64,000 bases of DNA, taken from positions 1,312,001 through 1,376,000 of the forward strand of contig OY762897.2 of assembly GCA_963666515.2 (NCBI GenBank), in the 5' to 3' direction. This stretch comes from Candidatus Binatia bacterium. GTDB taxonomy: Bacteria; Desulfobacterota; Binatia; UBA9968; JAJDTQ01. The notes beneath the pieces are model-generated. The model was not told the DNA's origin. It worked only from the letters and a program-made list of their open reading frames with translations, and did no database searches. Of this stretch, positions 1 to 64,000 are shown in pieces (within the stretch, counting starts at the first letter, position 1; every line of letters starts with the position of its first letter). The position numbers and the translations under genes are program-made.

Positions 1-439
1 ACATGGCTGTGTGGCCGGTATCAGGCTGTCCGCGGGTCAGTAACCGGAAACACTCCAGCGCCGGGTCGCGCTCCGGGGCCAGCCGCAACGGCAACAACCA
101 GCGGAGCCAAGTGTCAATATCCGCTCGGATCTGATGTCGGGCCTCCGGCAAATCAAGCACTTGGAGAGCAATCAAGGCATCGCCGATTCGCTTGCCATAG
201 ACCGGAAAACCGAGACGCTTCACCTGCACCGGATAGTGCCCGCGCATGTCGAGCAGCCAGGATAGGAGCGCCTTGTCAAGCTCGGCACGCTCGCTGGCGA
301 GATGCTGCGGGAAGGCCTGATACAACAAATCCGGCACGTCGAGGCGTAAGCTGGAAGCGACGCCCGCGCGTCCGCTGAATAGGTCGGCGACAGCCTGTTC
401 GGGGTCACCGCGAAACGCCTCGAACCAGCGATCGATCAT
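1..439 (-). CDS. Hypothetical protein, N-terminal part (runs off the window edge)
   Basis: ATG at 439 overlaps the TGA of the upstream gene (ATGA coupling). My translation is open to position 1: MIDRWFEAFRGDPEQAVADLFSGRAG...; not in the ORF track. Confidence 0.75.
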   Translation of the reverse strand, partial: MIDRWFEAFRGDPEQAVADLFSGRAGVASSLRLDVPDLLYQAFPQHLASERAELDKALLSWLLDMRGHYPVQVKRLGFPVYGKRIGDALIALQVLDLPEARHQIRADIDTWLRWLLPLRLAPERDPALECFRLLTRGQPDTGHTAM

Positions 440-1497
440 AGCCGCCCCTCAAGAAATTCGCCAAAATGCTCGCGTCCGCACTCCACTTGCAACGTAATAA
501 GGTGCAGGTCGCGCGCCTCACGCAGTTGTTCATCAGTCAGGCGGCGGGGGTCCCTGATCCAACCCAGCCGCCACAAGTGCTCGCGCTGGTAGTCGATTCG
601 GCAATGGACCAGTTCGGCGGTAAGCGTGTCGGCCGAGTCGGGCGACAGGTGCACGGTAGCGCCGTATGGATGCTCCCGCGGGACCGGAAAGAAGAACTCG
701 TGCATGCCATTGTCGAGGACGGTGGGCATTGCGCAGGCGGCGGACCCTTCCCGATGGGCCGAAAAGACCTCCGCGAGGGGGTAGCGCATCAACGCGACTG
801 CGAGCGGGGCACCACCGGCGAGCCCGTAGTGCCCAAGCCCGAGCCGGTCGCGGAGCGCGTGGGGCCAATCTACGTCGTCCGCTTCTTGTTTCACCTCGTC
901 ATAGAAGGCGACAAAGGCGGGCCGGGCGTCCCGGCGCTGATTCCATGTATCGAAGAATATCTGGACTACCCGGAGCGCATCGGAAACGCCGTTGTCCGCC
1001 TGTTGCAGCAGTCCGTCCAAATCCTCGAGTAACAGGCCGCTGGTCTGTAGTGGTTGGGTGAGGGCCTCGATACGGACCACGGACTGGTTGTCGGAGAGAT
1101 CGTCGAGCCAAGCGTCCTTATTGATGTCGAGAAAAGCATCGGGCAAGTTGAGGCTTGAGACATTGTAGTACCGCTCCAAATGCAGCCGATTGGTTTCGCT
1201 CCAGTCCTGCCACTGAATCCCATCGGCACCGGCTGTCACTTCTGCAAGCAGGTCATCAAACCGTTGCCACCGGGCAACGCCTGCCCGCTCGTCAAAGCGG
1301 CAATTGTCAGCCACGGCAGCCACGACGGTGTCGGTGGAGCGGCTGTGATGCTGTAGGAAGTCCTTGTGAATAGTCACCCTTCCGTTCCTGTTGGCAACAT
1401 CTTCAAGCGTTACCGGCAAATATACGCCCGCACATTGCGTAGTGAAAGGGACATCCTGGCTTTGGTTTGACAGGAACACGGACCAAAAACAATTCAA
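436..1497 (-). CDS. Hypothetical protein (~310-350 aa, true start probably downstream of 1497)
   Basis: Long protein-like ORF, lower GC than the backbone, coupled to the next gene; no family recognised. Confidence 0.75.
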   Translation of the reverse strand: MNCFWSVFLSNQSQDVPFTTQCAGVYLPVTLEDVANRNGRVTIHKDFLQHHSRSTDTVVAAVADNCRFDERAGVARWQRFDDLLAEVTAGADGIQWQDWSETNRLHLERYYNVSSLNLPDAFLDINKDAWLDDLSDNQSVVRIEALTQPLQTSGLLLEDLDGLLQQADNGVSDALRVVQIFFDTWNQRRDARPAFVAFYDEVKQEADDVDWPHALRDRLGLGHYGLAGGAPLAVALMRYPLAEVFSAHREGSAACAMPTVLDNGMHEFFFPVPREHPYGATVHLSPDSADTLTAELVHCRIDYQREHLWRLGWIRDPRRLTDEQLREARDLHLITLQVECGREHFGEFLEGRL

Positions 1498-1564
1498 AAC
1501 GGCATTCGGGTCTCCTTGCCACGGTGCCCAAGTGAGGTGGTCATGGTGTAACGCTATCGGGCGC

Positions 1565-1999
1565 TTACCGGCTGAGCATGTAGTCGATGGAAAGCGCTCC
1601 GGCGCCGCCCACCAGAATCGTCAGCGCCATCAGGAAGAGGGCGAGGCAGTACTCGATGCCCATACCCTTGCGGCCGCCGCCGGAGAGGAAGAAGCCGTGC
1701 TCCCAGTGGCTTGCCCAGATGGCCACGGCCAGAAAGATCATCAGCCCCAAGGCCAGCGGACGGACGGCAAAGCCCAGGATCATCGCCGGCACGCTGAGGA
1801 TTTCCGTGAAGACCCCGACGACCCCGATCCAGATGGGGATACGGTATCGCTCTTTCCAGTTGCCCACTTGGCCCATGAGGCCTCGTCCTCCCATCCACCC
1901 GAACAGATGCTGGGTCCCGTGGGCGAAGAAGGTCACGGCCAGCCCCAGCCGCAGGACGATGAAGGCCAGATTCGGTTCCGTTTGAAAGATCGCGTTCAT
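1565..1999 (-). CDS. DoxX family membrane protein
   Basis: LRLGLAVTFFAHG..LFG and G.EY.LAL...GAG.LSID motifs; four hydrophobic segments. Confidence 0.9.
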   Translation of the reverse strand: MNAIFQTEPNLAFIVLRLGLAVTFFAHGTQHLFGWMGGRGLMGQVGNWKERYRIPIWIGVVGVFTEILSVPAMILGFAVRPLALGLMIFLAVAIWASHWEHGFFLSGGGRKGMGIEYCLALFLMALTILVGGAGALSIDYMLSR

Positions 2000-2799
2000 G
2001 CCAGAAACCTCCGTATGGCGGCGTGGGCCGCGTCGGGATTGACGAAAAAATAGCTGTGCTTCTCGCCCTTCAGCTCTACGAAGTCCGCGCCGGGGATCTC
2101 CGCGGCCAGCACGTCCGCGGCCTGCCGCAACGAAGTGTCGCTGGTGACGTGGTGCTCCTCCGCGCCCACCAGGATCAGCGTGGGCACATCAATGTCCTTC
2201 AGCCGGTCCTTGAGGTCGTGCTGCTGGCGCGCGATGACGTGGCGGAAGTACTGCTCCACCGGGTTGAGATGCGCCATCCGCACCGCCAGGTACCCCTCCA
2301 CCCGCTGGGGATACCGCTTGATGAACTCATCGGTGAAACCCACGGTGACGCCGTGGTCCCGCACGTACCGCTCGTAACCCCACTCCACCATCTCCTTGGC
2401 GATGCGCAACGGGATGTCCTTGGTGGAGGGGTAGAAACCGCGGCCTGACGCGCAGATCAGCGCGGAGACCCGGTCGGCGTGGTCCAGCGCCATCACCTGG
2501 GCCACGGACCCGCCCATGGAGTGGCCGCAGACCACGGCGTCCCGGGCGCCGACGTGCTCCAGCACAGCGGCAGCGTCGTCGGCGAAATCCTTGACGCTGT
2601 ACGGCTCCGACGGCCAGTCCGAGCGGCCGGTGCCGCGGTAGTCGCACAGGATCACCTGGTGGTCGCGGGAGAAGGCCGGCACCTGGTGGAGCTTCCAGAC
2701 GTCGCAGTGGCACGCGGTCTCGCTCAGGAACAGTAGCGGGCGGCCGTTGCCGTGGGTCTCGTAGTAGAGCTTCGTTCCTTCCCTGTCGATGAAGGGCAT
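1996..2799 (-). CDS. Alpha/beta fold hydrolase
   Basis: DYRGTGRS, GHSMGG nucleophile elbow, C-terminal His. Confidence 0.92.
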   Translation of the reverse strand: MPFIDREGTKLYYETHGNGRPLLFLSETACHCDVWKLHQVPAFSRDHQVILCDYRGTGRSDWPSEPYSVKDFADDAAAVLEHVGARDAVVCGHSMGGSVAQVMALDHADRVSALICASGRGFYPSTKDIPLRIAKEMVEWGYERYVRDHGVTVGFTDEFIKRYPQRVEGYLAVRMAHLNPVEQYFRHVIARQQHDLKDRLKDIDVPTLILVGAEEHHVTSDTSLRQAADVLAAEIPGADFVELKGEKHSYFFVNPDAAHAAIRRFLA

Positions 2800-2844
2800 G
2801 GTTGCGTCTCGGCGCCCGCGACTCGCAAGCGCTGAAGGATGTCG

Positions 2845-4293
2845 CTATCGCTCCCGCACCGGATAGCTCATGGGCGCCACGTCGTCGATGGTCTCGCCCA
2901 GCGCGCGCCATTCCGGAACCGAGTCCCACAGCGGCTGGGCGCCTTCCTGGATCTCAGCCAGCAACCCGGCTTCGTCGAAACGCGTGGGACGGCCGTCCTC
3001 CAGCAGCGTCTCCCCGTCCACGATGATGGTCTCGACGTCGCTGCCGCTGCCGCCTTCCACGAATGACTTGATGGGGTCGCGCACGGCGCCGAAGTGGGTG
3101 CGGCGCAGGTCCACCATGATCATGTCGGCCTTGGCGCCGGGCGCCAGCCGTCCCAGGTCGTCGCGCCGCAAGGCCTTGGCGGCGCCCAGGGTGGCGGCGT
3201 TGTACACGTCGTAAGGCTTGCCGGCGCGGAAGCTTCCTTCCACGAGGCGGCAGGCGAGTCCGGCCAGGCGCATCTCGTGCACCATGTCCTGCGGGAAGGT
3301 GTCCGTCCCCAGCACCACGTTGATGCCGCGCCTGCGGTATTCGTCGAAGGATTCCAGCGCGATGCCCATCTTGGCGTACTTGTAAGGGGCGTGGGCCACG
3401 GAGGCGCCGCTGTCCGCCAGCATTGAGAGGTCGTCGGTGTAGGGGTAGTGGCTCCAGGAGTGCCGGTTGTGGAAGACGCAGTGGCCCAGGATCACTTCCT
3501 CGCCCAGGAAGCCCAGGTCGTGAAGGTACTGGATCGGCGTCACCCCGCGCTGCCGCAGGGTCGACTGGAACTCCAGTGGGTTCATGGCGGTGTGGAGCTG
3601 GATGCCGATGCCGAGTTCTCCTGCGGCGCGCTTGGTGGCCTGGAGCAGCTCGGGCGTACAGGTGTCCAGTTGTCCGGGATACAGCATGGCGCGGACGCGG
3701 CCGTTGTGCGCGCCGTCGTGCTGCTTCGCGTACTCCAGGGCCTGTGCCAGCCCCTGCTCTCCGTTGGCCTCGTTCCAGTCCCACTGAATGCGGCCCTGGT
3801 CGTCGAGCACGTAGGCTGCGCTCCGGTAGCCGGCGCCGAGGTAGGCGCGCACTCCCAGCTCGCCGATCATCTCCGTGAAACCCTCGATCATGGTCCCGCG
3901 GGTGCCCACGTCCAGGATGGTGGTGGCGCCGCCGCGCATGGCGGCCCACACGCCGAACTTCCCCTCGACCCCGGCCCGTGGCGGCGGCCCCATGCCCTTG
4001 GCGCCGCGCCGCATGGCGCCGTAGGAAAGGAAGTTCATGCCGAGGTAGTCAGCCTTGCTGGCGTCGTTCAGCATGACGTGGCGGGCGTTGGTGCCGGCGT
4101 GGATGTGGCAGTTGATCAGGCCTGGGCCGATGAGCCGGCCGCGCGCGTCAATGGTACGGTCTACCGGCCCGTCGAATTCGTAGCCGACGTGGACGATGCG
4201 GTCGTCCTCGTAGACCACCACGCCGTCCGGCAGCAGGTCATGGCCGCGGCCGTCGAAACCGACCACCCAGCCGCCGTGGATGAGTGTTTTCAT
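2845..4293 (-). CDS. Amidohydrolase / chlorohydrolase (cytosine deaminase-like) family protein
   Basis: PGLINCHIH metal motif, LGTD, G.LAPGAKAD. Confidence 0.9.
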   Translation of the reverse strand: MKTLIHGGWVVGFDGRGHDLLPDGVVVYEDDRIVHVGYEFDGPVDRTIDARGRLIGPGLINCHIHAGTNARHVMLNDASKADYLGMNFLSYGAMRRGAKGMGPPPRAGVEGKFGVWAAMRGGATTILDVGTRGTMIEGFTEMIGELGVRAYLGAGYRSAAYVLDDQGRIQWDWNEANGEQGLAQALEYAKQHDGAHNGRVRAMLYPGQLDTCTPELLQATKRAAGELGIGIQLHTAMNPLEFQSTLRQRGVTPIQYLHDLGFLGEEVILGHCVFHNRHSWSHYPYTDDLSMLADSGASVAHAPYKYAKMGIALESFDEYRRRGINVVLGTDTFPQDMVHEMRLAGLACRLVEGSFRAGKPYDVYNAATLGAAKALRRDDLGRLAPGAKADMIMVDLRRTHFGAVRDPIKSFVEGGSGSDVETIIVDGETLLEDGRPTRFDEAGLLAEIQEGAQPLWDSVPEWRALGETIDDVAPMSYPVRER

Positions 4294-4396
4294 GTTCGTT
4301 TACCTCGACCGGAACGTCTCCGGCATGGTTGCCGTCTACTCGAAAGGTGCGCAGACTGTCAATCGAACCGCCGGGGGCGACCCGCGGTCGCCCTTG

Positions 4397-6583
4397 TCAA
4401 ATTCCTTCTGCCAGCCGGGCGCGGAGGTTCGTGAGGCGGCGGGTGGAGCGGACGTTCTTCACCGCCATGGCCAGCGCCCGGGGTTGGCCGATGATGACCA
4501 CCAGGCGCTTGCCCCGGGTCACCGCGGTGTAGAGCAGGTTGCGTTGCAGCAGCAGGTAGTGCTGCATGGCCAGGGGAATGACCACCGCGGGGTACTCCGA
4601 GCCCTGGCTCTTGTGCACCGAGGTGGCGTAGGCCAGGGAAATCTCGTCCAGCTCGCCCAGGTCGTAGGGCACCGTCCGGTCGTCGAAGGCCACGTGGACC
4701 TGCCCCTCGTCGAGGTCGACACAGGATACTTGCCCGATGTCGCCGTTGAACACGTCCTTGTCGTAGTCGTTGACGGTCTGGATGATCTTGTCCCGCGGCG
4801 CATAGGTCCAGCCGAAACGGCTGACCTGCGGTTCCGCGCCGGCGTTGAGACGTTTCTGCAATTCCACGTTCAGCGAGCGAGTGCCCAGGCTGCCCCGGTT
4901 CATGGGCGTCAGCACCTGGATGTCCCGGATGGGATTCATGCCGAAGCGCCTGGGGATGCGTTCGGTCACCACCTGGAAGAGCTTGTCGTAGATGTCCTCG
5001 GGGGATTCCGCGGGAATGAAGTAGAAGTCCTGCAGCCCGTCGCCGTCGGGGGTCTCGATGGGCTGGCCGGCGTTGATGCGGTGGGCGTTGACCACGATGC
5101 TGGAGGAGGCCGCCTGCCGGAAAATTTCCGTGAGCCGCACCGTCGGTACCTGCTCCGACTCGATGACGTCCTGCAGCACCGCCCCCGGGCCGACCGAGGG
5201 GAGCTGGTCCACGTCGCCCACCAGCAGCACCGCGGCGTGGGAAGGCACCGCCTTCAGCAGGTGGTTCATCAGCAGGACATCCACCATCGAGACCTCGTCG
5301 ACGATCAACAGGTCCACGTCCAGGGGATCGGCCTCGTCCTTGCGGAAACCCGCCTGCCTGGGGTCGAACTCCAGCAGCCGGTGGATGGTCCTGGCCTCGG
5401 CCCCGGCGGACTCGGAAAGCCGTTTGGCCGCGCGTCCGGTGGGCGCGCACAGCAGCACCTTGCCGCCGCGTCCCTCCACCAGTTTCAGGATGCTGTTGAC
5501 GATGGTGGTCTTCCCGACCCCCGGCCCTCCGGTCAATACCGTGACCTTGCCCTTCAGCACGGTGTCCGCGGCTTCACGCTGGGACTCCGAAAGGCTCAAG
5601 CCGGTGACGGCCTCCACCCACGGTATGGCGCGTCCGCCGTCGATGGCGCCCCAGGGCGGCGGCCCCCTGAGCAACCGCCGGAGGTGGCCGGCCACGCCGA
5701 TCTCGGCACGGTGCAGCGGAGTCAGGAACAGCGCCGGCTCGCCGCCCAGCGTCTCCGCCACCAGGTTTTCGGCCGCCACCTCGAGCCCGATGGCCTGTTC
5801 GACCATCTCGGCGGAGACCTCGATCCGTTCCGCGGTGCGTTCCACCAGCTCGCGCCTTTCCGCCGCGCAATGCCCTTCCGCCGAGCGTTCCCACAGCACG
5901 TGGTGCAGGGCCGCCCGTATGCGGATGAGCGAATCGGGCGGGATGCCGAGCTTGCCGGCGATGACGTCCGCGGTGAGGAAGCCGATGCCGGTGATGTCCT
6001 GGGCCAAGCGGTAGGGGTTCTCGCGGATCCGCTCGATGGCCTGGTCCCCGTACACCCGGTAGATGCGGGCCGCCCGGGCGCTGCCGATCCCGTGGGAATG
6101 CAGGAAGACCATGATCTCCCGGATGGCCTTCTGCTCGCGCCATGCCTCGGTGACCCGCGCCTGCCGTTTGGCGCCGATGCCTTCCAGCGTCAGAAGGCGT
6201 TCCGGGTCTTGCTCGATCACCTCGAACACGTCGCCGCCGAAGGCCTTGACGAGCTGGTGCGCGAAATGCGGGCCGATGCCCTTGATGAGACCCGAGCCGA
6301 GGTACTTCTCGACCCCTTCGAGGGTCGTCGGCGGGATGACCCTCAGCGTGGAGGCGCGGAACTGGAGGCCGTAGGCGGCGTCGTTGACCCACCCGCCGCG
6401 GCAGTCCACCTGTTCACCGGGGTTGATGGCGGCTGCGTTGCCCACCACCGTCACCAGGTCGCGGGCGCCGCGCGCCTTGACCTGGAGCACGCAGAAGCCC
6501 GTGTCCTCGCTGTGGAAGGTGACCCGCTCCACGTGCCCCTGCAGAGGCTCTTCCGGGGCCGCCGGTTGCTTGAGGGCTCTCAC
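4397..6583 (-). CDS. recD2: ATP-dependent RecD-like DNA helicase
   Basis: N-terminal OB/HhH region (GIGP, GIGA, NPYRL, GIGFLTAD), GGPGVGKT, DEVSM, GDVDQLPSVGPG, SVHKSQGSEY, LYTAVTRGK. Confidence 0.95.
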   Translation of the reverse strand: MRALKQPAAPEEPLQGHVERVTFHSEDTGFCVLQVKARGARDLVTVVGNAAAINPGEQVDCRGGWVNDAAYGLQFRASTLRVIPPTTLEGVEKYLGSGLIKGIGPHFAHQLVKAFGGDVFEVIEQDPERLLTLEGIGAKRQARVTEAWREQKAIREIMVFLHSHGIGSARAARIYRVYGDQAIERIRENPYRLAQDITGIGFLTADVIAGKLGIPPDSLIRIRAALHHVLWERSAEGHCAAERRELVERTAERIEVSAEMVEQAIGLEVAAENLVAETLGGEPALFLTPLHRAEIGVAGHLRRLLRGPPPWGAIDGGRAIPWVEAVTGLSLSESQREAADTVLKGKVTVLTGGPGVGKTTIVNSILKLVEGRGGKVLLCAPTGRAAKRLSESAGAEARTIHRLLEFDPRQAGFRKDEADPLDVDLLIVDEVSMVDVLLMNHLLKAVPSHAAVLLVGDVDQLPSVGPGAVLQDVIESEQVPTVRLTEIFRQAASSSIVVNAHRINAGQPIETPDGDGLQDFYFIPAESPEDIYDKLFQVVTERIPRRFGMNPIRDIQVLTPMNRGSLGTRSLNVELQKRLNAGAEPQVSRFGWTYAPRDKIIQTVNDYDKDVFNGDIGQVSCVDLDEGQVHVAFDDRTVPYDLGELDEISLAYATSVHKSQGSEYPAVVIPLAMQHYLLLQRNLLYTAVTRGKRLVVIIGQPRALAMAVKNVRSTRRLTNLRARLAEGI

Positions 6584-9063
6584 TGACCGCCGCCGAACAG
6601 TTTCCGGGCGCGCTCTATGAGGTCCCGGATCGGATCCTTGGCTGCTTCCTGGTCCTCGCCGGCCCCCTTTCCGGTTCCCGGAATGCCGCCGGGAATCAGG
6701 TCCAGCAGCCCCTGCACGCCTCGGCCCACGCTCTTCTCCAGGATGCTTTGAATGAGCTTCAGGCCGGGCCGCAGGCGCACGTCCGGGATGGTTCCCCGAA
6801 TGGTGAAGGGCACTTCCATCTGCCCTTGGGGGTTGGTGAGCGGCGTCAATCGCGAACCCGGCAGCAGGTCGGCGGAGAGGCTCTCAGACACCGTGAGCAC
6901 GCCGTCGAGGTCGGTGACGCCTTCCAGGTCCACCCAGCCCTCTCCGGCGATGCCGTAGTCGCGCGCCTTCAGGGTCACGTGCTCGACCACGACCCTTCCC
7001 CGTGACGCCTTGACCTCCGTGTCCACCCGCTCGAACCTGGTGGTTTCTTCCTTGAAGACGTGCGGATACTTGTCCCTGATGTCGCCGCTGAATATCGACG
7101 TCAGTCCCTGAATGCCCGCAAGGCCCCGCAACGCCCGCTCGGCGAGGTTGAACTTCAGCATCCGACCCTCGACCAGCGCCGCCCTTCCCGTTCCTGCGAG
7201 GGTGGGCCTGATGGCGGCCCAGGTCCGGCCCTGCCCGGTGACGTTGACGTCGGCGTCGAGGGCGCCTTCGATGTCGCGGAACCCGTTGACGCCGGCTAGG
7301 TATTGCTGGACGTCGATGCCTCTCAGACGGGCAGTGACCTCGAAGCGCGGCGATTCGCCTTCAATCTCCATGCCGCCGCTGCCCTCCAGGGCTCCTCCCA
7401 GGGTCTTGAGGCGCAAGGTCTCCATCGCCAGCCGCGACCCGGCGACGCCCAAGCGCGCCGTCAGGTCCGTGACGTCCAGTCCCAGAAGCCTTCCCCTGGC
7501 GGAGCTGAGGCTGCCCTCCCAGGCCAAGCCCCCGGGCCAAGTCAGACGCCCGGAGCCGCGGGCGTCTTCCAGCACGGCATCCTCAGGCTGGAGCCCGAGG
7601 TCCGCCAGCCGGAGGGAAGGGGAGGCGAGCCGGTAAGAGACGGTGAGCGGCGCCAGGCTCTCCAGGGCGACCTTGCCGGCAAGCTGGGTGCGGCCGATGC
7701 GGAACGACAACTGCCGAAACGTCGCGGCGTGGTTGGAGAACTCGACGGCCGCCGAAATCGCTTCCAAAGGCGCCGCCAGCCCCGGCAGCCGCGCAGACGC
7801 GTTCTCCAGCGTCACGGCGCCATGGACGCGCGGAACGGCGCCGCCTCCCAGTTTGCCCGTGACCACGAGCTTTGCCGCGGCGTGGCCGGACAGCGCATAG
7901 TCCGACAGCGCGGGCGCCCACCGGCGCCAGCCGCTCACCTCCGCGCTCGCCGTCTCCAGGCTGAGGTCCAGGGCCGCGGGGCTGCCGAGGTGCAGGTCCC
8001 CGCGGCCCTTGATGACCAGGTCGTCCCAGGTCATCTCGAAGCGCTTGGCGACGATGTCCCCGGGCGTCACGCGCGCGTCGGCCTGAAGCCCCAGCGTGGT
8101 CCCCCGGGGCTTGTTCAGGACGCCGTCATAGGTCAATTCGCTATCCGTCAGGTCCACGGCCCCCGCGATCCGCAGTTCCTTCAGGCTGCCCTTGAGCGAG
8201 AGCCCCCGGCTTTGCACGGTCCCCTTGAGTCCCAGGGCTTCCGGCCAGGCCTTGTCGATCCGGGGAAAGGTCCGCCGCAGGTCGTCCCACGACAGCGTCC
8301 CGACGTCGACGGAGCCGTCCACCGGAACCGCATCGGCCGTCTGCGCCCGCTCCAGCGGCCCGACCAGGCCGTCGAAACGGAGGTTCTGGCGGTCCGACAG
8401 GAACGCCGCGGCCAGCACCGCCTTGAACGGGCGGTCCGTGCGCAGGTCGTCGACGCGCAGGTCCAATTTCCCGAGCCGCACACGCCGCCGTTCCTTGCGG
8501 TCGTGATAGTCGAGGCGGCCCTCCGAGACCTCTACGCGGGCAACCGCCAGCTTCACGCCGACCCACGGGATTCTCCCCGCCCATGACTGCGCGTCGCCCG
8601 ACGGCGGGCCGGAAGCCCAGGCCACACCGGGGCGCCCCTCCGGCCGTCCGGGCCGGCGCCCGGCGACGCTGCGCGCTCTCAATCCGCTGAAGTTGTAGAT
8701 GCCCTGCGGGTTGCGGATGACCCGGATCACCGGCCGGTGAAGCTCCACCCGGGTCACGGAGATTTCACGGCGCAGGGGATGGATGGCGAGGTTCACGCGG
8801 ACGTCCGCCGCCCGGAGGAAATGGCCGGCGCCGAAGGCCGGGTCCTCGGCGATGGAGACATCCTGGATGCGCACGCCGATGCCGCCCCGAAGCTTGACGC
8901 TCATGCGCCGGAAGACGATCTTACGGCCGGTGTGCCGTTCGGCCGCGGCGATGATGCGGTCCTTGTTGGAAGCGATGACCGAGTCGATATTGTAGAGGGC
9001 CCATCCTAGCAATGCGGCAACAACTATAATAAGGACCAACAACGCGATGACCAGTTTGCGCAT
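6580..9063 (-). CDS. AsmA family protein
   Basis: N-terminal TM anchor (MRKLVIALLVLIIVV), beta-rich body, AsmA-like C-terminus (G.G.VDL, VPFTIRGT..D). Confidence 0.8.
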   Translation of the reverse strand: MRKLVIALLVLIIVVAALLGWALYNIDSVIASNKDRIIAAAERHTGRKIVFRRMSVKLRGGIGVRIQDVSIAEDPAFGAGHFLRAADVRVNLAIHPLRREISVTRVELHRPVIRVIRNPQGIYNFSGLRARSVAGRRPGRPEGRPGVAWASGPPSGDAQSWAGRIPWVGVKLAVARVEVSEGRLDYHDRKERRRVRLGKLDLRVDDLRTDRPFKAVLAAAFLSDRQNLRFDGLVGPLERAQTADAVPVDGSVDVGTLSWDDLRRTFPRIDKAWPEALGLKGTVQSRGLSLKGSLKELRIAGAVDLTDSELTYDGVLNKPRGTTLGLQADARVTPGDIVAKRFEMTWDDLVIKGRGDLHLGSPAALDLSLETASAEVSGWRRWAPALSDYALSGHAAAKLVVTGKLGGGAVPRVHGAVTLENASARLPGLAAPLEAISAAVEFSNHAATFRQLSFRIGRTQLAGKVALESLAPLTVSYRLASPSLRLADLGLQPEDAVLEDARGSGRLTWPGGLAWEGSLSSARGRLLGLDVTDLTARLGVAGSRLAMETLRLKTLGGALEGSGGMEIEGESPRFEVTARLRGIDVQQYLAGVNGFRDIEGALDADVNVTGQGRTWAAIRPTLAGTGRAALVEGRMLKFNLAERALRGLAGIQGLTSIFSGDIRDKYPHVFKEETTRFERVDTEVKASRGRVVVEHVTLKARDYGIAGEGWVDLEGVTDLDGVLTVSESLSADLLPGSRLTPLTNPQGQMEVPFTIRGTIPDVRLRPGLKLIQSILEKSVGRGVQGLLDLIPGGIPGTGKGAGEDQEAAKDPIRDLIERARKLFGGGQ

Positions 9064-9178
9064 GGGAGCGTCCGGTTCCGTCAAAGGGAGAACTTACACC
9101 ATCGCGCCGGGGAACTGAAGGTGAGCGGCGCGCGGTCACGAGACGAAGCTCGCGCACCGCGGGGATGGAGGTCCGGTC

Positions 9179-9592
9179 TTGAAGCGATTCGTATCCGAAC
9201 GCAACGTCGAGTTCGCCGACTGCGACTCCGCCGGAATCGTTTTCTACCCCAACTTCTACACCTGGTTCGACCGGGCCACGGAACGCCTGTTCGCCTCCGT
9301 GGGACTGACCTACCGCGAGATGCAGCAGCGGCACGGCGTCATCGGACTGCCGTTGCTGGAGACCGGCGCCAGGTATCTGCGCCCCTGCCGCCACGGCGAA
9401 CGGGTGCGGCTGGAAAGCTGGGTGGATTCGTGGCGCGAGAAGGTGTTCGTGGTGAAGCACCGGATCGAGTGCGAGGAGGAGCTGGCAGTGGAAGGGTACG
9501 AGACGCGGGCGTGGGCGGCTCCGGCCGAGGCCGCGCCGCGTTCCATGCGCGCCGTGCCCATCCCCGAAGCGGTGCGGGAACTCTTCCGGTGA
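9179..9592 (+). CDS. Acyl-CoA thioesterase (4HBT hotdog family)
   Basis: FADCDSAGIVFYPNF..WFD motif. Confidence 0.9.
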   Translation: MKRFVSERNVEFADCDSAGIVFYPNFYTWFDRATERLFASVGLTYREMQQRHGVIGLPLLETGARYLRPCRHGERVRLESWVDSWREKVFVVKHRIECEEELAVEGYETRAWAAPAEAAPRSMRAVPIPEAVRELFR

Positions 9593-9649
9593 GCGCTCTC
9601 GACCGCGGGCGAAACCGGAAACGGCGTTTCCGACCCGGTCTCCGCAGCC

Positions 9650-10849
9650 GTGCCGTCACCAGTATCCAGTAACGCCCAACGGTGGGGCCGAAGGCTCAAC
9701 TACCTGGCCGGCGCCTGCGTCGCCAGTTCCATGAGCGCCGCGACCACGTTCGTGCCGCTCTACATGAAGAGCCTCGGCTCCTCCTATTTCGTGAGCGGCC
9801 TGCCTCTGGGGGTGCGAGCGGTAGGGCGCTTCACCTTCGACGCCGCGGCCATGGTGATCGCCGGGCGGCGCCTGCCGCCCCAGGCCATGCTGGCCCTGGG
9901 CGTCACCTTCACCGGCATGGCGCTGCTGGCGTGCGGGCTGTTTCCGAGCGCCTACCCGGTCACCGCGGCCTTCTTCTTCATCGGCGCCGGGGTGGCGTGG
10001 GTGCAGATCGCCTTGCGGCAGATCGTGTTCGAGGGAGCCGAATCCGGCCGCCGCGGGCGCGCCTTGGGAATCCTCAGCCTCTTCCTCGGTTCGGGTCCCA
10101 TCGTGGGCATCTTCTTCGGCGGGTTGATCTCCGAGTACTTCGGCTACCGCTACCTGTTCTTCGCCGCGGCCGCGGCCGTCCTGTGGCTGCCGCTGTTGCT
10201 GGTGCGGCTGTCGCCGCGGCGCAAGGAACCCGAAGAGCCGGGAGCCTCGCTGCGGCTGCGGGTGATCCGGGAGATTCTCTCGACGCCCGGCGCAAGCCTG
10301 TTCTGCGTCTCCAGCTTCTTCTCGCTCTTCTACCAGCCCGCCCGCTCCGTGGCGTTGGCCTTCTACGCCACCGAGGCGCTGGGGCTGTCGGTGGCCTCCT
10401 ACGGCGTCATGCGGAGCATCAGCCAGCTCGGCAACGTCAACGGGCGCTTTTTCGGCGGCATCTGGACGGACCGCTCCGGGGTCATGGCCTGTCTGGCCAG
10501 CGGCTACTTCATCTCGGCCGCGGGTTTCGCCCTGGTCCCGTGGACCGATAACTTCTGGTCGCTTTTGATCGTGCACACCGCCATCGGCGCGGGCGCCGGC
10601 ATGGTGAACCTGGCGAGCCAGGTGGGCATCCTGTCCATCTTCCCCTCCGCCCGCCGCGGACAGGCGCTGGCGCTCCAGCGCGCGGTGGGCGACATCGGCC
10701 TTTTCCTGGGCCCAATCGTCGTCAGCGCGGGCCTGGACGCTTTCGGCTTTCTCCCCGTGTTCATGGGACTGGCCGCGCCTCCCCTGGTCTTCGGACTGTG
10801 GACGGCGCTGGGAAGGCCGTTCCCGGCGGACCACGCGCGGGTGGACTAG
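9650..10849 (+). CDS. MFS transporter
   Basis: About 12 hydrophobic helices, RGRALG and G.WTDRSG loops. Confidence 0.88.
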   Translation: MPSPVSSNAQRWGRRLNYLAGACVASSMSAATTFVPLYMKSLGSSYFVSGLPLGVRAVGRFTFDAAAMVIAGRRLPPQAMLALGVTFTGMALLACGLFPSAYPVTAAFFFIGAGVAWVQIALRQIVFEGAESGRRGRALGILSLFLGSGPIVGIFFGGLISEYFGYRYLFFAAAAAVLWLPLLLVRLSPRRKEPEEPGASLRLRVIREILSTPGASLFCVSSFFSLFYQPARSVALAFYATEALGLSVASYGVMRSISQLGNVNGRFFGGIWTDRSGVMACLASGYFISAAGFALVPWTDNFWSLLIVHTAIGAGAGMVNLASQVGILSIFPSARRGQALALQRAVGDIGLFLGPIVVSAGLDAFGFLPVFMGLAAPPLVFGLWTALGRPFPADHARVD

Positions 10850-10884
10850 ACCTCCCCCCTTTCCGTCATTTCCGCGCCCCAAAT

Positions 10885-10987
10885 CGTCATTCCCGCGAAA
10901 GCGGGAATCCAGGAGGGGTTAGGCGGGAAGCGCGCCGCAGCAGCGCCCCGCTACCGCCCCTGGATTCCCGCTTTCGCGGGAATGACG
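10885..10987. repeat. REP-like palindromic element pair (family A, GTCATTCCCGCGAAAGCGGGAATCCA)
   Basis: 27-bp unit at 10885-10911 and its perfect inverse at 10961-10987, between convergent genes. Confidence 0.9.
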
Positions 10988-11056
10988 GATTTGCCTTTCG
11001 TCGCTAGGAAGCGGTGTTTGACACAGCCTGTTGCACGGGAATGACGGGTTGGGGGC

Positions 11057-11998
11057 CTACCCCAGGTGAGGCACGACGTCTTCCGCCAGCAGCTCCAGGT
11101 GCTCCATCTCGTCGAAGGCGGGGTTGAGGAGCAGGTGCCGAGCGCCGAAGCCCACCACTTGGTTGAGCTTGTCGATGACTTCCTGCCGTCCGCCCCAGAC
11201 GCACACCTGCGAAGCCATGTCGGCGTTGCGGTAGCGCACGGCGAAGAACTCCCGCAGGCGCCGTTCCGCCCGGTCGCGGTCGTCGTCCACCGCGAGGTAG
11301 ACACGCTTGGAGATGGCGAAGGTGGCCGGGTCGCGCTTGGCCTCGTCCAGCAGTCGCACGATGCGTCCGTGCTCCTTGACGAAGCGGTCGGTGCCCGAGG
11401 AGCCCGCGCCCATCCAGCCTGCGCCGTAGGTTACGGCTCGGCGCAACGCCGGCTCGGCGTGGCCGCCGAACCAGAGCGGGAAGGGTCGCTGCAGCGGCTT
11501 GGGCTCCATGGCCACATCGGTGAAGTTCCAGAAGCGCCCCTCAAAGCTGACCCGCTCTTCGCTCCACAGCGCCTGCATGACCTTGATTCCTTCCACGAAG
11601 CGGGTCACGCGGTGCTCGGAAGGGTAGCCGAAGACGGTCTCGGGCTCGGGCCACATGCGGCCGCGGACGCCGCCGAGGCCGATGCCGGGAATGATCCGCC
11701 CGCCGCTCAACTGGTCCAGGCTCGCAAGGCTCTTGGCGAGTTGCAACGGATTGCGCAGCACGGTGAGCAGCACCGAGGCGCCGATCTTGAGACGTGAGGT
11801 GGCCGCGGCCACGTACGTCATCAGCGTGACTGGCTCCAGCATGGAGAAGTTGCTGAGGATGCGCTCCTGGGTCCAAAGGCTGTCGTAGTCCAGCTCCTCG
11901 GCCCGGGTCACGAACTTTCTGATGTGCTCCGAGTCGACGGGTCCGCCGATGAACACCTGGGGGATCTCGATGCCGCAGGGGATGTGGCCGTCCGCCAT
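11057..11998 (-). CDS. LLM class flavin/F420-dependent oxidoreductase
   Basis: AEELDYDSLW, LRNPLQLAK..ASLDQLSGGR, PKPLQRP.PLWFGG. Confidence 0.92.
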   Translation of the reverse strand: MADGHIPCGIEIPQVFIGGPVDSEHIRKFVTRAEELDYDSLWTQERILSNFSMLEPVTLMTYVAAATSRLKIGASVLLTVLRNPLQLAKSLASLDQLSGGRIIPGIGLGGVRGRMWPEPETVFGYPSEHRVTRFVEGIKVMQALWSEERVSFEGRFWNFTDVAMEPKPLQRPFPLWFGGHAEPALRRAVTYGAGWMGAGSSGTDRFVKEHGRIVRLLDEAKRDPATFAISKRVYLAVDDDRDRAERRLREFFAVRYRNADMASQVCVWGGRQEVIDKLNQVVGFGARHLLLNPAFDEMEHLELLAEDVVPHLG

Positions 11999-12002
11999 GT
12001 CG

Positions 12003-12971
12003 TTACCTCACGGCTTCCAGGATGGCGCGTGCGATGCGTTCTTCCGATGGGGCGATGTATTCCTCGAGCGGTTGACTGTAGGGGACCGGCACGTCCAGGG
12101 TCGACACACGGCGAATGGGTCCCTTGAGCTTGTCGAAGCCGCTCTCGGCGATGCGCGCGGCGATTTCCGCGGCCACGCCGCAACTCTGATGGGTCTCGTC
12201 CGCGATCACCACGCGGCCGGTCTTCTCCACCGAGGCCATGACGGTGTCGAGGTCGAAGGGCACCAGCGTGCGCGGGTCCACCACCTCCACGTCGATGCCG
12301 TCGGATGCGAGCGCTTCGGCCACGGCAAGGGCGCGCTGCACCGTGAAGGAAGTGGCGATCAGGGTGACGGCGGCGCCGGTTCGTTTCACGTCCGCCTGCC
12401 CCAGTGGGATGCGGTCGCCGTCCGGCACCGGCCCTTCCGTCTCGAACAGGTTCGAGTGATCGACGAAGACCGTGGGGTTGTCGCTGGCCACCGCGGCCTT
12501 GAGGAGACCCTTCACGTCGCGCGGCGAGGACGGCAGCACGATCTCCAGGCCCGGACAGTTCCACAGCATGGCCTGGGGGCTGCCGGAGTGCTGCGCCGCG
12601 CCGCCGCCCCTGAGGCCGTGGAGCATGTGGAACACCACGGGCGCCTGCACCTGGCCGCCGGACATGTACAGGACGTTGGCCGCTTCGTTCACCACCTGGG
12701 GCCAGGCTTCGAACAGGAAGCTGCCCGTGGTCACGTCCACCACCGGCCGCAGCCCGGCCATGGCCGCGCCCGTGGCCAGCCCGCAGAAACCGAGTTCCGA
12801 GATGGGCGGCGCCGCCACGCGGTCGGGCCAGGCTTTCTCGATGGCCGCGAACTTGAGCCGGTGCGGGCTCAGGCTGAAGAACGTCCCGCCGATGAGGTGG
12901 ACGCGCTCGTCCTCCTCCATCAGCTCGCGCAGGGCTTCGAGCTTTGCCTCGTGGTACTTCAGGTTTCGCAT
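12003..12971 (-). CDS. TPP-dependent 2-oxoacid/acetoin dehydrogenase E1 beta-like subunit
   Basis: PISELGF.G.A.GAAMAGLRPVV, AAQHS, VVDPRTLVPFD, SVEKTGR. Confidence 0.92.
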   Translation of the reverse strand: MRNLKYHEAKLEALRELMEEDERVHLIGGTFFSLSPHRLKFAAIEKAWPDRVAAPPISELGFCGLATGAAMAGLRPVVDVTTGSFLFEAWPQVVNEAANVLYMSGGQVQAPVVFHMLHGLRGGGAAQHSGSPQAMLWNCPGLEIVLPSSPRDVKGLLKAAVASDNPTVFVDHSNLFETEGPVPDGDRIPLGQADVKRTGAAVTLIATSFTVQRALAVAEALASDGIDVEVVDPRTLVPFDLDTVMASVEKTGRVVIADETHQSCGVAAEIAARIAESGFDKLKGPIRRVSTLDVPVPYSQPLEEYIAPSEERIARAILEAVR

Positions 12972-13020
12972 TTCGGTCGCGTTTCGGAATCGCCCTGGTT
13001 ATCCGTCGCTCCGCACGGTC

Positions 13021-13047
13021 CGTCATTCCGGCGAAAGCCGGAATCCA
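13021..13047 (+). repeat. REP-like element (family A)
   Basis: CGTCATTCCGGCGAAAGCCGGAATCCA; compensatory stem changes relative to the 10885 copy. Confidence 0.85.
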
Positions 13048-13071
13048 GGGAGGCGGGGAAAACGGCCGGCT

Positions 13072-14091
13072 TCACGCGAACACGTCCGTCTCCGCCTCCG
13101 CCAAGTCGGGATAGGGGCTGTCGAAGGCGAAATCGACCGCGGCCGCGATCTGCTCCACCACCGATCGGTTGATGGCCTCCAGCTCCTCGCGGTCCGCGTG
13201 CCCGTTCTCCACCAGTTCGCGCATGAACCGGAGCACCGGATCGCTGTCCCGATACCAGCCGCGCACGTCCTCGGGCGCGCCGGACACGTCCCAGGCCAGC
13301 GCCACCGTGGTGGGCGCCTTGACCACCGGCCAGTTGGTCTCGCTGCCCGGCCAGCGCACCGTCAGGGTTTCGATGAAGCGCGGGCCGTCGCCCGAACGGA
13401 CCGCGTCGATGTTCTCGCGCAGCGCGTCGTGCACCACGCCGGCGTCGGTGCCGTCCACCTGCACCGCGGGGATCTTGTAGGCCCTGGGCAGATCGGTGAG
13501 CGGGTACGCCGCCATGGTGGACGACTGGGCCGCGCCCACGGCGTTGCCGGCGCCGTACTTGCCGTTGTTCTCGCACAGGAACAGCACCGGCAGCTTCCAC
13601 AGCGACGCCAGGTTGAAGGTTTCGGGGATGGCGCCTTCTTCCAGCGCGCCGTCGCCGAACAGGCACACGGCGATCTGCCCGGCGCCCCGGCTCTTGGCCG
13701 CGTAGGCGGCTCCGGCCCCCAGGGGCAGGATGCCGCCCACCACGCCCGAGCACTGGAGGAACCCCAGCTCCCGCGGGCTCGTGTGGAAGGAGCCGCCCTT
13801 GCCCCGGTTGTAGCCGTCGCGCCGGCCCAGTATCTCAGCCAGGAGCCGCCCGGGGTCGCCGCCACGAGCGAGGATATGGCCGTGGTTCCGGTGGGTGGAG
13901 AACAAGAGGTCGTCGGCTCGGAGCAGCGAGATCGCCGGCACCCCGGTGCCTTCCTGGCCGATGTAGACGTGGTAGTGGCCGCGGAAGCGCCCCTCGTGAT
14001 GCAGGCCGATGAGCCGTTCCTCGAAGTGCCGGATGACCAGCATCCTGCGGCACTGGTCCAGCAGTGGTTCCTTGGGGATGTCGGGGAGCAT
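13072..14091 (-). CDS. TPP-dependent dehydrogenase E1 alpha-like subunit
   Basis: H.YIGQE, STHRNHGH, GKGGSFH, GDGA...N TPP-binding motif; start assigned to ATG at 14091. Confidence 0.92.
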   Translation of the reverse strand: MLPDIPKEPLLDQCRRMLVIRHFEERLIGLHHEGRFRGHYHVYIGQEGTGVPAISLLRADDLLFSTHRNHGHILARGGDPGRLLAEILGRRDGYNRGKGGSFHTSPRELGFLQCSGVVGGILPLGAGAAYAAKSRGAGQIAVCLFGDGALEEGAIPETFNLASLWKLPVLFLCENNGKYGAGNAVGAAQSSTMAAYPLTDLPRAYKIPAVQVDGTDAGVVHDALRENIDAVRSGDGPRFIETLTVRWPGSETNWPVVKAPTTVALAWDVSGAPEDVRGWYRDSDPVLRFMRELVENGHADREELEAINRSVVEQIAAAVDFAFDSPYPDLAEAETDVFA

Positions 14092-14177
14092 TTCGGCAAC
14101 CGGTATAGGCCATCGGGCCGCGGATGCCAAGCCCCGTCGTCACGCCGTGCCAAGGGTGCAGACGGCGGCGACGTTGT

Positions 14178-14206
14178 TTGACAAGCCCACCGGAGCGGGC
14201 TAATCA
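14178..14206 (+). promoter_or_regulatory. Putative sigma70 promoter of the SDR-thiolase operon
   Basis: TTGACA-17 bp-TAATCA. Confidence 0.45.
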
Positions 14207-14233
14207 CGGTGCGAGCAGTGAGAGGAATGCACC

Positions 14234-14980
14234 ATGACGCTTGAGGACAAGGTCGCCGTCGTTACCGGCGGCGGACAGGGCCTGGGCCGGGCCATCACCC
14301 TGGCGCTGGCGCGCGCGGGCGCGAAGGCGGTCGTGGCCGACATGAACCCGGACACCGCCGAGGCGGTTGCCGCCGAGGTCGCGGACGCCGGCGGCGAGGC
14401 GCTGGCCGTGCAGGTGGACGTGGCCGCCGAAGGCTCGGTGGCCGCGTTGCGCGAACGCGCCCTGGACCGCTTCGGACGCGTGGACGTCCTGGCGGCCAAC
14501 GCCGGCCTGTATCCGCGTTCCATGGTGGTGGACATGCCAGAGGAGGAGTGGGACCGGGTGCTGGACGTCAACGTCGGCGGTCAGTTCCTGTGCGCGCGGG
14601 CTTTCGTTCCGGCCATGAAGCAGCAGGGCAGCGGCCGCATCATCTGCACGGCGTCGTCCATCGCCTACAAGGGTCAGCCCGGCCACGCCCACTACGCCGC
14701 CTCCAAGGCCGCCACGCTCGGTCTCGTCCGCGGACTGGCGCGGGAACTGGCGCCTCACGGCATCACGGTGAACGCGGTGGCGCCCGGGACCGCCAACACC
14801 GCCATGCCCCGCCAGCACCGCTCCGAGGAATCCATGCGGGAACGGGGCGCCCGGGTGCCGCTGGGCCGCATCGCGGAACCGGAGGATATCGCCAACACTG
14901 TCGCCTTTCTCGCAAGCGACGCGGCCGCCTACATCACCGGGCAGACCCTGGTCGTCAACGGCGGAGACTTCATGATCTGA
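14234..14980 (+). CDS. SDR family oxidoreductase
   Basis: TGGGQGLG, NAG, YAASK, VNAVAPG. Confidence 0.95.
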   Translation: MTLEDKVAVVTGGGQGLGRAITLALARAGAKAVVADMNPDTAEAVAAEVADAGGEALAVQVDVAAEGSVAALRERALDRFGRVDVLAANAGLYPRSMVVDMPEEEWDRVLDVNVGGQFLCARAFVPAMKQQGSGRIICTASSIAYKGQPGHAHYAASKAATLGLVRGLARELAPHGITVNAVAPGTANTAMPRQHRSEESMRERGARVPLGRIAEPEDIANTVAFLASDAAAYITGQTLVVNGGDFMI

Positions 14981-15027
14981 TCTCCGGACCTGCTTCCGGA
15001 GTCCTCTGACGTGGAAGGAAAGCCTTC

Positions 15028-16179
15028 ATGCTGAGAAAGAAGGTTTGCCTCGTGGGCTACGGCTCGACGGAATACTCGCGGAAGTCTGACCGGCCGTTGC
15101 TGTCCTACTATGCCGAGGCCATGCAGAACGCCATGGCCCAGACCGGCCTCACCAAAAAAGAGATCAACGGATTCTCCATGGTGACCCAGGCCAGCCCCGA
15201 CTACTCGCCCTACGTGGCCGAGCAGTTGGGTCTGGAGCTGGACTGGGTGCTGAACGGAGACTGCGGCGGCGCCGGTGCGGTGTGCGCCATCCGGCGCGCG
15301 GCCGACGCCATCGAGGCGGGCTACCTGGACGTGGCCTTCATCGTCGCCGGCAACGCCTTCGACAAGAACGTGGCCCACCAGCGGGTGCTGGAGTACCAGC
15401 GGGCCAACTACGTGGACGTGTACGGCTACGGCGGCCCCAACACGCTGTTCGCGCTGGTGCAGCGCCGCCACATGGAGGAGTACGGCACCACCCTGGAGCA
15501 GATCGGCAAGATCGCCGTGAGCCAGCGCTACAACGCCGGCCCCAACCCCCAGGCGCTCCTGCGTGCGCCCATGACCATCGAGGACTACCTGAACTCGCGC
15601 CTGATCTCCGACCCCATCCGGCTGTTCGACTGCGTGATGCCGTGCTCGGGCGGCGAGTGCGTGGTGGTGGCTTCCGAGGAACGCGCCAAACAGATCACGG
15701 ACAAGCCGGTCTATCTCGTGACCGACGCCGAGAAGATCGGCTTCCAGGCCTCCAACATGCTGCCGGACAAGACCGTCACCGGCATGAGCGTGGTGGGCGA
15801 GCGCCTGTTCTCGGAGATGAGCCGGGACAACATCGACGTGCTGGCCATCTACGACGACTATCCCATCGCGGTCATGATGCAGCTCGAGGACTTGGGCTAC
15901 TGCGCCAAGGGGCAGGGCGGGCCGTTCGTCGACGAGCACGACCTGACCTTCGGCGGCGACTTCCCCGTGAACACCGGCGGTGGCGAGATCTCGGTAGGGC
16001 AGGCGGGTCTGGCTGGAGGCATGCTGCACGTGGTGGAAGCGTTGCGGCAGTTGCGCGGCGAAGCCGGAGAACGGCAGGTCAGCTCGGCCGAGACCGCGCT
16101 GGTCACGGGCATCGGTTGGTTGTCCTACGCGCGCAATCTCAACACCACCGCGGCGCTGATCCTGGAGAGGAGGTCGTAA
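15028..16179 (+). CDS. Thiolase-superfamily (SCP2/Ltp2-like) protein
   Basis: NP.A..R.P.T.EDYL.SR.I.DP..L.DC, IYDDY, PVNTGGG. Confidence 0.88.
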   Translation: MLRKKVCLVGYGSTEYSRKSDRPLLSYYAEAMQNAMAQTGLTKKEINGFSMVTQASPDYSPYVAEQLGLELDWVLNGDCGGAGAVCAIRRAADAIEAGYLDVAFIVAGNAFDKNVAHQRVLEYQRANYVDVYGYGGPNTLFALVQRRHMEEYGTTLEQIGKIAVSQRYNAGPNPQALLRAPMTIEDYLNSRLISDPIRLFDCVMPCSGGECVVVASEERAKQITDKPVYLVTDAEKIGFQASNMLPDKTVTGMSVVGERLFSEMSRDNIDVLAIYDDYPIAVMMQLEDLGYCAKGQGGPFVDEHDLTFGGDFPVNTGGGEISVGQAGLAGGMLHVVEALRQLRGEAGERQVSSAETALVTGIGWLSYARNLNTTAALILERRS

Positions 16180-16583
16180 TGGCCGGCAAGAGTCTGCCCG
16201 TTGTGAATCCGGTGGACCGTGAGTATTGGGAGGCCGCGGCAAAAGGGGAATTGCGGCTTCAGAAGTGCCGGGCCTGCGGCGTGCTCCAGTTCTTTCCCCG
16301 GGCGGTCTGCACCGGCTGCCTCGGCGGCGACCTGGAGTGGGTGCGGGTCAGCGGCAAGGGCAAGGTGCACACCTTCTCCCTGTGCCGTGTGCCCCGGAAC
16401 CGCGCCTTCATGGATGAGGTGCCCATCTGCGTGGCCGAGGTGGAGCTGGAGGAGGGCGTGCGCATGGTCACCCGCATCGTCGGCGACAACCGCGACCAGG
16501 TCACCCTCGGCGCCCCGGTCACCGTCACCTTCATGGACACCGAGGACCCCGACATCAAGCTGCCGGTGTTCGAGCTGGCCTGA
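16179..16583 (+). CDS. Zn-ribbon/OB-fold (DUF35) protein
   Basis: ATG overlaps the thiolase TAA; YWEAA..GEL.LQKC..C...FFPR..C..C, VELEEG.RM. Confidence 0.92.
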   Translation: MAGKSLPVVNPVDREYWEAAAKGELRLQKCRACGVLQFFPRAVCTGCLGGDLEWVRVSGKGKVHTFSLCRVPRNRAFMDEVPICVAEVELEEGVRMVTRIVGDNRDQVTLGAPVTVTFMDTEDPDIKLPVFELA

Positions 16584-16855
16584 TTTACAGCCGCGCCCGG
16601 AGCGTCTCGTGAAACGGACGCCCCCGGCGCGCACCCGTCCGCCGCGCCATGGCGACCATCGAAGTCTACAGCAAGAGTTGGTGCCCGTTCTGTCGGATGG
16701 CGAAGCGCCTTCTTGAGGAAAAGGGCCAGGAGTTCGTCGAGTTCGACGTAGAACTGGATCCCGCCAAGTACGACGAGATGCTGGAGCGCTCCCAGGGCCG
16801 CTGGACCGTCCCGGAGATCTTCATCGACGGCGAACTGATCGGCGGCTTCGACGAA
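16563..16855 (+). repeat. Copy 1 of a ~290-bp diverged direct repeat (DUF35 3' end + intergenic + most of grxC)
   Basis: Aligns by eye with 19628-19913, with scattered substitutions. Confidence 0.9.
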
Positions 16856-16906
16856 CTGCGAGCCCTGGACGCCAGCGGCCGGCTCGATGAGATGCTCGGC
16901 TCCTGA
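16649..16906 (+). CDS. grxC: Glutaredoxin 3
   Basis: CPFC active site, TVPEIFI, IGGFD. Confidence 0.92.
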   Translation: MATIEVYSKSWCPFCRMAKRLLEEKGQEFVEFDVELDPAKYDEMLERSQGRWTVPEIFIDGELIGGFDELRALDASGRLDEMLGS

Positions 16907-16976
16907 AGCGAGCGTCGCCGTCGGTGCTACGTAACACGGTCTATGAGTTAATCAGTCATAACCACCTGACAGACAA

Positions 16977-17375
16977 ATGCCCCAGCAAACATCCCTTCCC
17001 TACGACATGGGAAACGCCGGCGACCTGCTGAAGCATGGCGTTTTGGCGGAGACCCTTCGTCATCGCCTGATCTTCCGGCCGAACCAGCCAATACGATTCC
17101 TCGACCTGTTCGGGGGCGAGCCGTTTGGTTGCGGAATATCCGACGAGATCGTTGAGCGGGTGGGCAAGCTCTCCGAGTGTGCCTTCCAGGACGGGCAACC
17201 CGACATTCGTGCTGGCAAGTACTACGGAAGCGGCATGTTGGCTCGGAAGCTGGGAGGCAGCCTTGGTGGCCACGTGTCGGTTTTCGCTTCGGACCGCGAC
17301 GAAGGGCGACGGGAAAAGCTACGGCCTCAATCAATCGCTGGGGTGGTTCCCGATAAGGGAAGTTTACCAAAGTGA
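16977..17375 (+). pseudogene. Truncated RlmJ-like (SAM-dependent methyltransferase) fragment
   Basis: YDMGNAGDLLKH..L resembles the RlmJ N-terminal HAGN.AD..KH motif; FLDLFGG and Y.GS follow; only 132 aa. Confidence 0.5.
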
Positions 17376-17405
17376 ATTCCACTGAGTGAAGAGTCAAGGA
17401 AAAGC

Positions 17406-18350
17406 ATGATCTTGAGCGCAAATGTGCTCTCCTACTTCATATCTGCCGACTGGAGCAAGCGCCCTAGCAAACGTGCGGTCTACGTTGCCGATGTACGGAA
17501 ACGACACATCCAAAAAGAGGAGAACACGAACTGGAATGTGGACGCTCTCCTGGACTTGGCGAAACGACTCTCAAAAGACTCAAAAGGCGGGCCGGTGCTG
17601 ATCGGCGTTGATGTGGTACTGGGCGTCCCCGCGGGCTACTGGGAGAAGGTGCTTGATGAGAACCGGCCTCACACGCCGAAGAATTTCGTCGATTGGCTCA
17701 GATGTCTAAACCCCTCTGGAGAATTCTTCGAGACGGTGATCCACCGCCATACCGAATGGAGTATCGAACGGCCTTGGTTCAAGGTGCCTAAGGGTAAGGG
17801 CGGCCTGACATCGTTCACGAAGCACGTAGAACGTCGAATGCTTCGCAGGATTGATGCCGCTACAGGAGCGAAGCCGGTGTTTGTCGTCGAGGGTATTCCC
17901 GGCACCGTCGGGAGCGGGACGCGGAATTTCTGGAAGGAACTCGTACCATATCTGCAGCGTGACGAGGGCTTCGCGGTCTGGCCTTTCGAAGGAGATCTGA
18001 CCTCGCTCCTTAAACGGGGTGGAGTCGTGTTGTGCGAAACCTATCCGGCCCTTGCCTATGCTGAGGCGTTGCCTGACGAGTTGCCGCCCGGACGGCCTGC
18101 GAAGACGAAACGGACGTGGCGGGATTGCATGTGCAATCGTCTCATGAAGGTGTACGCGAACCGGATCGATCTCGGTCCGCTAGATGCGTTGCGGGAGAAC
18201 GATGACGATTTCGATGCACACGTCACGGCGGTGGCCTTCCTTCGCTGCATCGACGAGGGGCGTGAGATTGCTTCTCGTGAATGGATCGACCCGGTGGCCG
18301 AGGGGTCGATGCTGCTCGCGGGTCGATGCTGCCCGCCGGAGCGACAGTAA
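17406..18350 (+). CDS. DUF429-like predicted RNase H-fold nuclease
   Basis: SADWS, IGVDVVLGVP, VWPFEG, ETYPALAY, DDFDA acidic motifs. Confidence 0.65.
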   Translation: MILSANVLSYFISADWSKRPSKRAVYVADVRKRHIQKEENTNWNVDALLDLAKRLSKDSKGGPVLIGVDVVLGVPAGYWEKVLDENRPHTPKNFVDWLRCLNPSGEFFETVIHRHTEWSIERPWFKVPKGKGGLTSFTKHVERRMLRRIDAATGAKPVFVVEGIPGTVGSGTRNFWKELVPYLQRDEGFAVWPFEGDLTSLLKRGGVVLCETYPALAYAEALPDELPPGRPAKTKRTWRDCMCNRLMKVYANRIDLGPLDALRENDDDFDAHVTAVAFLRCIDEGREIASREWIDPVAEGSMLLAGRCCPPERQ

Positions 18351-18430
18351 AGAGCCGACTACCTCGGACAGCGTTCAAGACAAGGTCCGAAACAGAGTCC
18401 GTGGGCGTCAGGTTGGAGGCCAGGACCGGA

Positions 18431-19459
18431 TCACGCCGGCTCGTCCCGCTCCTGTGCTGGCGCGGCCCAGCGCTCCTTGATAGCGCGGAACTCGGATTCG
18501 TCGATCCCCGTTGCCGACCGGATCAGATCCCAGTCCGCGCCGACTCTCAAAAGGCCCTCCACCGTCTCGACCTTGCCGCGCTGGAAGCCTTCTTCACGGC
18601 CTTCTTCTCTGCCCTCGACTTTGCCTTCCGCACGGCCCTCCTCTCTTCCCTCCTCCCGGCCTCTTGCTCGGCCTTCCGCACGACCCTCCTCCAAGAGTTC
18701 GTGAGCGTATGACATGATTTCTTCTCCTTGGCCGTGTCTGTGAAGCCGCAACGTTCCATCAAAGGCCTGCGCTGCCGCCCGATCCTGCGTCGCCAGCACA
18801 TAGAGACTGATTATTCGAATATAGTCCATCGTGCCGCCCGGAACCAGCGACGCCGCTAGCCGTGCGGCCGTCTCCAGAGCCGTGTCCGCGTGCCGGTCGA
18901 ACGCCGCCATCATCAGCAACTGGGCAATGCGGCCCATGGCGTCGCCTCCGACATCGCCGGGGTCCATTCCCGTCTGGTCCAGAAGCACGTGCTCGAATCG
19001 GGGCACCCAGGGGCAACCCCTGAGCGTTGGCGGGAACAGGTCAGCGAACTCCGTCGAATGGCTCCAGCCGCGGGTCCCCTGATAGAACACAATCGGAACG
19101 ACCGGCCGCAATTCCCCACGGCTGCGGTCATCACCCAGGTCTGCATCCCAGATGCGGCAGCAGTACTTCAGCAGCCGGAACCGCATCCACACGTCCGGCG
19201 TCGATTGATGCTCCAACAGCAGATAGAGCCGCAACCGCTGCTTCCCCTTCCCGTAGCCGGCTTCGAACAGCAGGTCGGACTCGCTCTCCCGCAGGGCATC
19301 GTCCACGAAGGTTCCCTCAACCAGTCGGAGACTGTTCCAATCGACGTTCTCGCGCAACTCCCGCGGCACGGCCGCCTGAAGCATGCCGGCGGCCTGTGAG
19401 GCATCGGAGAAGACCGCGCGAAACAGCCGGTCGTGGGGATGATCGATTTCATCGGCCAT
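18431..19459 (-). CDS. Rpn/YhgA-like recombination-promoting nuclease (putative transposase)
   Basis: PHDRLFR, FVD..LRE.ESDLLF, YLLLEHQS, P+V.YQG, C-terminal EGREEG repeats. Confidence 0.93.
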   Translation of the reverse strand: MADEIDHPHDRLFRAVFSDASQAAGMLQAAVPRELRENVDWNSLRLVEGTFVDDALRESESDLLFEAGYGKGKQRLRLYLLLEHQSTPDVWMRFRLLKYCCRIWDADLGDDRSRGELRPVVPIVFYQGTRGWSHSTEFADLFPPTLRGCPWVPRFEHVLLDQTGMDPGDVGGDAMGRIAQLLMMAAFDRHADTALETAARLAASLVPGGTMDYIRIISLYVLATQDRAAAQAFDGTLRLHRHGQGEEIMSYAHELLEEGRAEGRARGREEGREEGRAEGKVEGREEGREEGFQRGKVETVEGLLRVGADWDLIRSATGIDESEFRAIKERWAAPAQERDEPA

Positions 19460-19627
19460 GAGTGACTCTCCCGGACAGGGACTCCCTGCGTGCCTGTCCT
19501 ATAGAGAGTCATCGGCACCGCGTACCGGAACTTTAGCTAGGAGGGGCGTGAAAGGTCGGGCTTCTTGGGTTTCTCCAGGTGGGTGATTTCCACAGTACGG
19601 GTCAGTGCGCGCATCATCTCGGTTGGA

Positions 19628-19913
19628 CCGGTTCCGAGCTGGCGTAATTTCCAGCTGCGCCCGGAGTGTTTCCTGAAACGGACGCACCCGGCGCGCCCAC
19701 CGTGCCATGGCGACCGTCGAAGTCTACAGCAAGAGTCGGTGCCCTTTCTGCCGGATGGCCAAGTGCCTTCTTGAGGAGAAGGGCCAGGAGTTCGTCGAGT
19801 TCGACGTCGAGCTGGACCCCACCAAGTACGACGAGATGCTCGAACGCTCCCAGGGCCGATGGACCGTCCCGGAAATCTTCATCGACGGCGAGCTGATCGG
19901 CGGATTCGACGAA
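19628..19913 (+). pseudogene. grxC: Copy 2 of the direct repeat: 3'-truncated grxC duplicate (ATG 19707)
   Basis: Near-identical to grxC up to IGGFDE, then unrelated sequence. Confidence 0.85.
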
Positions 19914-19984
19914 ATAGTGCGTAGTATCCCGGATCTCTGTAGTTTTCCGAATCTGCCTGACTTGCTTCCATCTCCCGCTCTAAA

Positions 19985-21969
19985 CTGAAGTTCTGAGGCC
20001 AAGACAGCGTAAGTGGTTGAATTTAGGGGGAATAGGATTGAGACGGCAGTACGGGTTCTGACTACACGGGGAGTTTGAGGTGGAGGAGTTCCAAGGCGAG
20101 GCGTTGGAGGTCGGTGGGGAGGGTGAGTTGTTGGAAGGTCAGCTTTGAGCCTTGGAGTTGAAGGGTATTGCGGGTGAGGGTGGCCAAGTGGCGGAGCAGA
20201 CCGCGGAAGTGGTGCACGGGTTGCCCCTGTGGGGTTCGGCGGGTGGCGGCTTTGCGCTCGGAGCTGTGGGAGGGCACGCTGGGGCTGACGGGGGAGGGGC
20301 GGCGGCGAGCGGCGTCCTGGGGGTCGTCTTCGGCGAACAAGAGTGGAGCCCAGGCTCGCCGCATGTGCCACTCGACGTAGTAGGCGAGCATGCACAGGAA
20401 GACGTGGGCGCGCACGCGCTGGGACAGGCGGTGGTGGATCGGGCGCACGTGGAGGTCCACGGTCTTGAGGCATCGGAAGGCGCGCTCGACTGCGGCGAGG
20501 CGTTTATAGGCGCTGACGGTGGAAGCGGCATCGAGGAGGGGCTCAGGGACGGAGGTGCGGATGACGTAGAGGCCGTCGAGGCGGGCCTCTTGAGCGATGG
20601 CGTCGGATTTGCGCTGATAGCGGAACGAGGACTCGGTGACGGTCATGTCGAAGTGCTTGGCCATCTTGAAGCGGCCCAACACCCGGCCCACCCGCAGTGC
20701 GATGGCGCTCTCACCGCGAAGCGGTCGTTTGGGGCGTTGGGTGGCCCGGACGATCTTGTCCAGTTCCTGCTCGGTGGCGTCCAGCAGGGCTTGGCGTTTG
20801 CGCCGACGCTCCTGGCGCAGCAGGGGGTTGAGGCAGGCGATGAGGCGTTCGCCGGGGAAGTCTGGATGAGCGATTTCAGCCAGGTCGGTGTGGTCGAACA
20901 GGGACGACTGCAAGGGGCCTTGGTCTTGGGCGAGCTTGGCGACGGCATCGTTGCGTAGTGCACTGATCCAGTCCAGACCCTCCACCGGGCGCAGTTCCTC
21001 GTCGATGCGCGCACTGGTCAACATTCCCCGATCGCCGACGAACACCACACGTTCGAGCCCGAAGCGCTCGCGGACCTTGTGGATCTGGTCCGCCAAAGTG
21101 CTCGGGTCAGCGGTGTTGCCCTCGTAGACCTCCACCGCCACCGGACAGCCGTCGGCGTTGCACAGTAACCCGTAGACGATCTGCAGCTTGCCTTTCTTGC
21201 CGTCCCGCGAGTAGCCGATGCGCCCCAGCGGGCAGCGCCGCCCTTCGAGATAGCTCGAAGTCACGTCGTAGAGCACCAGCGTGCCGTGGTGGAGATGGCG
21301 CTTGGCCAGACTGCGTTCGATGCGCCCCTGACGCTCCCCTAGCCAGTCCATGGCCTCATACAACTCTTCGGCCTGCACCGCCTCAAGGCCGAGTTCCTCG
21401 CCCAGGGTGGACGTCGCACTCTCGGCATCCAACGCCCGCGCCGTGGCCAGCTTCGAGTCCGGACACAGCACCCGGGACACGATCAAGGCCACACTACGGT
21501 CGCGTTGGACGCTGTGCCGAGAGTCCAGCAGCCGCTCCAGCCCCAGCGTCTTGACCGTGCCCAGCACCGCAGCCACGTGTCCATGGGGACGAGAGCGCAA
21601 CACTTGCAATGCCTCCTCGGCCGGCACCAGGGTCTTGCCGCCGAGTGCGAGGCGCACCAGTTCCACCACCGAATCGGGCAGGTGGGAGAGGTTGCCGACG
21701 GTTTCGTTTTTGACCTTGCCGTTTTCGCGGTAGGAGCGCCTGAGCAGGTGGGTGGTGTAGACTCGGTCTTTGTATCGACGCGTGGTAGTAACGACGTGTA
21801 CGGCGGCCTTGCGTCTTGGCATACATGGGATTGTAGCACAATCACCGAATCAGTCAAGCCTATTTAGTGACTACATGTTACGCCTGAAATCTGCCCTTGA
21901 ATCTCCAAATGTCTATCCAATACAATGAGTTAGAGGCTGTCAGGCCGGAATCCGGCCCCAGAACTTCAG
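19985..21969 (-). mobile_element. IS1634-family insertion sequence, complete
   Basis: Terminal IRs CTGAAGTTCTG(A/G)GGCC (15/16 match); flanking 6-bp duplication TCTAAA at 19979-19984 and 21970-21975. Confidence 0.93.
20062..21822 (-). CDS. IS1634 family DDE transposase
   Basis: LYDVTSSY.EG, GYSRD.K, V.GN..D, VGDRGM, VERAFR.LK...L..RPI.H, H+FLC.LAY. Confidence 0.95.
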   Translation of the reverse strand: MPRRKAAVHVVTTTRRYKDRVYTTHLLRRSYRENGKVKNETVGNLSHLPDSVVELVRLALGGKTLVPAEEALQVLRSRPHGHVAAVLGTVKTLGLERLLDSRHSVQRDRSVALIVSRVLCPDSKLATARALDAESATSTLGEELGLEAVQAEELYEAMDWLGERQGRIERSLAKRHLHHGTLVLYDVTSSYLEGRRCPLGRIGYSRDGKKGKLQIVYGLLCNADGCPVAVEVYEGNTADPSTLADQIHKVRERFGLERVVFVGDRGMLTSARIDEELRPVEGLDWISALRNDAVAKLAQDQGPLQSSLFDHTDLAEIAHPDFPGERLIACLNPLLRQERRRKRQALLDATEQELDKIVRATQRPKRPLRGESAIALRVGRVLGRFKMAKHFDMTVTESSFRYQRKSDAIAQEARLDGLYVIRTSVPEPLLDAASTVSAYKRLAAVERAFRCLKTVDLHVRPIHHRLSQRVRAHVFLCMLAYYVEWHMRRAWAPLLFAEDDPQDAARRRPSPVSPSVPSHSSERKAATRRTPQGQPVHHFRGLLRHLATLTRNTLQLQGSKLTFQQLTLPTDLQRLALELLHLKLPV

Positions 21970-22404
21970 TCTAAATAATCCCGCTTCTTCCTGATCCGAG
22001 CGCCCCGATTTCGCACGACAACACGCATGATAGCCAGTATCCCCAGGCAACGCCCCAGCACGTCTTCATCATATTCTACGCCTTCGTGCCTCGCCACATC
22101 AGAAAACCGCTTAATCTTAACGCGAGAATAAGTAATATGCATCCCACCAGAAGCGGTGACGCTCTCAGATATCGTATCTTGGCTGTGTCAACCAAAATTG
22201 GTCATTTGCCGCAACAGTTCCGGGGACGAGGCGAGGGGGACACGGTGCGGCTGGGACTTCTTTCCCTTCAGACGAAGAATGCCTTGGCGAGTAGGCTGAC
22301 CACACCGGAGAGCATGGCCATGTGGAAATTACAGCGCTTCTTCCGTCGCAGGCGAAAAGATGGGTCTACGACGGTCGTTTCCGCGGCCCGGCCGCCGATG
22401 TCCG

Positions 22405-22585
22405 GCCCGTTGATAGCCTTGCCCACGTCTGCCACGCTGGTATAGCGCTGGAGCATCACTTGGCCGGTGTCGGCGTCGACGGCCAACATGGCTCCGCCGA
22501 TACCCACTTCCCAGAAGATCGGCAGAATCGGCGAGATGCCGCTGTCGGCACGGACGTAGCCGCGCCCGATCAACTCGCCGCCGGA
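22405..22585 (-). pseudogene. Internal fragment of a xanthine dehydrogenase/CoxL molybdopterin-binding subunit
   Basis: FWEVGIGG...AVD.DTG.V....Y.SVADVGKAIN motif with no start or C-terminus. Confidence 0.75.
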
Positions 22586-22595
22586 CAAGATGGCG

Positions 22596-22691
22596 CCCTT
22601 CGACTTCGCTTCGCTACGCTCAGGGCGAATGAGTCAAGAAAGTCTGACAAAAGTCCGTTCGCCCTGAGCGTAGCGAAGCGAAGTCGAAGGG
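22596..22691. repeat. REP-like palindromic pair (family B, CCCTTCGACTTCGCTTCGCTACGCTCAGGGCGAA)
   Basis: Perfect 34-bp inverted repeat, 22596-22629 and 22658-22691. Confidence 0.92.
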
Positions 22692-22733
22692 TATCTGGTT
22701 TCAGTGTCTGTCTCTGATGTGGCGTCCGGCGAA

Positions 22734-24242
22734 TCAGCAGCTCTCCTTGATGAAATCCGCCACGCGCTCGCCGATCATCATGCAGGTCACGTTGGTGTTG
22801 GCGTGGGTGACCGTGGGCATGATGGAGGCGTCGGCCACCCGCAGGTTGTCGATGCCGTGAACCCGTAGCTGCTCGTCCACCACGGTCATGTTGTCGGACG
22901 CGGGACCCATGAGGCAGGTGCCGGCGGCATGGTGGTAGCTGTCCAGGGTCGAGCGCGCCCACCGGCCCCAGTCCTCACCGCGCCTGGGCTGGATCGGCGG
23001 GCCGTAGAACTCGGGCATGTCGCCGGTCTGGGTCAGCAGGTCCAGGAACTCCATGGTCGCCACCACGGCCGCGACGTCGCCGGGATGTTCCAGCATCCGC
23101 GCGTCCACCCCCGGCAGTTCGTGCGGGTCGGCGCTCTGGAGGAAGACCCGGCCGCGGTTCCGTTGCTCCAGCAGCGCCGCGGAGATGTTGAGGGTCCGGC
23201 CCACGCCCTCCAGCACCGTGGGCGGCCGCATGAAGACGTGGAAATCGCCGGTCTCCCGTGACGGGTCGCTCTTGGTGATCAGCCGGAAGGGCGGCACCAC
23301 CCAGTCCACCTCGAAGGCGCCGCGTCCCTCGAAAGCCATGTGCAGCATGGCGTGGTCCTGGTAGTTCTCGCCCACGCCGGGGCGGTCGTGCTGCACCTCG
23401 ATGCCGTGCCGCTGCAGCTCCGCGGCCGGCCCGATGCCGGAGAGCATCATGATGTGGGGGCTGTGGAACGCCCCCGCGGTCAGCACCACCTCGGCGCCGG
23501 CCGCGGTGTGCCGCTGCCCGTCCTTCTCGTAGTTCACCCCCGTCACGCGGTTGCCCGACAGGGAAAGCGAGACCACCGGCGCCTCGGCGATGACGGTGAG
23601 GTTGGGCCGGCCTCGGGCGGCCTCCAGGTACGCCACCGTGGTGGACTGCCGCATGCCGTCCTTGATGTTGTAGGGGGAGGTGCAGAGCCCCCAGGGATTG
23701 GGATCGTTGACGTCGCCTTGCGGCAGCCCGAGTTCCCGCGCCGCGTCCATGAAGACCTGCACCGCCTTGGGGACCTCCTGGCCGAAGAGGTAGTGGCGCT
23801 CGAAGTAGAGCGGCCCGCCGTGACCGTGGTCGGGGCTGTCGGGGTTATCCTGGTCGTTCTCGAGGCGTTTCAGCACCGGCAGGACGTGCTCCCACGACCA
23901 GGAAGGGTTCCCGGCCGCAGCCCACGCGTCCATGTCCGCCTTGATCGGGCGGATCACCGACATCACGTTTACCGAGGAGCCGCCGCCCATGATCTTTCCG
24001 GCCAGGGAATAGAAGGTGCTGCCGTCGACCCTGCGCTCGCTCGGGTACATGTTGATGTAGGGCGTCTCCAGGAGCAGCCGCACCCTCCCGGCCGCCTGCG
24101 CCACCAGTTCGGGGATGGGCAGCGGGTCGGGGCCGGCCTCCAGCAGCAGGACCTTTCGGTTCGGGTCCTCGGAAAGACGCGCCGCGGCCGCGCAGCCCGC
24201 GGAGCCGCCGCCCACCAGAATCACATCGTAGTCGTTTGCCAT
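22734..24242 (-). CDS. GMC family oxidoreductase (choline dehydrogenase-like)
   Basis: GGGSAG, LLEAG, GGGSSVN, VGEN.QDH, HH..GTC.MG, LRVADAS.MP...NTN. Confidence 0.95.
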   Translation of the reverse strand: MANDYDVILVGGGSAGCAAAARLSEDPNRKVLLLEAGPDPLPIPELVAQAAGRVRLLLETPYINMYPSERRVDGSTFYSLAGKIMGGGSSVNVMSVIRPIKADMDAWAAAGNPSWSWEHVLPVLKRLENDQDNPDSPDHGHGGPLYFERHYLFGQEVPKAVQVFMDAARELGLPQGDVNDPNPWGLCTSPYNIKDGMRQSTTVAYLEAARGRPNLTVIAEAPVVSLSLSGNRVTGVNYEKDGQRHTAAGAEVVLTAGAFHSPHIMMLSGIGPAAELQRHGIEVQHDRPGVGENYQDHAMLHMAFEGRGAFEVDWVVPPFRLITKSDPSRETGDFHVFMRPPTVLEGVGRTLNISAALLEQRNRGRVFLQSADPHELPGVDARMLEHPGDVAAVVATMEFLDLLTQTGDMPEFYGPPIQPRRGEDWGRWARSTLDSYHHAAGTCLMGPASDNMTVVDEQLRVHGIDNLRVADASIMPTVTHANTNVTCMMIGERVADFIKESC

Positions 24243-24326
24243 GGCATCCTCTTTTCAGGTGTGAGTACCATCTCCGTATCAACTCTGCGTTTGGCGTTCA
24301 ACAATGGTCGCCAGAGCATTTTTTTC

Positions 24327-24356
24327 TTGACAACCAACTCGCCGCGGAACTAGACT
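24327..24356 (+). promoter_or_regulatory. Putative sigma70 promoter
   Basis: T-tract, then TTGACA-18 bp-TAGACT. Confidence 0.65.
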
Positions 24357-24362
24357 CATCTC

Positions 24363-24753
24363 GGCTCGTTCGCGAACGGGCAAGAGCCCGAGACCCCACG
24401 CGCGTCGGTTCCCGGGCTCGGTCATCAAAGCCTCAGGAGGTGTCAGATGACGAAAACCAGCCCACCCGACTATAAGCGCCCGTGAAAGCGGGCGGACTGG
24501 TTCCCGGTGCTTGGCCGGACGCGGTTTCCCGGCTGACCGTCCCGACTCGGGTGTTGGATATAACACAGCGGCATAGCCGTCGGGCACGCCGCGACTCCAG
24601 GGGACAGGCAGCGGAGGAGGGCGTCAAGGGCCCATCCCGGAAGACCGCACAAGGCGGAGACCAAACGGGGAACCACGGAAACGCAGAAAACCTTACCGGC
24701 GTCGATGAACGCCAGGGGCGGGCTCTCCCACCGGAGGAGAGCCCGTTTTCTTT
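24363..24753 (+). ncRNA. Candidate ~390-nt structured RNA (unknown family), containing a 12-codon ORF
   Basis: Bounded by a promoter and a terminator; several hairpins; no credible long ORF. Confidence 0.45.
24719..24753 (+). terminator. Rho-independent terminator
   Basis: CGGGCTCTCC-7 nt-GGAGAGCCCG followed by TTTTCTTT. Confidence 0.88.
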
Positions 24754-24793
24754 ATGAGATACTGTCTTTGCAGGACCTGACGGGGGAAGAGCC

Positions 24794-25135
24794 ATGGCAA
24801 CGGAGCAAACGGAGATCACCGGCTATCACGCCCACGTCTATTACGATCCCGGCACTAGGGAGACGGCCGGACGCGTGCGGGAGGGGCTGGGCGCCCGTTT
24901 CGACGTTGTGCTGGGGCGCTGGCACGACGTGCCGGTAGGCCCGCATCCCAAGGCCATGTACCAGGTGGCCTTCACGCCCGGCGAGTTCGCCAACGTGGTT
25001 CCGTGGCTGATGGTCCATCGGGAAGGTCTGGACATCCTGGTCCACCCCAGCACCGGCGAGCACGTGGGCGACCACCGGGACCGCGCCCTGTGGCTGGGCA
25101 CGCCGCTGCCGCTGAGGCTGGGCAGGTTCGGCTGA
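24794..25135 (+). CDS. DOPA 4,5-dioxygenase family protein
   Basis: YHAHVYY, PVGPHP..MYQ.AF, WL...R.GL..LVHP.TG, H...A.WLG. Confidence 0.92.
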   Translation: MATEQTEITGYHAHVYYDPGTRETAGRVREGLGARFDVVLGRWHDVPVGPHPKAMYQVAFTPGEFANVVPWLMVHREGLDILVHPSTGEHVGDHRDRALWLGTPLPLRLGRFG

Positions 25136-25186
25136 CCTTCGGGCTCCGTCCGCCGAATCAGACAAGCCGTCCGGCGGTCCGCCGTC

Positions 25187-25657
25187 TCAGATGACGTCTC
25201 CGCCGCCGTCCCGCACCCTGAGCTTCGCCTCGATGAATTCCTTGTGCGGCACGCCGATGAGGTTGGCGATCTTGCGGACCAGGTACTCCTCGTGCTCGTC
25301 CGCGTTCTCGTCCGCGTAGGCGACGGCCCACAGGTACTCCACCACCTTCCGCTTCTGTTCCTCGGAGAAGCCCGTCTTGATGAGCGATGTGAACTGGTAG
25401 TGGTCGATGGCGTCGTCGGCCTCGGCTTCGGCCAGCTCCACCAGGTCGTGGGTCTCTTCGGGGGTGAGATCGAACTTTTCCTGCAAGGCCGCCACCACCA
25501 CCGCGCGTTCGCCCTCTGTGACCTCCACGTCCGTACGCATCATCTCGATGAGCAATGCGCCGGTGGCCACCTGGAGGCGATGCCGGTCCGACAGCCGGAC
25601 GTCGCGGTGGCCCGGGTCGATGCGTCCGTCGAAAAACCGCTGGATGGCTCGGAGCAT
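25187..25657 (-). CDS. TerB family protein
   Basis: ALLIEMM..D....E.E, D.YQFT, LW.VAYAD...D.HEE..VRKIA.L.GV; ATG overlaps the NUDIX stop. Confidence 0.88.
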   Translation of the reverse strand: MLRAIQRFFDGRIDPGHRDVRLSDRHRLQVATGALLIEMMRTDVEVTEGERAVVVAALQEKFDLTPEETHDLVELAEAEADDAIDHYQFTSLIKTGFSEEQKRKVVEYLWAVAYADENADEHEEYLVRKIANLIGVPHKEFIEAKLRVRDGGGDVI

Positions 25658-26241
25658 TACGCACCCGCACCGTTGAGGAAGCGCACCTGGTAGTCCTTCC
25701 ACTTGTCCGCGGGACGGGTGATGTCTCCGGCATAGGTGCCGAAGCGGCCGCGGCGGCGGTCCCTGAAGTAGAGTTTCAGGGTCTGGTCCACCACCGGGAA
25801 GGCGATCCGGTCCCAGGGAACGTCTTCCTCGCGACACAACCGCACATCGAGGCTCTCCTCGCCGGGTCCGAACTCGCGCTCCCGCAGGGCGCCGCGGAAG
25901 ATCACGTAGACTTGGTTGATCTGCGGCAGGTTGATGAGGGTGTAGAGCTCCGATATCTCCACGTCGGCCAAGGCCTCCTCGCGGGTTTCCCTGGCGGCGC
26001 CCTCGATGGTGGTCTCGTAGTCCTCCAGGAAACCCGCGGGCAGGGTCCAGAACCCGTAGCGCGGCTCGATGGCGCGGCGGCACAACAGGATCGTGTCCTC
26101 CCACTCGGGGATGCAGCCGACCACGATCTTGGGGTTGGTGTAGTGGATGGTGTTGCAGGAGCCGCACACGTGCCGGGGCAGGTTGTCGCCCTCCGGAATA
26201 CGAAGCTCCACGGGCGCGGCGCAGGCGCTGCAGTAATTCAT
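25657..26241 (-). CDS. NUDIX hydrolase with N-terminal Zn ribbon
   Basis: C..C...C..C..IHY.NP, G.LE..ET..EGA.RE..EE Nudix box. Confidence 0.95.
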   Translation of the reverse strand: MNYCSACAAPVELRIPEGDNLPRHVCGSCNTIHYTNPKIVVGCIPEWEDTILLCRRAIEPRYGFWTLPAGFLEDYETTIEGAARETREEALADVEISELYTLINLPQINQVYVIFRGALREREFGPGEESLDVRLCREEDVPWDRIAFPVVDQTLKLYFRDRRRGRFGTYAGDITRPADKWKDYQVRFLNGAGA

Positions 26242-26422
26242 GAGGCAACCTTGGGCGCCGTTCCAGCGCCGGACGCAGCGTCACCACGTCCGCACGGCTT
26301 GCCGGCTGGCCATACCATAGGGTGGGTACTATAGGGTGATCGCCCCGGAGGGTCAATCCGAACGGGATCTCATGCTATACACGACCGAGACCCAGTGTGA
26401 CGCGCCACGCCAGGGAGGTATC

Positions 26423-27865
26423 GTGTCGAGTCTGCCCGAACGCCTTGAAACATGGTTCCGCGAAGCGGCGCCCGCGATCCGCTTCTGCTCGCTCCGCTAC
26501 GTGAGCGAACGCTCCGAGAGCCTCAGTGTGCGGCGCGGCGTGGTGGAGCCCATCGCGTCGGGAGACGATGCCGGCGTCATGATCACCGTGGCGGACGGAG
26601 ACGGACACGGCTACGCGGGCACATGCGACCTGAGCCCGGACGGGCTCCGGCGCGCGCTGGACCGCGCCCGGGACTGGGCGGCGCGGAGCGCGGAATGCAT
26701 GGCATTTCCCGCGGCGCCGTTGCAGGCGCCGTGCCGGGGCGACTACCGGACGCCGGTGGCGATTCCGTGGGATTCGGTTCCGTTGCGAGACAAGATCGAC
26801 CTGCTCCGCGCCCAGAGCGACCGCCTGCATACGGACGCGCGCATCGTGGACTGGGACGCTTCGCTCTGGCACGTGGAGACCGAAACCCTCTACCTGACCG
26901 CGGACGGCGCCCACGTGCACCAGACCTTGAATCACTTGGTGCCGGGCTTGGGCTGCACCGCCAACGACGGCCCGGAGACCGTGAGCCGCACCTTCGGCGG
27001 CCGGGGCTTCTGCCGCCAGGGCGGCCTGGAGGTGCTGGATCAGGTCGGGTTCCGCGACGCGGCGCCGGTTCTGGCGGAGGAAGCACTGGAGCTTTTGACG
27101 GCCCCCAATTGCCCGACCGGGACCATGGACCTCCTGCTCGCGCCCGACCAGCTCATCCTTCATATCCACGAGTCCATCGGCCACCCGCTGGAGTTGGACC
27201 GCATCCTGGGCGACGAGCGCAACTACGCGGGCACGAGCTTCGTGACGCCCGACATGTTCGGTAAGTACCGCTACGGGTCCGAGCTTCTGAACGTCACCTT
27301 CGATCCAGGCGACCCGGGCCAGTTCGCCAGCTACGGCTTCGACGACGAGGGCCTGCCGGTCGGCCGTGAGCACATCATCAAGGACGGCGTGCTCCTGCGG
27401 GGCCTCGGCGGACACCTGTCACAGCAGCGCACCGGCCTTCCGGGGGTGGCCAACTCCCGAGCCACGAGCTGGAACCGTCCGCCCATCGACCGCATGGCCA
27501 ACCTGAACCTGGAGCCCGGAGACTCCACGCTGGAGGAAATGGTCCGCTCCATCGAGTATGGCGTCTTCATGCAGACCAACTGCTCATGGTCCATCGACGA
27601 TTCGCGCAACAAGTTCCAGTTCGGCTGCGAGCGAGGCACGATGATCCGGGACGGCGAGCTGCGGGAGGTGGTGAAGAAGCCCAACTACCGCGGCGTGTCG
27701 GCCACCTTCTGGCGGAACCTGACCCGCGTGGGCAATCCCGATACGCGAGAGGTGCTGGGCACGCCGTTTTGCGGCAAGGGCGAGCCCAACCAGGTGATCC
27801 GCGTCGGCCACGCTGCGCCCGCGTGCGTGTTCAGCGGCGTGCAGGTCTTCGGCGGAGAGTCCTGA
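26423..27865 (+). CDS. tldD: TldD family metalloprotease
   Basis: HESIGHPLE.DR, DDEG, RMAN, CGKGEPNQ; GTG start after GGAGG. Confidence 0.92.
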   Translation: MSSLPERLETWFREAAPAIRFCSLRYVSERSESLSVRRGVVEPIASGDDAGVMITVADGDGHGYAGTCDLSPDGLRRALDRARDWAARSAECMAFPAAPLQAPCRGDYRTPVAIPWDSVPLRDKIDLLRAQSDRLHTDARIVDWDASLWHVETETLYLTADGAHVHQTLNHLVPGLGCTANDGPETVSRTFGGRGFCRQGGLEVLDQVGFRDAAPVLAEEALELLTAPNCPTGTMDLLLAPDQLILHIHESIGHPLELDRILGDERNYAGTSFVTPDMFGKYRYGSELLNVTFDPGDPGQFASYGFDDEGLPVGREHIIKDGVLLRGLGGHLSQQRTGLPGVANSRATSWNRPPIDRMANLNLEPGDSTLEEMVRSIEYGVFMQTNCSWSIDDSRNKFQFGCERGTMIRDGELREVVKKPNYRGVSATFWRNLTRVGNPDTREVLGTPFCGKGEPNQVIRVGHAAPACVFSGVQVFGGES

Positions 27866-27933
27866 CCGCGCGGTGTGGACGTCGCCCGTGCGGATCTGAA
27901 ATCCGCCCTTGCGACGCAACGTATTGAAACGCC

Positions 27934-29259
27934 ATGCGAGAGTACTTCCACGAACTGGCCGATTTCTCGGTGTCGCTGTTGAAGGCGCGGGAGGTGCTGC
28001 TGCTGGGCTTTTCCGGCGAGGAATCGAGCTTCGTGCGCTTCAACCGGAGCGCCGTGCGCCAGGCCGGCGCCGTGGAGCAACGGGCGCTCGCCCTGCATCT
28101 CATCGCGGACCGCCGGCGGGTCGCCGCCCATATGACCGTGTCCGGCGATGCGGCGCTCGACCGGGAACGCGTCCGGCGGGCGCTCGAAACGGCGCGCGAA
28201 CGGCTCGGCATCGTCCCCGAAGACCCGTATCTCCACTACGCCACCGACGTCCGTTCCACGGAATCCGGGCATCCCAACCGCCTGCCCGAAGACGAGGGAC
28301 AGGTGCTGGATTCCATCGTCAGGGCAGGGGAGGGACGCGACCTCGTGGGCATCTACATGGCCGGCGGCATCCACCGGGGCTTCGCCAACTCCCTGGGCCA
28401 GCGCAACTGGTTCTCCACCTACAGTCACCACTTCGACTGGAGCTTCTACCTGGACGGCGACAAGGCGGTGAAGTGCGCTTATGCCGGGTTCGTGTGGAAC
28501 CCCGCGGAGTTCGCGGAGAAGGTGGAGCGGGCGGCCGCGGAGCTGGACGCGCTGCGGCGGCCGGCGCGGACCCTGAAACCTGGACGCTACCGCGTCTACC
28601 TGGCGCCGCAGGCCCTGGAGGAGGTGGTGGGGCTGCTTCGTTGGGGCGGCTTCGGCCTGACCGCCCACCGGACGCGGCGGACGCCGCTCCTGCGCATGAT
28701 CACCGGCGACGCCGCGCTGGACCGGTCGGTGAGCATGGCGGAGGACACCGGCGCCGGTCTCACCGCCAACTTCGACGACGCCGGCTTCATCAAGCCGGAG
28801 CGGATCGCCCTCATCGACCGGGGAAGGCTCGGCGAGCCCCTGGTATCGGCCCGGGCGGCGAAGGAGTACGGCATCCCGGCCAACGGCGCCGGCCGGCGCG
28901 AATCCCCGGAGTCGCTGGCCATGGCGGGAGGCTCGATCCCGCGGAAGGACGTCCTCGCCGCCCTTGGCACGGGGATCTGCATCAACAACCTCTGGTACCT
29001 GAACTATTCCGACCGGGACGCCTGCCGCATGACCGGCATGACGCGCTTCGCCGCCTTCTGGGTGGAGGACGGCGAGATGCAGGCGCCCGTCAACGTCATG
29101 CGTTTCGACGAGACGCTGTACCGCATGCTCGGGGAAAACCTCGCGGGCCTGACCCGGGAAGTGGAGATGCTGCCTGACTCCAACTCCTACGGCGGCCGTT
29201 CCACCCGCAGCGTGCGGCTCCCGGGCGCGCTGGTGGAGGATTTCGCGCTGACCCTGTGA
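27934..29259 (+). CDS. pmbA: TldE/PmbA family protein
   Basis: Follows tldD; RFN...VRQ, PGRY.V.L.P.A, TGMTRF..F.VE.G. Confidence 0.85.
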   Translation: MREYFHELADFSVSLLKAREVLLLGFSGEESSFVRFNRSAVRQAGAVEQRALALHLIADRRRVAAHMTVSGDAALDRERVRRALETARERLGIVPEDPYLHYATDVRSTESGHPNRLPEDEGQVLDSIVRAGEGRDLVGIYMAGGIHRGFANSLGQRNWFSTYSHHFDWSFYLDGDKAVKCAYAGFVWNPAEFAEKVERAAAELDALRRPARTLKPGRYRVYLAPQALEEVVGLLRWGGFGLTAHRTRRTPLLRMITGDAALDRSVSMAEDTGAGLTANFDDAGFIKPERIALIDRGRLGEPLVSARAAKEYGIPANGAGRRESPESLAMAGGSIPRKDVLAALGTGICINNLWYLNYSDRDACRMTGMTRFAAFWVEDGEMQAPVNVMRFDETLYRMLGENLAGLTREVEMLPDSNSYGGRSTRSVRLPGALVEDFALTL

Positions 29260-29286
29260 ACCCTCCAGTTGCGATACGAGCATGCG

Positions 29287-29320
29287 CCCTTCGACTTCGC
29301 TCCGCTACGCTCAGGACGAA
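29287..29320 (+). repeat. REP-like element (family B)
   Basis: CCCTTCGACTTCGCTCCGCTACGCTCAGGACGAA, two differences from the 22596 copy. Confidence 0.88.
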
Positions 29321-29438
29321 CGGCGCATGCTTCCAGCTACTTGGACGCCCCTGACAGGCGAAGTGAGGCGCTTCCAGGCATTGCAGATGCGCAATTCAAG
29401 TGATTTATTGGCTCGACAGGGAACGCAGGGAGGTAGAG

Positions 29439-30290
29439 ATGAAGACCAACGGTTATGATCGCAAAGCCGATGATCTGGGCAACGTCGTCGCCCTGGAGCA
29501 CGTCAACGTCACCATACCCGACCAGGCCACCGCAGTGACGTTCTACGTACTCGGGCTCGGGCTGACCCGGGACCCGTACATGAACGTGGGCCTGAACAAC
29601 ATGTGGGTCAACGTCGGCGGCCAGCAGTTCCACCTGCCCACCCGCGGAATACAGAAGATTTCCGGACACATCGGCTTGGTCTTCCCCGATATCGAAACGC
29701 TGAAGAAGCGCCTGGGAACGGTGGAGGGGGAACTCAAGGGGACCCGTTTCAAGTGGCGCGACGCCGGCGACCACGTGGCCGTGACGGGTCCCTGGGGCAA
29801 CCGCTTCCGTTGCCATGCTGCCGGGCCGGAGTTCGGCGACATGACCATCGGCATGCCCTACGTCGAGTTCCTGACCCGGCCGGGCACGGCACAGGCCATC
29901 GGCAAGTTCTACCGTACCGTGCTGCAGGCGCCCGCAACCTACAAGAACGGCAGCGCGACGGTGAAGGTGGGACGCAACCAGAGCCTGATCTTCACCGAGA
30001 CCGACAAGCGGATCCCCCGCTACGACGGCCACCATATCGCCGTCTACATCGCCAACTTCTCCCACGCCCACCAGTTCCTGCTGCGCCGGGACCTGATCCA
30101 GGAAGAGAGCAACGCTCACCAGTACCGCTTCAGGGACATCGTCGATCCGGGCACCGGCGAAAAGGTCTTTGCGCTGGAGCACGAGGTGCGCAGCCTCTAC
30201 CACCCCATGCTCAACCGCACCATGGTCAACCGCAACGCCGAGCAGACCCAGCGCGGCTACGTGCCGGGGCGCGACGTGTACTACCCCTGA
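29439..30290 (+). CDS. VOC/glyoxalase-like two-domain protein
   Basis: LEHVN...PD...A..FY..LG, QFHLP, GPWGN, HHIA+Y; SD GGAGG. Confidence 0.75.
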   Translation: MKTNGYDRKADDLGNVVALEHVNVTIPDQATAVTFYVLGLGLTRDPYMNVGLNNMWVNVGGQQFHLPTRGIQKISGHIGLVFPDIETLKKRLGTVEGELKGTRFKWRDAGDHVAVTGPWGNRFRCHAAGPEFGDMTIGMPYVEFLTRPGTAQAIGKFYRTVLQAPATYKNGSATVKVGRNQSLIFTETDKRIPRYDGHHIAVYIANFSHAHQFLLRRDLIQEESNAHQYRFRDIVDPGTGEKVFALEHEVRSLYHPMLNRTMVNRNAEQTQRGYVPGRDVYYP

Positions 30291-30314
30291 CCCGGAATCA
30301 GGTCCGGGGTGACG
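30287..30314 (-). repeat. REP-like element (family A variant) at convergent stops
   Basis: CGTCACCCCGGACCTGATTCCGGGTCA on the minus strand, overlapping the ligD 3' end. Confidence 0.6.
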
Positions 30315-32862
30315 GGCCGTTTTTGCCGAACAGTTCCTCCAGGCGGGCCAGGGCGTCGGGCATGTCCACGCCCGGCGCGTCCACCACGGGCAGCAGCGGA
30401 TCCGCCTTCTTCTCGAAACGCCTGACCGCGGTCTTCAGCGTAAACCGGCCGGGGTCCAGCTTGGCGGTGACCTCGGACCAGCGGAGCGGGCAGGATACCG
30501 GCGCGCCCGGCAGGGGCCGCACCGAGAAGGGCGCGGCAATGGTGCGGCCGTAGCCGTTCTGGCCGAAGTCTATGTAGACCTTGCCTTCCCGGGCGTGGAG
30601 CGGACGCGCCACCGTGGCGATGTCCGGCACTCTCTGCTCCGCGGCCAGCGCCAGCAGGCGCGCGAAGGTGCGGCACTGTTCGTAGAGGTAGTGCCGTCCC
30701 ATGGGCACCAGGATGTGGAGGCCGGTGGCGCCGGAGGTCTTGATGCCGGCGGTCACCTCCAACTCCGTGAGGATGGCCTTGAGGGTTCTGGCCACGCGCA
30801 CGACGTGGGCGAAGGGCGCCCCCTTGGGGTCGAGGTCCAGCACCAGCCAGTCGGGGCGCTCCAGGGTGTCCAGCCGGCTGGCCCAGATGTGCAGCGGGAT
30901 GGCGCCGAGGTTGGCGACGTAGCGCAGGTTTTGGGCGTCGTTGACGATGAAGTAGTCGATGTCCCGGTCGGCGTCCTTCGAGTAGATACGCCGGGTCGCC
31001 ACCCAGTCGGGAACGTAGTCCGGCGCGTCCTTCTGGAAGAAGGCCTTGCCGTGGATGCCGTCGGGGAACCGCGTCAGCACTAGCGGACGATCCCGGAGAT
31101 AGGGCAGCAGCAGCGGCGCGACGGCCTCGTAGTAGTCGATCAGGTCGCTCTTGGTGTAGCCGTCGTCGGGCCAGAACACCTTGTCCGGATTGGTCACCGC
31201 GAACGTCGGGGCGGCCGGGCGCCGCGCGGAGGCCGGCGGGAAGGGCGCATCGTCTTCCTGGACCGCCACAGGGGTTTCGTTGTGGCGCCCCTGGGACACG
31301 AATTCTTCGCGGCGGCATTCCTCCGGCGCCTTGTCGTCCCGCAGGCCCAGGAAAGACGGGTGCCGCAGGCCGCCGTCGGCGGTCCATCCGCTGAACTCCA
31401 CTTCGCAGACGAGCCGGGGCTCCACCCAGTGATGCTCCCTTCCGGCCGGCGTCCCTTTGGCGAACGGGGAATCCTCCCGCGCCAGGGCGACGAGCCGTTC
31501 GTGAACGGAACCGAGGGTCTCGCGGTCGAAACCCGTGCCCACCTTCGACACGTAGACCAGTTCCCGGCCGCGGTAGAGCCCGAGATGGAGCGCTCCGAAA
31601 CAGGGCCGCGAGCCGCCGGGGCGGGTGTATCCGCCGATGACGAACTCCTGGTGCGGCCGGCACTTGAATTTCAACCACTCGCGAGTGCGGCCCGCGGCGT
31701 AACGGCTGTCGGCGCGCTTGCCGATGATCCCCTCCAGGCGATTCTCCCAGGCGGCGCGGTAGAAGTCCTCACCGCGTTCGGGAACGTGCTCGCAATACTG
31801 GACCACGCCCCGGTGCGGCAGGAAGAGGGAAAGGTACTCCTTTCGCCGCGTCAGGGGCAGCGTGCGGAGGTCCCGCGCACCGGCTTCGAGGCAGTCGAAG
31901 AAGACTCCGCGGACCGGTACCGCCCGCGCCGTCCGCTCGATGTCGAAGCGGTCCGTCAGGTGCATCCGAGGCTGGAGCCGCTGGAAGCTCGGGCGCCCCG
32001 TCTCGTCCATGGCCACGATCTCGCCGTCGATGAGGAAGCGCGACGGTGCGGTCTTGCTCAGCGCGTGGACGATCTCCGGATACCGCCGGGTGATGTCGTC
32101 TCCCTTGCGCCCCAGAAGCGTGACGGCATCGTCGCGCCGCCGGGCGAGCACGCGCACGCCGTCGTACTTGATCTCGAAGAGCCAGTCCGCGTCGGAGAAG
32201 GGGACGCCGCCGGGCGACGCCAGCATCGGCGCCGGCTTCCGGCGCGACACGGAGGCCGGCGGGGCCTTGAGCCGTTTCAGGGCCTTGTCGAGCACCGCTG
32301 TCCGCGAGCCCGGGTCGCCGCGCTCGGACACGGTGAGGCCGGACAGGATGGAGCCGGGAAAGGCCTCCGCCGGCTCGGGCTCCTCCCCGCGGCCGTCCTT
32401 GCTGAACAGCAGCCACTCCCTGGCGCGGCCTCCCATACGCACGAGCATCCACACGCCGCGCAGCTTGTAGCCCTGCAGCTCGATCTCCAGCGTGCCCTCG
32501 TCGAGCTGCCGCAGCGGGTCCTCGGCGTGGAGCAGCCGGTAGCGGCCCTGGTCCCACAGGATGACCGCGCCGGCGCCGTAGTTGTCCCTGGGGATCACGC
32601 CCTCGAAGTCGGCGTACTCGATGGGGTGGTCCTCCACGTGCACCGCCAGCCGTTTTTCGTAGGAGCGGACCGACGGGCCCTTGGGAACGGCCCAGCTCTT
32701 GAGGACGCCGCCCATCTCCAGCCGGAGGTCGTAGTGGAGCGCGCGGGCGGCGTGCTGTTGCACCACGAAGAGGCCTCCGGCGGAGGACGCCTGGCCTCCG
32801 AACGCTTCCGGGGTCCGCTCGGGATCGCGCTTGCGCCGGTACTCACCCAGCGGGGCGGACAT
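30298..32862 (-). CDS. ligD: DNA ligase D (phosphoesterase-ligase-polymerase)
   Basis: PE: H.A..LHYD.RLE..GVLKSWAVPKG; ligase: EIKYDGVR, DGEIV, EG++.K; Pol: RFPDG....FFQK, DLDP, KTSG..GLH. Confidence 0.97.
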   Translation of the reverse strand: MSAPLGEYRRKRDPERTPEAFGGQASSAGGLFVVQQHAARALHYDLRLEMGGVLKSWAVPKGPSVRSYEKRLAVHVEDHPIEYADFEGVIPRDNYGAGAVILWDQGRYRLLHAEDPLRQLDEGTLEIELQGYKLRGVWMLVRMGGRAREWLLFSKDGRGEEPEPAEAFPGSILSGLTVSERGDPGSRTAVLDKALKRLKAPPASVSRRKPAPMLASPGGVPFSDADWLFEIKYDGVRVLARRRDDAVTLLGRKGDDITRRYPEIVHALSKTAPSRFLIDGEIVAMDETGRPSFQRLQPRMHLTDRFDIERTARAVPVRGVFFDCLEAGARDLRTLPLTRRKEYLSLFLPHRGVVQYCEHVPERGEDFYRAAWENRLEGIIGKRADSRYAAGRTREWLKFKCRPHQEFVIGGYTRPGGSRPCFGALHLGLYRGRELVYVSKVGTGFDRETLGSVHERLVALAREDSPFAKGTPAGREHHWVEPRLVCEVEFSGWTADGGLRHPSFLGLRDDKAPEECRREEFVSQGRHNETPVAVQEDDAPFPPASARRPAAPTFAVTNPDKVFWPDDGYTKSDLIDYYEAVAPLLLPYLRDRPLVLTRFPDGIHGKAFFQKDAPDYVPDWVATRRIYSKDADRDIDYFIVNDAQNLRYVANLGAIPLHIWASRLDTLERPDWLVLDLDPKGAPFAHVVRVARTLKAILTELEVTAGIKTSGATGLHILVPMGRHYLYEQCRTFARLLALAAEQRVPDIATVARPLHAREGKVYIDFGQNGYGRTIAAPFSVRPLPGAPVSCPLRWSEVTAKLDPGRFTLKTAVRRFEKKADPLLPVVDAPGVDMPDALARLEELFGKNGPSPRT

Positions 32863-32874
32863 GGCAACCTGTTG

Positions 32875-32900
32875 ACAAGTTCATAACTTGTAGAATTCTA
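32875..32900. promoter_or_regulatory. Palindromic operator-like sites in the ligD/ku divergent promoter
   Basis: ACAAGTT-CAT-AACTTGT (32875-32891) overlapping TTGACA, abutted by TAGAATTCTA (32891-32900). Confidence 0.55.
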
Positions 32901-32948
32901 AAGGCATTTCATGCTAGAGTGCAACGGATCGAATCTGGAGGGACCATC

Positions 32949-34058
32949 ATGGCAGCACGCGCCATCAGTTCCGGGACCATTTCCTTCGGCCTGGTTTCCA
33001 TCCCCATCAAGCTCTACACGGCAGCGTCATCGGGCGGCATCACGTTCAATTTCCTGCACAACCGATGCGGGTCGCGCATGAAGCAGCAACAGTTCTGCCC
33101 CGTGTGCGACGAGGTGGTGCAGCGCTCCGACCTGGTCCGCGGCTACGAGTTCGCCAAGAACCAGTACGTACGTTTCGAGAACGACGAGTTGAAGGCCCTG
33201 GAAGAGGAGACTTCCAAGGTCATCGAGCTGGAGGAGTTCGTGCCGCTGGAGAAGGTCGATCCGGTCTACTTCGAGAAGACCTACTACCTCGGCCCGGACA
33301 AGGGCGGCGAGAAGGCGTACCGGCTGCTGGCGGACGCCATGACCGAGTCCAACCGGGTGGGTCTGGCCAAGTACGTCATGCGGGGCAAGGAGGGGCTCGT
33401 GCTGATCCGCGCGGTCCAGGGCGGTCTCATGCTCCACACCATGTACTACGCCGACGAGGTGCGGGATTTCGACGACATCGACCGGGGCCAGACCATCCAG
33501 CTCAAGGAAGGCGAGCTGGACTTGGCGGTCCGCCTCATCGACGAGCTGGTGAGCAAGGAGTTCCACCCGGAGAACTACCACGACGAGTACAAGGCACGCG
33601 TCCTGCAACTGGTGGAGCAGAAGGTGGAGGGGAAGGAAGTGACGGCCCTGGAGCCGCAGGCGCGCCAGAGCCAGGTGGTGGACCTCATGGAAGCCCTCAA
33701 GGCCAGCCTGGAGAAGCACGACGGCGCGGCCGGGGCGAAGCCCAAGGCCCTGCGCGCTGCCGCGCGCACGCGCAAGGCGCCGGCCGGGGAAGCGGAGGTC
33801 ACCTTCGAGGAATTCCAGGCCGCGGTGAACGAGTCCGGCCTGGAAGTGAGCGCCGCGGAGCTCAAGAAGAGCTACAACGGCCTCGCCTCGCTCGGCAAAC
33901 GCAAGAAGCTGGCCTCGGCCGACGTGCGCGGCAAGGTCGTGAACCTGCGCAAGGATCTGGAAGTGATCCGCTCCGATCCCGAGCTGTTCGGCAACGCGCC
34001 GAAGAAGCTCAAGGCCGCCCGCATCCCCCTCACCGCCCGGGACTGGGAACGCTACTGA
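32949..34058 (+). CDS. ku: Ku protein with Zn-ribbon-type bridge and an extra C-terminal domain
   Basis: G.ISFGLV.IP+KLY.A, YFEK.YYL.P, Y.LL..AM, DLM.ALKASL; HxxC...CxxC; 89 extra residues after the basic linker. Confidence 0.95.
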   Translation: MAARAISSGTISFGLVSIPIKLYTAASSGGITFNFLHNRCGSRMKQQQFCPVCDEVVQRSDLVRGYEFAKNQYVRFENDELKALEEETSKVIELEEFVPLEKVDPVYFEKTYYLGPDKGGEKAYRLLADAMTESNRVGLAKYVMRGKEGLVLIRAVQGGLMLHTMYYADEVRDFDDIDRGQTIQLKEGELDLAVRLIDELVSKEFHPENYHDEYKARVLQLVEQKVEGKEVTALEPQARQSQVVDLMEALKASLEKHDGAAGAKPKALRAAARTRKAPAGEAEVTFEEFQAAVNESGLEVSAAELKKSYNGLASLGKRKKLASADVRGKVVNLRKDLEVIRSDPELFGNAPKKLKAARIPLTARDWERY

Positions 34059-34086
34059 GCCGGGTCTGCCCGATACCAACGGCGAC

Positions 34087-34884
34087 ATGGCACGGGACGC
34101 CACGGACAGGGCGCACCGGGTGATGGAAGAAGCCCGGCGTTTGCTGGATACATGCGGTGTCGAGCGCCCGCCCGTGGACTTGGTGCGCATCGCCCACCAT
34201 CTGGGCATCCGGCGCATCCGGGAGTTGGACGTTCGTCTGGACGGGCAACTCGTGGAACTGGGCGACGGCGGCTACGAGGTCATCCTCAGCCGGAACGCCC
34301 CTCACACCCGCCGGCGCTTCACCCTGGCCCATGAGATCGCTCACATCCTCGCGGCTTCGCCCGGCGACGACTCCATGAGCTGCGGCGACGCCGCCACCGA
34401 GGAGCTGTGCAACCGCGTCGCCGCCGAGCTGTTGATTCCGGGCCGCTTCATTGCCGACGAGGCGCCAGGGGACATGGACGTGGCCGCCTTCCGGCGATTG
34501 GCCACCCGGTTCCAATGCTCCCTCGAAGCGGCGGCTTGGCGCGTCCTCAACATGGGAAAGGTGGCCGGCGCTCTGCTGATCTGGCGCATGCAGGACGGCG
34601 GCAAGCTGGAACTGTCCGCGTCGCCGCGCACCTTCGGCTTCGATTCGCCGTTCGAGAACGGCGCCGTCCTTGATGGCGCCATGCCGTTCGTGCGACAGTT
34701 GATGGCGCGGAGCGAAGGTCCGGTCACCTGCGGTGAGGACCCGGGCGGAAGAATCTACACGGGCGACTATGTCCGCCTGAACAAGGTGTTGCTCATGTAC
34801 CTGAGATCCGAAGGAGATCCCCCGGCCTCGAAGACGAGCCGCCGCCCGTCAGGCGCGCCGGGCCAGGGCGAGTTGTTCTCATAG
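34087..34884 (+). CDS. ImmA/IrrE family metallo-endopeptidase
   Basis: RRRFTLAHEIAH (HExxH), E..CN..AAELL.P, LA..F..S.EA...R HTH, further C-terminal domain. Confidence 0.92.
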   Translation: MARDATDRAHRVMEEARRLLDTCGVERPPVDLVRIAHHLGIRRIRELDVRLDGQLVELGDGGYEVILSRNAPHTRRRFTLAHEIAHILAASPGDDSMSCGDAATEELCNRVAAELLIPGRFIADEAPGDMDVAAFRRLATRFQCSLEAAAWRVLNMGKVAGALLIWRMQDGGKLELSASPRTFGFDSPFENGAVLDGAMPFVRQLMARSEGPVTCGEDPGGRIYTGDYVRLNKVLLMYLRSEGDPPASKTSRRPSGAPGQGELFS

Positions 34885-34910
34885 GGTCGAAACCCTCGCA
34901 AGGAGCCGTC

Positions 34911-35432
34911 ATGGACGTCATGAAAGCATTGGAGACCATCGACCTCGACAAGCTGATGGAGAAGACCGCGGCCGAAGGCAACGGCCGCACGGTGGTGTGG
35001 CAGGACTCGGAGTCCATCGCGTTCCTGAGCAGCGGGCGCAAGCGCCGCATGGACTTTCACGTGGACCCGAGCGACGAGGTGACGCTGGTGCTCAAGGGCG
35101 AGCAGCGCCTTCACTGTCTGACCGATGACGGCAATGAGAAGGTCGTCACCATGGGGCCGGGCCAGATGACCCTGTGCCCGGGCGGTGTGCCACACTCCCC
35201 GCGGGTGGACGAAGGCACCTGGTTCCTGGTGTTCGAGCGGGTGCGCAAGCCGGGCGAGCAGGACCGCTTCATGTGGTTTTGCGAGAACTGCGGCAAGAAG
35301 GTATACGAGGTGGACGTGACCGTGGGCAACTACAGCGACGACCCCGTGGGTCAGGTCCACCGCGAGTTCTACGGCGACGACAAGCTCAGGACCTGCAAGG
35401 ACTGCGGCAGCCTCGTCCCGACGCCGGAATGA
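34911..35432 (+). CDS. 3-hydroxyanthranilate 3,4-dioxygenase-like cupin
   Basis: R.DFH.DP..E, P...PHSP.R-like, LV.ER.R, W+CENC...RTC..CG rubredoxin-like site. Confidence 0.82.
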   Translation: MDVMKALETIDLDKLMEKTAAEGNGRTVVWQDSESIAFLSSGRKRRMDFHVDPSDEVTLVLKGEQRLHCLTDDGNEKVVTMGPGQMTLCPGGVPHSPRVDEGTWFLVFERVRKPGEQDRFMWFCENCGKKVYEVDVTVGNYSDDPVGQVHREFYGDDKLRTCKDCGSLVPTPE

Positions 35433-35451
35433 GTGCGCGGGCAAGGGTAGG

Positions 35452-36213
35452 ATGATGGACTACAACCAGGCGCTGGAACGGCTGGCCGAAGGCTATGGCA
35501 AGGCGGAAAGGGACGTCGTCACGGCCTATTTCAGCGCGCCGCGCACACCCGAGGAGCACATCCACTGGCTCAAGGCCCAGGCCTTCAAGGAATACTCGGC
35601 CATCCAGCCGCTGATCCATGCCCTCGACAAGCTCTACTCCCAGCTTGACCGCCAGGTGGACCGCCACGACTTCGAGGAACTCTGTCACAAGCTCGGCGAC
35701 GAGATGAGCCACGCCAGGCTGATCATGGATTTCCTGGAGGAGTTGACCGGCAAGCGGCTGACGCAGAAGGACCTCACCTGGTTGCCGGAGGACCGCAAGC
35801 TCGCCGAGGTGAGGGCGCGCTACTCCCGCAGCTACGCCGGGCTGCTGCACGGCTCCGAGCGCATCACCACCAGTGAGATACAGCGGCGCGACGAGATGCT
35901 GGAGCGGGCCGCCATCACCCTGACCGAGGGCGGCGGGGGCGCGCTCTACGAGGTCTGCCGCCACCTGAAAGGCAACCGCATCAACCGCAGGATCGCGTCC
36001 ATCTTCGGGCGCATCCACCGGGACGAGACCAGGCACAGCGACGCCAACGAGCTGGCCGCGCTGGTCAAGACCCGGAAGGACTACGACCGCGCCCGGCGCA
36101 TCATCGCCAACGTTTCGTCCCAGCGTCTTCGGATGCGCAACGAGCAGTTCGGCTTTCCGCTGAGCCGGAGCGAGCTTCGATCGCTGGAACGGGAGTGCAC
36201 CGCCGCGGCTTAG
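35452..36213 (+). CDS. Ferritin-like diiron domain protein
   Basis: Paired E...DExxH motifs (KE, DEMSH; TE, DETRH). Confidence 0.7.
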   Translation: MMDYNQALERLAEGYGKAERDVVTAYFSAPRTPEEHIHWLKAQAFKEYSAIQPLIHALDKLYSQLDRQVDRHDFEELCHKLGDEMSHARLIMDFLEELTGKRLTQKDLTWLPEDRKLAEVRARYSRSYAGLLHGSERITTSEIQRRDEMLERAAITLTEGGGGALYEVCRHLKGNRINRRIASIFGRIHRDETRHSDANELAALVKTRKDYDRARRIIANVSSQRLRMRNEQFGFPLSRSELRSLERECTAAA

Positions 36214-36273
36214 CGGCGCGCAGAGCGGGCCGCACTTGAACGACGGCCCCGGTAAACCAATGAGGAGGTTCCC

Positions 36274-37392
36274 GTGAACACGGACACAATGCCTGTCATC
36301 GACATGGACTCGCACGTCGAGGAACCCAAGGAGGCCTGGGAGCACCTCGACCCGAAATACGCCGACCGGAAGCCCTTTCCGGTGGTGGCTCAGGACTTGC
36401 CGCAACTGGGCGGCATCAACGCCTTCTGGTACATCGACGGCACGGTCTATCCCAAGCCCGTGGGCCGGGGGAACCTGGTGTACGGCACCCCCATCGAGAT
36501 GCGCTTCGCCACCCAGAAGGAGTTCACCATCGGTTCCCAGACCATGACCGACATCCCCGCGCGCCTGAAGGACATGGACGCGGTGGGCATCGACGTCCAG
36601 GTGGTGTTCTCGACGCTGTTCCTCCAGCCGGTGACCGACGACCTCCTGTTCGAGGCCGCGCTGATGCGGAGCTACAACACCTGGATGGCGTCGGCCTGCG
36701 CCGAAAGCCCCGACCGCATGAAGTGGGGCGCCATCCTGCCCATGAGGGACCCGCGGCTGGCCCTCGCCGAGCTGGAACACAGCCTCAAGCTCGGCGCGTC
36801 GGTGGCAGGTATCTACGGCACCGTGGGCGAGACCATGCTGCACGACCGCTACTACGATGACTTCTTCGCCGAGGTGGAGCGCCTCGGCGTGCCCCTGGCG
36901 ATCCATGCCGGCTGGAGCCATCCGGGCATCACCCGCAGCATGGACGACGTCTCGGGTTCCCGCGCCATCGGCTTCACCCTGCCGGTGATGATGGGGTTCT
37001 ACAGCTTCCTGGGCGGCGGCATCCTGGAACGGCACCCGCGTCTCCGGGTCGCGTTCATGGAGATCGGCGTGCAGTGGGTACCCTATCTGGTGCAGCGGAT
37101 CGACCACTACCACCACGCCGACGGCGCCCTGGGCATGCCGCTGCCCGTCAGGCAGCCGGTGTCCGAGACCCTCAAGCAGAGCGACGTCTACTTCACCCCG
37201 GAAGCGGACGAGATCTACCTACCGCAGGTGGCCGAATACCTGGGTGAGGATCGCCTGCTGTTCGAAGGCGACATGCCCCACGCCGAGGCCCGGGAAGGCG
37301 CCAAGCAGGAGATCCTGGAACGGGACGACATCTCGGAAGAGCTCAAGTGGAAGATACTGAGCGTCAACGGCCGGCGGTTCCTCAACCTGTGA
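36274..37392 (+). CDS. Amidohydrolase_2 family protein (decarboxylase/hydratase-like)
   Basis: ID.DSH, RL.DMD..GID..V.F, YN.W, +..E.G..W, D.PH. Confidence 0.9.
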   Translation: MNTDTMPVIDMDSHVEEPKEAWEHLDPKYADRKPFPVVAQDLPQLGGINAFWYIDGTVYPKPVGRGNLVYGTPIEMRFATQKEFTIGSQTMTDIPARLKDMDAVGIDVQVVFSTLFLQPVTDDLLFEAALMRSYNTWMASACAESPDRMKWGAILPMRDPRLALAELEHSLKLGASVAGIYGTVGETMLHDRYYDDFFAEVERLGVPLAIHAGWSHPGITRSMDDVSGSRAIGFTLPVMMGFYSFLGGGILERHPRLRVAFMEIGVQWVPYLVQRIDHYHHADGALGMPLPVRQPVSETLKQSDVYFTPEADEIYLPQVAEYLGEDRLLFEGDMPHAEAREGAKQEILERDDISEELKWKILSVNGRRFLNL

Positions 37393-37402
37393 CGGAAGCG
37401 GC

Positions 37403-37651
37403 ATGACCCCCGAGGCGCTGGCGGACAAGATACTGGAGCGGCTCAAGGACGGCCCGCTCCACTTCGAGGACATCCTGCTCCAGTTCAAGGAGGAGCCCTA
37501 CCGGGTGGTCCTGCAGGCCTGGGGACAACTGCGGGAAGCAGGAAGCCTCGGGCGCGAGATCGAAACCGGACGCTACGTCGCCGAGCCCCGTCATTCCGGG
37601 CTTGACCCGGAATCCAGGAGGGGTGGAGCGGGAAGCACTGACGAGGATTGA
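37403..37651 (+). CDS. Small hypothetical (winged-helix-like) protein with a REP-derived C-terminus
   Basis: Fills the operon gap with host-like codon usage; stop overlaps the next start. Confidence 0.7.
   Translation: MTPEALADKILERLKDGPLHFEDILLQFKEEPYRVVLQAWGQLREAGSLGREIETGRYVAEPRHSGLDPESRRGGAGSTDED
37589..37616 (+). repeat. REP-like element (family A) inside a CDS
   Basis: CGTCATTCCGGGCTTGACCCGGAATCCA, translated as RHSGLDPES. Confidence 0.85.
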
Positions 37652-37653
37652 AA

Positions 37654-38418
37654 ATGGCTCCAACATTCGACGGCAAGGTGGTTATCGTCACCGGCGGCGC
37701 CCGCGGCATCGGCCAGGTGTACTCGCAGGAGTTGGCCAAGGCCGGCGCCAGGGTGGTGGTGTCGGACATCCTGGACGGCGAACCCTGCGCTTCCGGGATA
37801 CGCGATCAGGGCGGGGAGGCGTTCTTCGTCAAGGCCGACGTCACCAGCGAGGAGAGCGTCACGGCCCTGGCCGCGGCGGCCCACGGCCGCTACGGACGCA
37901 TCGACGGGCTGGTGAACAACGCGGCGATCTTCGCCGACGTCCGCTACGCTCCGTTCGACGAGATCACGGTGGCCGAGTGGGACCAGGTCATGGACGTGAA
38001 CGTCAAGGGCGTGTGGCTGGCGTCGCGGGCGGTCTACCCGTACATGAAGGAGCAGGGCTCGGGCAAGATCGTCAACATCGCCTCCGGCGTCCCCTTCAAG
38101 GGCATTCCGGTGTACGTCCACTACACGGTGTCCAAGGGCGCGGTGGTGGCGCTCACGCGGACGCTGGCCCGGGGCACCGGAAAGGACGGCATCTGCGTGA
38201 ACGCGGTGGCGCCCGGCCTCACCCGCAGCGAGAGCCTGCTGGCGGTCCGCGGCGGCCTGGTGGACGAGGACGACGTGCCGCAGATCCAGAGCCGCGCCAT
38301 CCCCCGCAGCCAGTATCCCGAGGACATCGTCGGCGCCGTCATGTTTTTCCTCTCCGACGCCGCCAACTTCATCACCGGACAGACGCTACTGGTGGACGGC
38401 GGCTCCTACATGCACTGA
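37654..38418 (+). CDS. SDR family oxidoreductase
   Basis: TGGARGIG, NNAA, YTVSK, VNAVAPG. Confidence 0.95.
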   Translation: MAPTFDGKVVIVTGGARGIGQVYSQELAKAGARVVVSDILDGEPCASGIRDQGGEAFFVKADVTSEESVTALAAAAHGRYGRIDGLVNNAAIFADVRYAPFDEITVAEWDQVMDVNVKGVWLASRAVYPYMKEQGSGKIVNIASGVPFKGIPVYVHYTVSKGAVVALTRTLARGTGKDGICVNAVAPGLTRSESLLAVRGGLVDEDDVPQIQSRAIPRSQYPEDIVGAVMFFLSDAANFITGQTLLVDGGSYMH

Positions 38419-38489
38419 GCGGGCTCCAGGGTGCCACGAGCTTCGGCAATCTCGGGAGGTGCACGAACCGATCTCGAAGGAACGATGCG

Positions 38490-39857
38490 ATGAGTGAATC
38501 ACGCACACTGCCGTACCACGACATGCGCGGCTTGATTGCGCTGCTGGAGTCCGAGGGTCAGCTCCGGCGCATCACCAAGCCGGTGGAGGCCCGCTACCTG
38601 AACACGCTGCTGGCGCAGGCCGACACCGCCCTGCTCATGGAGAACGTCGAGGGTTATTCCATGCCGGTGGTGGGTGGCTTGGTAGGCTCGCGTCAGCGGG
38701 TGGCGCTGGGTTTGGGATGCGACCAGAAGACCCTGGGGCACACGTTCATGGAGGCCCTGGACAATCCCATCCCCGCCGAGGTGGTGGCCGGTGGTACAGC
38801 CCAGGAAGTGGTGAAGATCGGCGACGAGGTGGACCTCACCGAGTTGCCCATTCCGTTCCAGCACCGGAAGGACGGCGGCCCCTACCTCTCCGCCGGCATC
38901 TCGGTATCCAAGGATGCAGCCGGGCGGCGCAACGCCGGTTGCTACCGGCTCATGTACCGGACCCCACGGGAGACCAGCATCGACCTGGTGTCGCCGTCGG
39001 ACATGCGCTTCAGCTACGAGGCGGCCTTGAGGCGCGGCGAGCCGTTGCCCCTCGCCATCGCCTTCGGCACCGGCACGCCGGAGCTGATAGCCGCCGCCTA
39101 CAAGGCGCCGCCCGGCTACGACGAGTTCGCGGTGGCAGGTGCCTTGTACGGCCGCCCCGTGCCGCTGGTCAAGTGCAAGACCGTAGACCTGGAAGTGCCG
39201 GCCGACGCGGAGATCGTCCTGGAAGGGGATATCTCCACCGACGGCTGGACCATCGACGAGGGGCGCTACGGCGACTTCACCGGACATCAGTGCTCCATTC
39301 GCTGGAACCCCGTTTTCAAGGTGAAGGCGGTAACCCACCGCAGGAACCCGATCCTCCACACCATCCTCATGCCCTGGGAGAACGACTGGCTGGAGGCGCC
39401 GCCGCTAGAGGCCGCAGGCTGGCGCGCGCTGCGCGAAGCCAGCGTCAAGACCGTTGCTGTCTACGCCACTCCCGGCAGCGCCTGCTACTGGCACCTCTAC
39501 GCCGCCATCGACAAACGGCCCGGCGAAGGGAAGAACGCCCTGATGGCGCTCATGTCGCTCCACGCGATCAAGCTCGTGGTGGTGACCGACGGCGACGTGG
39601 ACCTCACCGACCCAATGGCGGTGGAGCGGGCCATGGCCTTCCGGGTCCAGCCCGACGAGGACGTCATCATCGTCTCCGGCGCCCGCGGCAAGCACCTGGA
39701 CCCCACCCTCAAAGCCTCCCGGTTGCCCAAGGGCTCACTCCCCACCACCTCCAAGATGGGCATCGACGCCACCATCCCCGACGACGTCGATCCCGCGGAG
39801 TACGAACTGCTGGAGTACCCGTTCATGGACGAGGTGAAGCTGGAAGACTACCTGTAG
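38490..39857 (+). CDS. UbiD family (de)carboxylase
   Basis: DL..LP.P.....DGGPY, N.G.YR, VPA.AE+VLEG, EG..GDF.G, SKMGIDAT; real start at ATG 38490. Confidence 0.93.
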   Translation: MSESRTLPYHDMRGLIALLESEGQLRRITKPVEARYLNTLLAQADTALLMENVEGYSMPVVGGLVGSRQRVALGLGCDQKTLGHTFMEALDNPIPAEVVAGGTAQEVVKIGDEVDLTELPIPFQHRKDGGPYLSAGISVSKDAAGRRNAGCYRLMYRTPRETSIDLVSPSDMRFSYEAALRRGEPLPLAIAFGTGTPELIAAAYKAPPGYDEFAVAGALYGRPVPLVKCKTVDLEVPADAEIVLEGDISTDGWTIDEGRYGDFTGHQCSIRWNPVFKVKAVTHRRNPILHTILMPWENDWLEAPPLEAAGWRALREASVKTVAVYATPGSACYWHLYAAIDKRPGEGKNALMALMSLHAIKLVVVTDGDVDLTDPMAVERAMAFRVQPDEDVIIVSGARGKHLDPTLKASRLPKGSLPTTSKMGIDATIPDDVDPAEYELLEYPFMDEVKLEDYL

Positions 39858-39866
39858 CGTGTAGTG

Positions 39867-40253
39867 TCAGAATATCTCGATATCCCGGCACCGGGATAGC
39901 AGTCGGTCCAACGTCACCAACTTGAGGTCATAGACCTTGGCGGTCGCTGCAATGAAGCGGTCTGCCGGGTCCTCGTGCGGCAACGCGATGGTCCGGCTTG
40001 TCAGGGCGACATCGAATGTCAGCGGGGCTTCAGTGACCGGGACGGCGTCTCTCGCGTCACGCACCCATGCTTGCGGGTCCACATCCATCTCGATGCGTCC
40101 GCGCTCGGCCAGGAGAAGCGTTTCCCAATAGCTGATAGGCGAGAGCCAAAGCTCGTTCTCACGGGATGCAAGAGCGGTTCTCGTGCGCTCAGAGAGTCTT
40201 GTCGGGTCCAGAATGCTCCACAGCCAGACGTGGGTATCGAGTAGCAGTTTCAT
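39867..40253 (-). CDS. vapC: PIN-domain toxin
   Basis: MKLLLDTH..LW, S.IS.WE, H.DP.DR...ATA, LVT.D. Confidence 0.93.
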   Translation of the reverse strand: MKLLLDTHVWLWSILDPTRLSERTRTALASRENELWLSPISYWETLLLAERGRIEMDVDPQAWVRDARDAVPVTEAPLTFDVALTSRTIALPHEDPADRFIAATAKVYDLKLVTLDRLLSRCRDIEIF

Positions 40254-40507
40254 CGGACCTTGGGGTCGGGTCTGAGGACTTCCCAATCCGAAATGTCCGC
40301 TGCCGGTTCCATGATGTCGCCGACGATGCGTCCTCGGCCCTTCATGCAGCCGAGCCAACCCTCACGACGGTCCGGGGGCGGGGGTGGGACGATTTGCGCC
40401 ACAGGTTTGCCGAACCGCGTTACCAACACCGGCTTGTGTGTCTTGCCGACTCGGTCAAGCACGGCGAGACAGGTGGCCTTGAACTTGGATATCTGTATTT
40501 CTTCCAT
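40250..40507 (-). CDS. Phd/YefM family antitoxin
   Basis: ISKFKA.CL.+LD.V, +T+.GKPVA.+VP; overlaps the toxin start. Confidence 0.92.
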   Translation of the reverse strand: MEEIQISKFKATCLAVLDRVGKTHKPVLVTRFGKPVAQIVPPPPPDRREGWLGCMKGRGRIVGDIMEPAADISDWEVLRPDPKVR

Positions 40508-40570
40508 TTCTCCGCAGACTAACATAGTCAATCTGAATGGTCCAACTTTTCCAGGCTAAGGATTCCGCGC

Positions 40571-41380
40571 TTGGCGCCGATTCTTTCCTGTGTGAGCAAG
40601 CCGCATCAGCTCGACTATCACGTTACCGGGAGATGGGCCCGACGGCTGCTGGAGGCCGCGCTGGACCTGGTCTTTCCGCCCTGCTGCATGGCCTGCGAAC
40701 GGTGCCTTCCATCGGAGTCCCACGGCGCCTTTTGCAGCCCCTGTGGCGACGGCATCCGACCCGTCCGGCCGCCGTTTTGCCGGCGGTGCGGGCTGCCGTA
40801 CCTGCATGAATGGCAGGGCGACCACCTGTGCGGCGGGTGCCTGCTTCGGCCGCCGCACTTCTCCATGGCGCGGAGTTGGGCGTGCTATCCGCGCGAATCG
40901 GACACCTCGCATCCGTTGCGGCAGGTGGTCCACAGGTTCAAGTACGGCCGGCAGGCGTCCCTGGGTACGCCCCTCGGCCGGCTCGTGGCGCGCGCGTGCC
41001 GGCCGTGGTTCCGGGCGTCGTACTTGAACCTCATCGTTCCGGTCCCGCTGCATCCGCGGCGGCTGCGCTGGCGCGGTTTCAATCAGTCCGTGCTGCTGGG
41101 GCGGGAAGTCGGCCGCGCATGGGGGATTCCGCTGGACCCCTTCGTCCTCACCCGGAGGACGGAGACGGTGCCTCAGAGCACCTTGACCCTGAAGGAACGC
41201 CGGCCCAACGTGAACGGCGCCTTCTCCGTCGCCCCGCGCCGGACGGTGGAGAAGATGCGGCTGCTTCTCGTCGACGACGTCTACACTTCGGGAGCCACGG
41301 TCAACGAGTGCGCCCGTGTCCTGCTGCGTTCCGGTGCGCGGGAGGTGCAGGTGCTCACGCTGGCGCGCACGGTCTCCTGA
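40571..41380 (+). CDS. comF: ComF family competence protein (start uncertain)
   Basis: Double Zn-ribbon CxxC, VPVPLH..R...RGFNQ, LLVDDV.T.GAT. Confidence 0.92.
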   Translation: MAPILSCVSKPHQLDYHVTGRWARRLLEAALDLVFPPCCMACERCLPSESHGAFCSPCGDGIRPVRPPFCRRCGLPYLHEWQGDHLCGGCLLRPPHFSMARSWACYPRESDTSHPLRQVVHRFKYGRQASLGTPLGRLVARACRPWFRASYLNLIVPVPLHPRRLRWRGFNQSVLLGREVGRAWGIPLDPFVLTRRTETVPQSTLTLKERRPNVNGAFSVAPRRTVEKMRLLLVDDVYTSGATVNECARVLLRSGAREVQVLTLARTVS

Positions 41381-41443
41381 ATCCGGCGGTCCCTGTGGCG
41401 ATCCAAGGGCCGTGTTCCGGTCAGGCCCGAATGACGGGTCCGG

Positions 41444-42793
41444 CTACCGCCGGCTCAACGTCACGGCTATCCCGTAGCGCGGCTTCAGGGTGACCTTGGC
41501 CATGGTCTCGACGGGATGGTCGGGGACGATGTGCACCTTGAAGCGCTGGAGGATCTGCGCCAGCACCAACTGGATTTCGAGCATGGCCATGCCGGCGCCG
41601 ATGCAGGTGCGGGGTCCGGCGGCGAAGGGCAGATAGGAGTAGGGGTGGCGGCCTTCGCCGCGGTTCGGCCGGAACCGCTCGGGGTCGAAACGTTCCGGGT
41701 CGGGCCAGAACTCCGGGTGCCGGTGCAGCGCATACGGCACGACGGTGACATAGGCGTTGGCGGGCAGCAGGTACCCGTTAAACCGTTCCTCCGCTTCCAC
41801 CCGCCGCGAGTAGCCCCACACCGGCGGATAGATGCGCATGGACTCCTGCACCACCTGCTTGAGGTAGGGAAGCCGCGGAAGGTCGCCGGCCGTGGCGGGC
41901 GCGCCGTTCAGGGCCGCGGTCAGGGTTTCGGTCAGCGTCTCCTCCACGTCGGGGTGGGTGCCCAGCAGGTACAGGGTCCACGCCAGCGCGTTGGCCGACG
42001 TTTCGTGTCCGGCCAGCATCAGCGTCACCACCTCGTCGCGCACCTGTCTTTCGTCGATGCCTTCCCCGCCCTCTTCGTCATGCGCGCGGATCAGGCAGTC
42101 GAGGAGGTCGTCGTCGCCCACGCCGCGGCGCCGGCGCGCCTCGATCAGCCGGTACACGATACGGTCGAGACGGCTCACCGCGCGTCTCCACTTGAGGTTG
42201 TGGGGCGTGGGTATCCAGGAAAAGAGCGTCAGCAGCGCGCGGGTCTCCAGCGGGTACAGGTTGACCCGTTCGAGGATATCCGCGACTTCACCGGCGTCGC
42301 GGTCGAGGTCGCTGCCGAACAGGGTCGCGCCGACGATGCCGAGCGTCAACCGGCTCATTTCGCGCTCGACCCGGAAAGCCTCGCCGCCGACCCGTCCGTC
42401 CCACTCATCCATCAGGGAAGACGTGAGAGCGTTGATCCTCTCGTCGAAGCCGTTGACGCGACGGTTGCCGAAGAAGGGTTGAATGAGGCCGCGCTGCCGG
42501 ACCCAGTGGGGACCGTCGCTGGTTACCAGCCCGTTTCCCATGCTCCCCTTCAGCACCCGGTAATCGACGATGCGCTTGGAAAAATGCCGGTAGTCCTGCG
42601 ACAGCACCGGGCGTATGAAATCAGGGTGGTTGACCAGGTAGATGTCGTGGAATCCACGCCAGCGCACGAAGTCCCCGTGCGCCCGGAGCAACCCGTAGAG
42701 CACCCGGTGCGGCTCCGTCCCCAGGCGCCGGAACTGATGGAACCGGGGGGTTGAAGGCGGCGCCGTGGGCGGCCCGTTTCGGTTGCCGTTCAT
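41444..42793 (-). CDS. Cytochrome P450
   Basis: AGHETS I-helix, ESMR, FDPERF, FAAGPRTCIG haem ligand. Confidence 0.97.
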   Translation of the reverse strand: MNGNRNGPPTAPPSTPRFHQFRRLGTEPHRVLYGLLRAHGDFVRWRGFHDIYLVNHPDFIRPVLSQDYRHFSKRIVDYRVLKGSMGNGLVTSDGPHWVRQRGLIQPFFGNRRVNGFDERINALTSSLMDEWDGRVGGEAFRVEREMSRLTLGIVGATLFGSDLDRDAGEVADILERVNLYPLETRALLTLFSWIPTPHNLKWRRAVSRLDRIVYRLIEARRRRGVGDDDLLDCLIRAHDEEGGEGIDERQVRDEVVTLMLAGHETSANALAWTLYLLGTHPDVEETLTETLTAALNGAPATAGDLPRLPYLKQVVQESMRIYPPVWGYSRRVEAEERFNGYLLPANAYVTVVPYALHRHPEFWPDPERFDPERFRPNRGEGRHPYSYLPFAAGPRTCIGAGMAMLEIQLVLAQILQRFKVHIVPDHPVETMAKVTLKPRYGIAVTLSRR

Positions 42794-42939
42794 GACGCCT
42801 TCACTCTACGCCCGATGCATGGAATCATCAAACCGGACCGGTCCGTGCCGACTTGCACTATGACGCATTTCCGATAAAAGAGGGGGAACGACCGTGCCCA
42901 TGCCGAACCCGTCCGCGCCGTGATCGAGAGGATGCTTTG

Positions 42940-43542
42940 ATGGCCGAATATCCCGTGGAGCCCTTGACCCACGCCGAGCCGGCAACCGCCAGGAAAACCT
43001 ACATCGACGCTCAATCCCTGCTGGAAGACTCGTTCCGCCTCGGCATGCAGATCCTGGAAAGCGGCTTCCGTCCGAGCTTCATCGTCGGCATCTGGCGCGG
43101 CGGCACGCCGGTGGGCATCGCGGTGCAGGAACTGCTGGACTACTTCGGCATCGAGACCGACCACATCGCCATCCGCACCTCCTTCTACAAGGGCATCGGA
43201 CGCACGGGTTCGCGCATCCGCGTGCACGGCATGCAGTACATCATCGACAACGTCGAGGCGGACCAGGGGCTCCTGATCGTCGATGACGTGTTCGACACCG
43301 GTCTCAGCATCGAGGCGGTGCTCTCGCACCTGAAACGCAAGTCCCGCCGCAACACGCCGGCGGACACCCGCGTGGCCACCGTCTACTACAAGCCGGACAA
43401 CAACCGCACCGGCCGCGAACCCGACTACTACGTGCACGAGACCGATCACTGGCTGGTCTTCCCCCACGAACTGCACGGCCTCACGCGGGACGAAATCATC
43501 GAGCACAAGCTGGGAATCGGACCCTTCGCGCCGCGCCTGTGA
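42940..43542 (+). CDS. Purine phosphoribosyltransferase family protein
   Basis: WRGG, LLIVDDVFDTG, W+VFPHE; adjacent to a purine-type ABC transporter. Confidence 0.9.
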   Translation: MAEYPVEPLTHAEPATARKTYIDAQSLLEDSFRLGMQILESGFRPSFIVGIWRGGTPVGIAVQELLDYFGIETDHIAIRTSFYKGIGRTGSRIRVHGMQYIIDNVEADQGLLIVDDVFDTGLSIEAVLSHLKRKSRRNTPADTRVATVYYKPDNNRTGREPDYYVHETDHWLVFPHELHGLTRDEIIEHKLGIGPFAPRL

Positions 43543-43558
43543 GCCGCGCGCGGCATCC

Positions 43559-45115
43559 ATGGAGATGATGGACGACGGCGGCTATCTCCTCGAAGCCGAG
43601 GACATCGTCAAGCGCTTCGGCCATTTCACCGCCAACGACCGGGTGACCCTGAGGCTCCGGCCCGGGGAGATACACGCCCTGCTGGGCGAGAACGGCGCCG
43701 GCAAGTCCACGCTGGTCAAGATCATCTACGGCTCGTTGCAGCCCACCGCCGGCCGCCTCCGCTGGCGCGGCGAGACCGTCACCGTGCCGGACCCGTGGTC
43801 GGCCCGGCAGCTCGGCATCGGCATGGTCTTCCAGCATTTCTCGCTCTTCGAGGCGCTGACCGTGGTGGAGAACATCGCCCTGGCGGTGCCGGGCCCGTTC
43901 GACCGGCGGGCGCTGGCCCGGCGGGTCGAGAGGGTGTCCGCGGAGTACGGACTGCCGCTGGAGCCGGCCGCGTTGGTGGCGGACCTGCCGGTGGGCGTGC
44001 GCCAGCGCATCGAGGTGGTGCGCTGCCTGCTCCAGGAGCCGCGCCTGCTGATCATGGACGAGCCCACCGCGGTGCTCACCCCTCAGGAGGCCCGGCAACT
44101 CTTCGTCACCCTGAGGCGGCTGGCGGAGGGCGGCTGCGCGGTCCTGTACATCTCGCATCGACTGGAGGAGGTGAGGGAACTCTGCCATCGCGCCACCATC
44201 CTGCGCCGCGGCGGGGTGGTGGCCGAGGTCGATCCCGGGGCCGAGACCGCAACCTCGCTGGCGCGGCTCATGGTGGGCGCGGACGTGCAGTCGGTGAACG
44301 CCGGGGGCCGTGACGCCGCCGGAGCCCCGGCCCTCACGGTCCATGACCTCTCCCTCCCGGCGCCGGGCACCTTCGGGGTGCCGTTGCGCAACGTCTCCCT
44401 GGAGGTCCGCAGCGGCGAGGTGACCGCGGTGGCTGGCGTCGCCGGCAACGGCCAGTCCGAGCTGTTCGACGTGCTGTCCGGCGAACGGCGGGCGCCCACG
44501 CCGGAATCCGTCGTCATCGCCGGGCAGCCGTGCGGCGTCCGGGACATCACCGAGCGCCGGCGCCTGGGCGCCGCCTTCGTGCCCGAGGAACGGCTGGGGC
44601 ACAGCGCGGTGCCCGGCTTCAGGTTGTCGGAGAACGTGCTCCTCACGCGCCACGCCTCCGGCGACGATCTCGTGCGCACCGGCTTCATCAACGGAGGCCG
44701 CACCCGGGCGCTGGCGGCCCGGGTCACCCGGCGTTTCGACGTGCGCGCCGGGCGTGAGGACCAGGAAGCCAACGCGCTCTCCGGCGGCAATCTGCAGAAG
44801 TTCGTGGTGGGACGCGAGCTGGACCGGAACCCCCGGGTCCTGGTCGTCAACCAGCCCACTTGGGGGGTGGACGCGGGCGCCGCGGCGCTCATCCGGCAGG
44901 CGCTGGTGGACCGCGCCCGGGACGGCGCTGCGGTGCTGGTCATCAGCCAGGACCTCGACGAGATATTCGAGATCGCCGACCGCATCGCGGTGATCTCACG
45001 CGGTTCCCTGTCCGACACCTATGCCACAGACGCCATCGACCGGGAACGCGTCGGCATGCTCATGGCCGGCGCCGCCGAGACCGGCACGGCGCCGGACGGG
45101 GAAGCGCGGGCGTGA
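43559..45115 (+). CDS. ABC transporter ATP-binding protein (nucleoside/purine, two domains)
   Basis: GENGAGKST, DEPTAVLTPQE, GVAGNGQ, LSGGNLQK. Confidence 0.95.
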   Translation: MEMMDDGGYLLEAEDIVKRFGHFTANDRVTLRLRPGEIHALLGENGAGKSTLVKIIYGSLQPTAGRLRWRGETVTVPDPWSARQLGIGMVFQHFSLFEALTVVENIALAVPGPFDRRALARRVERVSAEYGLPLEPAALVADLPVGVRQRIEVVRCLLQEPRLLIMDEPTAVLTPQEARQLFVTLRRLAEGGCAVLYISHRLEEVRELCHRATILRRGGVVAEVDPGAETATSLARLMVGADVQSVNAGGRDAAGAPALTVHDLSLPAPGTFGVPLRNVSLEVRSGEVTAVAGVAGNGQSELFDVLSGERRAPTPESVVIAGQPCGVRDITERRRLGAAFVPEERLGHSAVPGFRLSENVLLTRHASGDDLVRTGFINGGRTRALAARVTRRFDVRAGREDQEANALSGGNLQKFVVGRELDRNPRVLVVNQPTWGVDAGAAALIRQALVDRARDGAAVLVISQDLDEIFEIADRIAVISRGSLSDTYATDAIDRERVGMLMAGAAETGTAPDGEARA

Positions 45116-46254
45116 GGCTGGTGCTGGAGAAACGGCCGGAGCGGAGCCGGGCCATGCAGGCGGCCTCGCCGCTCCTCGCCGTGGCCCTCACCGTTGTCTT
45201 CGGCAGCATCCTTTTCGCCGCCCGCGGCTTCGACCCGCTGCACGCCAACTACGTCTACTTCATCGGACCGCTGACCACCCTGTGGTCGGTGGAGGAGCTG
45301 ATCGTCAAGGCCACGCCGCTGGTGTTGATCGGCGCCGGTCTGGCCATCTGCTTCCGCGCGGACCTCTGGAACATCGGCGCGGAAGGGCAGCTCATCGCGG
45401 GCGCGCTGGCCGGCGCCTCCATCCCCATCCTGGCGCCCCAGTGGGACTCGGCTCTGGCCATTCCTGCGATGCTCGTCCTGGGCATGCTCGGCGGCATGGC
45501 CTGGGCCGCGGCGCCGGCGCTCCTGCGAAACCGCTTCGGCGCCAACGAAATCCTCACCAGCCTGATGCTGGTGTACGTGGCCCAGTACCTGCTGGACTGG
45601 CTGGTGCGCGGCCCGTGGCGCGACCCCCAGGGCTTCAACTTCCCCAAGTCCATCAGCTTCAACGACTGGCATCTGCTGGCCACCTTCGGCGACGGGCGGG
45701 TCCATCTCGGCGCGGTCTTCGCGGTGGTCGTGGTGCTGGTGCTGGCCGTGTTCATGTCGCGGACCCTCATGGGCTTCGAGATACGGGTGAGGGGGGAGGC
45801 GCCGCGGGCCGGCGGCTTCGGCGGCTTCTCGCAGAAGGGGACCACGTGGCTCTGTTTCGGCATCTCCGGTGCCCTGGCGGGCTTGGCGGGTATCTGCGAG
45901 GTGGCGGGCCCGGTGGGGCAGCTCCAGCCCACCATCTCGCCGGGCTACGGCTTCACCGCCATCATCGTGGCCTTCCTCGGACGGCTGAACCCGCTGGGCG
46001 CGCTGCTGGGCGGACTGGTCCTGGCCATCTGCTACCTGGGCGGCGAGGCCGCGCAGGTGGAGCTGTCCATCTCCGAGAAGACCGCGCAGGTCTTCCAGGG
46101 CATGCTGCTCTTCTTCATCCTCACCTGCGACACGCTGATCCGCTGCCGGGTGCGGCTGGAGCGGACGACCCGGAGCCCCGCGCACGCGCGCGCATCCAGG
46201 GGCATCGGCGACGCGGCCTCCGGCGCGGCGGGCGTCCGGGGGGCCGTGCCATGA
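45112..46254 (+). CDS. ABC transporter permease
   Basis: WNIGAEGQ, ANEIL.SLML, GYGF.AI+VAFLGR; GTG overlaps the upstream stop. Confidence 0.92.
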   Translation: MRLVLEKRPERSRAMQAASPLLAVALTVVFGSILFAARGFDPLHANYVYFIGPLTTLWSVEELIVKATPLVLIGAGLAICFRADLWNIGAEGQLIAGALAGASIPILAPQWDSALAIPAMLVLGMLGGMAWAAAPALLRNRFGANEILTSLMLVYVAQYLLDWLVRGPWRDPQGFNFPKSISFNDWHLLATFGDGRVHLGAVFAVVVVLVLAVFMSRTLMGFEIRVRGEAPRAGGFGGFSQKGTTWLCFGISGALAGLAGICEVAGPVGQLQPTISPGYGFTAIIVAFLGRLNPLGALLGGLVLAICYLGGEAAQVELSISEKTAQVFQGMLLFFILTCDTLIRCRVRLERTTRSPAHARASRGIGDAASGAAGVRGAVP

Positions 46255-47171
46255 GCGCGCTGGAAGCGGTCCTGCTCACCATCATCACCGCATCGACACC
46301 GCTGCTCCTGGCCGCGGTGGGCGAGCTGGTGACGGAACGTTCCGGCGTCCTCAACCTCGGGGTCGAGGGCATGATGATCATGGGCGCGGTGACGGGCTTC
46401 GCCGCCGCCTACACCACCGGGTCGGCCGCGGTCGGCGTGGCCGCGGCCGTCGGCGCCGGCATCGCCATGGCCCTGCTGTTCGCCTTTCTCACCCAGACCC
46501 TGGCGGCCAACCAGATGGCCACGGGGCTCGCCCTGACCCTGTTCGGAATCGGCCTCTCCGGGCTCACCGGCCAGCCCTTCACCGGGCTCCCAGGCGTCAA
46601 GCTCGGCGCCATCCACGTGCCGGGGCTGAGCGGCCTGCCGCTGGCCGGCCCGGTGCTGTTCAGCCAGGACGTGCTGGTGTACGCCTCCGTGGCAATTACC
46701 GTAGCGGTCGCCTGGATGTTCGCCCGAACCCGCATCGGGCTGGTGATTCGCGCCGTCGGCAGCAACCATCATTCCGCCCACGCCCTGGGCTACAACGTGG
46801 CCGCGGTGCGTTACGGCTGCATCGCCTTCGGCGGAGCCTGCGCTGGGCTGGCCGGAGCCTACCTGTCGCTGGCGTACACGCCGCAGTGGATCGAGAATAT
46901 GACCGCGGGACGGGGCTGGATCGCGCTGGCGCTGGTGGTGTTCGCCACCTGGACGCCCGGCCGGGTAGCCGCCGGCGCCTACCTGTTCGGCGCCGTATGG
47001 ATCATGGGGCTCTACGCCCAGGGCATCGGGGTGAACATTCCGCCCCAGTTCCTGGCGGCCCTGCCGTACCTGGTGACCATCGCCGCGCTGCTGGCCATCT
47101 CGGGCAATCGAATCTTGACGAAAGTCAACACACCTGCTTGTATCGGTCAAACGTTCGTGCCGGACCGGTAG
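46251..47171 (+). CDS. ABC transporter permease
   Basis: GE...ERSGVLNLG.EGMM, AGRGWIALALV.F, LPYL.T. Confidence 0.93.
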   Translation: MSALEAVLLTIITASTPLLLAAVGELVTERSGVLNLGVEGMMIMGAVTGFAAAYTTGSAAVGVAAAVGAGIAMALLFAFLTQTLAANQMATGLALTLFGIGLSGLTGQPFTGLPGVKLGAIHVPGLSGLPLAGPVLFSQDVLVYASVAITVAVAWMFARTRIGLVIRAVGSNHHSAHALGYNVAAVRYGCIAFGGACAGLAGAYLSLAYTPQWIENMTAGRGWIALALVVFATWTPGRVAAGAYLFGAVWIMGLYAQGIGVNIPPQFLAALPYLVTIAALLAISGNRILTKVNTPACIGQTFVPDR

Positions 47172-47206
47172 ACCGCGGCCGGCGCCACCCACCGAAGGAG
47201 GAAGAA

Positions 47207-48274
47207 ATGAAAAAACTGATCGTGCTGGCCGCCGTCCTCGCACTGTCCCTGGCCGCCTCCGGCGCCCTCGGCGCCGACGCCCTGAAGGTCGGTTTCATCT
47301 ATGTCGGCCCCATCGGCGATCACGGCTGGAGCTATCAGCACGACCAGGGCCGTCTGGCCGTCGACAAGGCCCTGGGCAAGAAGGTCAAGACCCTCTACAT
47401 CGAGAAGGTCGCCGAGGGTCCGGACACCGAACGCGCCATCACGCGGCTGGCCCGGCAGGGCGCCGGCCTGATCTTCACCACCTCCTTCGGTTTCATGGAC
47501 CCCACCATCAAGGTGGCCAAGCGTTTCCTCAAGGTGAAGTTCGAGCACGCCACCGGCTACAAGCGCGCGAAGAACGTGGCAACCTACTCGTCGCGCTTCT
47601 ACGAAGGCCGCTACGTCATCGGCCAGATCGCCGCCAGGCTCTCCAAGAGCGGCGTGGCCGGCTACATTGCCTCTTTCCCGATCCCTGAGGTGGTGCGCGG
47701 CATCAACTCCTTCATGCTCGGCGCCCAATCCGTCAACCCCGACTTCAAGGTCAAGACCGTGTGGGTGAACTCCTGGTTCGACCCCGGCAAGGAAGCCGAC
47801 GCCGCCAAGGTGCTCATCGGCCAGGGAGCGGACATCATCACCCAGCACACCGATTCCACCGCGCCCATGCAGATCGCCGGCGAGAAGGGCGCCAAGGCCT
47901 TCGGGCAGGCGTCCGACATGATCAAGTTCGGCCCCAAGACCCAGCTCACCGCCATCATCGACGACTGGCGGCCCTACTACGTCCAGCGCGCCAAGGCCGT
48001 GCTCGACGGTTCCTGGAAGTCCACCGACACCTGGGGCGGCATGGACACCGGCATGGTCGGGATGGCCCCCTACACCAACATGCCCGCGAACGTGGCCGCC
48101 ATGGCCAAGGCCACCGAGGAAAAGATCCGCTCCGGCAAGATGCACGCCTTCGCCGGCCCCATCTACAAGCAGGACGGCTCCCTGGCCGTGCCCAAGGGCA
48201 AGAACCTGGACGACGCTACGCTGCTGGGCATGAACTGGTACGTCAAGGGGATCGACGACAAGCTGCCGAAGTAG
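47207..48274 (+). CDS. BMP family ABC substrate-binding protein
   Basis: Signal peptide, GF+YVGP..D.GW...H..GR, TSFG+M, W..SW+DP. Confidence 0.95.
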   Translation: MKKLIVLAAVLALSLAASGALGADALKVGFIYVGPIGDHGWSYQHDQGRLAVDKALGKKVKTLYIEKVAEGPDTERAITRLARQGAGLIFTTSFGFMDPTIKVAKRFLKVKFEHATGYKRAKNVATYSSRFYEGRYVIGQIAARLSKSGVAGYIASFPIPEVVRGINSFMLGAQSVNPDFKVKTVWVNSWFDPGKEADAAKVLIGQGADIITQHTDSTAPMQIAGEKGAKAFGQASDMIKFGPKTQLTAIIDDWRPYYVQRAKAVLDGSWKSTDTWGGMDTGMVGMAPYTNMPANVAAMAKATEEKIRSGKMHAFAGPIYKQDGSLAVPKGKNLDDATLLGMNWYVKGIDDKLPK

Positions 48275-48316
48275 GGTGGAATTCCCGTGCAAGCGGGAAT
48301 GTGAGGCCGCGTACCT

Positions 48317-50764
48317 TTGGATAAGAAAAGCCTCAGCGAGCGCGATATCTGCACCAAGTTCATCACTCCGGCTCTGCGCAGGGCCGGTTGGGACGAGATG
48401 GTGCAAATCCGTGAAGAGGTCAGCTTCACCAAGGGCCGCATCATCGTGCGCGGGAAGCTGGTCAGCCGGGGCAGGGGCAAGCGCGCCGACTACATCCTCT
48501 ATTACAAGCCCAACCTTCCCATCGCGCTGATCGAAGCCAAGGACAATACCCATGCGGTCGGCGACGGCATACAGCAGGCCCTCGACTACGCCGACACGCT
48601 GAACATTCCCTTCGTGTTTTCCTCAAATGGCGACGGCTTCGTCTTCCACGACCGAACCGGCGTCGTCGCAAGGGAGACAACCCTGGCCCTCGACGCCTTC
48701 CCGTCGCCAGACGACCTGTGGGTGCGTTATCGGACCTGGAAGGGCCTGACGTCCGATGCCGAAGAAATCGTCCTTCAGGACTATTTCGACGACGGAAGCG
48801 GCAAGACACCACGCTACTATCAGGTCAACGCTATCAACGCCGCCATCGAGGCCATCGCCAAGGGTCGCGACCGCATCCTGCTCGTTATGGCAACGGGAAC
48901 GGGCAAGACCTACACTGCCTTTCAGATCATCTGGCGGCTGTGGAAGGCGGGTCGAAAGAAGCGCATCCTGTTCCTGGCGGACCGCAACGTGCTCGTCGAT
49001 CAGACCATGGTTAACGACTTCCGGCCCTTTGGTCCGGCAATGGCCAAGCTCTCGACCAACGCCAAGACCATAGAACGCGAGGACGGCTCTTCGGAGCATG
49101 CAACTGCCCCCCTCAACAGGACGCGCCGCATCGACACCGCCTACGAGATCTATCTCGGTCTCTATCAGGCGATCACCGGACTGGAGGAACAGCAGAAGAT
49201 TTTCCGGGAGTTTTCGCCCACATTCTTCGACTTGATCGTAGTCGACGAGTGTCACCGTGGCAGCGCTGCCGAGGATTCGGCCTGGCGGGAAATTCTTGAG
49301 TATTTCTCTACCGCCACGCAGATCGGCCTAACCGCCACCCCCAGGGAGACCCGCTACGTTTCCAACATCCATTACTTTGGCGAACCCGTCTACTCCTATT
49401 CCCTGAAACAAGGTATCCGCGACGGCTTCCTTGCCCCCTACAAGGTTATCAAGGTTCACATAGATCGTGACGTGGAAGGCTACCGCCCGGAAAAGGGTCA
49501 GCTTGACCGGGAGGGGCGGGAGGTCGAAGACCGTATCTACAACGTCAAGGACTTCGACCGGACGCTGGTGCTGGACGACCGAACCCAGCTCGTCGCCCGC
49601 AGGGTCACCGAGTTTCTGAAAGAGAGCGGCGACCGTTTCCAGAAAGCGATCATCTTCTGCGTTGATCAGGAGCATGCCAGTCGCATGAGACAGGCCCTCA
49701 TCAACGAAAACGGCGACTTGGTAGACCAGAACCACCGTTACGTCATGCGCATCACCGGCGTCGACACCGAAGGTCAGGCACAATTGGGCAACTTCATCGA
49801 CCCGGAATCCAGATATCCCGTATTGGTCACCACCTCACGGCTTCTCTCGACTGGAGTCGACGCTCAGACCTGTCGTCTCATTGTGCTCGACCGAACGGTC
49901 GGCTCGATGACCGAATTCAAGCAGATCGTCGGCCGCGGCACCCGTGTGCACGAGGACACCCGTAAATTTTACTTCACCTTGATGGATTTCCGTGGCGCTA
50001 CGAGTCATTTCGCCGATCCCGATTTCGACGGTGAGCCGGTTCAGATATATGAGCCAAGCGCGGACGACCCCATGACCCCGCCGGATGACGTGCTACCCCC
50101 GGGTGACGGCGACGATCCCATACCGCCGAAACCCGGTGAGGACGAGACCATTATCTGCGTAACCCCCGATGCCCCTCATTCACCTACAGAGGGTGGTACG
50201 TACAAAGTGTACGTGGATGACATCGATGTCGCCATAGTCGCTGATCGAGTGGAATATCTGGATGAGAACGGCAAGCTGATCACCGAATCCTTACGCGACT
50301 TCACGAAGAAGACGCTGAAGAGACACTTCGCCAGTCTCAACGATTTCCTCAGACGCTGGAACACCGCAGAGCGCAAGCAGGCCATTATCGAGGAGTTGGA
50401 GGCCGAGGGTCTTCCTCTCGGCGCTATCGCCGTGGAACTGGGCAAGGATCTCGATTCTTTCGATCTCATTTGCCATATCGCCTTCGATGCCAAGCCTCTG
50501 ACCCGCCGCGAGCGCGCCGAGAACGTCAAGAAGCGGGATGTGTTTCACAAATATGGCGACCAGGCCCGCGCCGTACTCGACGCACTTCTCGCCAAGTATG
50601 CCGACGAGGGCATGTTCAATCTCGAGGACGTGTCCGTGCTTCGCATCCCGCCCTTCACCGAGCTCGGCACCCCGGTTCAGTTGATCAAAGCCTTCGGCGG
50701 CCGGGATGGATTCATTGAGGCCGTCCACGACCTGCAATCCGCGCTGTACCAGGAGACTGCTTGA
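48317..50764 (+). CDS. hsdR: Type I restriction enzyme R subunit (EcoAI/EcoEI-like)
   Basis: ADY.L....+IEAK nuclease, MATGTGKT, DECHRGSA, GLTATP, QI+GRGTR. Confidence 0.95.
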   Translation: MDKKSLSERDICTKFITPALRRAGWDEMVQIREEVSFTKGRIIVRGKLVSRGRGKRADYILYYKPNLPIALIEAKDNTHAVGDGIQQALDYADTLNIPFVFSSNGDGFVFHDRTGVVARETTLALDAFPSPDDLWVRYRTWKGLTSDAEEIVLQDYFDDGSGKTPRYYQVNAINAAIEAIAKGRDRILLVMATGTGKTYTAFQIIWRLWKAGRKKRILFLADRNVLVDQTMVNDFRPFGPAMAKLSTNAKTIEREDGSSEHATAPLNRTRRIDTAYEIYLGLYQAITGLEEQQKIFREFSPTFFDLIVVDECHRGSAAEDSAWREILEYFSTATQIGLTATPRETRYVSNIHYFGEPVYSYSLKQGIRDGFLAPYKVIKVHIDRDVEGYRPEKGQLDREGREVEDRIYNVKDFDRTLVLDDRTQLVARRVTEFLKESGDRFQKAIIFCVDQEHASRMRQALINENGDLVDQNHRYVMRITGVDTEGQAQLGNFIDPESRYPVLVTTSRLLSTGVDAQTCRLIVLDRTVGSMTEFKQIVGRGTRVHEDTRKFYFTLMDFRGATSHFADPDFDGEPVQIYEPSADDPMTPPDDVLPPGDGDDPIPPKPGEDETIICVTPDAPHSPTEGGTYKVYVDDIDVAIVADRVEYLDENGKLITESLRDFTKKTLKRHFASLNDFLRRWNTAERKQAIIEELEAEGLPLGAIAVELGKDLDSFDLICHIAFDAKPLTRRERAENVKKRDVFHKYGDQARAVLDALLAKYADEGMFNLEDVSVLRIPPFTELGTPVQLIKAFGGRDGFIEAVHDLQSALYQETA

Positions 50765-50768
50765 CCCC

Positions 50769-52226
50769 ATGTCCGTCCGCACGACCGTCAAATCCATCCA
50801 GAACATCATGCGCCAGGACATCGGCGTCGACGGCGATGCCCAGCGCATCAGTCAGTTGTGCTGGATGTTCTTTCTCAAGATCATCGACGATCAGGACCAA
50901 GAACTGGAGTTGATGCAGGCCAACTATACGTCGCCGATCGCCGAGCGCTTCCAATGGCGCGCTTGGGCAGCCGATCCCGAGGGCATCACCGGAGAGGATC
51001 TGCTGGCTTTCATCAACAACGATCTGTTCCCGGCCCTGAAACAGGCCCGGATCACCGGCCAGCCCAGCGACCGCCACCGGGTCGTACGCGACGTGTTCGA
51101 GGACGCCTACAACTATATGAAATCCGGCCAGTTGATGCGTCAAGTGGTCAACAAGATCAACGACATCGACTTCAACGACCTTACATCGCGCCAGCACTTC
51201 GGCGACATCTATGAACATATCCTCAACGACTTGCAATCCGCGGGCAATGCGGGTGAATACTACACGCCCCGTGCGGTCACAGCCTTCATGGTCGACCGCA
51301 TCGACCCCAAACCTGGCGAGAGCCTTTTCGATCCTGCCTGTGGCACTGGCGGTTTTCTGACCTGCGCGTTGCGCCACATGCGCCAGCGTTACGTCAAGCG
51401 GCCCTCTGATGAACGGAAGATGCAAGCCGCACTACGCGCCGTGGAGAAAAAGCAGCTTCCGCACATGCTGTGCGTCACCAATATGCTGCTTCACGGTATC
51501 GAAGAACCGAGCTTCGTTCGCCACGACAACACGCTGGCGCGGCCCTACATCGGCTGGGAACGGAAAGATCGGGTGGATATCGTGCTGACCAATCCCCCCT
51601 TTGGAGGAAAGGAAGAAGACGGCATCGAAAGCAACTTTCCGCAGCACTTTCGCACTAAAGAGACCGCCGACCTTTTTCTGGCCCTGATCGTTCGCCTGTT
51701 GAAGCCGGGCGGACGCGCTGCCGTCGTGCTGCCCGACGGTTCATTGTTCGGCGAGGGTGTCAAGACGCGCCTCAAGGAACATCTGATGGAGGAGTGCAAC
51801 CTCCATACCATCGTCCGCCTGCCCAACTCCGTGTTCAAGCCCTATGCCTCCATCGGCACCAACCTGCTGTTCTTCGAGAAGGGTGAACCGACCCGGGATA
51901 TCTGGTTCTACGAACACCGTGTGCCTGAAGGCCAGAAAGCTTATTCCATGACCAAGCCGATCCGGCTGGAGCATTTCCAACCCTGCATCGACTGGTGGGG
52001 CGGAACGGCCCGCAACGGCCGCAAGGACACGGACCACGCATGGAAGATGACCGCTGAGGAAGTCAAGCAGCGCGGCTACAACCTCGATCTCAGGAATCCG
52101 CACACGACCGAAGACGACCACGGCGACCCGGAAGAGCTGCTGGCCAAACTGGCCGACGCAGAGGCAGAAACGGCGTCCTTGCGGGAACAGTTGAAGGTCA
52201 TTCTGGCGGAGGCGCTGACCCCATGA
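50769..52226 (+). CDS. hsdM: Type I N6-adenine methyltransferase M subunit
   Basis: GE+YTPR, DPACGTGGFL, NPPFGG. Confidence 0.96.
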   Translation: MSVRTTVKSIQNIMRQDIGVDGDAQRISQLCWMFFLKIIDDQDQELELMQANYTSPIAERFQWRAWAADPEGITGEDLLAFINNDLFPALKQARITGQPSDRHRVVRDVFEDAYNYMKSGQLMRQVVNKINDIDFNDLTSRQHFGDIYEHILNDLQSAGNAGEYYTPRAVTAFMVDRIDPKPGESLFDPACGTGGFLTCALRHMRQRYVKRPSDERKMQAALRAVEKKQLPHMLCVTNMLLHGIEEPSFVRHDNTLARPYIGWERKDRVDIVLTNPPFGGKEEDGIESNFPQHFRTKETADLFLALIVRLLKPGGRAAVVLPDGSLFGEGVKTRLKEHLMEECNLHTIVRLPNSVFKPYASIGTNLLFFEKGEPTRDIWFYEHRVPEGQKAYSMTKPIRLEHFQPCIDWWGGTARNGRKDTDHAWKMTAEEVKQRGYNLDLRNPHTTEDDHGDPEELLAKLADAEAETASLREQLKVILAEALTP

Positions 52227-53113
52227 AACCCAACCATCATTCGCGTGGAAGCGTGAATCCGTTCTCTGGCGAACAATTACTCACCCACTTCGATCGCATC
52301 ATTGAGGCCCCGGCTGCCATTTCGCGTTTACGCCGGTTCATTCTCGACTTGGCCGTGCGTGGCAGGTTGGTGGAATCGGACCCGAAGGACGAGCCTGTGC
52401 CAAGGCTATTGAAGCGAATTGCGGCGGAGAAGGCACGACTGGTGCAAGCGGGGGAAATAAAACAACAAAAAGAGATTCCGCCACTGGTGAAGAACGATTT
52501 GCCATTTTTATTGCCTGCAAACTGGAGGTGGAGCCAAATTGCGGAAGTCGGACTGCTCAGCCCAAGGAACGAAGCGCCGGATGATCTTGAAGCTTCCTTT
52601 GTCCCAATGCCCTTGATTGCGGCCGACTATGGTGTGAGTTGTAGCCACGAGATTCGGCAATGGGGGAGGATCAAAAAAGGCTATACGCACTTCGCAGAGG
52701 GCGACGTTGCTTTGGCGAAGATCACGCCTTGTTTTCAGAACGGAAAATCGACGGTCTTTCGAAACCTTACAGGTGGCCTGGGGAGCGGCACCACCGAGTT
52801 GCATATTGTCCGGCCCTTGTTCGTCGATCCCAACTTCATTCTTCTTTTCTTGAAATGCCCTCATTTCATCGAGAGTGGTATCCCGAAGATGACTGGCACC
52901 GCCGGCCAAAAGCGAGTGCCTGCGGAATACTTCGCTTATTCACCGTTCCCGCTCCCACCCTTTGCGGAACAGCGACGCATCGTCGCCAAAGTCGATGAAC
53001 TCATGGTACTGTGTGACCGGCTTGAGGCGAGCCTTGTAGCCCGTGATGCAATGCGGGAGTTGTTGGTGGAAGCGATGTTGCACAATGCTTTGAATCCAAA
53101 CGGAGGCCACTGA
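52223..53113 (+). CDS. hsdS: Type I specificity subunit, half-size (one TRD)
   Basis: LR..IL.LAVRG.L, P..LP..W.W, AKITPCF.NGK, PLPP..EQ.RIV.K+.EL...CD.LE; 296 aa. Confidence 0.88.
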   Translation: MKPNHHSRGSVNPFSGEQLLTHFDRIIEAPAAISRLRRFILDLAVRGRLVESDPKDEPVPRLLKRIAAEKARLVQAGEIKQQKEIPPLVKNDLPFLLPANWRWSQIAEVGLLSPRNEAPDDLEASFVPMPLIAADYGVSCSHEIRQWGRIKKGYTHFAEGDVALAKITPCFQNGKSTVFRNLTGGLGSGTTELHIVRPLFVDPNFILLFLKCPHFIESGIPKMTGTAGQKRVPAEYFAYSPFPLPPFAEQRRIVAKVDELMVLCDRLEASLVARDAMRELLVEAMLHNALNPNGGH

Positions 53114-53179
53114 GCACTGACGAGAGCCTTGCCCAAGATTCCGAACAAGATCGCGATCTAGGAGCGTGCTTGGTTTCGT

Positions 53180-56100
53180 TCAGTGCTCCAGCCTCTTTCT
53201 GACTTCCATTTCTGTGTCTTCCCTTTTCGCATCGCGGTCGTAGTCGGCCGCGATACTTTCAAGGACAGCGCTGACATAGGGGTAGTCGAAGGCATGCAGC
53301 TTTGCCCAGCCTCGATACTTTGCGGCAAGCTCACGTTCCTGCGCACCTCCCTCATTCAATTCGCGAAAATGTCCGCCGCGCCCGTTGAAGACACCAATGT
53401 TGAAGCCTATGCCGATCTGCTGGGAAGCAAATCTCTCCATCGCCTCACAGACCGGAAGGCACGGCCAAGCGCCGTCCTCTTCGGCAGGAGCCTTAGACAG
53501 AAGCTCACCGATCTTTTTATCACCGATATCGACTCGCCCATGCTTGGCGCAGAGTTGTCGCACTTTGGTAATCCACTTCAGCAGCGTTTCGGTCTCGATC
53601 TTCCCGTCCGGTCTAGTCCCTGGAATGCGCCCAATTCGGAACAGAAGACGATGGGCTGCAGATCTCAGAAGAGCGCGATGCCCTTGGTCTTCGATTTGCC
53701 ATCCGGGAGGGTCCTGACCATCGTCTTTACGTCTGTACACAATCCCCAGTACTTGGACGAAAAGGGTGGGAGTCTCGGCAATCTGCCGCTCAAGATTAGG
53801 AATTCCGTGCTCGCTATACTCAAGCGCCGCAATGAACAAGAACTCAAGCTGCGCCATCTCGTCCCTGCTAACGCCAGGGCGGCCATCGAGTGAATCCAAT
53901 GCCTCCGAAATGTAGTAGGAGTCAAGGCTGTGCCAATCCGCAGGTTCGGCATCCACGGTAGCTACGGCGAGGAGAAGCCGTTTCAGTCGCGAGGTCTCGA
54001 TCCGCGGCCAGTGCAGAGACAGAGCGACGGCGCGAAATGCATCGTGGGGTCGCTTTGCTTCAAGCAGACGGTCAATGAGCTCAATCAACTCTGCCTCGTT
54101 GTGGCGGTTCCAGGATGGGAAAACTTCCTGCCAATATCGATCTTGGATTTCTTGGTCGTATCGGTCGAGCAAGCGCCACGTGTTCTGATTGAACGGCGCG
54201 CACCGGAACAACCGCACGATCTGGTCAGCGTCTCTACCTTCGGCAACGGCCAAGAGAACTGCGCTCCGTTCTTCGTCGCACAGGGATCTCAAAAATCCGT
54301 TCACACAGCCGTCAACTTTCTTCCCCACGTCGCCGGTAGTGGAAAGGCATTGTCGCAAGAAATTGGTCCGCTCATTCGCGGTCGCTATGTTCGGTCCTAG
54401 GGAACCACCGATCGTATCGGGTGTCCCACTACGAGACAGCAGTCCCATCACAGCTTCAAACCCACCTTCCGCCCAAATCTCCTTGATCGCCGCGGCTCGG
54501 AGCTTGTGGATTCTTTCTTCGTGTTTAGAAGGATCGAGCCTGCCATCCTCCATATCGTCGTCGGAAAACTCGATCCAGCCGTTGGCAAACAGCCAAGCAT
54601 TCCGGAGAACAGGGTCACGCGGTTGCAATTTCTCGTACGCCATACGCGCCCGGTTCTTTGTCGCGTCACTCAGAGCGTGAATCTGACCTCGCATCGTAAA
54701 CATAAAGAGGCGAATCCGCTCGCCAAGGCTAGCCCTAGTATCGTCGTCGGTCTCTGAATCCGCCCAAGTGTCAATCAAGTCCCAAACCAGAGTCTGGCTT
54801 TCCTCGGATATTGCCGGGAGCCGCTCGACGAGGTCGCCGAGCGTCTTCGGATCGTGTTTTTGCCACGCGAGTGCAAGGTCGAGCGCTTTATGCGTGAATT
54901 CATGGAATTCGCTCTGCGTCACCGACCGGCCCGCGCCTGAAGCGTCGCTCCGCCAACGTGGCCGGTAACTAGGCGAGGCCATTTGGGGACCGGTGTGCAA
55001 CTGGTCGATACAAACCTGCCAACCAACGTCCGGGAGCCGCTTGGTCAGGACCTCAAGGGCCTGCACCCGTTCTCCAAGCGAAGCGGCGGTTTGAGGTAGC
55101 CACGACCGATAAGTCGCAAGAATACTGGAGATGGGCTTGTTGACCCAGTTGTCTTCGATAACGGTTCTCGACAACTGCGCGAGGATCAAGCTCACACGCC
55201 CGAGGTGTTGCCACGCGAGGCATTCCAGTGCCCATAGCAGCCCTGTTCGTGTTGGTGAGCTGAACGCGCCGCCGTCTACTGGTTTCAAGAGACCGAGTAC
55301 CGCCGGATGGACCTGTCGCAAGTCATCCTCAAGTAAATTCAAGAACTCGCCGGGTGCCGCTTCTGCATACTTTGGCAGGTCTTTGTCGTGCGAGAGCAGT
55401 TTGTCCAGGGACAGCGGCGTAAGGAGCTTCCGCACTAGCGACGAGACATGAGCCTCGACGTCGATGCCAAGCCGCTCCCGGAATAGATTGCTGCCGTGGA
55501 TGGAGAGGATGACGAGGGTTTCGCAGATACCTTCGCGCAATGCGGCAGAGTGTTTGCGCACCTTGCCATAGAACCCTGCAGCCCACCGTTCGTCTTCCGG
55601 CAGATCAAGCGCCGGATCGTTCTCGGAAAGTACATATTCAGAGAGGAAAAAGAAGTCCTGCAGGTCTTTTTCGGTCATTTGCCAACTGATGGCGAACAGA
55701 GTGTCGATTTTGGATGCGACGCCGCGATATGGTCCCACGGACCATACAGGGCAGTCGTCAAATTTCAACAACCGGGCTACACACCTTTCAATGTCGGGAT
55801 AGCTCGTATCTGCGAGGGTAGAGAGAATTTCGCAATCCGCGTTGGAGTTGGTATGCCATGCACCCACCAGAGCCACGGGGATCAGGCTCTTTGCAATCTC
55901 AATGTCTCCAGCCCATTGGGGTTTCCTGATCGCATGGATCGCCGAGAGGTTTCGACGTAGGATGGTCGGTGAGCGGCCCGACACTCTTGCCAGCCGGTCT
56001 GCTTGATCTTCATCAATACCCATCGCTACGAGCGCCTTCCCGAACTCGCTCTGGTTCAGCAGGTCAAGGGCTATATCTGGATTTGAATCAATGGCGTTTC

Positions 56101-57256
56101 GCGGTTGGACGACAATGCAGTGGCGTGTGCGATCGATACCTGCCAGCTCGCGTGCAGTTTCATCGCTGTGGATGATTGGGGTGAAAAGGGTGTTGGAGGC
56201 GATCAGCTTCCGCAACGTCTCACCCGAATCGAATACTGCTGCCAGATCCTTCCATTTGGGCTGAATGGAGTCATCCCGGAACAGACATACAAGAAACGCA
56301 AGCGCCTCATCCTTGGAATCGGCCGCGACAACAAGCGGCTTTTGGCTCGGTTTTTCGAGCCATTCTCTGAACTTGTCGCGATACGCGATGATGGACGGCT
56401 CGAATATCGCGGAGGTCATTTTCGGCACGCTCGCCTCCGACCAACGCTGCCAGCACCGATCCAGCGTCTCGAATCCGTCGGTTGGCATGGCCAGTCTCTC
56501 AGCAAACCATATCTGCGCGGCGACCGACTCTTCCAGCCACTGCTCAATATCGCTCGCATCGAGTGCTCTCACGGCTTTCCAGTCACCCTCTGCGTTCTTG
56601 CTCCGAGCCCAAGCTACTTTGCCCGGCCAATTGCGTGGCGTGACAAAGACGAAAGTGCATTCCGCCTTCTGGTCTGGAGGGACAGAAGCGCGGCCCGCGT
56701 AATCGCTCTCGGCCTTCCTTGTCGGATTTTCATTCGTGCCAAACTCCCATCCGGATATGCCTTCTGGAATCCACGGTGTGGCCGCATCAGCTTCGATCTG
56801 ACCATCCCAGCCCTTGCGTTCTGCGTTGTCGTAGCCAGGGAAATCAACCCGTCGCAGTCCGTGGCCAGTCGAATGGACCAGCTTGCGCAGCAACACCGGC
56901 AACAGGTGGCGGGCGTCGATATTTCCCTTCGCCCACTCATCGATCTGCCGGGCCTTGATGGTCAGGAAACTGGGCACATAGGTGTGAGCCACTACGGCAT
57001 TTTCTTTCCCGCGTCGATTATGGAGGTCGAACGCTGCCTGAAGATCAAAAAGTTCCTGTTGGTCGGCCCCAAACGATTTCTCCAACCTGACCGCCATTGT
57101 AGGGGACAGAGAAGAATTGCCGTTCAGGAGATTCGACAGGGCGGGTCTGCCTACTCCCAGCCTCTTTGCGGCATCCGTCACCGACATACCCTGCGGGATT
57201 ACCTGTTCTCTGATGAAAATACCGGGATGTATGGGCTTTTCTGGTTTGTTGGGCAT
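53180..57256 (-). CDS. Large HigA-like HTH fusion protein (putative defence protein)
   Basis: HPG..+RE..+...G.S...AA..LGV.R..LS.L+NG...LS..MA.RL N-terminus; GWDG...WEFG segment; long helical remainder; GGAGG before ATG 57256. Confidence 0.8.
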   Translation of the reverse strand: MPNKPEKPIHPGIFIREQVIPQGMSVTDAAKRLGVGRPALSNLLNGNSSLSPTMAVRLEKSFGADQQELFDLQAAFDLHNRRGKENAVVAHTYVPSFLTIKARQIDEWAKGNIDARHLLPVLLRKLVHSTGHGLRRVDFPGYDNAERKGWDGQIEADAATPWIPEGISGWEFGTNENPTRKAESDYAGRASVPPDQKAECTFVFVTPRNWPGKVAWARSKNAEGDWKAVRALDASDIEQWLEESVAAQIWFAERLAMPTDGFETLDRCWQRWSEASVPKMTSAIFEPSIIAYRDKFREWLEKPSQKPLVVAADSKDEALAFLVCLFRDDSIQPKWKDLAAVFDSGETLRKLIASNTLFTPIIHSDETARELAGIDRTRHCIVVQPRNAIDSNPDIALDLLNQSEFGKALVAMGIDEDQADRLARVSGRSPTILRRNLSAIHAIRKPQWAGDIEIAKSLIPVALVGAWHTNSNADCEILSTLADTSYPDIERCVARLLKFDDCPVWSVGPYRGVASKIDTLFAISWQMTEKDLQDFFFLSEYVLSENDPALDLPEDERWAAGFYGKVRKHSAALREGICETLVILSIHGSNLFRERLGIDVEAHVSSLVRKLLTPLSLDKLLSHDKDLPKYAEAAPGEFLNLLEDDLRQVHPAVLGLLKPVDGGAFSSPTRTGLLWALECLAWQHLGRVSLILAQLSRTVIEDNWVNKPISSILATYRSWLPQTAASLGERVQALEVLTKRLPDVGWQVCIDQLHTGPQMASPSYRPRWRSDASGAGRSVTQSEFHEFTHKALDLALAWQKHDPKTLGDLVERLPAISEESQTLVWDLIDTWADSETDDDTRASLGERIRLFMFTMRGQIHALSDATKNRARMAYEKLQPRDPVLRNAWLFANGWIEFSDDDMEDGRLDPSKHEERIHKLRAAAIKEIWAEGGFEAVMGLLSRSGTPDTIGGSLGPNIATANERTNFLRQCLSTTGDVGKKVDGCVNGFLRSLCDEERSAVLLAVAEGRDADQIVRLFRCAPFNQNTWRLLDRYDQEIQDRYWQEVFPSWNRHNEAELIELIDRLLEAKRPHDAFRAVALSLHWPRIETSRLKRLLLAVATVDAEPADWHSLDSYYISEALDSLDGRPGVSRDEMAQLEFLFIAALEYSEHGIPNLERQIAETPTLFVQVLGIVYRRKDDGQDPPGWQIEDQGHRALLRSAAHRLLFRIGRIPGTRPDGKIETETLLKWITKVRQLCAKHGRVDIGDKKIGELLSKAPAEEDGAWPCLPVCEAMERFASQQIGIGFNIGVFNGRGGHFRELNEGGAQERELAAKYRGWAKLHAFDYPYVSAVLESIAADYDRDAKREDTEMEVRKRLEH

Positions 57257-57500
57257 GATGGGGTCAGCCTCCAAGTTTCTTTTTCATTAGCATAGTGTAT
57301 TGCGTAGCGCAACACAGATCGAATCTCGCACAGCTACAGAGGGCAGAACCCACCCGTAGCTCTTCGATGAGATCAAAGGGGCCACCGAGAAGGAGTCTGG
57401 CAAATTTGAGTTGACGGTACGCGGAAAACAGGGCTGGGAGTAGGGCAGAACCAAGGGTCTCATACCCGTTCTCGCGCCTTTGTTCAGAGCGAGTCAAGGA

Positions 57501-57917
57501 CTACGTCACTTCAGTGCCGTAGGTGTCGAACGTCTCGATAGTCGCTTGGTGACCGGGAGCTGCGGCCAACCGGGCATCACAGGTAATCAAGGGTGCGGGA
57601 AGGGACTCTGCGAGAGCCAAGTAAACGGCATCATAGGCGGTGACATTGTGACGAAGCGCCCAGATGCGCGGCAAAAAGGGGTAGTGCGGATAACGAGTAA
57701 TCCGGAAATCATTGACCTCCGTCAAGGCTTCCTCTCCTTGCTGCGGCGTCAACTGGCCGATGGACACGTACCGCCGGAGGACGTGGGTTATCTCAAGATC
57801 GATAAGGTGCGGCGCATGCAGGGACTCGGAAGCCTCCACGAGCCGTTTCTCAATGTCCGACGCACCGGGCGTGTTCAGGAGCAGCGCCAAGAGGGCCGAG
57901 GCGTCAACGACGATCAA
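57501..57917 (-). CDS. vapC: PIN-domain toxin
   Basis: MIVVDASA, AP.L...E, N+T.YDA.Y+ALAE, L+T.D..L; TTG overlaps the antitoxin stop. Confidence 0.92.
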   Translation of the reverse strand: MIVVDASALLALLLNTPGASDIEKRLVEASESLHAPHLIDLEITHVLRRYVSIGQLTPQQGEEALTEVNDFRITRYPHYPFLPRIWALRHNVTAYDAVYLALAESLPAPLITCDARLAAAPGHQATIETFDTYGTEVT

Positions 57918-58145
57918 GGCTTGTCCCGTTCTTCCCGGATAATTTGCGCTGGGGTGAGGGTTGGACGAAAAGGCGCTCGACCCCGGAGCCTCCGGCAAAG
58001 CTCTTCCAGGGTCGGATACTCGGCATGACGTCCGAGTTCTGTGATCAAATAGTCCGAAAGCGACGTCCCGGCCAGCGCGGCTCTCGACTTGAGAATCCGA
58101 TGCAGATCATCAGGAACATTTCGTAGCTGAATCATTTTGGACATG
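57914..58145 (-). CDS. Ribbon-helix-helix (FitA-like) antitoxin
   Basis: IQ+RNVPD..H..LK.RAA..G.SLS.YL. Confidence 0.9.
58116..58145 (+). repeat. 30-bp perfect direct repeat, copy 1 (first 30 nt of the antitoxin gene)
   Basis: ACATTTCGTAGCTGAATCATTTTGGACATG-containing block is identical at 59684-59713. Confidence 0.93.
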
Positions 58146-58150
58146 GAGCA

Positions 58151-58179
58151 AACATACTTGCATGTTTCCCACATGTCAA
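58151..58179 (-). promoter_or_regulatory. Putative leaderless promoter/operator of the TA operon
   Basis: TTGACA-17 bp-TATGTT immediately before the ATG; repeated CATG half-sites. Confidence 0.65.
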
Positions 58180-58232
58180 ATTCAAGAATTGTTATCCTTG
58201 CAAATTGTCCAAATTGTGGATAATTTGCAGGG

Positions 58233-59414
58233 ATGATATCCCGTATTGCCGCGGCTGACATCGAAGACGCACTGAACCGTCAGGCCGCCGTTCTCTTGAT
58301 CGGACCTCGGCAGGTGGGCAAGACGACGCTGGCCCTGGAGATCGGCCGGTCGCGTGACGCCCTGTACCTGGACCTCGAGGATCGGGACGATCGCAACCGG
58401 CTCGCGGAACCCGCGCTGTTCCTGCAAAATCTTGAGGATCGCCTGGTCATCCTCGACGAGATTCACCGGGTGCCGGAGCTGTTCCAGACGCTCCGTGGGG
58501 TCATCGATCGTGGCCGCCGCAAGGGCAAGGGTAAAGGCCGGTTCCTGATCCTGGGGTCGGCTTCCCTGGATCTTCTCCGTCAATCGGAAAGCCTGGCCGG
58601 GCGAATCGCTTACGTCGATCTGACACCGCTCTCGGTGCTGGAAGTGGAGGACGAGCACGCCGCCCGTGAGCGGTTGTGGCTGCGAGGCGGCTTTCCGGAC
58701 AGTTACCTGGCGCAGAGCGACAGGGAAAGCTTCGTTCTGCGGAGGGATTTCATCCGCACTTACCTGGAGCGTGACGTCGCGGAATTCGGGCCGCGTGTCC
58801 CCTCCACGGCCCTGGAGCGGCTGTGGACGATGCTGGCGCATCGGCAGGGGACCACCTTGAACGCTTCGGTGTTGGCCAGGGCGTTGGAAACGAGCGCCCA
58901 GTCGGTGACGCGTTACGTGGACCTCCTGGCTGATCTGTTGCTGGTGCGCCGCCTCCAGCCCTTTCACGCCAACGTAGGCAAGCGTCTGGTGAAATCGCCA
59001 AAAGTGTACGTGCGCGACAGCGGCCTGCTGCACGCCCTCTTGGGTATTCCCTCGCTGGAGCAGCTCGCCGGGCACCCGGTGGTAGGACAGAGCTGGGAGG
59101 GATTCGTCATCGAGACGCTTCTGTCCGTCCTCCCGCCGTTGGCGACGCCGCTCTTCTACCGGACCAGCACCGGCGCCGAGATCGACCTGCTGATCGAGTT
59201 CAGCGACGGAAGGCTTTGGGCCGTCGAGATCAAGCGTTCGCTGTCGGCCAGGGTCCGACGTGGATTTCATGTCGCATGCGCCGACGTGAAGCCATCGAGT
59301 GCCTTCGTCGTGCACGCCGGCGAAGACCGCTGGCCGCTGTCGGAGACTTTGGAAGCCATTGGTGTTCGCGAACTCGCGTCACTGTTTCGAGAACAGAATG
59401 GACCCTTGAGTTGA
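58233..59414 (+). CDS. AAA+ ATPase with DUF4143 domain
   Basis: GPRQVGKTT, LDEIH, LGSAS, RGGFP, KRLVKSPK.Y..DSGL, EIDL...A+EIK. Confidence 0.93.
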   Translation: MISRIAAADIEDALNRQAAVLLIGPRQVGKTTLALEIGRSRDALYLDLEDRDDRNRLAEPALFLQNLEDRLVILDEIHRVPELFQTLRGVIDRGRRKGKGKGRFLILGSASLDLLRQSESLAGRIAYVDLTPLSVLEVEDEHAARERLWLRGGFPDSYLAQSDRESFVLRRDFIRTYLERDVAEFGPRVPSTALERLWTMLAHRQGTTLNASVLARALETSAQSVTRYVDLLADLLLVRRLQPFHANVGKRLVKSPKVYVRDSGLLHALLGIPSLEQLAGHPVVGQSWEGFVIETLLSVLPPLATPLFYRTSTGAEIDLLIEFSDGRLWAVEIKRSLSARVRRGFHVACADVKPSSAFVVHAGEDRWPLSETLEAIGVRELASLFREQNGPLS

Positions 59415-59445
59415 CATTTACGGCCCCGCACCGTAGGGTTTCGGC

Positions 59446-59634
59446 ATGGAGACCGAACGTTACGCAACACGGGAGGACTTGGCCCGACTGGAAACCGACT
59501 TGGTGAGGGAAGTGAAGGACGGAGAAATCAGGCTTACCAGGGAAATGCACGGCCTGCAGACGCGCGTGCTCGTGTCCATTGTCGCCGCCCTGCTCGCGGC
59601 GCTCACCTCAATTGCAACCGCCTTGCTCCAATAG
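59446..59634 (+). CDS. Small coiled-coil protein with C-terminal TM helix (DUF1640/CCDC90-like)
   Basis: AT+EDL..LE motif and hydrophobic tail; TTGACA-17-TAGGGT just upstream. Confidence 0.6.
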   Translation: METERYATREDLARLETDLVREVKDGEIRLTREMHGLQTRVLVSIVAALLAALTSIATALLQ

Positions 59635-59683
59635 GCTCGTCAACGAGCCACGCCATCAAGCTCCGGCAGACCCGGAGCGGTTC

Positions 59684-59713
59684 ACATTTCGTAGCTGAAT
59701 CATTTTGGACATG
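59684..59713 (+). repeat. 30-bp perfect direct repeat, copy 2
   Basis: Identical to 58116-58145; lies 29 bp from the tRNA 3' end. Confidence 0.93.
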
Positions 59714-59742
59714 AGCCTGAGAGGAGGTCTCAAGGGGGGATG

Positions 59743-59817
59743 TGGTGCGCCCGCCAGGAATCGAACCTGGACTTAGGGTTCCGGAGACCCTCGTGATGTC
59801 CTTTTCACTACGGGCGC
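59743..59817 (-). tRNA. tRNA-Arg(CCG)
   Basis: GCGCCCG acceptor stem, anticodon loop CT-CCG-GA, GGTTCGATTCC T-arm, encoded CCA; 75 nt. Confidence 0.96.
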
Positions 59818-59870
59818 ATATCATCTGTTTACCAGACGGAGCGGCTCCTGCTCAAGCTAAAGGCATCATC

Positions 59871-60785
59871 CTATCGTCCAACCGCGTTGAGAATGGCTTG
59901 GGCCACCACCTCGGCGGCGAGGATGCCGAGGGCGTTGAGGTCGGCGCGGCCTTTGCCGGTGGAGAGGGTGAACAAGGTGTCGCCGTCGTGGAGGGTGTGG
60001 GAGGGGCGGATGGCGCGGGCGATGCCGTCATGGGCCATGGAGGCCACGGTGTTGGCTTCCGCGGATGACAGGGCGGCGTTGGTGGCGACGACGCCGATGG
60101 TGGTGTTGGTCCCGGGCATCGTTGCCGTGCGTCCCTGGCGTGACTTCGGCGCCGCGCCGCCCCTGCGGCCGGATATCTCGTCACGGGCGCCGGCGATGAC
60201 CTCGCCCGAAGCGGGATCGACGACGCTGCCGACGGCGTTGACGACTACGAGGGCGCCCACGGTGACGCCGTTGTCGAGCTTCGCGCAGGCCGAGCCGATG
60301 CCGCCGTCGGCGGGGCGCAGGCCCGGAGCCTTGCCCACGGTGGCGCCGCTCCCGGCGCCGAGCCGTCCCGTGGGGACGGCCGCATCCGTGGCCGCCTTGC
60401 AGGCGCGATAGCCCATGGCCTTGTCGGGGCGGACCCGCGGATCCCCGACGCGCAGGTCATAGATCACAGCGGCCGGGACGATGGGGACCACGCCATGAGG
60501 GGTGGAGTATCCGGCGCCGCGCTCCTCGAGAAACCGCATGACGCCGGCCGCGGCGTCCAGCCCGAAGGCGCTTCCGCCGGTCAGCAGGACGCCGTGGACC
60601 TGTCCCACCAGCCGTCCCGGCCGGATGGCGTCGGTCTCCCGCGTGCCGGGCGCGAAGCCGCGCACGTCCACGCCGGCCGCCGCCCCGTCCGGGCAAAGGA
60701 CCACGGTGCAGCCGGTGCGCGCCCGGAGGTTGGAGGCGTGCCCCACCTGAATGCCTTTCACCGCGGTAATCGTCCGGTTCTTCAT
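59871..60785 (-). CDS. P1/S58 (DmpA-like) peptidase
   Basis: TGCTV, PGTRET, GGSAFGL, G..GAG.GA, NTTIG, DGD..F. Confidence 0.92.
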   Translation of the reverse strand: MKNRTITAVKGIQVGHASNLRARTGCTVVLCPDGAAAGVDVRGFAPGTRETDAIRPGRLVGQVHGVLLTGGSAFGLDAAAGVMRFLEERGAGYSTPHGVVPIVPAAVIYDLRVGDPRVRPDKAMGYRACKAATDAAVPTGRLGAGSGATVGKAPGLRPADGGIGSACAKLDNGVTVGALVVVNAVGSVVDPASGEVIAGARDEISGRRGGAAPKSRQGRTATMPGTNTTIGVVATNAALSSAEANTVASMAHDGIARAIRPSHTLHDGDTLFTLSTGKGRADLNALGILAAEVVAQAILNAVGR

Positions 60786-60825
60786 TTCTGTCGCTTTCTT
60801 CCCGCGTAGGCTATAGCCTGTTCCC

Positions 60826-62058
60826 ATGAGCAACGAAAACCCTCCGGTGCGTCCCCAGCTTCGCTACGTCGATGTCTTCCCGGTTCCTGCGGAGGAGGGA
60901 AGGCAGGCTTTCGGCATCCGCGACCCACAACATCTGAGCGACAAGGTCCTGCGCCTGCAGGTCGAGGCCGCCTATGCGCTGCAGTTCTTCGACGGCGAGC
61001 ACACCCTGCCGGATATCCAGGCGGCCTACCGGGAGAAATACAAGATCGAGTTCCCGCTGGAACTGCTGGAACAGCTCTGCCAGGTGCTGGACGAAGGCTG
61101 CTTTCTGGAGGGCGACAACTTCGAGCGCCACTACCGGCGGTTGGCGGGTTCGTTCCGCGAGTCCCCGGTCCGCGAGGCATTCCATGCGGGCGTCAGCTAC
61201 GACGCCAACCCCGCGCTTTTGAAGGAGGGCTTGGGGAAACTGTTCGAGACCCCGGCGGGACCGGGGCTGCCGGGCGGACGAAATCCCGATCGGAGGATAC
61301 CCGGCATCGTCGTGCCGCACATCGACCTGCGGCTCGGCGGAGCCGCCTACGCTTGGGCCTACAAGGAACTGGCGGAGGCCGAGCCGCCGGAGGTGTTCGT
61401 CATTCTGGGCACCGGGCACAACGGAACGCTGAACCCCTACGTCCTGACCTCCAAGCGCTTTGCCACGCCGCTGGGGGAGGTCCCGGTGGAGGCCGGGTTT
61501 ATCTCCCGTCTGGAGGGACTCCACGGCGGCGAGCTTTTCGCGGACGAGCTGGCCCACCGTTCCGAGCACACCATCGAGTTCCAGGTGCTGTTCATCCAGC
61601 AGTTGTTCGGCGACGCGATACCCATCGTGCCGGTGCTGTGCTCCTTCTCGTACGCGGCGCCGGGGAGGAGTCCCGCGGGGGAGTCCATCGAACGGTTCAC
61701 GGAGGCGTTGCGGACGATGATCGCCGAAGACGGCCGCCGAGTCTGCCTTATCGCCAGCGCCGACCTGGCCCACATGGGGCCGCGTTACGGTGACGCCGAC
61801 GGTATCGAGGGGGAAGAGCTGGAGGCGGTCAAGCGGTGCGACCGGGAGATGCTGCGGCACGTGGAAGACGTGGATGCGGAGGGATTTCGCGATTACCTGG
61901 CGCGGGAGAACGACCGGCGGCGGATCTGCGGCTTCTCGCCCATCTACACCATGCTCAAGTCCATGCAGGCGGAACGGGGGCGGCTGGTCGCCCACGACCA
62001 TGGCGAGATGGACCCCATCGGCTCCATCTGCAGCTTCGCCAGCGTCGTTTTCGATTGA
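60826..62058 (+). CDS. AmmeMemoRadiSam system protein B (MEMO1 family) with N-terminal extension
   Basis: HAG..Y, PHID, +LG..H, H..EH.+E.Q, S.DLAH.G..YG, ICG..P. Confidence 0.9.
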   Translation: MSNENPPVRPQLRYVDVFPVPAEEGRQAFGIRDPQHLSDKVLRLQVEAAYALQFFDGEHTLPDIQAAYREKYKIEFPLELLEQLCQVLDEGCFLEGDNFERHYRRLAGSFRESPVREAFHAGVSYDANPALLKEGLGKLFETPAGPGLPGGRNPDRRIPGIVVPHIDLRLGGAAYAWAYKELAEAEPPEVFVILGTGHNGTLNPYVLTSKRFATPLGEVPVEAGFISRLEGLHGGELFADELAHRSEHTIEFQVLFIQQLFGDAIPIVPVLCSFSYAAPGRSPAGESIERFTEALRTMIAEDGRRVCLIASADLAHMGPRYGDADGIEGEELEAVKRCDREMLRHVEDVDAEGFRDYLARENDRRRICGFSPIYTMLKSMQAERGRLVAHDHGEMDPIGSICSFASVVFD

Positions 62059-62127
62059 GAGGCTTGGCGGCGCCTCCTCGGAAGACGCCTGCGGAACCGG
62101 CGCCGGGGAACGCTGCCGTGCGGCGCG

Positions 62128-62343
62128 TTACGACTCGGGGAAAAGCCTCTTTCCGTCGTCGTCCTCCACCGTGATGGCCTTGGTGGGACAGATCCTGGCG
62201 GCCAGGACCACCTTCTCCGACGTGTCGCCGTTCGCATCCGCGACTTCCGCGATGAATCGTTCGTTCATCTTGAAGACGTTGGGCGCCGCCTGCACGCATT
62301 TCTCGTGTCCGTCGCATTTCGTGGTGTCGACCGTAATGTTCAT
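62128..62343 (-). CDS. Ferredoxin, single-cluster 3Fe-4S type
   Basis: VD...CDGHEKC...AP..F ... CP..AI; SD GGGAGG. Confidence 0.88.
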   Translation of the reverse strand: MNITVDTTKCDGHEKCVQAAPNVFKMNERFIAEVADANGDTSEKVVLAARICPTKAITVEDDDGKRLFPES

Positions 62344-62472
62344 GGTGCCCCTCCCAAGGCAAGGAATCTCCCTTCTATAGCCGAGTCGATGGCGGCACGC
62401 CACCGCCCCTTTCAACCGGCCGGCAATTCGGTATTGCAGTGCCGGAAGCGCCTGCTATATATTGGACGCCGC

Positions 62473-64000
62473 ATGAGGATCCACCGTTACACGTCCTGGG
62501 ACGGCTCCCAGGAGGTCCGTTTTCCCACCGCCAACGATCTGCTGAAGCAGCTTTCGGACACCTTTCTGGAGGAGGAGGGCGTGCGCCGCGCGCTGCGGAG
62601 CCTGATGCGCCGGGGGTTCGAGTCCGAGGACGGCATGCGCTCGGTGCAGGGGCTGCGGGACCTGCTGCAGCAGGCCGAGGAGAAGAAGCAGGACATCCTC
62701 AACAAGTACTCGCCCGATTCCTTCAAGCTCTCGCCCGAGGAGAGCGAGGCCCTGAGCCAAAAGCTGAACGAGCTGGCGGAGAAGCTGGAAGCGTATCACG
62801 AGCAGATGCGCAACTTCATGGAGCGGCTGTCCGGCCGGTACGCCAACAACATGGACGAGCTGGCCGAACGGATGCGCCAGGCCCAGGAGCGTTACCAGCA
62901 GCTCAAGGAGCGGCTGGGAGAGCAGATCAGCCAGCGCTCCATGAACCAGCCGCAGAACCTGACCGGGCCGGGGGCGCCGGACCTCTCCCAGATGCTGGAG
63001 CGGCTGAGCCGCCTGCTGGAGGACGACGATTTCCTCAAGAACCTGCCCAACATGCTGGACGCCGCGGTGGAGGACCTGGACAACCTGCTGGAGAACCTCG
63101 ATTCGCTGAGCCAGCAGGAGCTTCAGCGCCTGAGCGACGCCATGTCCCAGATGGAGCAGCTAGAGCAGCTCCTGAACCAGTATCCCTTCCAGGGAAGCCA
63201 GCGCATGGGCATGGGGGAGGCCGGTCAGGTGCTGGGGCAGCTACGAGGCCTGGAGCAGTTCCTGCGCTGGGGCCGGCGGGGGCTGGGCGACGTCGCCGAC
63301 CTCGACCTGGAGGCCATGCGCGAGTTGCTGGGCGAGGAGGCCTATGAGCAGCTCAATTACCTCCAGGGTGTCGAGCAGATGATGGTGGACGCGGGCTACC
63401 TGGTGCGCACGGGAAGCGGGCTCCGGCTCAGCCCCAAGGGCATGCGCCAGCTCGGCGACAAGGCCCTGAAAGAGATCTTCCAGCTCATGAACAAGAACCG
63501 CTGGGGCCAGCACGCCAGCGCCAAGATCGGCAACCAGGGCATGCGGCTGGAGGACACCCAGGCCTACGAGTACGGCAACCCCCTCAACATCGACATCCGC
63601 AAGACCCTCCTGAACTCCCTGGAAGAAGGGCGGACCGGAGTCCCCGTCCGCATCGAGCCCAGGGACTTCCAGGTGTACCAGCACGAGTTCTCCACCGACA
63701 CCGAGACCGTGCTGCTGATCGACGTCAGCTACTCCATGCTGATGAACGACGCGCTGCACGCCGGCAAGAAGGTGGCGCTGGCGCTGAACCGGCTGATCGA
63801 GACCAAGTTCCCCCAGGACGTGCTTCATCTTGTGGCGTTCCGCTCCAACGCCAAGATCATCCGCACCGAAGACCTGCCCTCCATCGTCGCCATCACCTAC
63901 TTCATGGAGCACGGCACCGACATCAAGGAGGCGTTGAGGTTTTCGCGGCAACTGCTCGGAAACAATAGGGCCACGAACCGCCAGATCATCCTCATCACCG
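62473..64000 (+). CDS. VWA domain-containing protein (partial, runs off the window)
   Basis: My translation: MRIHRYTSWDGSQ..., coiled-coil middle, L+PKG.R.LG..AL, LLIDVSYSM MIDAS motif; not in the ORF track. Confidence 0.88.
   Translation, partial: MRIHRYTSWDGSQEVRFPTANDLLKQLSDTFLEEEGVRRALRSLMRRGFESEDGMRSVQGLRDLLQQAEEKKQDILNKYSPDSFKLSPEESEALSQKLNELAEKLEAYHEQMRNFMERLSGRYANNMDELAERMRQAQERYQQLKERLGEQISQRSMNQPQNLTGPGAPDLSQMLERLSRLLEDDDFLKNLPNMLDAAVEDLDNLLENLDSLSQQELQRLSDAMSQMEQLEQLLNQYPFQGSQRMGMGEAGQVLGQLRGLEQFLRWGRRGLGDVADLDLEAMRELLGEEAYEQLNYLQGVEQMMVDAGYLVRTGSGLRLSPKGMRQLGDKALKEIFQLMNKNRWGQHASAKIGNQGMRLEDTQAYEYGNPLNIDIRKTLLNSLEEGRTGVPVRIEPRDFQVYQHEFSTDTETVLLIDVSYSMLMNDALHAGKKVALALNRLIETKFPQDVLHLVAFRSNAKIIRTEDLPSIVAITYFMEHGTDIKEALRFSRQLLGNNRATNRQIILIT

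What the first reader, a model, noticed from the sequence alone, without database searches (positions are those of the whole stretch)
24327..24753. Self-contained ~390-nt transcription unit: candidate unknown structured RNA
Seen: a near-consensus promoter (TTGACA-18-TAGACT) and a clean intrinsic terminator enclose a region with no credible long ORF. Hairpins include GAGCCCG...CGGGCTC, CGCCCG-TGAAAG-CGGGCG inside AACCAG...CTGGTT, and CCCGAC...GTCGGG enclosing GTGTT-GGATAT-AACAC. GGTT(T)CCCGG recurs three times. The 3' third is almost T-free and rich in GGA, reminiscent of CsrA/RsmA-titrating RNAs. It lacks tmRNA, RNase P, SRP and common riboswitch signatures. An alternative reading is an attenuating leader for the DOPA-dioxygenase gene.
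Basis: partly seen in the sequence, partly recalled or inferred. Interest (0 to 1): 0.75.

Follow-up and report, generated by a model that had tools for sequence, protein, structure and literature searches.

The report
Structured leader RNA before dioxygenase gene
A conserved, folded RNA of about 390 bases, with a 12-codon mini-gene inside it and a transcription stop at its end, lies directly in front of a dioxygenase gene in one genus of uncultured Binatia bacteria; it most likely switches that gene on and off rather than acting as a free-standing RNA.

Summary
The unit is real. It has a sigma-70-type promoter (24327-24356), a transcript of about 390 nt and a strong intrinsic terminator (24716-24753). 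It is present once per genome in 26 of 28 genomes of one Binatia genus. It was not found in 95 other genomes of the order or in 150 of the phylum. It matches no Rfam family.

Paired changes support helices P2, Ppen and H1-H3/H5 of a 181-nt rod with a three-way junction (24496-24676). The core of that domain is invariant, although the neighbouring gene's third codon positions are nearly saturated.

It has an invariant AGGAGGTG-6-ATG, and its stop codon lies in a hairpin loop.

The terminator ends 17-35 nt before the Shine-Dalgarno sequence of a DodA-family (PF08883) dioxygenase gene in most genomes. That leaves no room for a promoter. One species has cleanly excised the RNA and fused the same promoter to the gene.

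The best reading (about 0.6) is a cis-acting attenuator or riboswitch-like leader with a Pro/acidic uORF. Its signal is unknown and its antiterminator is unresolved. The CsrA-sponge idea is rejected: the genome has no csrA and no hfq. The RNA family is new but of a known kind, and it is confined to one genus.

The parts
24327..24356 (+). Sigma-70-type promoter, TTGACA (-35), 18-nt spacer, TAGACT (-10)
   Evidence: the only site in 2 kb, 10 of 12 matches. The -35 hexamer is invariant in 5 of 6 columns and the spacer in 0 of 18. It is also kept in G012, which lacks the RNA.
24363..24365 (+). Likely transcription start
   Evidence: It lies 7-9 nt after the -10 hexamer (inference). A metatranscriptome contig (X15) begins at 24365 with its first base. 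A contig of a second run (X19, kind guessed as RNA) begins at 24373. DNA contigs run on across this point. This is only a weak hint.
24365..24380 (+). P1, 5'-terminal hairpin (CUCGUU-CGCG-AACGGG)
   Evidence: 97.4% of cells paired in 26 sequences, with G.U and one-sided changes only. It is retained in G012. It is a weak hairpin on its own (-4.1 kcal/mol).
24384..24419 (+). P2 hairpin with a tip of variable length
   Evidence: 7 of 10 pairs have changes on both sides. The tip carries insertions in G002, G003, G005, G017 and G024. It folds at -19.7 kcal/mol.
24421..24451 (+). P3: GUCAUC/GAUGAC stem that holds the uORF start codon, with the Shine-Dalgarno AGGAGGUG (24435-24442) in its loop
   Evidence: All 6 pairs are invariant in 26 of 26 sequences, so paired changes cannot test it. 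The Shine-Dalgarno sequence and ATG are invariant.
24447..24485 (+). uORF, 12 codons plus TGA (MTKTSPPDYKRP)
   Evidence: ATG in 26 of 26. Codons 2 (ACG/ACA/ACT), 6 (CCA/CCG) and 7 (CCC/CCG) vary only synonymously. D8 in 24 of 26, R11 in 25 of 26, P12 in 26 of 26. Length is 12 aa in 20, 13 aa in 4, and 16 and 30 aa in one each. The stop lies in the P4 loop in 24 of 26.
24477..24494 (+). P4 hairpin CGCCCG-UGAAAG-CGGGCG, covering the last two sense codons and the stop
   Evidence: -14.0 kcal/mol, and 0 of 200 shuffles fold as well. 5 of 6 pairs are invariant.
24496..24676 (+). 3' domain. A rod (H1 24498-24505/24668-24675; H2 24506-24516/24653-24662; H3 24521-24527/24642-24648) leads to a three-way junction (H4a, H4b, H5 24616-24637). 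The distal arm carries H6, the invariant hairpin H7 (24551-24566) and the variable hairpin H8 (24568-24592).
   Evidence: Single-sequence fold: -89.7 kcal/mol, z -3.7, 0 of 200 shuffles as good. Model R1 and its alignment A3: 91.6% of cells paired, against 38-52% when partners are slid. 11 pairs have changes on both sides, against 6.1+-1.3 in shuffles (0 of 500). 61 of 181 columns are invariant, and 31 of 42 in the core block 24530-24571.
24677..24695 (+). A-rich variable linker
   Evidence: 0 of 20 columns invariant.
24696..24715 (+). Ppen hairpin directly before the terminator
   Evidence: 95.6% of cells paired, and 2 of 7 pairs have changes on both sides.
24716..24753 (+). Intrinsic terminator: GC-rich stem plus UUUUCUUU
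   Evidence: 98.6% of cells paired in 26 sequences; one-sided G.U changes only.
24794..25135 (+). Gene presumed to be regulated: DodA-type 'DOPA 4,5-dioxygenase family' protein, 113 aa
   Evidence: Pfam PF08883, E 5.7e-33. The closest solved structures are named only 'putative dioxygenase' (2peb, 2nyh). It lies directly downstream of the RNA in 26 of 26 loci. It is convergent with the next gene, so it is monocistronic.

Best explanation
This is the 5' leader of the mRNA for a DodA-family dioxygenase. It is a cis-acting transcription attenuator built from a translated mini-ORF and a large folded sensor domain.

Proposed sequence of events:
- RNA polymerase starts at about 24363-24365.
- A 5' hairpin (P1) caps the transcript.
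- Ribosomes load on an exposed, perfect Shine-Dalgarno sequence and translate a 12-codon uORF. Its conserved residues are Pro-Pro-Asp and Arg-Pro-stop, and its stop codon lies in the loop of a GC hairpin (P4).
- Directly behind it, a 181-nt domain folds into a rod closed by helix H1, with an invariant junction core.
- A strong intrinsic terminator then stops transcription 17-35 nt before the dioxygenase ribosome-binding site in most genomes.
- The gene is made only when the terminator is bypassed.

Shown here: the promoter, the conserved fold, the uORF signature, the terminator, the fixed position in front of the gene, and the lack of room for a second promoter.

Inferred: read-through is set by whether the terminator's 5' arm is captured by an upstream strand. 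The candidates are the 3' strand of H1 and the 5' arm of P2. That choice would depend on ribosome pausing or drop-off at the Pro/acidic uORF (as in MgtL), on an unidentified ligand or protein bound to the invariant core, or on both.
For: (1) Position. The RNA lies between the promoter and the dioxygenase ORF in 26 of 26 genus loci. The same holds in 23 of 25 further loci from the public genome and metagenome collections; in the other two the gene side lies outside the fetched stretch.

(2) No room for a promoter. Of the 21 of 26 loci that the script printed, 19 have only about 17-35 nt, with a conserved ACCGAGGCAGA Shine-Dalgarno region, between the U-tract and the start codon. The scan finds no second promoter.

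(3) Natural deletion. G012 has lost everything from mid-P2 to the terminator. It keeps the promoter, P1 and the 5' part of P2, now joined to CTGACCGAGGCAGAGTC-ATG of the gene. G012 sits among RNA-bearing species in a two-gene tree (SH-aLRT 86).

(4) Selection on the RNA. The longest invariant run is 14 nt, against 5 nt in the adjacent CDS. Third codon positions of that CDS are invariant in only 14 of 103 columns.

(5) uORF. AGGAGGTG-6-ATG is invariant, and variation at Thr2, Pro6 and Pro7 is synonymous only.

(6) Candidate antiterminator. H1's 3' strand (GGGGAGCC) complements the terminator's 5' arm (GGCUCUCC). Folded alone, the segment from the H1 3' strand to the terminator 5' arm forms this pairing in 19 of 26 species. 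It ranks 1-3 among about 21-26 possible sites in 17 of 26.

(7) Expression hint. A 185-nt metatranscriptome contig at depth 27.7 covers 24365-24549. The only ORF contig in that run has depth 2.9.

(8) No Hfq and no CsrA that a trans-acting RNA of the usual kinds would need.
Against: - No antiterminator could be pinned down. In the window's own sequence the H1 3' strand ranks only 8th of 22 sites. The P2 5' arm and the P4 5' arm pair with the terminator arm as well or better in many species.
- Folding truncated transcripts with a ribosome placed at PPD or at the stop gave no consistent partner.
- The terminator is very strong and its sequence is conserved, as expected also for a stand-alone RNA gene.
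- The distance from the uORF stop to the terminator (about 230 nt) is far longer than in classical leader-peptide attenuators.
- The inner core never varies, so its pairing is untested.
- The RNA occurs in one genus and one gene context only. The usual riboswitch argument of the same aptamer before different genes is therefore not available.
- The expression evidence comes from assembled contigs. These show neither strand nor ends, and the two X15 contigs differ in likeness to the window (97% and 84%), so they may come from different species.
- Two lineages lost the RNA, so it is dispensable.
Confidence: 0.6

Rival explanations
1. A stand-alone, trans-acting small RNA gene with its own promoter and a constitutive terminator. 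The dioxygenase gene only receives incidental read-through.
For: There is a near-consensus promoter and a very strong, sequence-conserved terminator. The fold is rich and its core invariant, which would suit binding a protein or another RNA. The RNA contig is deeper than the ORF contig in one metatranscriptome.
Against: No other promoter for the dioxygenase gene is visible, and 17-35 nt leaves no room for one. G012 excised the RNA and kept the promoter on the gene. The linkage to one gene is perfect. No Hfq or CsrA was found. A strong Shine-Dalgarno sequence, ATG and uORF are not expected in a pure non-coding RNA.
Confidence: 0.2
2. An mRNA for a 12-residue peptide. The peptide is the functional product, and the 3' domain is a long structured 3' UTR that stabilises the message.
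For: The Shine-Dalgarno sequence and ATG are invariant, and M-T...P-P-D...R-P is conserved with synonymous changes.
Against: 5 of the 12 positions vary freely. The length changes to 13, 16 and 30 aa in 6 species. The 3' domain is at least as conserved as the uORF. Nothing explains the fixed place in front of the gene.
Confidence: 0.08
3. A 6S-like or other housekeeping ribonucleoprotein RNA that Rfam models fail to recognise in this lineage.
For: RF00013 (6S) finds nothing in the own genome. The 3' domain is a rod of about 180 nt. In E. coli, 6S is co-transcribed with the gene downstream of it (recalled).
Against: The region gives no 6S score even at E<=10. The rod is branched, with a three-way junction and two terminal hairpins, rather than carrying a large central bubble. 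It is confined to one genus and was lost twice. It carries a uORF.
Confidence: 0.04
4. A CsrA/RsmA-titrating sponge RNA.
For: GGA triplets are frequent in the T-poor 3' third.
Against: No CsrA domain was found in a 98%-complete genome, while the same search scores in E. coli, B. subtilis and Thermotoga. The GGA triplets lie mostly in helices. There is no Rfam CsrB/Rsm hit.
Confidence: 0.01

Closest known systems
Salmonella mgtA leader with the Pro-rich uORF mgtL
   Same: Both are long structured 5' leaders in which translation of a very short ORF, combining proline with acidic residues, pauses or destabilises ribosomes and so decides whether transcription reaches the gene. (Passages of the review PMC12856214. 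For PMC6460261 and PMC5299641 I saw only the search listing with the start of the abstract.)
   Different: There is no sequence or Rfam similarity. Here the stop is an intrinsic terminator, not Rho. The regulated gene is a small dioxygenase, not a Mg2+ transporter. The element is confined to one Binatia genus. No link to Mg2+ has been shown.
Classical leader-peptide attenuators (trpL, hisL, pheL)
   Same: Both have a promoter, a short translated ORF and an intrinsic terminator directly before the gene. Ribosome position is thought to choose between alternative hairpins. Engineered diproline motifs in hisL change attenuation (passages of PMC11611912).
   Different: There is no run of codons for an end-product amino acid, only 3 Pro in 12 codons. 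About 230 nt and a conserved 181-nt domain lie between the uORF and the terminator. The alternative pairing is unresolved.
Terminator-type riboswitches
   Same: Both have a conserved multi-helix junction closed by a helix (H1) whose 3' strand can pair with the terminator's 5' arm, followed by a terminator and one gene.
   Different: No ligand is known. The RNA matches none of the 4227 Rfam families. It occurs in one genus and one gene context. It carries an extra translated uORF and 5' hairpins.
Arrest peptides ending in Pro-stop (TnaC type; recalled, not checked here)
   Same: Both are short regulatory ORFs with a conserved Asp and a C-terminal Pro directly before UGA (20 of 26 species).
   Different: In 6 of 26 species one or more codons follow the Pro. 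There is no Trp. Termination here looks intrinsic, not Rho-dependent.
CsrB/RsmZ sponges and 6S RNA
   Same: Size, and GGA richness or a rod-like shape.
   Different: See the membership tests. Defining features were tested and not met.

Membership tests
Any Rfam 15 family | Covariance-model score at or near the gathering threshold | tested here: not met
   Window at gathering score: only a tRNA at 59746-59817. Region 24200-24850 at E<=10: four chance-level hits, best E 3, none on the + strand. Ten homologous loci at E<=1: none.
CsrA-titrating sponge RNA (CsrB/RsmZ type) | The organism encodes CsrA/RsmA | tested here: not met
   PF02599: 0 matches in the own genome (98.35% complete). The control scores in 3 of 14 model genomes.
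CsrA-titrating sponge RNA (CsrB/RsmZ type) | Many GGA motifs exposed in hairpin loops | tested here: not met
   The GGA triplets of CGGAAG and GGAGGAG lie in the H3/H4a and H5 stems of the model supported by paired changes.
6S RNA | Match to RF00013; unbranched rod with a large central bubble; broad distribution | tested here: not met
   No 6S score at E<=10. The structure is branched. Found in 26 of 28 genomes of the genus, in 0 of 95 others of the order and in 0 of 150 of the phylum.
Hfq-dependent sRNA | The organism encodes Hfq | tested here: not met
   PF17209: 0 matches in the own genome. The control scores in 5 of 14 model genomes.
Leader-peptide transcription attenuator | Promoter, short translated ORF and intrinsic terminator directly upstream of a gene without its own promoter | tested here: met
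   Translation is inferred from the Shine-Dalgarno sequence, the ATG and synonymous-only variation; it has not been observed.
Leader-peptide transcription attenuator | Mutually exclusive terminator and antiterminator pairings governed by ribosome position | tested here: inconclusive
   The H1 3' strand pairs with the terminator 5' arm in 19 of 26 isolated-segment folds. It is not the unique best partner. Ribosome-masked folds are inconsistent.
Leader-peptide transcription attenuator | Regulatory codons matching the pathway's end product | tested here: inconclusive
   3 Pro codons in 12, conserved. No known link between proline and a DodA-family enzyme.
Riboswitch (metabolite-binding) | Conserved structured aptamer with paired changes, in the 5' UTR of the regulated gene | tested here: met
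Riboswitch (metabolite-binding) | Direct, selective ligand binding | not testable with these tools
   Needs in-line probing or ITC. No ligand is even suggested by the gene, whose closest solved relatives are named only 'putative dioxygenase'.
Riboswitch (metabolite-binding) | The same aptamer before several functionally related genes or in several lineages | tested here: not met
   One genus, one context.
mgtA/MgtL-type leader | Very short uORF combining Pro with acidic residues near the N-terminus | tested here: met
   P6-P7-D8 in 24 of 26 species and E10 in 15 of 26. The feature is as described in passages of PMC12856214.
mgtA/MgtL-type leader | Homology to the Salmonella Mg2+-sensing leader; Rho-dependent termination | tested here: not met
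   No Rfam hit of any kind. The stop here is an intrinsic terminator. Rho dependence itself was not testable.

The most novel reading that the evidence does not exclude
A two-input riboregulator that arose de novo in a single genus of sponge-associated Binatia. An MgtL-like Pro/acidic stalling uORF would be coupled to a previously unknown aptamer class: the invariant three-way-junction core at 24530-24643. That aptamer would bind a small molecule linked to the uncharacterised bacterial DodA-family dioxygenase, such as its catechol-type substrate, its product or its metal. If so, the RNA would point to the function of a protein family that structural genomics left as 'putative dioxygenase'.
Probability: 0.22. 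Interest if true: 0.72.

Novelty: new variant of a known kind. Interest (0 to 1): 0.5.

Why it matters
Binatia are uncultured, and I found nothing in print about their regulatory RNAs. A search for 'Binatota' with 'riboswitch' returned 0 papers. A search for 'DOPA dioxygenase' with 'riboswitch' returned only engineering reviews.

This is a well-delimited RNA supported by paired changes, with a clear experimental handle: a promoter, a uORF, a sensor domain and a terminator before a single gene.

It shows how a core gene, present in 119 of 123 genomes of the order, acquired a complex 390-nt leader in one genus and shed it again twice. If the invariant core binds a metabolite, it would give the first clue to what bacterial DodA-type dioxygenases act on.

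The narrow distribution and the lack of a cultured host limit its reach.

Tried and rejected
- CsrA sponge: rejected (no csrA).
- Hfq-dependent sRNA: no hfq.
- Divergent RNase P, tmRNA or SRP RNA: these are found elsewhere in the genome.
- 6S: no similarity and the wrong shape.
- Hidden protein gene: the longest ORFs differ between species and the 3' domain has no codon periodicity. In one search my uORF row was one base out of register; one search gives it correctly as 36/44/60 minority counts for codon positions 1/2/3.
- Wider homologues. BLAST in 60 relatives found matches only in the genus. Model R1 found none in 95 other genomes of the order or 150 of the phylum; both runs used Infernal's stricter filters. 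With filters off, R1 gave nothing better than E 0.3 on the loci of G012, G014, G105 and G062, so no remnant is present. The exact-pattern scan of genome contigs gave 22 loci, and that of metagenome contigs gave 3. All 25 have the same synteny where the flank is in view.
- Antiterminator: three approaches gave candidates but no unique answer.
- P1 as a DNA operator (a 12-nt palindrome) is less likely than an RNA hairpin. It has G.U pairs, and G006 has a 2-nt insertion in the loop.
- Sequencing runs. Small-share holders that I did not lay (X7-X14, X16-X18, X20-X23) are not used as evidence. The parts of the stretch that RNA contigs do not cover (24550-24889 in X15) are not evidence of absence.
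- Literature: 'PPD is a strong EF-P-dependent stall motif' is my recollection. The term PPD was not found in PMC12856214 or PMC11611912.
- Supplements of papers were not consulted (closed).
- The tallies include genomes G106, G073 and G090, which the tool marks as unpublished. Only the counts '119 of 123' and '0 of 95' rest in part on them.
Full report
WHAT IS THERE

Promoter and terminator. The window region 24327-24753 holds the only sigma-70-type promoter match in 2 kb: TTGACA-18-TAGACT, with 1 found against 0.1 expected. About 390 nt downstream there is a GC-rich hairpin followed by TTTTCTTT. It folds at -23.7 kcal/mol, and 1 of 200 shuffles folds as well. The simple terminator scan missed it, but it is plain in the sequence and in the fold of the whole unit (z -3.3, 0 of 100 shuffles as good).

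Not a known RNA. No Rfam family matches at gathering score, at E<=10 in the region (best E 3, all on the other strand), or at E<=1 in ten homologous loci. RNase P RNA, tmRNA and SRP RNA are found elsewhere in the same genome.

WHOSE IT IS AND HOW FAR IT REACHES

Organism. An exact-pattern scan of the public genome collection found 22 contigs. Their titles are 16 'Candidatus Binatia' MAGs and 6 older deltaproteobacterial-type labels. A close relative is abundant in a run labelled sponge metagenome: X5 has a 3.6-kb contig that lies on 24200-25133 with 43 differing letters.

Distribution.
- BLAST against 60 relatives found the element in the window's genus only.
- Covariance model R1 of the 3' domain found it once per genome in 26 of 28 genomes of the genus, in 0 of 95 other genomes of the order, and in 0 of 150 genomes sampled from the phylum. 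Both large searches used Infernal's stricter filters.
- A metagenome scan added only 3 contigs.

Tallies for the order include three genomes the tool marks as unpublished (G106, G073, G090).

CONSERVATION AND STRUCTURE

Alignment. In a 26-species alignment (A1), conserved blocks alternate with stretches that have no invariant column at all: the promoter spacer (0 of 18), the linker (0 of 20) and the sequence after the terminator (0 of 16).

Neutral yardstick. Third codon positions of the adjacent dioxygenase CDS in the same 26 genomes are invariant in only 14 of 103 columns, and the longest invariant run there is 5 nt. The RNA has a 14-nt invariant run, and 31 of 42 columns are invariant in its core block.

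Local hairpins P1, P2, P3, P4, Ppen and the terminator. 97.5% of cells are paired, against 36-48% when partners are slid. 9 pairs have changes on both sides, against 3.0+-1.2 in shuffles (0 of 500). Seven of those pairs lie in P2, whose tip also varies in length.

The 3' domain. Region 24496-24676 folds alone at -89.7 kcal/mol (z -3.7) into the shape I derived from comparison:
- a rod of helices H1-H3;
- a three-way junction (H4a, H4b, H5);
- a distal arm with H6, an invariant hairpin H7 (GUGUU-GGAU-AACAC) and a variable hairpin H8.

On the model-guided alignment A3, 91.6% of cells pair (38-52% when slid). 11 pairs have changes on both sides, against 6.1+-1.3 in shuffles (0 of 500). These sequences are related, so shuffles overstate significance. 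The paired changes lie in H1-H3 and H5. The inner core never varies and is therefore untested.

THE uORF

But AGGAGGTG (24435-24442), six bases and ATG (24447) are invariant in 26 of 26 species and open a 12-codon frame, MTKTSPPDYKRP.

- Thr2 uses three codons, and Pro6 and Pro7 two each. All of this variation is synonymous.
- Asp8 is kept in 24 of 26 species, Arg11 in 25 of 26 and Pro12 in 26 of 26. Positions 3-5 and 9-10 vary freely.
- The stop lies in the loop of hairpin P4 in 24 of 26 species.

I take the uORF as probably translated (about 0.75). The CGCCCG of Arg-Pro is also the P4 stem, so part of this conservation may be structural.

A short ORF that mixes proline with acidic residues is what a review describes for MgtL, where it pauses or destabilises ribosomes and sets read-through into mgtA (passages of PMC12856214). 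Diproline motifs placed in hisL alter attenuation in a reporter (passages of PMC11611912). That PPD in particular is a strong EF-P-dependent stall motif is my recollection and was not verified.

CIS OR TRANS?

The gene. The dioxygenase ORF (PF08883) has as its closest solved relatives only proteins named 'putative dioxygenase'. It follows the RNA in 26 of 26 loci and in every further public locus where that flank is in view (23 of 25). It is monocistronic, because the next gene, a TerB-domain protein, is convergent.

The gap. My script printed this junction for 21 of the 26 loci. In 19 of them, only about 17-35 nt lie between the U-tract and the start codon, and most of that is a conserved Shine-Dalgarno region. 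G005 and G021 have insertions there. A promoter does not fit, and none is predicted.

The age of the leader. The gene itself is present in 119 of 123 genomes of the order, including all 27 genera. The leader is therefore a later addition in one genus. Two outgroup loci have short, unrelated upstream regions.

The losses. Two species lack the RNA. G012 has a clean excision from mid-P2 to the terminator that leaves the promoter, P1 and the 5' part of P2 joined to the gene's Shine-Dalgarno sequence and ATG. G014 has an unrelated, lower-GC upstream region of about 290 nt. In a quick two-gene protein tree both nest among RNA-bearing species. G014 sits inside clades with SH-aLRT 95 and 99; G012 has support of only 86. 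The basal pair G010/G023 has the RNA, so one gain and two losses is the simplest history.

Together these results indicate that the promoter is the gene's promoter and the RNA is its leader.

Expression. One RNA-seq metatranscriptome (X15) holds a 185-nt contig at depth 27.7. It starts with its first base at 24365, which is 9 nt after the -10 hexamer, and ends at 24549. A second run (X19, whose RNA label is a guess) holds a contig from 24373 to 24560. DNA contigs run on across both ends. The only ORF contig in X15 has depth 2.9 and is 84% identical, so it may come from another species. Contigs show neither strand nor true ends, so this is a weak hint that the leader is transcribed from the predicted start and outnumbers the ORF.

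HOW IT MAY SWITCH

The H1 3' strand (GGGGAGCC in most species) is complementary to the terminator's 5' arm (GGCUCUCC). Folded alone, the segment from H1-3' to that arm forms this pairing in 19 of 26 species. H1-3' ranks 1-3 among about 21-26 candidate sites in 17 of 26. That is the classic riboswitch layout, in which closing the sensor helix frees the terminator.

The result is not unique, however.
- In the window's own sequence H1-3' ranks 8th of 22 sites, and the P2 5' arm is best.
- The P2 5' arm and the P4 5' arm are as good in many species.
- Equilibrium folds of truncated transcripts with a ribosome footprint at PPD or at the stop gave no consistent partner.

I therefore commit to 'cis-acting attenuator whose terminator is bypassed through an alternative pairing'. 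I leave the identity of the antiterminator, the signal and the sign of regulation as inferences.

WHAT IT IS NOT

- There is no CsrA and no Hfq in a 98%-complete genome, with positive controls in model genomes.
- The GGA triplets are mostly helical.
- 6S is not detected anywhere in the genome, but this RNA has no 6S score, is branched, is confined to one genus and carries a uORF.

VERDICT

This is a real, new RNA family of a known kind: a composite leader with a uORF, a sensor domain and a terminator. It is confined to one genus of uncultured Binatia.

Confidence in the readings:
- cis leader: 0.6
- stand-alone sRNA: 0.2
- peptide mRNA: 0.08
- 6S-like or other RNP: 0.04
- CsrA sponge: 0.01

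Interest is moderate (0.5). The element is well delimited and testable in vitro, but its distribution is narrow and its signal unknown.

Noticed in passing
window 20062-21822 (-): A 586-aa ORF with a DDE transposase domain (PF01609, E 7.8e-15), about 2.5 kb upstream of the RNA. It is not linked to the RNA in relatives.
   Followed up: no
window 24365-24380; L017 (G006): P1 contains the 12-nt palindrome CGTTCGCGAACG at the very 5' end of the transcript, and G012 keeps it. It could in principle be an operator. G.U pairs and a 2-nt insertion in the loop in G006 favour an RNA hairpin.
   Followed up: partly
own genome G000 (whole): No hit for 6S RNA (RF00013), Hfq (PF17209) or CsrA (PF02599) in a 98%-complete genome. 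The 6S of this lineage, if there is one, is not recognised by the Rfam model.
   Followed up: partly
L113 (G005) and L111 (G021), between terminator and dioxygenase start: G005 carries four direct TGTCATGGG-like repeats and a weakened U-tract. G021 has about 70 extra bases. Both stretch the usual 17-35-nt gap to about 100 nt.
   Followed up: no
G010:C1:1094211-1094268: A second 57-nt match (81% identity) to the Ppen-plus-terminator part lies about 3 kb upstream of the RNA locus in G010. It may be a related terminator of another gene.
   Followed up: no
window 25187-26356 (-), 26336-27865 (+), 27934-29259 (+): A TerB-domain protein is convergent with the dioxygenase gene. A TldD/PmbA peptidase pair follows it.
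   Followed up: no
L112 (G014): G014 is a 2.7-Mb, lower-GC member of the genus. It has replaced the leader with an unrelated upstream region of about 290 nt that still has a TCGACA-17-TAGATT promoter-like site. This may be genome reduction in one lineage.
   Followed up: partly
window 24716-24753: The consensus terminator scan reported no terminator here, although the hairpin plus U-tract is unambiguous. A negative result from that scan should not be trusted on its own.
   Followed up: yes

What the first reader, a model, noticed from the sequence alone, without database searches (positions are those of the whole stretch)
30298..34884. NHEJ locus (LigD <- -> Ku) coupled to an IrrE/ImmA-type protease with no cognate repressor gene
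Seen: ligD and ku are divergent over 86 bp. An intact HExxH ImmA/IrrE-family peptidase starts 28 bp after ku, and no XRE/HTH gene lies nearby. Known: IrrE/PprI, ImmA and CapP are damage-activated proteases that cleave an HTH repressor (DdrO, ImmR, CapH); for ImmA and CapP that repressor is encoded next door. Inference: this may be a protease-switched end-joining module in which Ku itself, or a distant repressor, is the substrate. I do not recall such a module being described.
Basis: partly seen in the sequence, partly recalled or inferred. Interest (0 to 1): 0.85.

Follow-up and report, generated by a model that had tools for sequence, protein, structure and literature searches.

The report
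Ku gene paired with CapP-like protease
A DNA-end-joining repair locus carries, right after an unusual long-tailed Ku gene, a DNA-damage-sensor type protease with no repressor partner, so this repair pathway may be controlled by cutting a protein; the target is not yet shown.

Summary
ligD (30298-32862, -) and ku (32949-34058, +) diverge over 86 bp, and an intact M78 peptidase (34087-34884, +; HEIAH) starts 28 bp after ku. No XRE gene lies within about 10 kb.

The peptidase has the whole IrrE/CapP build: peptidase, helical part and GAF-like domain. It also has a CapP-type cysteine-switch loop.

The ku-peptidase pair is conserved. The peptidase family was found in 25 of 123 genomes of the order. 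These are the same 25 genomes whose Ku carries an extra C-terminal domain of about 85 aa with no known family. Every locus with upstream DNA shows that Ku directly upstream. Three Ku-less congeners lack ligD-ku-peptidase as one block, and one keeps a peptidase remnant.

Best reading (about 0.4): an ssDNA-gated protease that acts on Ku's tail. This is not shown. The tail domain also occurs in genomes without the protease, and the complex prediction gave no verdict. A distant XRE substrate remains a real rival.

I found no paper linking this protease family to Ku or LigD in five searches of the held library. The scan found the same module before on other DNA (e1-5216511). I rate it a new variant of a known kind, interest 0.7.

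The parts
30298..32862 (-). ligD: DNA ligase D, 854 aa, domain order phosphoesterase - ligase - primase/polymerase
   Evidence: Pfam PF13298, PF01068, PF04679, PF21686; NCBIfam TIGR02776 over its cut-off. Adjacent and divergent to ku in genera g1 and g9, but not within 8 kb in G495.
32863..32948 (.). 86-bp ligD/ku divergent intergenic region. It holds a genus-conserved block (about 32882-32925) that includes the 10-bp palindrome TAGAATTCTA (32891-32900), read here as overlapping divergent -10-like boxes (inference). It also holds a perfect 17-bp palindrome (32875-32891) that is specific to this genome.
   Evidence: Sequence. Alignment by eye of 18 same-genus intergenic regions: the 17-bp palindrome is not kept, while the TAGAATTCTAAAGG block is kept in most. 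Both motifs are unique in the 4.67-Mb genome. No sigma-70 consensus match. The block is not conserved in genus g9 (L046).
32949..33713 (+). ku, core (residues 1-255): Ku beta-barrel/ring domain and the conserved 'minimal C-terminus' motif VVDLMEALKASL
   Evidence: PF02735; TIGR02772 matches residues 4-254; 85-93% identical within the genus and 56-64% across the order.
33714..33800 (+). ku, variable Ala/Lys/Arg/Pro-rich linker (residues about 256-284)
   Evidence: Length and sequence vary between orthologues. pLDDT is below 50 for the first 12 residues of the tail model.
33801..34058 (+). ku, extra C-terminal domain (residues about 285-369, then the stop). It is helical, has no known family, and ends in the invariant ...KAAR(I/V)PLxxRDWxRY
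   Evidence: Alignments A4 and A5. AF2 model pLDDT 74, four helices. No Pfam, PDB-sequence or PDB-fold match. Found fused to Ku in exactly the 25 genomes of the order that hold the peptidase. Short Ku proteins of the same order end in a Lys-rich tail and have no peptidase.
34087..34884 (+). M78 (ImmA/IrrE/CapP-type) zinc peptidase, 265 aa: peptidase domain, helical middle part, GAF-like domain, disordered tail
   Evidence: PF06114. AF2 model pLDDT 86.6, pTM 0.84. Foldseek full-length matches to IrrE/PprI 3dte, 8slm and 8sln (E 1e-10 to 5e-10, TM 0.56-0.63) and CapP 7t5t (E 4e-8). dN/dS 0.24 within the genus.
34330..34344 (+). HEIAH zinc-binding/catalytic motif (H82 E83 H86). The third ligand, E114, is at 34426-34428.
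   Evidence: Invariant in the 27-sequence family alignment. HExxH is present in 91 of 92 family members; the exception is a 168-aa fragment.
34345..34398 (+). Loop between the HExxH helix and the Glu-ligand helix, with C99-G-D101 (C99 at 34381-34383): a CapP-type 'cysteine switch' loop
   Evidence: A Cys in this loop in 79 of 91 parsed family members, and a Cys followed by an acidic residue in 67 of 91. The profile alignment places the family's 'aCGD' on 'QCSD' of Thauera CapP 7t5t, while IrrE has no Cys there. Function of the loop in CapP: passages of bioRxiv 10.64898/2026.05.16.725639.
34558..34818 (+). GAF-like C-terminal domain (residues about 158-244)
   Evidence: Strand/helix pattern of the model. 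Foldseek partial matches to GAF domains of phytochromes, and full-length matches to IrrE/CapP.
34819..34881 (+). Disordered tail (residues 245-265) ending in QGELF-S (Q260-F264 at 34864-34878): a short linear motif Q-x-x-L-(x)-F
   Evidence: pLDDT below 50 for residues 245-265. The motif lies within the last 16 residues in 61 of 92 family members, and one subclade lacks it. Its likeness to clamp-binding or Ku-binding peptides is recalled, not tested.

Best explanation
ku and the next gene form a two-gene unit, usually with ligD divergent beside it. In this unit a CapP/IrrE-type zinc peptidase is dedicated to end joining.

Proposed working:
1. The peptidase is made with Ku from one transcript. 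It is kept latent by a cysteine-switch loop over its zinc site.
2. Single-stranded DNA at a broken or resected end binds the groove between the peptidase and GAF-like domains and opens the switch.
3. The active enzyme then cuts Ku itself, in or next to the extra C-terminal domain that only these Ku proteins carry.
4. This changes what Ku's C-terminal arm does (DNA tethering or bridging, LigD recruitment), and so licenses end joining or, as I think slightly more likely, ends it and releases Ku.

Shown here:
- the gene order and its conservation;
- the intact active site;
- the IrrE/CapP architecture and the Cys loop;
- the strict pairing with the long-tailed Ku;
- the lack of an XRE neighbour.

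Inferred:
- co-transcription;
- ssDNA activation (by homology);
- Ku as the substrate;
- the direction of the switch.
For: 1. Strict pairing.
- The peptidase family was found in 25 of 123 genomes of the order: G000, 20 of 27 others in g1, 3 of 3 in g9 and 1 of 1 in g274.
- The Ku-fused tail domain (E 1e-42 or better) was found in the same 25.
- Ku was found in exactly the 17 of 24 drawn congeners that have the peptidase; the other 7 lack both.
- Five short-tailed Ku genes of the same order have no peptidase orthologue.

2. Adjacency.
- Ku lies directly upstream on the same strand in all 18 non-own loci with an intact orthologue, and in L135-L140 and the 7 metagenome loci L141-L147. L147 holds only the Ku 3' end.
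- In g9 and g274 the peptidase is the last gene before a convergent gene.
- In G495 ku-peptidase stands without ligD within 8 kb.

3. Loss as a block. In G011, G012 and G021 the flanking genes (unk296 and the 3-HAO gene) abut and ligD-ku-peptidase is missing. G011 keeps a broken 3' peptidase remnant.

4. Position. ku-peptidase, with a 28-bp gap and no terminator-like site between them, sits as immR-immA and capH-capP do (gene orders recalled).

5. The enzyme is functional and of the sensor type.
- H82, E83, H86 and E114 are invariant.
- dN/dS is 0.24.
- Full-length fold matches to IrrE and CapP.
- The Cys-switch loop aligns with CapP's.
- ssDNA binding by the GAF-like domain and groove of IrrE and CapP is in print (passages read).

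6. No XRE within about 10 kb here, nor in three 17-kb neighbourhoods of other genera. Four of the 6 other M78 paralogues of this genome do have one.

7. Ku's layout here (folded core, flexible linker, small helical C-terminal domain) resembles that of the known substrates DdrO and CapH, which are cut in a C-terminal helical domain.
Against: - No binding or cleavage evidence of any kind was obtained.
- The tail domain is not tied to the protease. It also ends about-200-aa proteins in 22 other genomes of the order (E 2.3e-4 to 1.1e-16; two of them, G493 and G494, at E 5e-5 to 2e-4 over the domain's first two thirds only) in which the peptidase family was not found. Five such loci show no M78 or Ku within 1.5 kb.
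- The tail domain also occurs fused to a receiver domain and to other proteins. So it has a function of its own, perhaps DNA or partner binding.
- Every characterised substrate of this protease family is an XRE-type HTH repressor, and IrrE's substrate DdrO is encoded far from irrE (the unlinked map positions are recalled).
- Pairwise distances of the peptidase track the Ku tail no better than the Ku core: r 0.956 against 0.957.
- All pairs found belong to one GTDB order, so the pairing could be one inherited arrangement seen many times, not many independent associations.
Confidence: 0.4

Rival explanations
1. IrrE-DdrO-like circuit with an unlinked substrate. The peptidase cuts an XRE-type repressor encoded elsewhere. 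That repressor sits on the ligD/ku divergent promoters, so that ssDNA or zinc release after damage induces end joining and the protease itself.
For: - All characterised M78 substrates are XRE repressors, and IrrE and DdrO are unlinked in Deinococcus (family knowledge; passages).
- The genome has 43 HTH_3 hits.
- The ligD/ku intergenic region has a genus-conserved AT-rich block with a 10-bp palindrome over the likely promoters.
Against: - No XRE gene was found near the module in three genera.
- The conserved block is unique in the genome, so there is no regulon and no autoregulated repressor promoter with that sequence. It is not kept in genus g9.
- The perfect 17-bp palindrome is not conserved even within the genus.
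- The peptidase is gained and lost strictly with ku. A separate repressor gene would have to follow this unseen.
Confidence: 0.25
2. End-cleaning or turnover protease. The peptidase is an accessory end-joining factor that removes other proteins from DNA ends, for example trapped topoisomerase adducts, LigD or end-bound nucleoid proteins. It would be brought there by its C-terminal Q-x-x-L-F peptide (docking on Ku or on the sliding clamp) and switched on by ssDNA.
For: - ssDNA-sensing architecture.
- A conserved terminal short linear motif after a disordered linker in 61 of 92 members.
- Strict linkage to Ku.
Against: - Known M78 peptidases are narrow, site-specific enzymes with one substrate (family knowledge).
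- One subclade that is still paired with the long Ku lacks the terminal motif: P0066 with P0182, and P0074 with P0185, tied by equal contig lengths.
- It does not explain why only the long-tailed Ku has it.
Confidence: 0.12
3. Chance or merely inherited neighbourhood. The peptidase has a job unrelated to end joining, for example control of a distant mobile element or defence locus, and has only travelled with ku in one lineage.
For: - All instances lie in one GTDB order, so there are few independent events.
- The peptidase evolves about four times faster than the Ku core within the genus: 0.24 against 0.06 mean distance.
Against: - The pair is kept at 42-47% peptidase identity across three genera with different flanking genes.
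- It is lost as a block with ku.
- Gaps of 9-28 bp, same strand.
- Purifying selection.
Confidence: 0.1

Closest known systems
CapP-CapH (ssDNA-activated peptidase and HTH repressor that control CBASS and other immune operons; Lau et al. 2022; bioRxiv 10.64898/2026.05.16.725639)
   Same: M78 peptidase plus helical part plus GAF-like domain (fold match to 7t5t). A Cys followed by an acidic residue, in the loop between HExxH and the Glu ligand, aligns with CapP's switch cysteine. The partner gene lies directly upstream in the same operon.
   Different: The upstream gene is Ku, not a small HTH repressor. No immune operon is beside it. The protease has an extra disordered tail with a terminal Q-x-x-L-F motif. 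The sequence relation is distant (profile E 4e-9).
IrrE/PprI-DdrO of Deinococcus (radiation/desiccation response)
   Same: The best sequence and fold matches are 3dte and 8slm (E about 1e-12 by profile; Foldseek E 1e-10). Same three-part build. Same theme of DNA-damage repair. Substrate not encoded next door.
   Different: IrrE lacks the cysteine switch. IrrE controls a regulon through the RDRM operator, whereas here no shared operator was found. IrrE is not linked to Ku. Identity is about 20%.
ImmA-ImmR (ICEBs1 and phage anti-repressor proteases)
   Same: M78 HExxH peptidase encoded directly after its substrate gene.
   Different: ImmA is a bare peptidase domain without a GAF-like domain and is not stimulated by ssDNA. 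Its substrate is an XRE repressor. Its context is a mobile element.
Canonical two-component bacterial NHEJ (Ku homodimer plus LigD; Mycobacterium, Bacillus, Pseudomonas)
   Same: Ku core and three-domain LigD pass their family models. The divergent ku/ligD layout is common.
   Different: Ku's usual Lys-rich extended C-terminus is replaced by a folded domain of about 85 aa of no known family. A third, protease gene belongs to the unit. The survey of 5,973 genomes (PMC7719229) has no occurrence of the words peptidase or protease.
Removal of Ku from DNA in eukaryotes (ubiquitylation plus p97/VCP extraction), and DNA-dependent metalloproteases such as SPRTN/Wss1 (both recalled, not looked up here)
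   Same: In concept: a DNA-activated step that takes a ring-shaped or DNA-bound protein off DNA.
   Different: No homology. No ubiquitin system here. This is purely a functional analogy.

Membership tests
Peptidase M78 / ImmA-IrrE family (PF06114, COG2856) | Profile match over the curated cut-off | tested here: met
   57.2 bits against a cut-off of 22, E 1.8e-15, residues 62-152.
Peptidase M78 / ImmA-IrrE family (PF06114, COG2856) | HExxH zinc motif plus a downstream Glu as third ligand | tested here: met
   H82, E83, H86 and E114 are invariant in 27 aligned members. HExxH is in 91 of 92 members.
IrrE/CapP subgroup | Three-part architecture: peptidase domain, central helical (HTH-like) part, C-terminal GAF-like domain | tested here: met
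   AF2 model pLDDT 86.6. Foldseek aligns 251-284 columns with 3dte, 3dti, 8slm, 8sln and 7t5t, TM 0.56-0.63.
IrrE/CapP subgroup | Activation or stimulation by single-stranded DNA bound between the peptidase and GAF-like domains | not testable with these tools
   Known for IrrE and CapP from passages read. Here it is inferred from architecture only.
CapP | Cysteine-switch loop (a Cys plus acidic residues between HExxH and the Glu ligand) | tested here: met
   C99-G-D101. Cys in 79 of 91 members and Cys plus acid in 67 of 91. Aligned with 'QCSD' of 7t5t. That the Cys touches the zinc was not tested.
CapP-CapH / ImmA-ImmR modules | Cognate XRE-type HTH substrate gene next to the peptidase gene | tested here: not met
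   The upstream gene is Ku. No HTH_3 in ORFs from about 20 to 45 kb of the window, and the nearest genome hit is 22 kb away. None in three 17-kb neighbourhoods of other genera.
CapP-CapH | Sits upstream of an anti-phage immune operon | tested here: not met
   The neighbours are ligD, a TldD/PmbA pair, a 3-hydroxyanthranilate dioxygenase gene and an amidohydrolase gene. The PADLOC library was not run.
IrrE-DdrO circuit | Unlinked DdrO-like repressor, and a shared palindromic operator upstream of repair genes | tested here: inconclusive
   43 HTH_3 hits were not profiled. The 17-bp palindrome is not conserved. The conserved block is unique in the genome. A profile search for weaker copies was not run.
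Bacterial Ku (TIGR02772 / PF02735) | Ku core profile over the cut-off | tested here: met
   303.5 bits against 150, residues 4-254.
Bacterial Ku (TIGR02772 / PF02735) | Usual short, Lys-rich extended C-terminus | tested here: not met
   Replaced by a linker plus a folded helical domain of about 85 aa. Short Ku proteins of the same order end in ...KKRAQSAKK-type tails.
LigD (TIGR02776) | Phosphoesterase, ATP-dependent ligase and primase-polymerase domains in one protein | tested here: met

The most novel reading that the evidence does not exclude
Bacterial end joining is switched by proteolysis of Ku. A latent, ssDNA-opened CapP-like peptidase encoded after ku clips Ku's extra C-terminal domain at broken or resected ends. 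This would release or re-programme the Ku ring. It would be the first non-repressor substrate of the ImmA/IrrE/CapP family, and a bacterial answer to the question of how Ku is taken off DNA or how the choice between end joining and recombination is made.
Probability: 0.35. Interest if true: 0.85.

Novelty: new variant of a known kind. Interest (0 to 1): 0.7.

Why it matters
Bacterial end joining is taught as a two-protein system (Ku, LigD). How Ku is regulated, or removed from repaired or resected DNA, is open.

All characterised ImmA/IrrE/CapP peptidases cut XRE repressors. A member wired to Ku instead would:
- widen the substrate logic of the family;
- give a direct post-translational link between ssDNA sensing and repair-pathway control;
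- provide a simple three-gene system to test in vitro.

The extra Ku tail domain is also an undescribed module. It is shared with receiver-domain and other proteins.

Tried and rejected
- **Complex prediction.** Ku (2 copies, alignment A5) with the peptidase (A1, residues 4-265): score 0.02, no verdict. It is evidence neither way.
- **Ku tail domain.** No Pfam family, no PDB sequence match, no Foldseek match (best E 1.9). VIA-align wide gave best Z 5.8 to generic helical bundles. The Atlas feature search with a tail-bearing 198-aa protein scored below 0.8, with integrase SAM-like domains as a lead only.
- **Operator idea.** The perfect palindrome ACAAGTTcatAACTTGT is unique in the genome but not conserved in congeners, so it is rejected as a conserved operator.
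- **Mirror-tree test.** The peptidase correlates with the Ku tail at r 0.956 and with the Ku core at r 0.957; partial correlations are 0.32 and 0.35. No specific signal.
- **Wider surveys.**
  - The genome-contig scan with A1 was swamped by generic M78 genes: only 4 true members among the 80 loci kept.
  - None of the generic M78 loci L059-L134 holds the tail domain.
  - The first metagenome attempt failed for lack of a conserved stretch. The second gave 7 loci.
  - A phylum draw gave 1 of 401, the own genome only. A class draw gave 24 of 401, all in g1 and g9.
  - The order around an Acidobacteriota genome gave 0 of 301. This was misdirected: the 'Acidoferrales' and 'Deltaproteobacteria' labels of P0074 and P0070 belong to contigs that are G036:C56 and G495:C129 of this same order (equal contig lengths).
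  - tblastn of the tail and of the distant relative P0078 against plasmids gave no match.
- **Expression.** No RNA holder is listed among the sequencing runs.
- **Peptidase belongs to the downstream 3-HAO/amidohydrolase operon.** Rejected. That operon stays when the trio is deleted, and it is absent downstream in g9 and g274.

Full report
**What is there**

The window is G000:C1:1312001-1376000 of a 4.67-Mb genome with 65.8% G+C. Its close relatives carry record titles of uncultured Binatia-type MAGs.

- LigD: 30298-32862 (-), 854 aa, domain order phosphoesterase-ligase-Prim/Pol.
- Ku: starts at ATG 32949, 369 aa. The N-terminus MAARAISSG... is shared by all orthologues.
- The gap between ligD and ku is 86 bp.
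- Peptidase: 28 bp after the ku stop, 34087-34884 (+), 265 aa. It matches PF06114 at 57 bits against a cut-off of 22 and carries HEIAH at residues 82-86.
- A 3-hydroxyanthranilate dioxygenase gene follows 26 bp later.
- No terminator-like site lies between ku, the peptidase gene and that gene.
- Codon-position G+C supports all these frames.

**No repressor nearby**

Pfam scans covered the G+C-supported ORFs from about 20 to 45 kb of the window. They show a transposase, oxidoreductases, a NUDIX protein, a TldD/PmbA pair, two proteins of unknown family, the module, and aromatic-catabolism genes. No HTH_3 or XRE domain appears.

The genome has 43 HTH_3 hits. The nearest is 22 kb away, inside a 1364-aa ORF of a low-G+C type I restriction-modification island. 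The genome has 7 PF06114 hits. Of the 6 other than this one, two have an XRE gene next door and two are fused to an HTH.

**What the peptidase is**

A 27-sequence alignment of its family (33-83% identity to it) has H82, E83, H86 and E114 invariant. The AlphaFold2 model is confident (pLDDT 86.6, pTM 0.84). It is folded from residue 1 to 244, with a disordered tail at 245-265.

Foldseek aligns the whole protein with these solved structures:
- IrrE/PprI (3dte, 3dti, 8slm, and 8sln with ssDNA): E 1e-10 to 5e-10, TM 0.56-0.63.
- CapP (7t5t): E 4e-8.
- A mycobacterial regulator with the M78 plus GAF build (6cyj): E 6e-7.

The C-terminal half also hits GAF domains weakly. By profile, IrrE scores E about 1e-12 and CapP E 4e-9.

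Passages I read in PMC12828697 say that IrrE's GAF-like domain binds ssDNA and that ssDNA stimulates cleavage. They also say that the bare peptidases ImmA and Rir are not stimulated.

Passages in bioRxiv 10.64898/2026.05.16.725639 describe CapP's 'cysteine switch loop'. It lies between HExxH and the Glu ligand and holds a Cys plus acidic residues. It caps the zinc until ssDNA binds. IrrE lacks it.

In this family the same loop holds C99-G-D101. A Cys is present in 79 of 91 parsed members, and a Cys followed within four residues by an acid in 67 of 91. The profile alignment puts the family's 'aCGD' on 'QCSD' of Thauera CapP, while the two IrrE sequences have no Cys there.

So the enzyme is best described as a CapP-like, probably latent and ssDNA-opened peptidase. 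Within the genus its dN/dS is 0.24, against 0.13 for Ku (medians of 153 pairs). It is therefore under purifying selection, though it diverges about four times faster than the Ku core.

Its tail ends in Q-x-x-L-(x)-F in 61 of 92 family members. Its likeness to clamp-binding or Ku-binding peptides is my recollection and was not tested.

**Conservation of the pair**

- In a draw of 24 congeners, 17 have an orthologue at 66-84% identity. All 17 loci read ligD <-> ku -> peptidase.
- Ku was found in exactly those 17, and the other 7 lack both genes.
- Over the whole order the family is in 25 of 123 genomes: G000, 20 of 27 others in genus g1, 3 of 3 in g9 and 1 of 1 in g274. It was not found in the other 24 genera.
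- A class draw gave 24 of 401, all in g1 and g9. A phylum draw gave only the own genome out of 401.
- The further loci L135-L140 and 7 metagenome loci (peptidase 42-84% identical) all have Ku directly upstream. L145 may be the same sequence as L138.
- The count '3 of 3 in g9' and loci L138, L158 and L195 rest partly on G458, which the tool flags as unpublished.
- In g9 the layout is ligD <-> ku -> peptidase followed by a convergent gene. In G495 (g274) ku -> peptidase stands without ligD within 8 kb. No HTH_3 gene lies in any of these three 17-kb neighbourhoods.
- Protein-cluster tables tie further pairs together by equal contig lengths, for example P0066 with P0182 on a 4,288-bp contig.
- The contigs labelled 'Acidoferrales' and 'Deltaproteobacteria' by their depositors turned out to be G036:C56 and G495:C129 of this same order. 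I therefore make no cross-phylum claim.

**Loss as a block**

In the Ku-less congeners G011, G012 and G021 the flanking genes abut. These are the 296-aa unknown gene and the 3-HAO gene. The trio ligD-ku-peptidase is missing between them. G011 keeps a broken 3' remnant of the peptidase gene.

So the trio behaves as one cassette, and the peptidase belongs to it, not to the downstream catabolic operon. G005 lacks the synteny, G010 and G023 lack the 3-HAO orthologue, and G014 was not examined.

**The unusual Ku**

All Ku proteins paired with the peptidase are 365-382 aa long. Each has three parts:
- the core;
- a variable Ala/Lys/Arg/Pro linker;
- a conserved domain of about 85 aa ending in ...KAAR(I/V)PLxxRDWxRY.

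Five Ku proteins of the same order without a peptidase are 282-285 aa long and end in a Lys-rich tail. A profile of the tail finds it fused to Ku (E 1e-42 or better) in exactly the 25 genomes that hold the peptidase.

The tail model is helical with moderate confidence (pLDDT 74). It has no Pfam, PDB-sequence or fold match.

Against 1.84 billion representatives the tail profile has 42 hits. Besides Ku, they include the following:
- proteins of about 195 aa with an unknown N-terminal domain, which also share Ku's 'VIDxxxALKxSL' motif;
- a receiver-domain fusion (P0144);
- HAD-like fusions (P0145, P0165);
- another fusion (P0173);
- small proteins, some of them Ku fragments.

In this order the roughly 200-aa form occurs in 22 genomes in which the peptidase family was not found. 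(G461 and G478 among them are flagged unpublished.) Five such loci have no M78 or Ku within 1.5 kb, and one has a receiver gene next to it.

So the tail is a module with a function of its own, and it does not need the protease.

**How it most likely works**

The facts that bear on function are these:
- a latent sensor-type protease;
- placed where ImmA and CapP have their substrate gene upstream;
- never apart from one special Ku;
- lost together with it;
- no XRE gene nearby in three genera.

Ku here has the same layout as DdrO and CapH: a folded body, a flexible linker and a small helical C-terminal domain in which those substrates are cut.

My best reading (0.4) is that ssDNA at broken or resected ends opens the cysteine switch and the enzyme clips Ku's tail or linker. 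This would change the work of Ku's C-terminal arm. By the abstracts of PMC4889933 and PMC9638933 (listings), that arm governs DNA bridging, threading and LigD recruitment. ssDNA marks resection, so I lean towards inactivation or release of Ku rather than licensing. The direction is a guess.

Evidence against this reading:
- there is no binding evidence;
- the tail is independent of the protease elsewhere;
- the mirror-tree signal is equal for the tail and the core;
- all instances lie in one order.

Rivals:
- an unlinked DdrO-like repressor (0.25);
- an end-cleaning or turnover protease docked by its terminal peptide (0.12);
- a merely inherited neighbour (0.1).

**Comparison and novelty**

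It works like CapP (architecture and switch loop) and resembles IrrE in theme. It is a member of the M78 family and of the IrrE/CapP architectural subgroup. It fails the defining module feature of CapP-CapH and ImmA-ImmR, an adjacent XRE substrate, and it is not beside an immune operon.

Five full-text searches for combinations of IrrE, ImmA, CapP, CapH, COG2856, M78 or metallopeptidase with Ku, LigD, NHEJ or end joining returned no paper that links them. The 5,973-genome NHEJ survey PMC7719229 contains neither 'peptidase' nor 'protease'. These searches cover only the held library.

The scan itself met the same module earlier in another genome (note e1-5216511). Its further claim is that the protease family also follows two unrelated tail-bearing proteins. 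I could not test this. My finding of tail-bearing proteins without the protease limits that claim but does not contradict it.

**Verdict**

- Observation: confirmed.
- Interpretation: partly supported.
- Novelty: a new variant of a known kind.
- Interest: 0.7.

Noticed in passing
window 32875-32891: A perfect 17-bp palindrome, ACAAGTTcatAACTTGT, lies over the ligD/ku divergent promoter region. It is unique in the genome. One 2-mismatch copy lies at C1:422361, about 2 kb from another M78 paralogue. The palindrome is not conserved in congeners, so it is probably lineage-specific or due to chance.
   Followed up: partly
proteins P0154, P0157, P0164, P0168, P0170; loci L178-L182: A family of roughly 195-aa proteins joins an unknown N-terminal domain (…RLYRDHVIMAFPSFDTA…WAPQADISW…) to a copy of Ku's whole C-terminal arm: the 'VIDxxxALKxSL' motif, a linker and the tail domain. 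These could be mimics or competitors of the Ku arm. One locus (L180) has a receiver-domain gene directly upstream, and P0144 is a receiver-tail fusion.
   Followed up: partly
window 48317-59414: A low-G+C (56-60%) island with a type I restriction-modification system (HsdR 48317-50764, HsdM 50706-52226, a 296-aa ORF 52223-53113), a 1364-aa protein with only an N-terminal XRE HTH recognisable (53180-57274, -), and an AAA_14/DUF4143 ATPase (58233-59414).
   Followed up: partly
window 20062-21822: A DDE transposase gene (586 aa, -) about 8 kb upstream of the module.
   Followed up: no
L209 (G459:C2) 4745-7247: In this g9 genome the ligD next to ku reads as two ORFs (720 aa and 171 aa) split inside the Prim-Pol domain. 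This is either a frameshift or an assembly error. ku and the peptidase gene are intact.
   Followed up: no
window 29400-30290 and 35452-36213: Two conserved genes of no Pfam family (296 aa and 253 aa) flank the cassette. They stay in place in congeners that lack ligD-ku-peptidase.
   Followed up: partly
L209 14418-16952; L211 82-2901: In genus g9 a UvrA-like paralogue (UvrA_inter plus ABC domains) lies 5-6 kb from the ku-peptidase pair, beyond an isc-type Fe-S cluster gene group.
   Followed up: no
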